64,000 nucleotides of DNA from Eledone cirrhosa (GCA_964016885.1 OZ024740.1:104594001-104658000); one strand, 5' to 3'; counted from the first letter of the stretch, positions 1-64,000 are shown. Program-made: numbers and translations. Notes: generated from the sequence alone by a model not told the origin.

Positions 1-790
1 CAGACAGAGACACCAAGTTATCCCCTGCGATGTGTGTTTTTGGTAGACCCATTAAGGATTTCATTCCAATCCTTCCCGGCCGCTACAAGCCTCATGACAC
101 CTAGCGTGACACACTTGCCTTGAGAGAAGATGCCTTCAGAAACAGGCACATGAAGATTGCAGAACGCCTTTCTGAACACACCAAGCGATTGCCACCCCTT
201 GTCATTGGAGATCTCGTGCGAATACAAAATCAAACAGGCCCTCAACCATTAAAATGGGACAAAACAGGCTGTGTGATTGAAGTTCATTAGTTTGATCAGT
301 ATGTCATACGCGTGGATGCATCAGGCAGAGTGGCTCTTCGAAATCGGAAATTTCTAAGAAAGTACACCGCTGTTCATCCACCGAGGGCACAGATCACCTA
401 ATCAAACGACTTACCCCATCGATCCAAACAAAGACAACAAGGTATGTCTTTCTCACTCCACCAACCATTTATTCCGGAGCCCCTGCTCGCAAAGGACACC
501 ACCAAAGCTCCTCAAAACCCTACAGATCTACAAATGACACCATCACCTAACCTGACAATGCTTGACATCCAGCCATCACCACCATCGCCATAACGCCCAG
601 CTATCCAGCCACCAGAGTTACATCCCCTAGCCTACCACACTACATTCAAAACAAGTAGCACAACACCTACCCCAACACCCTGCCTAACACCCTCCCTGAC
701 CAACACACAAGAACTAACACTAAGACGCTCCTCCCGGGCCAAGAAGGAGCCCACCTGGCTCAGTGATTATGTGCATGTGATTGGGGCAGA
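1..790 (+). mobile_element. Gypsy/Ty3-type LTR retrotransposon remnant, integrase C-terminal region (pseudogenised)
   Basis: Frame +3 reads DRDTKLSPAMCVFGRPIKDFIP...GDLVRIQNQTGPQPLKWDKTGCVIEVH*FDQYVIRVDASGRVALRNRKFLRKY with in-frame stops, and later LRRSSRAKKEPTWLSDYV. This is typical of the end of Gypsy pol. Confidence 0.8.
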
Positions 791-980
791 ATAATCCCCG
801 GGCCTGAGGGTAGTCTGCCCAGTGATCGCCCTTCTCCTTTCGGTTTGTGTTATTGTTTCTATTAATGTTAATTGTTCCCACCTGGCCAGGATGTCACTGT
901 GTTCAAAACATTCAGTTTATTCTCATATCTGACTCTAGTCTTAAATCCTTGCTATATACGTCAGCAAATATACCAATGAC

Positions 981-1152
981 TTGGAGGGGGATAGAGGATT
1001 ATATATCATTGTGTGACGATATGCAAAACATGTTATAGCGTTCTGATACTATTTATTCCTAATAGTGCTTTTCATCTGTTTCAAATGTCCATCATTTATT
1101 GATACAAATAAAGTGGATGTATTATGAAAAGAGTTTGTGCTCATTTAATACA
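981..1152 (+). repeat. Polypurine tract and probable short 3' LTR of the Gypsy remnant
   Basis: GGAGGGGGA at 983-991 is followed by ~160 bp containing AATAAA (~1107) and ending ...TTTAATACA. It starts TA rather than canonical TG. Confidence 0.5.
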
Positions 1153-1165
1153 TACATATATATAT

Positions 1166-1698
1166 GATGGCTGCCCCCTCGTTATCGAGTATGGCCATTG
1201 CACGATATACCATTATTAATAATTATTAATTAATTCTATCGTGCAATGCCTGTGCATGAAGATATTTTTTAAAGTGAGGAAAAACTGTGCACTGAGCCAA
1301 TCCCAGTCTCTGAGCGACAGTAGCTATACCCGAAAAGAAAAGATCAACATCATCAGTAACTACTGAGCCGCAGGTTTTATATCGGAGTTATCCCAGTTTC
1401 ATGAGTTGCCTTCTCCTAGAAGAATGCCCTGACAAAGGCTAGGGATCCTTCACTCCCAGTGGGATTATCGTGTGGTACATGTATATATACATATTTACAC
1501 ACTTTCGGATGGCTGTTGACTCTTATGAGTTCTTCCACCCTTTGTCAGGTTTTGTTTTTTGTCCTGCAGGTTGTCCAAAATCACCCTCCTCACCAAGTAA
1601 ACTTTGTGGGGTTGCCAGTTTAGTCGCTGATGACCGGACCATGCGACAGGTTGTACTGGGTTACATGTTACCAGTAGCACTCAAGAGTGACCCGACAT
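1166..1698 (-). mobile_element. Diverged relative of the ~610-bp non-coding retroelement
   Basis: Shares both ends with 40685-41294: 5' TGTCGGGTCACTCTTGAGTGCTACTGGTAACATG...GACTAAACTGGCAACCCCAC and 3' ...ACTCGATAACGAGGGGGCAGCCATC. Flanked by TA repeats. Confidence 0.7.
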
Positions 1699-1952
1699 AT
1701 CTATATATATATATATATCCTTAAATATATATATATATACAGATATACATACATACATACACATATATACATACATATATATACATACATACATACATAC
1801 ACATATATACATACATATATATATATATATACATACATACATACATACACATATATACATACATATATATATATATTCATACATACATACATACACATAT
1901 ATACATATTCATACATACATACATACACATATATACATACACATATATACAT
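1699..1952. repeat. Compound (TA)n/(TACA)n microsatellite
   Basis: Seen directly. Confidence 0.95.
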
Positions 1953-2429
1953 TCTACTTATAAATTACTTTAAATATATATAGTATGCTACTTGAAAGTC
2001 AAAAATCCGCTCCACCCCTTCACCCTCCTTGCTACCCCACGAGGGGCTGCGGTCAGCCACAATATCTCTCCCCCTTCGCCCCCCCCTCTCTTTCTTCCCC
2101 TCTATCTCTCTCTTAGCTACACACACACACACACATATATATATATAAGATAAGTTCTCCTTCATGTTTATTTCACTTTCGCCAATCCACCGCTGCTTCA
2201 ATTATCTCTATGATGTACTCATGTAAACCGTAAAGTACAAATTATTCTCTCCTTTCCACGCTCAATTTCGTACATAGTCCAAACAAACATCCAATCTCGC
2301 AAAATCCGAAATCTGTATTTTTTGTTATCTATTTAAGGTTTAAATACGGTGTTTTTGTCGTATTGAACAGAACAAATCTTGCAGTTTTGCTTTTTGTTAA
2401 ATCGCTTGTTAAACATTCATAACCTTCCA

Positions 2430-5400
2430 GCTAGCTACCCCACACCCCTCCCTCCCGCCCCCACACGCCACCATACTTAATACGTGGACCAATCATAAGC
2501 CAGAGCCCCCCCCCCCCCCCCCCCCCCCCCGCATCACCACCATTATTATAAGCCAGAGCCCCCCTTCCCCCACCCCCACGCATCACCATTATTATTATTA
2601 TTACGCGGACCAAATCATAAGCCAGAGGCCTATACTATCGCTTGCCCGGTTGCCTTCGATATATGATGGATGGATGGATGGACGGACGGACTGCGGAATC
2701 CTGGAGAGTGGAAGGGAGAGAAAAATCTGGACGCCCAGAGCGAAAATGCCAAAGTTAAAGTCAAATTCACCTCGTGGACGAGAATGCGAGCACTCCTCTT
2801 TGTTTCGTCCGCGGATGGCTAACATAACCCTATCTCCTCCCGCCCCCCACCACCCCCACCCTCCAAACGCAACCCAAAACTTCAGAGTTGGTACCATAAA
2901 TGTAGGCACCCTAAAGGGTCGCGCTAACGAGGTTGTAGAAATGCTTGAACGTAAGGAGGTCGATGTTTGTTGTATTCAAGAGACCAGGTGGAGGGGTGGG
3001 TCTGCTAGATTCATTGAGGGTAAAAAACGATGTTATAAGCTTTTCTGGGTGGGAAACGACGATGGGCTGGGTGGAGTAGGAATCATGGTAGCAGAAAAGT
3101 GGGCAGATAAGATAATAGACGTAAATAGAGTGAACGACAGAATAATTAAAATAAGACTTGTCCTCAATAGAACTACGGTGACAGTAATATCTGCGTACGC
3201 ACCCCAATCCGGACTGCCCGGCACTATAAAAGACAGATTCTATGAGACACTGTTGCTAACTACCTCCCAAATATCTGACAGTGACTATATAATTATTGCA
3301 GGCGACCTAAATGGTCACGTTGGACAACATTGTGACGGCTACGACGAAATCCATGGAGGCTATGGGTTTGGTACTAGAAATGAGGAAGGCTCCAGAATCC
3401 TGGAATACTGTGATGCAAATAACCTAACTATCTGTAACACTAACTTCAAAAAACGTGACAATCACCTGATTACCTATAGATCCGGGGAACACACAAGCCA
3501 GGTAGATTATATCCTTACCAGAAGACGTGACAGAGTGTCTGTTGTAAACACTAAATCCCTCCCCCATGAAGAATGCACCTCCCAACATAGACTGATAATT
3601 AGCGACCTCATAGTCAGGACGAGACGTACCCGACAGCAGAAGAGGACTATCCTCAGGAGGAAAATATGGAAACTAAAGGACCCCACAGCCAGAAATAAAT
3701 TTCAAAGCATATTACTTGATGCTTTCGACAGTAAGGAAGAGCATCTAGAATCGGACAATATAGAGGGACAGTGGAAATTTCTGAAAGCAAACCTGCTGTT
3801 GGCGACAGACGAGGTCTGTGGCTGGAGCAGGCCTGTAGGCAGGAGGAGAGTAACATGGTGGTGGAACAATAGGGTGGAGGGGTCAATTAAGGCCAAAAAG
3901 CAGGCTTGGAAAGTATGGCAGGATGGGGGAAGTAGAGTAGACTATCAAGTGGCCAGGAGGGAAGCTAGGAGAGAAGTGTACTTAGCAAGAAGGGAAGCGG
4001 AGGAAAGAAAGTTCAAGCATGTTCTACAACGCGATGACCAAAAACGTGAGGTGTTCAGGATTGCCAGGCAATGCGTCAAGGAAAACCGTGATATTGTCGG
4101 GGAGAAGTGTGTACTTAACGATGATGGCATACTTGCCATCACCGACACTGATAAGAAGGTAGCTTGGAAGTGTCACTATGAAAGGCTACTAAATGAGGAG
4201 AATAAATGGGAGAAAGACAGTCTCCCCCATATCGACCCGATAGAGGGACCAGCAGTGTTAGTCGAGGGGAGTATAATAAGTAAGGCAATCAAGGATATGA
4301 AGACTGGTAAGGCGGCTGGGCCTTCGGAAATAGTTGCTGAGATGCTGAAGGCATCTGGCACGGTGGGACACACCATGGTCACCCGCATAGTTAACCAAGT
4401 CGTACAGAATGGGGTTGTTCCGAAGGACTGGCATAGCAGCATCATCGTTAACTGTTATAAGGGTAAAGGAGACGCCCTAGATAGGAGTAACTATAGAGGC
4501 ATTAAATTAATCGACCAGGTCATGAAGGTCACGGAAAAAGTAATAGCGCAACTAATCAGAGAGAGAATTGATCTAGATGAAATGCAGTTCGGGTTTGTGT
4601 CAGGCAAAAGCACCACAGACGCTCTTTTCATAGTACGACAACTACAGGAGAAGTACCTAGCTAAAGGTAAACCCCTCTACTTAGCTTTTGTCGACCTGGA
4701 GAAAGCCTTCGACAGAGTCCCCCGCTCCATTATCTGGTGGGCTCTTAGAAAACTAGGCGTTGACGAATGGCTTGTGAGGGCTATACAAGCCATGTATAAA
4801 GAAACAGTCAGCAAGGTTAGAATTAACAACGAATATAGTGAAGAGTTTAGCGTAAAAGTTGGCGTCCATCAGGGCTCTGTTCTCAGCCCCCTACTATTTA
4901 TTATTGCCCTTCAGGCTATAACAGAGGAGTTCAAGACAGGCTGCCCATGGGAACTCCTATACGCAGACGACCTGACACTCATAGCGGAATCAATGGCCGA
5001 GCTAGAGAAGAAATTCCAAACATGGAAGCACGGCCTAGAGTCAAAAGGACTTAAAATTAACCTGGCTAAGACCAAAGTTCTAGTTTGTAGGAAAGAAAAC
5101 AAGGCGGCGGTCCCTTCTGGGAAATGGTCGTGCTCGGTATGTAGGAAAGGCGTAGGTAGAAACTCCATCTTATGTCCTAAATGCAAAGTATGGGTGCATA
5201 AAAGATGTAGTGGGATCACAGGTAAGCTAACTAAGAACATAGACTTTACATGTGGCCGATGTTCTGGTGCAATAAGTAGCAGCAAGTGCCCACAAAATAC
5301 TAGCTCTTTCAATTGCGCAGAGGGTTCTATAGAAATAGTGGACAGCTTCCGTTACCTGGGCGATAAAATCAGCAGTGGGGGAGGGTGCTCTGAAAGTACT

Positions 5401-6284
5401 GTAGCTAGAGTCAGAACTGGTTGGAAAAAGTTCAGAGAGCTTATACCACTATTAGCTGCTAAAGGGTTCTCCCTAAAAATGAAAGGCAGGTTGTACGATG
5501 CCTGCATACGAACAGCAATGTTGCATGGTAGTGAGACCTGGGCATTGTGTGCAGAGGATATACGCAGACTAGAGAGGAACGAAGCTTGCATGCTCCGCTG
5601 GATGTGTAACAGTAATATACGTGAACGGCAAAGCATAAACGAACTAAGGAAAAAATTAGAGATAAGAGGGATCAGATGTTGTTTACTCGAGAGAAGGCTG
5701 CGTTGGTATGGACACGTGATGCGCATGAAAGTCGATAGCTGTATTACAAAGTGCAGGGCAATAAAGATAGACGGTAGCCACGGAATAGGCAGACCTAGAA
5801 AAACATGGGATGAGCTGATAAACTCCGACCTCATACACTTACACCTCTCCAAGACAATGTCACTGGACCGTGACCTTTGGCGGTACTCAGTAACAGAGAA
5901 GACCCGCCTTGCCAGTAGGCATCTCTAACAAACTACACCCCGTCCCGCCACCACCCCCACCCCATCCACACCACCCCGTTCCATGTAAAGTTATGTTGGT
6001 GCCGCGCCATCCAGGCCGAAACAAACGAGATCGTGTAGGTGTCACGACAAAAAAACACACAGTCCACGCTGTAATGTGGCCGTGTAGGCAACACGGTAAA
6101 AACCTCCCAGACCCACACTGTAAATGTGGTTGGTGTTAGGAAGGGCATCCAACTGTAGAAAACCTGCCAGACAGTCCTATGCGAGCAAGACAATCACTCT
6201 TGCCTCAAGTGGGACTACCCCCGTCCAAACCCATGCAAGCGTGGAACACGGACGTTAAACGTTGATGATGATGATGATGATGAT
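2430..6284 (+). mobile_element. Near full-length RTE family A element (5' boundary uncertain)
   Basis: ORF, ~340-bp 3' UTR, terminal hairpin CCATGC-AA-GCGTGG and (GAT)n tail ending at 6284 in a TA repeat. Confidence 0.85.
2650..5928 (+). CDS. RTE-clade LINE family A polyprotein (APE endonuclease + RT with embedded C4HC3 finger), uninterrupted ORF; likely start at ATG 2746 (MPKLK) or 2815
   Basis: APE motifs GTINVGTL, VCCIQET, SAYAP, IAGDLNGH, QVDYIL, SQHRLI. RT motifs NYRGIKL, QFGF, FVDLEKAFDRV, GVHQGSVLSPLLF, LYADD, KTK, FRYLG. RTE-type C-terminus [11 protein letters not shown]...GRPRKTW. Confidence 0.95.
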   Translation: MPSIYDGWMDGRTDCGILESGRERKIWTPRAKMPKLKSNSPRGRECEHSSLFRPRMANITLSPPAPHHPHPPNATQNFRVGTINVGTLKGRANEVVEMLERKEVDVCCIQETRWRGGSARFIEGKKRCYKLFWVGNDDGLGGVGIMVAEKWADKIIDVNRVNDRIIKIRLVLNRTTVTVISAYAPQSGLPGTIKDRFYETLLLTTSQISDSDYIIIAGDLNGHVGQHCDGYDEIHGGYGFGTRNEEGSRILEYCDANNLTICNTNFKKRDNHLITYRSGEHTSQVDYILTRRRDRVSVVNTKSLPHEECTSQHRLIISDLIVRTRRTRQQKRTILRRKIWKLKDPTARNKFQSILLDAFDSKEEHLESDNIEGQWKFLKANLLLATDEVCGWSRPVGRRRVTWWWNNRVEGSIKAKKQAWKVWQDGGSRVDYQVARREARREVYLARREAEERKFKHVLQRDDQKREVFRIARQCVKENRDIVGEKCVLNDDGILAITDTDKKVAWKCHYERLLNEENKWEKDSLPHIDPIEGPAVLVEGSIISKAIKDMKTGKAAGPSEIVAEMLKASGTVGHTMVTRIVNQVVQNGVVPKDWHSSIIVNCYKGKGDALDRSNYRGIKLIDQVMKVTEKVIAQLIRERIDLDEMQFGFVSGKSTTDALFIVRQLQEKYLAKGKPLYLAFVDLEKAFDRVPRSIIWWALRKLGVDEWLVRAIQAMYKETVSKVRINNEYSEEFSVKVGVHQGSVLSPLLFIIALQAITEEFKTGCPWELLYADDLTLIAESMAELEKKFQTWKHGLESKGLKINLAKTKVLVCRKENKAAVPSGKWSCSVCRKGVGRNSILCPKCKVWVHKRCSGITGKLTKNIDFTCGRCSGAISSSKCPQNTSSFNCAEGSIEIVDSFRYLGDKISSGGGCSESTVARVRTGWKKFRELIPLLAAKGFSLKMKGRLYDACIRTAMLHGSETWALCAEDIRRLERNEACMLRWMCNSNIRERQSINELRKKLEIRGIRCCLLERRLRWYGHVMRMKVDSCITKCRAIKIDGSHGIGRPRKTWDELINSDLIHLHLSKTMSLDRDLWRYSVTEKTRLASRHL

Positions 6285-6324
6285 ATATATATATATATAT
6301 ACATACATACATACATACACATAT

Positions 6325-9300
6325 ATCATCATCATCATCATTTTACGTCCGCTTTTCCCTGCTTGCAAGGGTGGGACGGGTCTTATTCAGCACAGCATCT
6401 CTCCACTCGTCACGGTCCCTCGTCATCTTCACCGTGAGCTTCAATGATCTGAGGTCTGTTCTCACCACCTCCGCCCATGTTTTTCGTGGTCTACCTCTAC
6501 CACGTCTTCCTTCAACTGGCATTTCCTGGCACTTCTTCACCCATCGGTCATCCTCCATGCGCATCACATGTCCATACCACCTCAGTCTCCTCTCCCGTAC
6601 ACTACATTCTATCCCTCTCAGACACAGTCTCTCTCTCAACACATTTATGCTGGGTCGTTCACGCACATTTACACTGCACATCCAACGGAGCATGCTTGCC
6701 TCATTTCTCTCCAGCCGTCGCATATCCTCTGCAGTTGCTGCCCATGTCTCACTACCATGCAGCATCGCGCTCCTCACACAGGCATCATACAACCGGCCTT
6801 TCGTACGCAGGGAGAAACCCTTCTTCGTCAACAGAGGAAGCAGCTCCCTAAACTTCTTCCAACCCGTCCTTATTCTAGATACTATGGCCTCGGAACACCC
6901 TCCTCCCATGCTAATCTGATATCCTAGGTACCGGAAGCTATCCACCACTTCTATAGCGCCCTCTTGCATTTGAAAAATGTGTCTATCAGTGCGACTTCTA
7001 CTGTCTAATTTCCCTGTACATCTACTGCATACATATTTCTCCCTACCTGTTAGTTTGCCAGCTATCCCGCTACATCTCTTGTGTACCCAGGATCTGCATT
7101 GTGTGCATTTTATAGAATTTATGCCAGTTCCTTTTCTGCATATCGAACATGGCCATTTCCCTGACGGAATCAGGGTTTTGTCCTCTTTTCTACTCATCAA
7201 CACTTTTGTCTTAGCTAGATTCACTCTCAGTCCTCTTGCTTCCAACTGCTGTTTCCATAGCCAGAATTTATTCTCTAGCTCCTCTACTGATTCTGCTATA
7301 AGAACCAGATCGTCAGCATAGAGAAGTTCCCATGGACAGCCAGTCTTAAACTCCTCTGTTATGGCTTGGAGGACTATAATGAACAAGAGCGGGCTGAGGA
7401 CCGAACCCTGATGTACTCCTACTTGTATCTGGAATTCCTCACTAAACTCCATTCCTACCCTGACTTTACTGAGAGTACCTCTGTACAAAGTTTGCACTGT
7501 CCTCACAAGCCATTCCTCAACACCTAGCTTCCTTAGGGACCACCAGATGACAGATCGGGGTACCCTATCAAAGGCCTTCTCTAGGTCAACAAAGGCTAAG
7601 TATAGTGGCTTATTCTTCTCTAAGAACCTCTCTTGCATTTGTCTCACCAAGAAGAGGGCATCTGTTGTACTCTTCCCAGGCACAAAACCAAACTGCATCT
7701 CATCTAGTTTGACCCTTTCTCTAATTAGTTGTGCTAAAATCCTTTCTGCCACTTTCATAACCTGATCTATCAGTTTTATACCCCTATAATTGCTCCTCTC
7801 CAAAGCATCCCCTTTACCTTTGTAGCAATTTATGAGAATACTGCTGCACCAGTCTTTGGGTATGACACCACCATATATAGCCTGATTGATGATGCGTGCA
7901 ACCAGTTTAGTGCCTATGTCCCCTGATGCCTTAGCATCTCAGCAACTATTCCCGATGGTCCGGCCGCCTTACCATTTTTCATTTCCCTAATCGCCTCTTG
8001 GACCCTATATTCGTCAATCTCAATAGCTGGTCCCTCTGTCGGATCTACCAAGGGTAATTTCTCTCTCTCCCATTCGTTCTCCACATTCATCAGTCTCTCA
8101 TAATGACATTTCCAGGCCTCCTTTTTCTGATCATTCGTGACACTAAGTACACCGGCATCATCCCGGACACATTTATCTCCAACAACATCCTGATTTGCAT
8201 TGACACACTGCCTTGCAATGTGGAACACCGCACGCCTCTGATCTTCCCGTCGCAGAACATTGGCAAACCTCCTACTCTCTGCCTCCCTGCGTGCTAAATA
8301 CACCTGACGTCTAGCTTCTCTCTTAGTGGCTGTATATTCTTCCCTACTCCCACCCTTTTTCCAAGCCTTCCATGCTAGTCTTTTGTCTCTAATAGCCTTA
8401 TCTACTGTGCTGTTCCACCACCAGGTCACTCTCTGTCTGGTTGGAGCTCTGCTCCAGCCACAGGTTTCATCAGTAGCCTGCAGCAAGTTGTCACGTAAGA
8501 ACTTCCAGTTATTATCTGTGTCATACGTCTCTAAATCGTCTTCTTTTTCGTCATATACATCTTGAAGGGCTTTCCTAAATTTGTATTTTAGTGAAAGGTC
8601 TTTTAGCTTCCAGACGTTTCTTCTCCACACCTTCCTCTATGTCTCATTCCATCTCTTGCTTACTGAGATATCACTAACAACTAACCTATGCTGTGGGGTA
8701 CATTCTTCCCCAGGGTATGCCTTGGTATTAGACACTATCTGCCTGTCCCGCTGCCTAACTAGCAGGAAGTCAATCTGGCTTATGTGCTCACCAGATTTGT
8801 AGGTTATTAGGTGATTGGCAGGTTTCTGGAAGTTTGTGTTGCAAATAGTCAATGTACTCGCATCACAAAATTCAAGAAGTCTCACTCCTTCATTTCTTGA
8901 ACCGTAACCGTGCCCACCATGTACCCCAGTGTAACCATCCTGGAGCTGTCCAACATGACCATTGAAGTCTCCTGCTAGCATAACGATGTCTCCGTCCTCT
9001 GTCATTGTGGTTGTTTGCAAAAGTTGCTCATAAAAGCAGTCTTTCTCATCTTTGCCTAGGCCTGCTTGGGGAGCATAGACCGAGATGATTGTCAGTAGTC
9101 TCCTACCTACAACTAATCTAAGCTTAATTATTCGATTACTAACTCGAACTACCTCTATTGTCTTATTGATCCATTTCTCAGCCAGGAAAATGCCTACTCC
9201 CCCTAACCCATCATCCTTACCTACCCAGAATAGCTTATAGCTAAGACGTTTGCCTACGACTAGTCTCACAGAGGCACCCCTCCATCTCACCTCTTCCACG

Positions 9301-9590
9301 CAGCACACATCCACCTGCCTTCTCTCCAGCATCTCCGCTATTTCAGCAGATCTACCTCTGAGAGTGCCAACATTAAGTGTTGCAACTCTGAGATGCGACG
9401 TCTTCATATTTTGTTGCTGTGCTGATAAGCGTTTTGGCATTGATACACTGGTTGGATGCCCTTCCTAACACCAGCGCCACTTTACAGCATGGACTGGGTG
9501 CTTTTATTTGTGCCACCAGCACTAGAGAGGATGTCTTACTAGACTCAAGGGCCCTCTCTACCCCTCCATTTTACAGCATGGTCATTAAAA
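6325..9590 (-). mobile_element. RTE family C element, near full length, ORF broken by two frameshifts (~8635, ~7920)
   Basis: ORFs 8637-9440 (APE), 7914-8630 and 6343-7803 (RT + C4HC3) are colinear with family A. The (GAT)n tail directly follows the stop. Tail-to-tail with the family A copy. Confidence 0.93.
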
Positions 9591-9651
9591 AAAAAATATA
9601 TATATATATATATACATACATACACATATATATATATATATATATATATAT

Positions 9652-10057
9652 GGTGGCTGCCAACTCGTTTTCGAGTACGGCCACTACTTTATATCCATGT
9701 AGGAGAACCCCTACCGATGCGCTAAACAAGTGTGACTTTTAGTCCAGCCAGCGACTTGAAAACTGGTACAAACACTACACCTGTGACAATTATTGACACA
9801 TAGTGCTGGGCCCATGGTACCATGTGACGACAAGTGCAGAGGGATCTCCAGATATAAAGCAATGCCTGTGCCGTGAAGCTTTTATAGTGAACAAAGGCAC
9901 TGCACAAAGCCAGTCCCACTCTCTTAACCAAGATGATATTTACCAAAAAAAAGAACAAGTCAACATCATTGGATACCATCAGGGTTGCAGGTGTTATATC
10001 AGAGTTTTCCTTCTCCTAGAATTCTGCCTTGACAAAGGCTAAGGGGTCATCTCTCCC
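9652..10057 (-). mobile_element. ~610-bp non-coding retroelement, 5'-truncated copy
   Basis: Near-identical to 40685-41093. Flanked by microsatellite. Confidence 0.85.
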
Positions 10058-10058
10058 T

Positions 10059-10295
10059 TATACATACATACATACACATATATATATATATATACATACA
10101 TACATACACACATATATATATATACATACATACATACACATATATATATATATATACATACATACATACACATATATATACATACATACACACATATATA
10201 TATATATACATACATACACATATATATACATACATACACATATATATACATACATACATACACATATATATATATACATACATACATACATATAT

Positions 10296-10326
<31 letters not shown>

Positions 10327-10367
10327 CATACATACATATATATACATACATACATACATACATATAT

Positions 10368-10398
<31 letters not shown>

Positions 10399-11275
10399 CA
10401 TACATATATATATATACATACATACATACATACACATATATATATACATACATACATACACATATATATATATACATACATACATACACATATATATATA
10501 CATACATACATACACACATATATATATATATATATATATACATACATACACACATATATATATATACATACATACATACATACACACATATATATATATA
10601 CATACATACATACATACACACATATATATATACATACATACATACATACACACATATATATATACATACATATATATATACATACATACATACACACATA
10701 TATATATATACATACATACATACATACACACATATATATATACATACATACATACATACACACATATATATATACATACATATATATATATATACATACA
10801 TACATACACACATATATATATACATACATACATACACACATATATATACATACATACATACATACATACACACACATATATATATATATATATACATACA
10901 TACATACATATATATACATACATACATACACACATATATATATATATATATATACATACATACATACACATATATATATATATATACATACATACATACA
11001 CATATATATATATATATACATACATACATACACATATATATATATATATACATACATACATACACATATATATATATATATACATACATACATACACATA
11101 TATATATATATATACATACATACACATATATATATATATACATACATACACATATATATATATATACATACATACACATATATATATATATACATACATA
11201 CACATATATATATATATACATACATACACATATATATATATATATACATACATACATACATACATATATACATAC

Positions 11276-11306
<31 letters not shown>

Positions 11307-11701
11307 CATACATACATACATACACACATATATATATATACATACATACATACATACACACATATATATATACATACATATATACATACATACATACATA
11401 CACACATATATATATATATATATATATACATACATACATACATATATATACATACATACATACACACATATATATATATATATATATACATACATACATA
11501 CACATATATATATATATATATACATACATACACATATATATATATATATACATACATACATACACATATATATATATATATATATACATACATACATACA
11601 CATATATATATATATATATATACAAACATACATACACATATATATATATATACATACATACATACACATATATATATATATATACATACATACATACACA
11701 T
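10059..11701. repeat. Compound (TA)n/(TACA)n microsatellite, ~1.6 kb
   Basis: Seen directly. Confidence 0.97.
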
Positions 11702-12515
11702 ATCATCATCATCATCATCATCACCGTTTTACGTCCGTTCTTCCACGCTAGCATGGGTTAGACGGGTTGTCCTGTTGTGGGCAGTGTCTGGTCGGCTGAC
11801 CATGCCTTGCTCATACAGGAACTGATCTGGCTTGATTTCTACAGCTGGATGCCCTTCCTAACACCAACCTCATTTACAGTGAGTGCTGGGTGCTTTTTCG
11901 TGGCGCCTACACGTCCACTTTACAGTGTGGGCTGGGTGCTTTTTTGCCGTGGCACCTCCACGACCACCTTGCGGTGGGGGGGGGGGGGCATATTGTTTAT
12001 ATGCTTCAGCATGTACCCATGGGAGGTCGGGTACCCTGTATTACTGCGTGACGCCAGAAGTCACGGTCGTGTGTCATTGACTTTGAGAGGTGTAGTTGGG
12101 TAAGGTCGGCTTTTATCACCTCATCCCAAGTCATCTTGGGTCTCCCCACTCCGCGGTTTCCATCAACTTCTAGTGCTCTGCACCTTTTTATGCAGCTGTC
12201 ATCCTTCATACGCATCACATGTCCATACCAGCGTAACCGCCTCTCCTGCACGCAGCATTTGATTCCTCTTATGCTCAGTCTCTCTCTCGATTCATTTATG
12301 CTTTGTCGTTCACGTATATTACTGTTACACATCCATCGGAGCATGCAGGCTTCGTTTCTCTCTAATCTACGTAGGTCTTCCACCTTCAGCGCCCAGGTCT
12401 CACTACCATGCAACATCGCTGTTCGGATACACGCATCATACAGTCTGCCTTTCATTCTGAGGGAGAAGCCTTTTGCAGCTAGCAGTGGTAGTAGTTCCCT
12501 AAACTTCTTCCATCC
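11702..12515 (-). mobile_element. RTE family B, 5'-truncated copy
   Basis: Reverse complement of ~30841-31655. ORF 12006-12455 and (GAT)n tail. Confidence 0.92.
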
Positions 12516-13311
12516 CTATATATATATATATACATACATACATACACATATATATATATATATATACATACATACATACACATATATATATATATATACA
12601 TACATACATACACATATATATATATACATACATACATACACATATATATATATATACATACATACATACATATATATATATACATACATACATACATATA
12701 TACATACATACATATATACATACATACATACACATATATATATATACATACATACATACATACACATATATATATATATACATACATACATACACACATA
12801 TATATATATATACACATACATACATACACACATATATATATATATACACATACATACATACACACATATATATATATATATACACATACATACATACACA
12901 CATATATATATATATACATACATACACACATATATATATATATACATACATACACACATATATATATATATATATATACATACATACACATATATATATA
13001 TACATACATACACATATATATATATATACATACACATATATATATATACATACATACACATATATATATATATACATACACATATATATATACATACATA
13101 CATACACATATATATATACATACATACATACACATATATATATATATACATACATACATACACATATATATATACATACATACATACACATATATATATA
13201 TATATACATACATACACATATATATATATATATACATACATACACATATATATATATACATACATACATACACATATATATATATATACATACATACATA
13301 CACATATATAT
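12516..13311. repeat. Compound (TA)n/(TACA)n microsatellite
   Basis: Seen directly. Confidence 0.97.
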
Positions 13312-13722
13312 GGTGGCTGCCAACTCGTTTTCGAGTACGGCCACTACTTTATATCCATGTACGAGAACCCCTACCGATGCGCTGAACAAGTGTGACTTTT
13401 TAGTCCAGCCAGCGAGTTGAAAACTCTGGTACAAACACTACACCTGTGACAATTATTGACACATAGTGCTGGGCCCATGGTACCATGTGACGACAAGTGC
13501 AGAGAGATCTCCAGATATAAAGCAATGCCTGTACCGTGAAGCTTCTATAGTGAGCAAAGGCACTGCACAAAGCCAGTCCCACTCTCTTAACCAAGATGAT
13601 ATTTACCAAAAAGAAGTACAAGTCAGCATCATTAGATACCATCAGGGTTGCAGGTTTTATATCAGAGTTTTCCTTCTCCTAGAATTCTGCCTTGACAAAG
13701 GCTAAGGGGTCATCTCTCCCGG
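13312..13722 (-). mobile_element. ~610-bp non-coding retroelement, 5'-truncated copy
   Basis: Same sequence as 9652-10057. Confidence 0.85.
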
Positions 13723-14852
<1,130 letters not shown>

Positions 14853-15089
14853 GGTGGCTGCCAACTCGTTTTCGAGTACGGCCACTACTTTATATCCATG
14901 TAGGAGAACCCCTACCGATGCGCTGAACGAGTGTGACTTTTTAGTCCAGCCAGCGACTTGAAAACTCTGGTACAAACACTACACTTGTGACAATTACTGA
15001 CACATAGTGCTGGGCCCATGGTACCATGTGACGACAAGTGCAGAGAGATCTCCAGATATAAAGCAATGCCTGTGCCGTGAAGCTTTTAT
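14853..15089 (-). mobile_element. ~610-bp non-coding retroelement, heavily 5'-truncated copy
   Basis: Same 3' end (GGTGGCTGCCAACTCG on +), 237 bp. Confidence 0.85.
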
Positions 15090-15488
15090 GTATATATATA
15101 TATACATACATACATACATACACATATATATATATATACATACATACATACATACATACACATATATATATATATACATACATACATACATACACATATA
15201 TATATATATACATACATACATACATACACATATATATATATATATACATACATACATACATACACATATATATATATATACATACATACACATATATATA
15301 TATATACATACATACACATATATATATATATACATACATACATATATATATATATATACATACATACATACATATATATACATACATACATATATATATA
15401 TATATACATACATACATACATATATATACATACATACATATATATATATATATACATACATACATACATATATATACATACATACATA

Positions 15489-15520
<32 letters not shown>

Positions 15521-16110
15521 CATACACATATATACATACACACATATTTACATACACACACATATATACATACACATATACATACATACACATATATATA
15601 TATACATACATACATACACACATACACATATATATATATATATACATACATACATACACATATATACATACATACATACACATATATACATACATACATA
15701 CACATATATACATACATACATACACATATATACATACATACATACACATATATATATACATACATACATACATACACATATATACATACATACATACACA
15801 TATATATATATATATACATACATACATACATACACATATATATATACATACATACACATATATATATATACATACATAAACATACACATATATATATACA
15901 TACATAAACATATATATATATACATACATAAACATATATACATACATATATATATATATAAATACATACATACACATATATACATATATATATACATATA
16001 TACATACATATATACACATATATACATACATATATACATACATATATAAATAAATATATATACATACATATATAGATACATATATACATACATATAGATA
16101 TAAATATATA
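15090..16110. repeat. Compound (TA)n/(TACA)n microsatellite
   Basis: Seen directly. Confidence 0.97.
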
Positions 16111-19100
16111 GAACCACGGTGACAGTAATATCTGCGTACGCACCCCAATCCGGACTGCCCGGCACTATAAAAGACAGATTCTATGAGACACTGATGCTAA
16201 CTACCTCCCAAATATCCGACAGTGACTATATAATTATCGCAGGCGACCTAAATGGTCACGTTGGACAACATTGTGACGGCTACGACGAAATCCATGGAGG
16301 CTATGGGTTTGGTACTAGAAATGAGGAAGGCTCCAGAATCCTGGAATTCTGTGATGCAAATAACCTAACTATCTGTAACACTAACTTCAAAAAACGTGAC
16401 AATCACCTGATCACCTATAGATCCGGGGAACACACAAGCCAGGTAGATTATATCCTTACCAGAAGACGTGACAGAGTGTCTGTTGTTAACACTAAATCCC
16501 TCCCCCATGAAGAATGCACCTCCCAACATAGACTGATAATTAGCGACCTCATAGTCAGGACGAGACGTACTCGACAACAGAAGAGGACTATCCTCAGGAG
16601 GAAAATATGGAAGCTAAAGGACCCCACAGCCAGGAATAAATTTCAAAGCATATTACTTGATGCTTTCGACAGTAAGGAAGAACATTTAGAGTCGGACAAT
16701 ATAGAGGGAGAGTGGGAATTTCTGAAAGCAAACCTGCTGTTGGCGACAGACGAGGTCTGTGGCTGGAGCAGGCCTGTAGGCAGGAGGAGAGTAACATGGT
16801 GGTGGAACAGTAAGGTGGAGGGGTCAATTAAGGCCAAAAAGCAGGCTTGGAAAGTATGGCGGGATGGGGGAAGTAGAGAGGACTATCAAGTGGCCAGGAG
16901 GGAAGCTAGGAGACAAGTGTACTTAGCAAGAAGGGAAGCTGAGGAAAGAAAGTTCAAGCATGTTCTACAACGCGATGACCAAAAACGTGAGGTGTTCAGG
17001 ATTGCTAGGCAATGCGTCAAGGAAAACCGTGATATTGTCGGGGAGAAGTGTGTACTAAACGACGATGGCACACTTGCCATCACCGACGCTGATAAGAAGG
17101 TAGCTTGGAAGTGTCACTATGAAAGGCTTCTAAATGAGGAGAATAATTGGGAGAAAGGCAGTCTCCCCCATATCGACCCAATAGAGGGACCAGCAGTGTT
17201 AGTCGAGGGGAGTATAATAAGTAAGGCAATCAAGGATATGAAGACTGGTAAGGCGGCTGGGCCTTCGGAAATAGTTGCTGAGATGCTGAAGGCATCTGGC
17301 ACGGTGGGACACACCATGGTCACCCGCATAGTTAACCAAGTCGTACAGAATGGGGTTGTTCCGAAGGACTGGCATAGCAGCATCATCGTTAACTGTTATA
17401 AGGGTAAAGGAGACGCCCTAGATAGGAGTAACTATAGAGGCATTAAATTAATCGACCAGGTCATGAAGGTCACGGAAAGAGTAATAGCGCAACTAATCAG
17501 AGAGAGAATTGACCTAGATGAAATGCAGTTCGGGTTTGTGTCAGGCAAAAGTACCACAGACGCTCTTTTCATAGTACGACAACTACAGGAGAAGTACCTA
17601 GCTAAAGGTAAACCCCTCTACTTAGCTTTTGTCGACTTGGAGAAAGCCTTCGACAGAGTCCCCCGCTCCATTATCTGGTGGGCTCTTAGAAAACTAGGCG
17701 TTGACGAATGGCTTGTGAGGGCTATACAAGCCATGTATAAAGAAACAGTCAGCAAGGTTAGAATTAACAACGAATATAGTGAAGAGTTTAGCGTAAAAGT
17801 TGGCGTCCATCAGGGCTCTGTTCTCAGTCCACTACTATTTATTATTGCCCTTCAGGCTATAACAGAGGAGTTCAAGACAGGCTGCCCATGGGAACTCCTA
17901 TACGCAGACGACCTGACACTCATAGCGGAATCAATGGCCGAGCTAGAGAAGAAATTCCAAACATGGAAGCACGGCCTAGAGTCAAAAGGACTTAAAATTA
18001 ACCTGGCTAAGACCAAAGTACTAGTTTGTAGGAAAGAAAACAAGGCGGCGGTCCCTTCTGGGAAATGGTCGTGCTCGGTGTGTAGGAAAGGCGTAGGTAG
18101 AAACTCCATTTTATGTCCTAAATGCAAAGTATGGGTGCATAAAAGATGTAGTGGGATCACAGGTAAGCTAACTAAGAACATAGATTTTGCGTGTGGCCGG
18201 TGCTCTGGTGCAATAAGTAGCAGCAAGTGCCCACAAACTACTAGCTCTTTCAATTGCGCAGAGGGTTCTATAGAAATAGTGGACAGCTTCCGTTACCTGG
18301 GCGATAAAATCAGCAGTGGGGGAGGGTGCTCTGAAAGTACTGTAGCTAGAGTCAGAACTGGTTGGAAAAAGTTCAGAGAGCTTATACCACTATTAGCTGC
18401 TAAAGGGTTCTCACTAAAAATGAAAGGCAGGTTGTACGATGCCTGCATACGAACAGCAATGCTGCATGGCAGTGAGACCTGGGCATTGTGTGCAGAGGAT
18501 ATACGCAGACTAGAGAGGAACGAAGCTTGCATGCTCCGCTGGATGTGTAACAGTAATATACGTGAACGGCAAAGCATAAACGAACTAAGGAAAAAATTAG
18601 AGATAAGAGGGATCAGATGTTGTTTACTCGAGAGAAGGCTACGTTGGTATGGACACGTGATGCGCATGAAAGTCGATAGCTGTATAACAAAGTGCAGGGC
18701 AATAAAGATAGACGGTAGTCACGGAATAGGCAGACCTAGAAAAACCTGGGACGAGCTGATAAACTCCGACATCACACACTTACACCTCTCCAAGACAATG
18801 TCACTGGACCGAGACCTTTGGCGGTACTCAGTAACAGAGAAGACCCGCCTTACCTAAATATATAGTAAAACCTACTCCAGCCAGTAGGCATCTCTAACAA
18901 AATACACCCCGTCCCACCACCCCCACCCCCACCCGATCCACACCACCCCGTTCTATGTAAAGTTATGTTGGTGCCGCGCCTTCGAGGCCGAAACAAATGA
19001 GATCGTGTAGGTGTCACGACAAAAAACACACAGTCCACGCTGTAATGTGGCCGTGTAGGCAACACGGTAAAAACCTCCCAGACCCACACTGTAAATGTGG

Positions 19101-19254
19101 TTGGTGTTAGGAAGGGCATCCAACTGTAGAAAACCTGCCAGACAGTCCTATGCGAGCAAGACAATCACTCTTGCCTCAAGTGGGACTACCCCCGTCCAAA
19201 CCCATGCAAGCGTGGAACACGGACGTTAAACGTTGATGATGATGATGATGATGA
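16111..19254 (+). mobile_element. RTE family A (subtype A2), 5'-truncated within APE; remaining ORF 16119-18857 open
   Basis: Near-identical protein to 2650-5928 from TVISAYAP onward. (GAT)n tail and 51-bp target-site duplication. Confidence 0.95.
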
Positions 19255-19308
19255 TACATACATATATAGATACATATATACATACATATAGATATAAATA
19301 TATATATA

Positions 19309-21745
19309 AGCAGGCCTGTAGGCAGGAGGAGAGTAACATGGTGGTGGAACAGTAAGGTGGAGGGGTCAATTAAGGCCAAAAAGTAGGCTTGGAAAGTATG
19401 GCGGGATGGGGGAAGTAGAGAAGACTATTAAATGGCCAGGAGGGAAGCTAGGAGTCAAGTGTACTTCGCAAGAAGGGAAGCAGAGGAAAGAAAGTTCAAG
19501 CATGTTCTACAACGCGAGGTGTTCAGGATTGCTAGTCAATGCGTCAAGGAAAACAGTGATATTGTCGGGGAGAAGTGTGTACTTAAGGATGACGGCGTAC
19601 TTGCCATCACCAACGCTGATAAGAAGGTAGCTTGGAAGTGTCACTATGAAAGGCTACTAAATGAGGAGAATAAATGGGAGAAAGACAGTCTCCCCCACAT
19701 CGACCCAATAGAGGGACCAGCAGTGTTAGTCGAGGGGAGTATAATAAGTAAGGCAATCAAGGATATGAAGACGGGTAAGGCGGCTGGGCCTTCGGAAATA
19801 GTTGCTGAGATGCTGAAGGCATCTGGCACGGTGGGACACACCATGGTCACTCGCATAGTTAACCAAGTCGTACAGAATGGGGTTGTTCCGAAGGACTGGC
19901 GTAGCAGCATCATCGTTAACTGTTATAAGGGTAAAGGAGATGCCCTAGATAGGAGTAACTATAGAGGCATTAAATTAATCGACCAGGTCATGAAGGTCAC
20001 GGAAAAAGTAATAGCACAACTAATCAGAGAGAGAATTGATCTAGATGAAATGCAGGGTTTGTGTCAGGCAAAAGTACCACAGACGCTCTTTTCATTGTAC
20101 GACAACTACAGGAGAAGTTCCTAGCTAAAGGTAAACCCCTCTACTTAGCTTTTGTCAACTTGGAGAAAGCCTTCGACAGAGTCCCCCGCTCCATTATCTG
20201 GTGGGCTCTTAGAAAACTAGGCGTTGACGAATGGCTTGTGAGGGCTATACAAGCCATGTATAAAGAAACAGTGAGCAAGGTTAGAATTAACAACGAATAT
20301 AGTGAAGAGTTTAGCGTAAAAGTTGGCGTCCATCAGGGCTCTGTTCTCAGCCCCCGACTATTTATTATTGCCCTTCAGGCTATAACAGAGGAGTTCAAGA
20401 CAGGCTGCCCATGGGAACTCCTATACGCAGACGACCTGACACTCATAGCGGAATCAATGGCCGAGCTAGAGAAGAAATTCCAAACATGGAAGCACGGCCT
20501 AGAGTCAAAAGGACTTAAAATTAACCTGGCTAAGACCAAAGTTCTAGTTTGTAGGAAAGAAAACAAGGCGGCGGTCCCTTCTGGGAAATGGTCGTGCTCG
20601 CTGTGTAGGAAAGGCGTAGGTAGAAACTCCATCTTATGTCCTAAATGCAAAGTATGGGTGCATAAAAGATGTAGTGGGATCACAGGTAAGCTAACTAAGA
20701 ACATAGATTTTACATGTGGCCGGTGTTCTGGTGCAATAAGTAGCAGCAAGTGCCCACAAAATACTAGCTCTTTCAATTGCGCAGAGGGTTCTATAGAAAT
20801 AGTGGACAGCTTCCGTTACCTGGGCGACAAAATCAGCAGTGGGGGAGGGTGCTCTGAAAGTACTGTAGCTAGAGTCAGAACTGGTTGGAAAAAGTTCAGA
20901 GAGCTTATACCACTATTAGCTGCTAAAGGGTTCTCCCTAAAAATGAAAGGCTGGTTGTACGATGCCTGCATACGAACAGCAATGTTGCATGGCAGTGGGA
21001 CCTGGGCATTGTGTGCAGAGGATATACGCAGACTAGAGAGGAACGAAGCTTGCATGCTCCGCTGGATGTGTAACAGTAATATACGTGAACGGCAAAGCAT
21101 AAACGAACTAAGGAAAAAATTAGAGATAAGAGGGATCAGATGTTGTTTACTTGAGAGAAGGCTACGTTGGTATGGACACGTGATGCGCATGAAAGTCGAT
21201 AGCTGTATAACAAAGTGCAGGGCAATAAAGATAGACGGTAGCCACGGAATAGGCAGACCTAGAAAAACCTGGGACGAGCTGATAAACTCCGACCTCACAC
21301 ACTTAGACCTCTCCAAGACAATGTCACTGGACCGAGACCTTTGGCGGTACTCAGTAACAGAGAAGACCCGCCTTGCCAGTAGGCATCTCTAACAAAATAC
21401 ACCCCGTCCGCCACCACCCCGACCCCATCCACACCACCCCGTTCTATGTAAAGTTATGTTGGTGGCGCGCCATCCAGGCCGAAACAAATGATCGTGTAGG
21501 TGTCACAACAAAAAAACACACAGTCCACGCTGTAATGTGGCCGTGTAGGCAACACGGTAAAAACCTCCCAGACCCACACTGTAAATGTGGTTGGTGTTAG
21601 GAAGGGTATCCAACTGTAGAAAACCTGCCAGACAGTCCTATGCGAGCAAGACAATCACTCTTGCCTCAAGTGGGACTACCCCCGTCCAAACCCATGCAAG
21701 CGTGGAACACGGACGTTAAACGTTGATGATGATGATGATGATGAT
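19309..21745 (+). mobile_element. RTE family A (A1), 5'-truncated, with nonsense codon, small deletion and frameshift (~20055)
   Basis: ORFs 19432-20124 and 20061-21392 match family A. (GAT)n tail. Confidence 0.93.
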
Positions 21746-22247
<502 letters not shown>

Positions 22248-22785
22248 ATCATCATCATCATCATCATCAACGTTTAACGTCCGTGTTCCACGCTTGCATG
22301 GGTTTGGACGGGGGTAGTCCCACTTGAGGCAAGAGTGATTGTCTTGCTCGCATAGGACTGTCTGGCAGGTTTTCTACAGTTGGATGCCCTTCCTAACACC
22401 AACCACATTTACAGTGTGGGTCTGGGAGGTTTTTACCGTGTTGCCTACACGGCCACATTACAGCGTGGACTGTGTGTTTTTTTGTCGTGACACCTACACG
22501 ATCTCATTTGTTTCGGCCTGGATGGCGCGGCACCAACATAACTTTACATAGAACGGGGTGGTGTGGATGGGGTGGGGGTGGTGGCGGGACGGGGTGTATT
22601 TTGTTAGAGATGCCTACTGGCAAGGCGGGTCTTCTCTGTTACTGAGTACCGCCAAAGGTCACGGTCCAGTGACATTGTCTTGGAGAGGTGTAAGTGTGTG
22701 AGGTCGGAGTTTATCAGCTCATCCCATGTTATTCTAGGTCTGCCTATTCCGTGGCTACCGTCTATCTTTATTGCCCTGCACTTTG

Positions 22786-22790
<5 letters not shown>
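22248..22790 (-). mobile_element. RTE family A (A1), short 5'-truncated copy
   Basis: Reverse complement of the ORF end, 3' UTR and tail. Confidence 0.92.
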
Positions 22791-22830
<40 letters not shown>

Positions 22831-22836
<6 letters not shown>

Positions 22837-24985
22837 CTCCTATCTAGGGCGTCTCCTTTACCCTTATAACAGTTAACGATGATGCTGCTATGCCAGTCCT
22901 TCGGAACAACCCCATTCTGTACGACTTGGTTAACTATGCGGGTGACCATGGTGTGTCCCACCGTGCCAGATGCCTTCAGCATCTCAGCAACTATTTCCGA
23001 AGGCCCAGCCGCCTTACCCGTCTTCATATCCTTGATTGCCTTACTTATTATACTCCCCTCGACTAACACTGGTGGTCCCTCTATTGGGTCGATATGGGGG
23101 AGACTGTCTTTCTCCCATTTATTCTCCTCATTTAGTAGCCTTTCATAGTGACACTTCCAAGCTACCTTCTTATCAGCGTCGGTGATGGCAAGTGTGCCAT
23201 CGTCATTTAGTACACACTTCTCCCCGACAATATCACGGTTTTCCTTGACGCATTGCCTAGCAATCCTGAACACCTCACGTTTTTGGTCATCGCGTTGTAG
23301 AACATGCTTGAACTTTCTTTCCTCAGCTACAGGAGAAGTACCTAGCTAAAGGTAAACCCCTCTACTTAGCTTTTGTCGACTTGGAGAAAGCCTTCGACAG
23401 AGTCCCCCGCTCCATTATCTGGTGGGCTCTTAGAAAACTAGGCGTTGACGAATGGCTTGTGAGAGCTATACAAGCCATGTATAAAGAAACAGTCAGCAAG
23501 GTTAGAATTAACAACGAATATAGTGAAGAGTTTAGCGTAAAAGTTGGCGTCCATCAGGGCTCTGTTCTCAGCCCCCTACTATTTATTATTGCCCTTCGGG
23601 CTATAACAGAGGAGTTCAAGACCGGTTGCCCATGGGAACTCCTATACGCAGATGACCCGACACTCATAGCGGAATCAATGGCCAAGCTGGAGAAGAAATT
23701 CCAAACATGGAAGCACGGCCTAGAATCAAAAGGCCTTAAAATTAACCTGGCTAAGACTAAAGTTCTAGTTTGTAGGAAAGAAAATAAGGCGCCGGTCCCT
23801 TCTGGGAAATGGTCGTGCTCGGTGTGTAGGAAAGGCGTAGGTAGAAACTCCATTTTATGTCCTAAATGCAAAGTATGGGTGCATAAAAGATGTAGTGGGA
23901 TCACAGGTAAGCTAACTAAGAACATAGATTTTACATGTGGCCCGTGCTCTGGTGCAATAAGTAGCAGCAAGTGCCCACAAAATACTAGCTCTTTCAATTG
24001 CGCAGAGGGTTCTATAGAAATAGTGGACAGTTTCCGTTACCTGGGTGATAAAATCAGCAGTGGGGGAGGGTGCTCTGAAAGTACAGTAGCTAGAGTCAGA
24101 ACTGGATGGAAAAAGTTCAGAGAGCTTATACCACTATTAGCTGCTAAAGGGTTCTCCCTAAAAATGAAAGGCAGGTTGTACGATGCCTGCATACGAACAG
24201 CAATGTTGCATGGCAGTGAGACCTGGGCATTGTGTGCAGATGATATACGCAGACTAGAGAGGAACGAAGCTTGCATGCTCCGCTGGATGTGTAACAGTAA
24301 TATACGTGAACGGCAAAGCATAAACGAACTAAGGAAAAAATTAGAAATAAGAGGGATCAGATGTTGTTTACTCGAGAGAAGGCTACGTTGGTATGGACAC
24401 GTGATGCGCATGAAAGTCGATAGCTGTATAACAAAGTGCAGGGCAATAAAGATAGACGGTAGCCACGGAATAGGCAGACCCAGAAAAACATGGGACGAGC
24501 TGATAAATTCCGACCTCACACGCTTACACCTCTCCAAGACAATGTCACTGGACCGAGACCTTTGGCGGTACTCAGTAACAGAGAAGACCCGCCTTACCTA
24601 AATACATAGTAAAACCTACTACAGTCAGTAGGCATCTCTAACAAAATACACCCCCCCCCCCCCCCATCCACACCGCCCCCTTCTATGTAAAGTTGTGTTG
24701 GTGCCACACCATCCAGGCCGAAACAAATGAGATCGTGTAGGTGTCACGACAAAAAAACACAGTCCACGCTGTAATGTGGCCGTGTAGGCAACACGGTAAA
24801 AACCTCCCAGACCCACACTGTAAATGTGGTTGGTGTTAGGAAGGGCATCCAACTGTAGAAAACCTGCCAGACAGTCCTATGCGAGCAAGACAATCACTCT
24901 TGCCTCAAGTGGGACTACCTCCGTCCAAACCCATGCAAGCGTGGAACACGGACGTTAAACGTTGATGATGATGATGATGATGATG
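22831..24985 (+). mobile_element. RTE family A (A2) with inverted 5' segment (22831-23327 minus; 23327-24985 plus)
   Basis: The minus segment encodes ...EERKFKH...DRSNY. The plus segment resumes at LQEKYL and runs to the tail. Confidence 0.9.
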
Positions 24986-25028
24986 TATAAACATGAGAAA
25001 AACGTGCTGCGGGTTGCTAATGGGTTAC

Positions 25029-25448
25029 ATATGAATAAAGTTAGTCCTTCATCTGTGATCTTCCAACCATCATTGGTATTTCATCGCTTTAAAGACCATA
25101 TACCTCCGGTTGGTGCGAGCAACGGCTAAAAAAAGGCGTTGGGACACGTAATTAAAGGGGACGTGAGAGTGTAAACAAACAAAATGGTGAAGCAACAGAA
25201 AGTGAGGAAGAAGGAGTCAACTCCCAAATTTCTATGAATTTAAATTCCGTGAAATCGTGAACGAGAGAGAATAAAGATCATCAAAGCTTCACCATTTTGT
25301 TTGTTTACACTCGCGTCCCCTTTAATTACGTGTCCCAACGACTTTTTTTAGCCGTTGCTCGCACCAACCGGAGGTATATGGTCTTTAAAGCGATGAAATA
25401 CCAATGATGGTTGGAAGATCACTGATGAAGGACTAACTTTATTCATAT
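25029..25448. repeat. Inverted repeat (~165-bp arms, ~92-bp spacer) with partial hammerhead core; probable Penelope-like remnant
   Basis: 25029-25193 is the reverse complement of 25286-25448. CTGATGAAGG at 25422. Confidence 0.75.
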
Positions 25449-26150
<702 letters not shown>

Positions 26151-26725
26151 TGAACAAAGGACGAACTTTGGGATGGACGTAGAAAAATTCTTCAGGAAAG
26201 AAAGAAAAAAATTATTATTCACAAACTTGACCGGTGCGATTTGCCTGTGACCATTCTCAACACAAAAGCAATACTAAAAGCTTTTTCCCCTGAATAAAGG
26301 AATTTTTTGAGAATAACCGGGGCAGGCCGCACTTGCTACATTTCTCCCCACCCAACCCTACTCACCGTCTCAACTCATTACCGCTATGAACACTTTTTCA
26401 ACACACCTACACCCATGCACTTATTAAAGGGGGAGAAAAGAAAGCCCCACCACACCACAGAAATGTTAAATCCCTATATATAGAACAACACACCACATAC
26501 ACATCAGTTTGACAAGCGCACCTCAGCGTGAAAGGTCTTTCTAAAAACGAAACAATACCTCCTACGTTAACCAAGAACTCCTAAGACCTAACCAACAACT
26601 TAATTTATAAAATAATTTTTTTTAAGAAGAATTCTTTTTGGATTTTGTGAAGAAAATAAATTTGTTGAAAGCACAAGTGAAGCCATTTTTTCTTCCCCCC
26701 TATCTTAATATATATATATGTATAT

Positions 26726-27399
26726 TGCATGCTCCGCTGGATGTGTAACAGTAATATACGTGAACGGCAAAGCATAAACGAACTAAGGAAAAAATTAAAG
26801 ATAAGAGGGATCAGATGTTGTTTATTCGAGAGAAGGCTACGTTGGTATGGACACGTGATGCGCATGAAAGTCGATAGCTGTATAACAAAGTGCAGGGCAA
26901 TAAAGATAGACGGTAGTCACGGAATAGGCAGACCTAGAAAAACCTGGGACGAGCTGATAAACTCCGACCTCACACACTTACACCTCTCCAAGAAAATGTC
27001 ACTGGACCGAGACCTCTGGCGGTACTCAGTAACAGAGAAGACCTGCCTTGCCAGTAAGCATCTCTAACAAAATACACCCCGTCCCGCCGCCACCCCCACC
27101 CCGTCCACACCACCCTGTTCTATGTAAAGTTATGTTGGTGCCGCGCCATCCAGGCCGAAGCAAATGAGATCGTGTAGGTGTCACGACAAAAAAACACAGT
27201 CCACGCTGTAATGTGGCCGTGTAGGCAACACGGTAAAAACCTCCCAGACCCACACTGTAAATGTGGTTGGTGTTAGGAAAGGCATCCAACTGTAGAAAAC
27301 CTGCCAGACAGTCCTATGCGAGCAAGACAATCACTCTACCCCCGTCCAAACCCATGCAAACGTGGAACACGGACGTTAAACGTTGATGATGATGATGAT
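26726..27399 (+). mobile_element. RTE family A (A1), short 5'-truncated copy
   Basis: ORF 26729-27067, 3' UTR and (GAT)n tail. Confidence 0.92.
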
Positions 27400-27408
27400 A
27401 TATATATG

Positions 27409-27455
<47 letters not shown>

Positions 27456-27734
27456 GTATATATATATGTATATATATATATGTATATATATATGTATATA
27501 TATATATGTATATATATATGTATATATATATGTATATATATATATATGTTTATTTATATATGTATATATATATATATGTATATATATATATGTATATATA
27601 TATGTATATATATATATATGTATATATATATGTATATATATATATATGTATATATATATGTATATGTATATATATATATATGTATATATATATGTATATA
27701 TATATGTATATATATATGTATATATATATGTATA

Positions 27735-28170
27735 TCATCATCATCATCATCATCAACGTTTAACGTCCGTGTTCCACGCTTGCATGGGTTTGGACGGGGG
27801 TAGTCGCACTTGAGGCAAGAGTGATTGTCTTGCTCGCATAGGACTGTCTGGCAGGTTTTCTACAGTTGGATGCCCTTCCTAACACCAACCACATTTACAG
27901 TGTGGGTCTGGGAGGTTTTTACCGTGTTGCCTACACGGCCACATTACAGCGTGGACTGTGTGTTTTTTTGTCGTGACACCTACACGATCTCATTTGTTTC
28001 GGCCTCGATGGCGCGGCACCAACATTTTGTTAGAGATGCCTACTGGCTGGAGTAGGTTTTACTATATATTTAGGTAAGGCGGGTCTTCTCTGTTACTGAG
28101 TACCGCCAAAGGTCTCGGTCCAGTGACATTGTCTTGGAGAGGTGTAAGTGTGTGATGTCGGAGTTTATCA
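27735..28170 (-). mobile_element. RTE family A (A2), short 5'-truncated copy with internal UTR deletion
   Basis: Reverse complement of the family A 3' end. The C-rich tract is deleted at ~28025. Confidence 0.9.
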
Positions 28171-28317
28171 TATGTATATATATGTATATATATATGTATA
28201 TATATATGTATATATATATGTATATGTATATATGTATATGTATATGTATATATATATATGTATATGTATATATATATGTATAGGTATATATGTATAGGTA
28301 TATGTATATATATATGT

Positions 28318-31300
28318 ATAGGTACCATCAATGTAGGCTCAATGAAAGGAAGAGCAGGAGAAATCGTAGAAATGCTAGAGCGAAAGGAAGTTGATGTATG
28401 CTGTGTGCAAGAGACTAGATGGAGAGGAGGGTCTGCTAGAGTCCTTGTAGGAAAAAGCCAGTGCTACAAATTTTTCTGGGTGGGAAATGACGATGGGATG
28501 GGTGGTGTAGGTATACTATTAGCTGACAAGTGGGTAGATAAAGTAATCTCAGTGTACAGGGTAAATGCAAGAATCATTAAACTCAGACTAGTCCTGAATA
28601 AGACAATTACCACAATAATATCAGCTTACGCACCCCAATCGGGGCTGCCAGACGAACTTAAGGATAGGTTTTACGAGTCCCTAATACACACTACTGCTCT
28701 AACAGACGACAAGGACTTCCTAATCATTGCAGGAGATTTTAACGGACACGTAGGTAAACACTGCGACGGCTTCAATAGAGTACATGGAGGCCATGGAGTT
28801 GGCACAAGGAATGAGGAAGGATTCAGACTTCTAGAATTCTGCGACGCCAATGACATGTCGATATGTAACACAAACTTTAAAAAACCCGACAACCACCTGA
28901 TCACCTATAGATCAGGGGAGCACTCTAGTCAGTTAGATTTTATCCTCATCAGAGGACGTGACAGATGGACGGTCGTAAACACAAAAGCCTTCCCTAGTGA
29001 GGAATGTACATCCCAACATAGCTTAGTTGTCAGCGACCTCACGGTCAGAACTAGACGAGCCCTGAAACAGAGGCCAACCTGGAGAAGAAAGATCTGGAAG
29101 CTGAAAGTCCCCTCAACCAGTAACAGATTTAAAGATATTTTACTCAACGCCTACGACAGTAAAGAAGAACAGATAGAGACATTTAACGTAGAAGAGAACT
29201 GGGAGTTCCTAAAAAATAACTTACTAGAGGCGACGGATGAGGTTTGTGGCTGGAGTAAGACCTCAAGCAGGAGGAGAGTGACTTGGTGGTGGAACAATAA
29301 GGTAGATGAAGCAGTCAAGGCCAAGAGACAGGCATGGAAAGAATGGAAGAACGGGGGGAGCAGGGTACATTACATAGAGACCAAGAGGGAAGCTAGGCGA
29401 CAAGTATACTTAGCTAGGAGGGAAGCAGAGGATAGAAAATTCAAGCATGTTTTACAACGTGAGGACCAGAAACAGGAGGTATTCAAGATTGCGAGGCAGT
29501 GTGTCAGAGATAGTTGTGATGTCATTGGAGAGAAGTGTATCCGGAATGATAAAGGTGAGCTTGCCCTCACAAGTGCTGAGAAGAAAGATGCATGGAAGAG
29601 TCATTATGATAGATTACTAAATGAGGAGAATGCATGGGAAGAAGAGACCCTACCCCACGTAGACCCTATAGAGGGACCAGCAGTACAAGTCAGCGGCAGC
29701 GTAGTAAGTAAGGCAATCAGAGATATGAAGATAGGGAAGGCAACCGGTCCATCGGGTATAGCTGCCGAGATGCTGAAGGCATCTGGGTCTGTAGGTCACA
29801 CTATAACCACACGTATCGTTAACCAGGTAATACTAGAGGGGGCCATACCAAAAGATTGGTGCAGTAGCATCATTGTCAACTGCTACAAAGGTAAAGGCGA
29901 TGCACTAGATAGAGGAAACTATAGAGGTATAAAGTTGATGGACCAGGTCATGAAAGTAACAGAAAGAGTTATAGCACAGCTGATTAGGGACCGGGTGAAT
30001 ATAGACGAGATGCAATTTGGGTTTGTTCCAGGGAAAGGCACCACTGATGCGCTCTTCCTTGTGAGGCAATTACAGGAAAAGTACCTAGCTAAAAGTAAGC
30101 CACTCTACTTGGCATTTGTCGACCTTGAGAAAGCCTTTGACAGAGTTCCACGTGCAGTAATCTGGTGGGCTCTTAGAAAACTAGGAGTAGATGAATGGCT
30201 TGTGAAAGCGGTACAAGCCATGTATAGGGGAGCAGTCAGCAAAGTTAGGATTGGCAATGAGTATAGCGAGGAATTTAGCGTACAGGTTGGGGTCCACCAG
30301 GGCTCTGTTCTTAGCCCTCTCCTGTTCATCATAGTCCTGCAGGCAATAACGGAGGAGTTTAAGACCGGATGCCCATGGGAACTCCTGTATGCTGATGACC
30401 TCGCACTCATAGCTGAATCTATGGTAGAACTAGAGAATAAATTCCAAACCTGGAAGCAGGGACTAGAGAGAAAGGGCCTCAAAGTCAACATGACAAAGAC
30501 TAAGGTCCTTATAAGTAGACGAGAAAACAGAACCCAGATCCCCTCAGGGAAATGGCCTTGCTCAGTATGTAGGAAAGGTGTAGGTAGGAACTCCATTCTT
30601 TGCCCCAAATGCAAACAATGGGTACACAAGAGATGTAGCGGGATCTCAGGAAGCTTAATTAAGAATGTAGGATTCACATGCAGCAGCTGTGCTGAAACAG
30701 CAAGCAAACAGCCACAGGAAACAAGTACCACCAATCTCTGGGAGGGCCCTGTAGAAACAGTAGACAGCTTCTGCTACCTAGGTGACCGAATTAGCAACGG
30801 AGGTGGGTGCTCAGAAAGTACAATAACTAGGGTAAGAACGGGATGGAAGAAGTTTAGGGAACTACTACCACTGCTAGCTGGAAAAGGCTTCTCCCTCAGA
30901 ATGAAAGGCAGACTGTATGATGCGTGTATCCGAACAGCGATGTTGCATGGTAGTGAGACCTGGGCGCTGAAGGTGGAAGACTTACGTAGATTAGAGAGAA
31001 ACGAAGCCTGCATGCTCCGATGGATGTGTAACAGTAATATACGTGAACGACAAAGCATAAATGAATTGAGAGAGAGACTGAGCATAAGAGGAATCAAATG
31101 CTGCGTGCAGGAGAGGCGGTTACGCTGGTATGGACATGTGATGCGTATGAAGGATGACAGCTGCATAAAAAGGTGCAGAGCACTAGAAGTTGATGGAAAC
31201 CGCGGAGTGGGGAGACCCAAGATGACTTGGGATGAGGTGATAAAAGCCGACCTTACCCAACTACACCTCTCAAAGTCAATGACACACGACCGTGACTTCT

Positions 31301-31655
31301 GGCGTCAACGCAGTAATACAGGGTACCCGACCTCCCATGGGTACATGCTGAAGCATATAAACAATATGCCCCCCCCCCCCCACCGCAAGGTGGTCGTGGA
31401 GGTGCCACGGCAAAAAAGCACCCAGCCCACACTGTAAAGTGGACGTGTAGGCGCCACGAAAAAGCACCCAGCACTCACTGTAAATGAGGTTGGTGTTAGG
31501 AAGGGCATCCAGCTGTAGAAATCAAGCCAGATCAGTTCCTGTATGAGCAAGGCATGGTCAGCCGACCAGACACTGCCCACAACAGGACAACCCGTCTAAC
31601 CCATGCTAGCGTGGAAGAACGGACGTAAAACGGTGATGATGATGATGATGATGAT
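28318..31655 (+). mobile_element. RTE family B element, truncated at the start of APE; ORF open for ~1,000 codons with a +1 frameshift near the end (~31307)
   Basis: ORF 28258-31437 (N-terminal ~20 aa are microsatellite). APE, RT and C4HC3 motifs. The C-terminus differs from 12006-12455 by one inserted base. (GAT)n tail. Confidence 0.93.
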
Positions 31656-31746
31656 ATATATGTATATGTATATGTATATGTATATATATATGTATATATA
31701 TATGTATATGTATATATGTACGTATATATGTAGGTATATATGTATG

Positions 31747-31777
<31 letters not shown>

Positions 31778-31822
31778 GTATATGTATATATATATATGTA
31801 TATGTATATATATATGTATATG

Positions 31823-31871
<49 letters not shown>

Positions 31872-32014
31872 GTGTATATGTATATATATGTAAATATATA
31901 TATGTGTATATGTATATATATGTAGATATATATATATGTATATATGTGTAAATGAAGTAATTCCGTCGGAAAAGTCCAGGAAAAAAGAGTGCTCTATGTA
32001 GGTAACAGAGCTTA

Positions 32015-32246
32015 ATAGTTATGTAATAAACAACATAAGGCAATTATTCCATTTACAAGTGGTTTATGAAAAGCAAAAAAATTTTCTTTCAATCATCAGA
32101 ATGAAAAAATCCTGATCAATTTATTGATATTGCATTCTAAAAACAAAAATGCAATCTATATGAAAGTGAGGCTGGAGAAGGAAGAAGGAAAGGAAGAATA
32201 AAATAAAAACACACATGCAAACACACACAAACACAATTATATACAG

Positions 32247-32310
<64 letters not shown>

Positions 32311-32535
32311 ATGTATATAATTGTGTGTGTGTTTGCATGTGTGTTTTTATTTTATTTTTCCTTTCCTTCTTCCTTCTCCAGCCTCACTTTTATATAGATT
32401 GCATTTTTGTTTTTAGAATCCAATATCAATAAATTGACCAGGATTTTTTCATTCTGATGATCGAAAGAAAAATTTTTTGCATTTAAGAAACCACTGGTAA
32501 ATGGAATAATTGCCTTATGTTGTTTATTACATAAC

Positions 32536-32538
<3 letters not shown>
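32015..32538. repeat. Large imperfect inverted repeat (~240-bp arms) centred on a (TA)n tract
   Basis: The left arm is the reverse complement of the right arm with scattered mismatches. Confidence 0.85.
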
Positions 32539-32588
<50 letters not shown>

Positions 32589-32607
32589 ATATATATATAT
32601 ATGTATG

Positions 32608-32638
<31 letters not shown>

Positions 32639-32639
32639 G

Positions 32640-32790
<151 letters not shown>

Positions 32791-32904
32791 GTATGTATAT
32801 ATATATATGTATATATATATATGTATATATATATATGTATATATATATATATGTATATATATATATGTATATATATGTATATGTATATATATATATGTAT
32901 ATGT

Positions 32905-32936
<32 letters not shown>

Positions 32937-32947
32937 GTATATATATG

Positions 32948-32980
<33 letters not shown>

Positions 32981-32982
32981 GT

Positions 32983-33040
<58 letters not shown>

Positions 33041-33042
33041 GT

Positions 33043-36000
33043 ATCATCATCATCATCAACTTTTAACGTCCATGTTCCACACTTGCATGGGTTTGGACGG
33101 GGGTATTCCCACTTGAGGCAAGAGTGATTGTCTTGCTCGCATAGGACTGTCTGGCAGGTTTTCTACAGTTGGATGCCCTTCCTAACACCAACCACATTTA
33201 CAGTGTGGGTCTGGGAGGTTTTTACCGTGTTGCCTACACGGCCACATTACAGCGTGGACTGTGTGTTTTTTTGTCGTGACACCTACACGACCTCATTTGT
33301 TTCGACCTGGATGGTGTGGCACCAACATAACTTTACATAGGAGGGGATGGTGTGGAGGGGGTGGTGGGTGGCACGGGGGTGTATTTTGTTAGAGATGCCT
33401 ACTGGCTGTAGTAGGTTTTACTATGTATTTAGGTAAGGCGGGTCTTCTCTATTACTGAGTACCGCCAAAGGTCTCGGTCCAGTGACATTGTCTTGGAGAG
33501 GTGTAAGTGTGTGAGGTCGGAGTTTATCAGCTCGTCCCAGGTTTTTCTAGGTCTGCCTATTCCGTTGCTACCGTGTATCGTTATTGCCCTGCACTTTGTT
33601 ATACAGCTATCGACTTTCATGCGCATCACGTGTCCATACCAACGTAGCCTTCTCTCGAGTAAACAACATCTGATCCCTCTTATTTCTAATTTTTTCCTTA
33701 TTTCGTTTATGCTTTGACGTTCACGTATATTACTATTACACATCCAGCGGAGCATGCAAGCTTCGTTCCTCTCTAGTCTGCGTATATCCTCTGCACACAA
33801 TGCCCAGGTCTCACCGCCATGCAACATTGCTGTTCGTATGCAGGCATCATACAACCTGCCTTTCATTTTTAGGGAGAACCCTTTAGCGGTTAATAGTGGT
33901 ATAAGCTCTCTGAACTTTTTCCATCCAGTTCTGACTCTAGCTACTGTACTTTCAGAGCACCCTCCCCCACTGCTGATTTTTCACCCAGGTAACGGAAGCT
34001 GTCCACTATTTCTATAGAGCCCTCTGCGCAGTTGTAAGAGCTAGTATTTTGTGGGCACTTGCTGCTACTTATTGCACCAGAGCACCGCCCACATGTAAAA
34101 TCTATGTTCTTAGTTAGCTTACCTGTGATCCCACTACATCTTTTATGCACCCATACTTTGCATTTGGGACATAAAATGGAGTTTCTACTTACGCCTTTCC
34201 TACACACTGAGCATGGCCATTTCCCGGAAGGGACCGGCGCCTTATTTTCTTTCCTACAAACTAGAACTTTAGTCTTAGCCAGGTTAATTTTAAGGCCTTT
34301 TGATTCTAGGCCATCCTTCCATGTTTGGAATTTCTTCTCTAGCTCGGCCATTAATTCAGCTATGAGCGTTAGATCATCTGCGTATAGGAGTTCCCATGGG
34401 CAGCCGGTCTTGAACTCCACTGTTATAGCCTGAAGGGCAATAATAAATAGTAGGGGGATAAGAACAGATATGGAATGGGGGACTCTGTCGAAGGCTTTCT
34501 CCAAGTCGACGAAAGCTAAGTATAGGGGTTTACTTTTAGCTAGCTACTTCTCCTGTAGTTGTTGTACAATGAAAAGAGCGTCTGGTACTTTTGCCTGACA
34601 CAAACCCGAACTGCATTTCATCTAGATCGATTCCCTCTCTGATTAGTTGCGCTATTACTTTTTAGTTGCACTACTACCTTCATGACCTGGTCGATTAATT
34701 TAATGCCTCTATAGTTACTCCTATCTACGGCGTCTCCTTTACCCTTGTAGCAGTTAATAATGATGCTGCTACGCCAGTCCTTCGGAACAATCCCATTCTG
34801 TATGACTTGGATTACTATCCGGGTGACCATGGTGTGTCCCACCGTTCCAGAGGCTTTCAGCATCTCAGCAACTATTTCCGAAGGCCCAGCCGCCTTACCC
34901 GTTTTCATATCTTTGATTGCCTTACTTATTATACTACCTTCGACTAACACTGCTGGTCCCTCTATTGGGTCCATGTGGGGGAGACTGTCTTTCTCCCATT
35001 TATTCTCCTCATTTAGTAGCCTTTCGTAGTGACACTTCCAAGCTACCTTCTTATCAGCGTCAGTGATGGCAAGTACGCCATCATCATTAAGTACACACTT
35101 CTCCCCGACAATATCACGGTTTTCCTTGACACATTGCCTAGCAATCCTGAACACCTCACGTTTTTGGTCCTCGCGTTGTAGAACATGCTTGAACTTTCTT
35201 TCCTCTGCTTCCCTTCTTGCGAAGTACATTTGTCTCCTAGCTTCCCTCCTGGCCACTTGTTAGTCTTCTCTACTTCCCCCATCCCGCCATACTTTCCAAG
35301 CCTGCTTTTTGGCCTTAATTGACTCCTCCACCTTACTGTTCCACCACCATGTTACTCTCCTCCTGCCTACAGGCCTGCTCCAGCCACAGACTTCGTCCGC
35401 CGCCATCAGCAGGTTTGCTTTCAGGAATTCCCACTGTTCCTCTATATTGTACAACTCTAATTGCTCTTCCTTACTGTCGAAAGCATCAAGTAATATGCTT
35501 TTAAATTTATTTCTGGCTGTGGGGTTCATTAGCTTCCATATTTTTCTCCTGAGGATAGTCCTCTTCTGCTGTCTAGTACGTCTCGTCCTGACTATGAGGA
35601 CGCTAATTATCAGTCTATGTTGGGAGGTGCATTCTTCATAGGGGAGGGATTTAGTGTTTACAACAGACACTCTGTCACGTCTTCTGGTAAGGATATAATC
35701 TACCTGGCTGGTATGTTCCCCTGATCTGTAGGTGATCAAGTGATTGACTCGTTTTTTGAAGTTAGTGTTACAGATAGTTAGGTTATTTGCATCACAGAAT
35801 TCCAGGATTCTGGAGCCTTCCTCGTTTCTAGTACCAAACCCATAGCCTCCGTGGATGCCGTCATAGCCGTCACAATGTTGTCCAACGTGGCCATTTAGGT
35901 CGCCAGCAATAATTATATTGTCACTGTCGGTTATTTGGGAGGTAGTGAGCATCAGTGTCTCATAGAATCTGTCTTTTATAGCGCGAGGCAGTCCGGATTG

Positions 36001-36182
36001 GGGCGCGTATGCCGATATTACTGTCACAGTAGTTCTATTTAGAACAAGTCTTATTTTAATTATTCTGTCGTTTACTCTATTTACATCTATTATCTTATCC
36101 ACCCATTTTTCTGCTAACATGATTCCTACCCCACCTATCCCATTGTCATTTCCCACCCAGAAAAGCTTATAGCAATGTTTTT
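33043..36182 (-). mobile_element. RTE family A (A2), older degraded copy with stops, frameshifts and an internal deletion
   Basis: ORF pieces 35260-36156, 34618-35256, 33941-34504 and 33429-33866 are colinear with family A. Tail at 33043. Confidence 0.92.
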
Positions 36183-36762
36183 ATGTATGTATATATACAC
36201 AATAGTTATTTAAATATTTCTTACAATAAATACTTCATAAGATTTACATACTATATATGTTGACAATGAATATCTCCGGTAAAGCTTACATTTAGAAAAA
36301 TATTCGACAGTGTAAACTTTATTTTCCGCTGGCCAGTTAATTCCTTTAAAAGTTATCCTCATAAAATTCCGAAGTTTAGAAATGTTAAAACACTTATTGA
36401 ATTTACAAAACTAATAAATAACCTGCAATTTAAAAAAAAAAACCTAAAATCTTGATTCTTCACCCTAAAATAGCATAAATTAAATATTTTCAAACTTAAC
36501 CGTTTAACTTTCGGAAAATCTCCTACATATATTCCCTCTCTCTATATATATTATCTCAGTGGTTCTCATAGACTGCTTTCCGTGATAAATTGTAGTATCA
36601 TACATTTTAAAATCTCTATAACTTTTACATTAAGCAACGTATTTCTTACTCACACATTTTCTATTGAATTTATTACGTTTTCGCATTTTCTCATTATTAG
36701 GGTATAAATATTAAACTTTCTTTTAGGTTAATCACTACCTTGATTAAATATATATTGATTAA

Positions 36763-37202
<440 letters not shown>

Positions 37203-37435
37203 TATGAAGAGAGAAGAAACATTTAGATATAATTAGTAATAAAATGTATCATACCTAAACTGTTCCTAAATTCCTCGACTACGTAGTTTCGTGGCATAAA
37301 CAAAAACAATATATCAAAGATATAGAGTCCTTGCGAGGTCTGCCGACTTATCTCGCGTGACTATCTCCCCCTCCGCCTTTTGGGATTCTTTCTCACGTCG
37401 TGTAGACGCGTTCTTGAGACTAGTAAAATGAGGTA

Positions 37436-37523
37436 TCCTCTTGATAAGTCGGCAGACCTCGCAAGGACTCTATATCTTTGATATATTGTTTTTGTTTATG
37501 CCACGAAACTACGTAGTCGAGGA
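37436..37523 (+). ncRNA. Type I hammerhead ribozyme, U3-A8 core variant
   Basis: Stem I TCCTC/GAGGA; core TTGATAA; stem II GT-C-GGCA...TGCC-AC; GAAA; palindromic stem III CTACGTAG; GUC cleavage triplet (cut after 37518). Confidence 0.8.
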
Positions 37524-38026
37524 ATTTAGGAACAGTTTAGGTATGATACATTTTATTACTAATTATATCTAAATGTTTCTTCTCTCTTCATAATGTATTT
37601 TTAACTCTGATACTGGTTCAGTCTGGTTCAAACTGAATTGGTCTGTCCCAGTCATTCATTGAGCAACATCGGTGAAGTTGGCACCCTTAACTCACAGTTG
37701 GGTGCGGATGCATTCATGTATATATGTGTGTGTCCGCATGTATCTGTGTGTTTCTAAATATATTAATAACTCCCTCTGGTCGAGCAATCTTTGAAGTGTG
37801 GGGACAACTGGAAAGCTTCCATTACTCATACTTCTCGCCTTCTTCACTACCTCTTCTACGGCCTCGATATGAATACCCCCTCCGCCTCCGTGGTATTTTC
37901 TTTGTGGTTATAAGAGGCTTAGCTCTGTTTCTCGACCGTTAAATCGCGTGACTATCTCCCCCTCCGCCTTTTGGGATTCTTTCTCACGTCGTGTAGACGC
38001 GTTCTTGAGACTAGTAAAATGAGGTA

Positions 38027-38114
38027 TCCTCTTGATAAGTCGGCAGACCTCGCAAGGACTCTATATCTTTGATATATTGTTTTTGTTTATGCCACGAAAC
38101 TACGTAGTCGAGGA
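38027..38114 (+). ncRNA. Type I hammerhead ribozyme, U3-A8 variant (second tandem copy)
   Basis: Identical to 37436-37523, 591 bp downstream. Confidence 0.8.
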
Positions 38115-38348
38115 ATTTAGGAACAGTTTAGGTATGATACATTTTATTACTAATTATATCTAAATGTTTCTTCTCTCTTCATAATGTATTTTTAACTCTG
38201 ATACTGGTTCAGTCTGGTTCAAACTGAATTGGTCTGTCCCAGTCATTCATTGAGCAACATCGGTGAAGTTGGCACCCTTAACTCACAGTTGGGTGCGGAT
38301 GCATTCATGTATATATGTGTGTGTCCGCATGTATCTGTGTGTTTCTAA

Positions 38349-39230
<882 letters not shown>

Positions 39231-39440
39231 GCAGTTCTTCTGCTTTTCAAAAGGTGAGTTGAGATGGAGGGTCTGTGGTTTTTCTCACATCAGATGTGAG
39301 AAAAACCACAGACCCTCCATCTCAACTCACCTTTTGAAAAGCAGAAGAACTGCGAAACCGGTAAAGGAACCAAATAAATATATATATTTTTAAAAAAAAT
39401 AAGACTTCAGGTGCATTTTCGATTTCATCTCTTTTTCTTT
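39231..39440 (+). mobile_element. Miniature Penelope-like fold-back element (perfect 61-bp hairpin arms 39231-39291/39293-39353)
   Basis: Perfect inverted repeat, overlapping hammerhead, downstream AATAAA, TA flanks. Confidence 0.75.
39330..39367 (+). ncRNA. Minimal type I hammerhead ribozyme, U3-A8 variant
   Basis: CCTT | TTGAAAA | GCAG-AAGAA-CTGC | GAAA | CCGG | TA | AAGG. Stems I and II pair perfectly and loop 3 is palindromic. Confidence 0.75.
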
Positions 39441-40684
<1,244 letters not shown>

Positions 40685-41294
40685 GGTGGCTGCCAACTCG
40701 TTTTCGAGTACGGCCACTACTTTATATCCATGTAGGAGGACCCCTACCGATGCGCTGAACGAGTGTGACTTTTCAGTCCGGCCAGCGACTTGAAAACCCC
40801 GGTACAAACACTACACATGTGACAATTATTGACACATAGTGCTGGGCCCATGGTACCATGTGACGACAAGTGCAGAGAGATCTCCAGATATAAAGCAATG
40901 CCTGTGCCGTGAAGTTTTTATAGTGAGCAAAGGCACTGCACAAAGCCAGTCCCACTCTCTTAACCAAGATGATATTTACCAAAAAGAAGAACAAGTCAAC
41001 ATCATTGGATATCATCAGGGTTGCAGGTGTGATATCAGAGTTTTCCTTCTCCTAGAATTCTGCCTTGACAAAGGCTAAGGGGTCATCTCTCCCGGTGATT
41101 TTGGATGGCCATTGACTCTTAAGAGCTCCTTTGCCCTTTGACAGGTTTTGTTTTTAGTCCTGCAGGATGTCCAAAGTCACCCTCCTCACCAAGAAACCTT
41201 GGTGGGGTTGCCAGTTTAGTCGCCAACGACCCGACCATGGGACAGGTTGTACTGGGATACATGTTACCAGTAGCACCAACTGGTGACCTGACAT
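40685..41294 (-). mobile_element. Full-length ~610-bp non-coding retroelement (probable RTE-derived non-autonomous element)
   Basis: Longest of five copies with a common 3' end and variable 5' truncation. Contains CTAGGAGAAGGAAAACTCTGA, a motif I recall from RTE 5' UTRs. No credible ORF. Confidence 0.8.
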
Positions 41295-41636
41295 AATATA
41301 CATACATACATATATATACATACATACATATACACATACATACATATACACATACATACATATACACAACATACATATATATATACATACACATACATAC
41401 ATACATATACACACATGCATACATATATATATATATACATATACATACATACATACATACACATATACATACATACATACATACACATACATATACATAC
41501 ATACATACATACATACATACATACACACACATACACACATACACATACATACATACATACATACATATACACATACATACATACATATACACATACATAC
41601 ATATATATATACATACATACACACATACATACACAC

Positions 41637-41669
<33 letters not shown>

Positions 41670-41672
41670 CAT

Positions 41673-42271
41673 GGTGGCTGCCAACTCGTTTTCGAGTACG
41701 GCCACTTCTTTATATCCATGTAGGAGAACCCCTACCGAAGCGCTGAACGAGTGTGACTTTTTAGTCCAGCCAGTGACTTGAAAACTCTGGTACAAACACT
41801 ACACTTGTGACAATTATTGACACATAGTGCTGGGCCCATGGTACCATGCGAGGACAAGTGCAGAGAGATCTCCAGATATAAAGCAATGCCTGTGCCGTGA
41901 AGCTTTTATAGTGAGCAAAGGCACTGCACAAAGCCAGTCCCACTCTCTTAACCAAGATGATATTTACCAAAAAGAAGAACAAGTCAACATCATTGGATAC
42001 CATCAGGGTTACAGGTGTTATATCAGAGTTTTCCTTCTCCTTATGTCAGGTCACCAGTTGGTGCTACTGGTAACATGTATCCCAGTACAACCTGTCTCAT
42101 AATCGGGTCGTTGGCGATTAAACTGGCAACCCCACCAAGGTTTCTTGGTGAGGAGGGTGACTTTGGACATCCTGCAGGACTAAAAACAATGCCTGTCAAA
42201 GGGCAAAGGAGCTCTTAAGAGTCAATGGCCATCCAAAATCACCGGGAGAGATGACCCCTTAGCCTTTGTCA
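41673..42271 (-). mobile_element. ~610-bp element with inverted 5' third (42043-42271 on +)
   Basis: 41673-42041 is the 3' part. 42043-42271 is the element's 5' end in opposite orientation, with ~12 bp lost at the break. Confidence 0.85.
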
Positions 42272-42275
42272 TATG

Positions 42276-42422
<147 letters not shown>

Positions 42423-42427
42423 ATATG

Positions 42428-42480
<53 letters not shown>

Positions 42481-42519
42481 GTATATATGTATATATATAT
42501 ATATGTATATATATATATG

Positions 42520-42552
<33 letters not shown>

Positions 42553-42573
42553 GTATATATGTATATATATATG

Positions 42574-42657
<84 letters not shown>

Positions 42658-42700
42658 TATATATATATATGTATATATGTATATATGTATATATGTATAT

Positions 42701-43140
42701 GTGGCGGTACTCAGTAACAGAGAAGACCCGCCTTACCTAAATATATAGTAAAACCTACTCCAGCCAGTAGGCATCTCTAACAAAATACACCCCGTCCCAC
42801 CACCACCACCCCCACCCCATCCACACCACCCCGTTCTATGTAAAGTTATGTCGGTGCCGCGCCATCGAGGCCGAAACAAATGAGATCGTGTAGGTGTCAC
42901 GACAAAAAAACACACAGTCCACGCTGTAATGTGGCCGTGTAGGCAACACGGTAAAAACCTCCCAGACCCACACTGTAAATGTGGTTGGTGTTAGGAAGGG
43001 CATCCAACTGTAGAAAACCTGCCAGACAGTCCTATGCGAGCAAGACAACCACTCTTGCCTCAAGTGGGACTACCCCCGTCCAAACCCATGCAAGCGTGGA
43101 ACACGGACGTTAAACGTTGATGATGATGATGATGATGATG
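42701..43140 (+). mobile_element. RTE family A (A2), 3' end only
   Basis: [15 protein letters not shown] and (GAT)n tail. Confidence 0.92.
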
Positions 43141-43148
43141 TATATATG

Positions 43149-43247
<99 letters not shown>

Positions 43248-43248
43248 G

Positions 43249-43279
<31 letters not shown>

Positions 43280-64000: not shown

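What the first reader, a model, noticed from the sequence alone, without database searches (positions are those of the whole stretch)
6031..9530. Covarying pseudoknot-hairpin RNA module (Ceph-domain) sits 5' of the ATG in RTE family C but 3' of the stop in families A and B
Seen: a repeated unit of stem, A-rich linker, loop-complementary segment, CAG, and a hairpin with a CUGUAA(A) loop, ending in G(T/C)TGG-TGTTAGGAAGGGCAT-CCA(A/G)C. Family A (6031-6153): TCGTG-TAGGTGT-CACGA-CAAAAAA-ACAC. Family B (31393-31515): GTCGTGG-AGGTG-CCACGGC-AAAAAA-GCACC. Family C (9447-9530, minus): GTG-CTGGTGG-CAC-AAATAAAA-GCACC. The loop/3' pairing (GTGT/ACAC vs GGTGC/GCACC) and the hairpin stems (CACA/TGTG vs CTCA/TGAG) covary, implying H-type pseudoknots. 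In family C the module ends ~10 nt before ATGCCAAAA. Known: this sequence resembles the Ceph-SINE central domain. Inference: an RTE 5' leader element (IRES-like, promoter or self-cleaving RNA) that families A/B acquired as a 3' module, probably by capturing a SINE-like derivative. Every short 5'-truncated copy therefore spreads it.
Basis: partly seen in the sequence, partly recalled or inferred. Interest (0 to 1): 0.76.

Follow-up and report, generated by a model that had tools for sequence, protein, structure and literature searches.

The report
Shared RNA module of RTE retrotransposons
A non-coding module of about 95 bases with two covarying hairpins is built into the 5' leader of one RTE retrotransposon family, the 3' end of its sister families and a tRNA-derived SINE; it likely moved between them through leader-plus-tail derivatives, and its predicted role as a protein-binding RNA signal is untested.

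Summary
It belongs to the elements and is not a neighbouring insertion. All 30 genomic copies of the family C 5' end carry it directly upstream of ATGCCAAAA. None of 40 family C 3' ends has it. Families A and B carry two tandem units near the 3' end and none in their leaders. Among 50 RTE tails found independently in 590 kb of random genome, 38 have the module, which extrapolates to about 2x10^5 copies.

Covariation supports the first stem and the CUGUAA(A) hairpin, and only weakly the GGUGUUAGGAAGGGCAUCCA stem. It does not support the proposed pseudoknot. No Rfam family or ribozyme matches.

The module is not the published Ceph domain. That domain's conserved RTE word occurs unchanged elsewhere in the window, in a different repeat. 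A tRNA-CORE SINE carries the module fused to the family C tail, and a non-coding three-module element also exists.

Family A keeps a relic of the old 3' hairpin at its ORF end, so the module block was probably appended behind an older terminus.

Verdict: a new variant of the known reuse of RTE 5' parts. Its function is untested. Interest is moderate.

The parts
2150..6284 (+). RTE family A, full-length copy. Leader about 2150-2745 (5' edge approximate, no module), ORF 2746-5928 starting ATGCCAAAG, 3' region 5929-6263, (TGA)n 6264-6284.
   Evidence: Pfam finds endonuclease, RT and a PHD finger. The leader is shared by genomic copies. No module hit in the leader.
5899..5919 (+). Relic of the older 3'-terminal hairpin inside the end of the A ORF (AAGACCCG..CCTTGCCAGTAGG). 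It corresponds to the very end of family C.
   Evidence: Local alignment to the C end scores 25, against a shuffle mean of 15.4; 8 of 1000 shuffles reach it. The protein ends match..EKTRLASRHL* in A and ..[14 protein letters not shown] in C.
6031..6079 (+). A unit 1: stem S1 6031-6035/6043-6047, A-run 6048-6055, CACACAG 6056-6062, hairpin 6064-6068/6075-6079 with loop CTGTAA.
6080..6174 (+). A unit 2 plus 3' half: S1 6080-6084/6092-6096, CCTCCCAG 6103-6110, hairpin 6113-6117/6125-6129 (loop CTGTAAA), P4 TTGG 6130-6133 / CCAA 6149-6152 around TGTTAGGAAGGGCAT, then CTGTAGAAAACCTGCCAGACAG.
6220..6263 (+). A 3'-terminal region, homologous to the ends of B and C. Predicted RT recognition hairpin.
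   Evidence: Alignment of the C end to this region scores 46; 0 of 1000 shuffles reach it.
6338..9586 (-). RTE family C copy, cut at the 5' end within the leader T-run and lying tail to tail with A. Leader 9586-9441, ATGCCAAAA at 9440, reading frame broken into three pieces (9464-8637, 8636-7914, 7938-6343). The frame runs through the terminal hairpin to TAA 6345-6343, directly before (TGA)n. No 3' module.
9441..9581 (-). C leader module. Hairpin 0 is 9581-9566 (CCAT-GCTGTAAA-ATGG). A CORE-like stretch CCCTTGAG..CCTCTCTA runs 9551-9523. S1 GTG 9522-9520 / CAC 9512-9510. A-run 9509-9502. GCACCCAG 9501-9494. Hairpin CCAT 9492-9489 / GTGG 9480-9477. CTGG 9474-9471, loop 9470-9456, CCAA 9455-9452. 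Spacer 9450-9441.
   Evidence: (30 of 30 copies)
28321..31655 (+). RTE family B copy, cut at the 5' end inside the endonuclease region. Unit 1 is 31393-31442 and holds the stop TAA 31435-31437 in its hairpin loop. Unit 2 plus P4 is 31444-31512. The terminal region and (TGA)n reach about 31655.
11760..11966 (-). Second B-type 3' end carrying both units.
59975..60400 (+). Element D: three C-type modules in tandem (59990-60087, 60121-60215 and a decayed third). The first is followed by ATGCCAAAAGG. No ORF; likely a non-autonomous derivative.
   Evidence: L042 680-1000 is a relative ending in an RTE-like (TGA)n tail.
60930..61410 (-). Two older B-like 3' ends (core motif at 60957 and 61289). The 61289 copy has loop GGAG opposite CTCC, the one clear compensatory change in the proposed pseudoknot.

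Best explanation
The unit is a non-coding sequence module of the RTE retrotransposons of this genome, about 95 nt long, and it is likely a structured sense-strand RNA element.

Anatomy:
- a short stem S1, then an A-run and the word CCCAG;
- a 4-5 bp hairpin with a CUGUAA(A) loop;
- the invariant GGUGUUAGGAAGGGCAUCCA;
- (AU)GCCA(A/G)AA at the 3' edge.

Shown:
- It is built into the 5' leader of family C.
- It is built into the 3' region of A/B-type families and many older RTE lineages.
- It is built into a tRNA-CORE SINE that ends in the family C tail.
- It was part of the reverse-transcribed RNA, because copies are cut at varying points inside it.

Inferred origin:
- It began as leader sequence next to the ancestral start ATGCCAAA.
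- An internally deleted leader-plus-tail derivative arose.
- That block was appended behind the old 3' end of the A/B ancestor, by read-through or by template switching during target-primed reverse transcription.

Predicted and untested function: the hairpins present the conserved single-stranded words as a binding platform, for the element's own protein or for a host RNA-binding protein. This would help the RNA enter the retrotransposition complex, and it works at either end of the RNA.
For: Family membership:
- 30 of 30 C 5' ends carry the module. Of these, 21 share a leader of about 288 nt, 3 start at the T-run, and 6 are cut at different points inside it.
- 40 of 40 long matches to the C 3' end are colinear, with no module.
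- The leaders of A (20 loci) and B (19 loci) have no module. The only hits lie in neighbouring elements beside two truncated copies.

Conservation:
- ORF nucleotide identity is 67-69% between A/B and C, while the module is 82-83% identical.
- In 12 3'UTR lineages, unit 2 plus P4 has mean column identity 0.87, the spacer 0.72 and the terminal hairpin region 0.85. These lineages were found through the module, which inflates its figure.
- With unbiased ascertainment through the tail, 38 of 50 tails have the module.

Structure:
- S1 covariation is 0.404 against 0.215, with 45 double-change cells against 18.2 expected; 0 of 500 shuffles reach it.
- The hairpin scores 0.219 against 0.126, with 22 cells against 7.4; 0 of 500 shuffles reach it.
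- G.U pairs are frequent in abundant young families, for example UG in 39 rows at the first P4 pair. This fits the sense strand.

Origin:
- Homology between the C leader and the 3' block runs from S1 through GCCA(A/G)AAAC, and in variant C2 on to TATGAGCA.
- ATGCC(C)AAA also stands at the ORF start of A and C and as a frame-shifted relic in B.
- A keeps a relic of the old terminal hairpin at its ORF end.
- Carriers of module plus tail exist: the SINE and element D.
- Kojima 2018 (PMC5786205; abstract, passages, section 21) documents RTE 5' parts in SINE bodies and in bipartite non-autonomous RTEs.
Against: - No RNA data could be obtained, so transcription, folding and binding are all untested.
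- RNAfold energies are no better than shuffles, with z between +0.03 and -0.84.
- The structural alignment was fitted to the model for S1, the hairpin and P4, and the copies are related. The shuffle controls therefore overstate significance.
- P4 is weak: 27 of 500 shuffles reach its score. Its UUGG can pair equally well with the upstream CCAG, a pairing that is invariant and so carries no information.
- The relic is not significant in B (327 of 1000 shuffles).
- The direction of transfer is inferred. Capture of SINE sequence by the C leader is not excluded.
- The most successful family, A, has lost the loop/3' complementarity in unit 2, so not every feature is needed.
Confidence: 0.55

Rival explanations
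1. SINE first. The module is body sequence of a CORE-type SINE. It was captured separately at the 5' end of the C lineage and at the 3' end of the A/B lineage, and it persists there as a passenger or as an adopted signal.
For: - A tRNA-CORE SINE carries the module. In random DNA, 10 of 26 SINE heads are followed by it.
- C-type leader units look CORE-like over their whole length: CCTTGAG..AAGACA..CCTCTCT..CCCAG plus the CUGUAAA hairpin, repeated three times in variant C2. This is by eye against CORE strings printed.
- The SINE's module is almost identical to B's units.
Against: - The module's 3' edge carries the ORF start word ATGCCAAA, which A also uses as its start although it has no leader module.
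- In the SINE the module lies behind a separate, canonical CORE, in the position where other SINEs hold RTE-derived parts (Kojima 2018 supplement).
- Homology to the C leader continues past the module.
Confidence: 0.25
2. Each unit folds into an H-type pseudoknot (S1 loop GGUG(C) pairing with GCACC behind the A-run), and the whole acts as an IRES-like or self-cleaving leader RNA.
For: - The two words are complementary in most copies: 72% of cells pair, against 21-45% when the partner is slid.
- The geometry is plausible (S1 5-7 bp, a 1-nt first loop, an A-rich third loop).
- There is one clear compensatory variant, GGAG/CTCC at window 61289, and A unit 1 has GTGT/ACAC.
Against: - No covariation: score 0.072 against 0.077 (336 of 500 shuffles as high), and 5 double-change cells against 6.5 expected.
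- The pairing is broken in A unit 2 (GGCAA against CCTCC) and mismatched in B unit 2, both in the youngest and most abundant families.
- No ribozyme or other Rfam family matches, including in full-length leaders.
- There is no preferred 5' end of copies inside the module.
- In variant C2 the module lies about 200 nt from the start codon.
Confidence: 0.1
3. It acts as DNA, as an internal promoter or transcription-factor site that works in either position. The stems would be incidental.
For: - The longest invariant stretches are words that the model leaves single-stranded (the 20-mer, CCCAG, CTGTAAA).
- LINE leaders usually hold internal promoters (general knowledge).
- Non-autonomous derivatives keep the module.
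Against: - Compensatory changes and frequent G.U pairs, which would be C.A mismatches on the other strand, point to RNA.
- A promoter at the 3' end would not help the element's own transcription.
- In C the module sits far from the 5' end of the leader.
Confidence: 0.1
4. It has no function. It is a hitch-hiking piece of UTR that looks conserved only because of recent recombination among active families.
For: - Module exchange is recent and frequent: the SINE joins B-type units to a C-type tail.
- The 48-nt half unit expands into tandem arrays like a minisatellite.
- Families without a 3' module exist and are mobile.
Against: - It is kept in at least 12 diverged 3'UTR lineages, at the level of the terminal hairpin region and well above the spacer. 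The ascertainment caveat applies.
- The stems keep pairing through sequence change.
- Every family examined has it at one end or the other.
Confidence: 0.15

Closest known systems
RTE 5'-UTR parts reused in SINE bodies and in bipartite (5' part plus 3' tail) non-autonomous RTEs (Kojima 2018, Genome Biol Evol, PMC5786205)
   Same: - A piece of RTE leader that is not the extreme 5' end, and is sometimes duplicated.
- It reappears in a tRNA-CORE SINE directly in front of the RTE tail, and in ORF-less derivatives.
- Tails are exchanged between elements.
   Different: - Here the same block also sits at the 3' end of autonomous RTE families (A, B and many older lineages).
- It is a different sequence from the widely conserved RTE 5'-UTR domain of that paper.
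- That paper does not address secondary structure (passages and sections seen; whole text not read).
Ceph domain of squid and cuttlefish SINEs (Akasaki 2010, known to me only through Kojima 2018 and its supplement)
   Same: - The architecture is tRNA head, then a CORE-like part, then an RTE-leader-derived part.
- There is a CCAG followed by a small hairpin with a G-UAAA loop (GCTAT-GGGTAA-ATAGC in SepiaSINE, seen by eye).
   Different: - The defining words are absent from the module. CCAGCTATGGGTAAATAGCA has 0 hits in the window.
- TCTAGGAGAAGGAAAACTCTGA occurs only in another repeat, E.
CORE domain of CORE-SINEs (MIR; bivalve BivaCORE-SINE2, Nishihara 2016 supplement; octopus OR1/OR2 named in PMC4824008 and PMC4758252)
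   Same: - CCAG followed by a hairpin with a CUGUAAA loop. MIR1_AMi has CCCCAT-CTGTAAA-ATGGGG and BivaCORE-SINE2 has ACTCA-GCTGTAAA-TGAGT. The module has CTCA/TGAG, CCACA/TGTGG and CCAT/ATGG.
- C-type leader units also hold CCTTGAG..AAGACA..CCTCTCT.
   Different: - The comparison is by eye only.
- The A/B units lack the 5' half of CORE.
- S1 plus the A-run is an insertion relative to CORE.
- The SINE in this genome has a canonical CORE in addition to the module.
3'-terminal stem-loop of stringent-type LINEs, recognised by their reverse transcriptase (general knowledge)
   Same: A conserved small hairpin in the LINE 3' region that is shared with partner SINEs.
   Different: That role fits the separate terminal region (A 6220-6263, and the C end). 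The module lies upstream of it, is absent from C's 3' end and occurs in a 5' leader.
HDV-like self-cleaving ribozymes of RTE and other LINE leaders (Ruminski 2011, as cited in Kojima 2018)
   Same: A structured RNA in an RTE leader for which a pseudoknot has been proposed.
   Different: - No Rfam match.
- It is not at the 5' terminus.
- Copies show no common cut site.
- It also occurs in 3' regions, where cleavage would remove the tail.
RTE-2_OV, the RTE reported as expressed in octopus brain (Petrosino 2022, PMC9115989, passages)
   Same: - One ORF of about 1100 aa with endonuclease and RT.
[quoted passage not shown]
   Different: No UTR module is described in the passages seen.

Membership tests
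RTE-clade LINE (carrier elements A, B, C) | A single ORF with an N-terminal AP-type endonuclease and a reverse transcriptase | tested here: met
   Pfam Exo_endo_phos and RVT_1 in A, B and in the pieces of C. A/B protein identity is 75% and A/C is 63%.
RTE-clade LINE (carrier elements A, B, C) | A short 3' end with a microsatellite tail instead of poly(A) | tested here: met
   (TGA)n tails behind a conserved terminal region.
RTE-clade LINE (carrier elements A, B, C) | Placement within the RTE clade in an RT phylogeny | not tested
No reference RT set was used.
Ceph domain (Ceph-SINE superfamily) | 5' part with CCTTGGGAAAG, then CCTCCAGCTATGGGTAAATAGCA | tested here: not met
   The 20-nt word has 0 hits in the window at 3 or fewer mismatches. 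By eye there is only a loose likeness (CCAG plus a small hairpin).
Ceph domain (Ceph-SINE superfamily) | 3' half equal to the conserved RTE 5'-UTR domain with ..TCTAGGAGAAGGAAAACTCTGA.. | tested here: not met
   The word is present with 0 mismatches at 9999-10020, 13662-13683 and 41035-41056 (all minus strand). These lie in repeat E, not in any module.
CORE domain (CORE-SINE superfamily) | About 65 nt with CCTTG(A/G)GCAAG(A/T)CACTT .. CTCAG .. CTGTAAAATGG | tested here: inconclusive
   - The canonical word is in 12 of 141 loci, in SINE heads and not in the module.
- The module and the C leader units resemble both halves by eye.
- No alignment statistic could be computed, because I did not type published CORE sequences into the alignment tools.
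CORE domain (CORE-SINE superfamily) | It lies behind a pol III (tRNA) head | tested here: not met
   Most modules lie in RTE 3' regions or leaders with no tRNA head. Only the SINE copies have one.
H-type pseudoknot | A second helix between the S1 loop and the downstream strand, kept by compensatory change | tested here: not met
   Covariation is at shuffle level and the pairing is broken in A unit 2. Complementarity exists, so the fold is not excluded.
Self-cleaving ribozyme (HDV-like, hammerhead, twister and others) | A match to a known catalytic core | tested here: not met
   Nothing at or near threshold in the window, the three module regions, or full-length leaders of A, B and C.
Self-cleaving ribozyme (HDV-like, hammerhead, twister and others) | Cleavage activity | not testable with these tools
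   Needs an in vitro assay. As indirect evidence, copies have no shared 5' end inside the module.
Bipartite non-autonomous RTE or RTE-tailed SINE | A leader-derived part joined directly to the 3' terminal part of the partner LINE, with no ORF | tested here: met
   In the SINE, the module is followed directly by 42 nt identical to the C end. Element D has three leader-type modules and no ORF.

The most novel reading that the evidence does not exclude
[quoted passage not shown] CORE is the oldest and still unexplained SINE body. On this reading it is a portable RNA signal of RTE leaders that any RTE-mobilised RNA needs in cis, and it works at the 5' end, the 3' end or the middle of the RNA.
Probability: 0.15. 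Interest if true: 0.75.

Novelty: new variant of a known kind. Interest (0 to 1): 0.42.

Why it matters
Conserved middle parts of SINEs and conserved pieces of RTE leaders are known, but nobody knows what they do. Here one such piece comes with three useful properties:
- it has a simple anatomy supported by covariation;
- it occurs naturally in three contexts (5' leader, 3' region, SINE body);
- it belongs to very young families with many identical copies.

That makes the question directly testable: does the element work as RNA, what binds it, and does position matter? It also gives a concrete case of an autonomous LINE rebuilding its 3' end by taking up a leader-plus-tail derivative. Finally, it explains one of the most abundant sequence words of this genome, extrapolated at about 2x10^5 copies.

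Tried and rejected
- **RNA evidence.** The one search for sequencing runs listed no RNA holder. The four runs I laid are contigs of unknown kind. They show only that the module core is covered far more deeply than its flanks, and that contigs of two other coded organisms span the module-ATG junction. This says nothing about expression.
- **Thermodynamic folding.** Not better than shuffles, and the minimum-energy folds differ between families.
- **Rfam.** Nothing at gathering level. Sub-threshold hits are chance or driven by microsatellites.
- **ARAGORN and my A-box/B-box pattern.** ARAGORN found no tRNA in the window and one unrelated tRNA in 876 kb. My own pattern found 0 heads in front of modules. 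Both were false negatives: the SINE head became visible only when I read the flanks, and Rfam's tRNA model scores it 28.1 bits against a gathering score of 29.
- **Alternative helix.** Upstream CCAG pairing with UUGG is 91% paired but nearly invariant, so it is uninformative. One column of that test was misplaced onto a gap column.
- **Earlier findings of the scan.** Nothing.
- **Papers.** Gilbert & Labuda 1999 is not held. The SINEBase supplements are unreadable. The words TTAGGAAGGGCATCC and GGTGTTAGGAAGGG occur in no main text of the library. Repbase, Dfam and SINEBase could not be searched, so the module may already be part of a deposited consensus.
- **Pumilio-type UGUANAUA site in the loop.** Considered and dropped, because the loop variants do not keep that consensus.

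Full report
**1. What is there**

The window comes from a 3.0-Gb animal genome and is packed with RTE-type retrotransposons.

The core word GGTGTTAGGAAGGGCATCCA occurs 20 times at 3 or fewer mismatches, with none expected by chance. Reading the flanks sorts them as follows:
- 14 lie in 3' ends of family A;
- 4 lie in B-type 3' ends (11846-, 31492+ and the older 60957-, 61289-);
- 1 lies in front of the family C reading frame (9453-);
- 1 lies in a non-coding element D (60172+).

Pfam finds endonuclease, reverse transcriptase and a PHD finger in A, B and the pieces of C. ORF nucleotide identity is 74.5% for A/B and 67-69% for A/B against C. The module is 82-83% identical between A/B and C, and the terminal 52 nt are 81% identical.

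**2. It belongs to the elements**

- I took the 30 best genomic matches to the first 246 nt behind the module (40 were scored; one of the 30 is the window itself). All 30 have module sequence directly upstream.
- Of these, 21 share one leader of about 288 nt: a TG-rich part, GTCGTGTCAATAAG, a T-run of variable length, and then the module region.
- Three start at the T-run, the window copy among them.
- Six are cut at different points inside the module or leader. Such 5' truncations show that the module was part of the reverse-transcribed RNA.

At the other end of C, all 40 long matches to its last 285 nt are colinear, so C has no 3' module. Its frame runs through the terminal hairpin to a TAA directly before (TGA)n.

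Families A and B each have at least 40 copies that are 100% identical over 260-280 nt. Their long leaders hold no module. In 20 A loci and 19 B loci, the only hits are neighbouring elements beside two truncated copies.

One correction to the finding concerns B. Its frame stays open into the first unit, and the stop is the TAA in the loop of the first CUGUAAA hairpin (31435-31437).

**3. Abundance and contexts**

In 59 arbitrarily placed 10-kb stretches (590 kb) an nhmmer profile finds 94 hits. Of these, 47 include the 3' half.
- 31 are followed by the RTE terminal motif and (TGA)n.
- 13 are followed by one of these two marks.
- 3 are unclear.
- None is in a leader.

This extrapolates to about 2x10^5 copies in the genome.

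When RTE tails are ascertained independently of the module, 38 of 50 have a module within 260 nt upstream. The other 12 are very short truncations or families with a C-type end.

The 48-nt half unit (S1, A-run, GCACCCAG, hairpin) also forms tandem arrays, about 25 units long in L031.

**4. Structure**

Single-sequence folding is unremarkable, with z between +0.03 and -0.84. I therefore tested covariation:
- I built a covariance model from 15 representatives with S1, the hairpin and P4.
- The model collected 90 matches (76 distinct rows) from 667 kb.
- I counted pairs on that alignment.

| Helix | Covariation score vs shuffle mean | Double-change cells vs expected | Shuffles as high (on score) |
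|---|---|---|---|
| S1 | 0.404 vs 0.215 | 45 vs 18.2 | 0 of 500 |
| CUGUAA(A) hairpin | 0.219 vs 0.126 | 22 vs 7.4 | 0 of 500 |
| P4 | 0.199 vs 0.178 | 6 vs 1.1 | 27 of 500 |
| Proposed pseudoknot helix | 0.072 vs 0.077 | 5 vs 6.5 | 336 of 500 |

- **Hairpin.** In a direct table of 150 hairpin sites, 12 of the 13 arm-pair types seen at least twice form 4-5 pairs.
- **P4.** The UUGG of P4 can pair just as well with the upstream CCAG, but that pairing is invariant and so uninformative.
- **Pseudoknot helix.** This helix was not part of the model. Its words are complementary in most copies (72% of cells). The pairing is lost in unit 2 of family A and mismatched in unit 2 of B.
- **Strand.** G.U pairs are common in young families, which fits the sense strand.
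- **Caveats.** The alignment is fitted to the model, and the rows are related copies. Shuffle counts therefore overstate significance, and several 'cells' may stem from one event. For example, all 14 A-U to U-A cells in the hairpin are B-type.

**5. Where it came from**

- **Extent of homology.** Homology between the C leader and the 3' blocks runs from S1 to GCCA(A/G)AAAC. In a close variant of C (C2, in L051) it runs on to TATGAGCA.
- **Start-codon word.** The module's 3' edge is (ACC)ATGCCA(A/G)AA in old 3' copies. The same word is the first in-frame ATG of A and C, and stands as a frame-shifted relic in B.
- **Relic in A.** Family A keeps a relic of the C-type terminal hairpin at the very end of its ORF (8 of 1000 shuffles reach the score; the proteins end ..KTRLASR..). 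A second, functional-looking terminal region lies 340 nt downstream, behind the modules. In B the relic is not significant.
- **SINE carrier.** One carrier of module plus tail is a SINE. Its parts, in order, are:
  - a tRNA-related head (Rfam tRNA 28.1 bits, E 6e-4);
  - a canonical CORE domain;
  - a small hairpin;
  - one B-type module;
  - 42 nt identical to the family C end.
- **SINE abundance.** In random DNA, 10 of 26 such heads are followed by the module.
- **Element D.** It has three leader-type modules and no ORF.

From this I infer the following order: leader sequence next to the start codon, then an internally deleted leader-plus-tail derivative, then fusion behind the old 3' end of the A/B ancestor and behind a tRNA-CORE head. 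The direction is inferred, not shown.

**6. Comparison with what is known**

Kojima 2018 showed three relevant things (PMC5786205; abstract, find passages, section 21 and supplement passages):
- RTE 5'-UTR parts form the middle of many SINEs.
- Bipartite non-autonomous RTEs exist.
- The original Ceph domain is a CORE-like part plus a widely conserved RTE 5'-UTR domain.

The module is not that domain:
- Its word TCTAGGAGAAGGAAAACTCTGA occurs unchanged three times in the window, but in a different 400-nt repeat flanked by microsatellites.
- CCAGCTATGGGTAAATAGCA does not occur at all.

By eye, the module's CCAG plus CUGUAAA hairpin resembles the 3' half of CORE:
- MIR1_AMi has CCCCAT-CTGTAAA-ATGGGG.
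- BivaCORE-SINE2 has CCAGTCTACTCAGCTGTAAATGAGTACGTGGTTGG (Nishihara 2016 supplement).
- C-type leader units also show CCTTGAG..AAGACA..CCTCTCT.

I could not score this resemblance, because I did not type published sequences into the alignment tools. It remains a lead.

Other papers, seen as passages only:
- Octopus CORE-SINEs OR1 and OR2 are named in PMC4824008 and PMC4758252.
- Petrosino 2022 describes an octopus RTE whose ORF ends at a microsatellite, like family C.
- The 2026 repeat annotation lists RTE and tRNA-CORE families but no UTR module in the passages seen.

**7. How it probably works**

Shown:
- The module is part of the RNA template.
- It is conserved more than the coding sequence.
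- It keeps two small stems through sequence change.
- It occurs at either end of autonomous elements, and in non-autonomous ones that need no translation.

Inferred: it acts as sense-strand RNA, with the stems presenting invariant single-stranded words.

Predicted and untested: these words bind the element's protein or a host protein, and this favours entry of the RNA into the retrotransposition complex.

Three observations argue against a start-codon-linked role such as an IRES:
- ORF-less derivatives retain the module.
- It has a 3' location in A and B.
- It lies about 200 nt from the start codon in C2.

The lack of any ribozyme match, and of a common cut site, argues against self-cleavage.

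**8. Limits**

- There are no RNA data.
- No repeat library was available.
- The conservation profile of the 12 3'UTR lineages was ascertained through the module itself.
- The 5' edge of A is approximate.
- The CORE and Ceph comparisons are by eye.
- Supplements I could not read (SINEBase; file 1 of Nishihara 2016) may hold the octopus SINE sequences that would settle whether this SINE, and with it the module, is already deposited.

Noticed in passing
window 9660-10060 (-), 13440-13725 (-), about 41035 (-): A repeat E of about 400 nt, flanked by long microsatellite arrays, holds AGCCTTTGTCAAGGCAGAATTCTAGGAGAAGGAAAACTCTGAT. [quoted passage not shown] One copy lies just upstream of the truncated family C copy.
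   Followed up: partly
L031 31-1272 (-); also L118 4340-4594, L034 6204-6497: The 48-nt half unit (S1, A-run, GCACCCAG, CUGUAA hairpin) is amplified into tandem arrays of up to about 25 units in front of an RTE 3' end.
   Followed up: partly
window 31435-31437: The family B frame reads about 43 codons beyond the point where A stops. It passes through a C-run and into the first module unit, and ends at the TAA in the hairpin loop.
   Followed up: partly
window 2746-5928, 28321-31437, 6343-7938: All three RTE families have a PHD-finger match between the RT domain and the C-terminus (Pfam E 3e-6 to 8e-6). I did not compare this with other RTE clades.
   Followed up: no
G000: At least 40 scored copies each of the A and B 5' regions are 100% identical over 260-280 nt, which points to very recent or ongoing activity.
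   Followed up: no
L051 150-800 (-): A variant of family C (C2) has three tandem CORE-like units in its leader. It has CTGCCAAAA instead of ATGCCAAAA, and about 190 extra nt before the start ATGAAGACG.
   Followed up: partly
L014 2589-2900, L013 2152-2470, L129 1460-1811 (-) and others: An abundant SINE with this order of parts: tRNA-related head, canonical CORE, a GATGATAGGGAC..GTCCCTATCATT hairpin, a CCAC-TGCAAA-GTGG hairpin, one module, and the family C tail. Sixteen further heads in the random sample (of 26) are not followed by the module.
   Followed up: partly
window 6264-6340: The full-length A copy and the C copy lie tail to tail. Their (TGA)n tails are separated only by a (TA)n/(TACA)n microsatellite. 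Many insertions in the window abut microsatellites in the same way.
   Followed up: no
window 10020-16200, 38250-42750, 50700-52650 and others: Long stretches are open in all six frames, that is, kilobase-scale microsatellite-like arrays between the retroposons.
   Followed up: no
window 47730-47990 (-): An A-type 3' end in which unit 2 plus P4 is duplicated in tandem. This is a third kind of internal duplication of the module.
   Followed up: no
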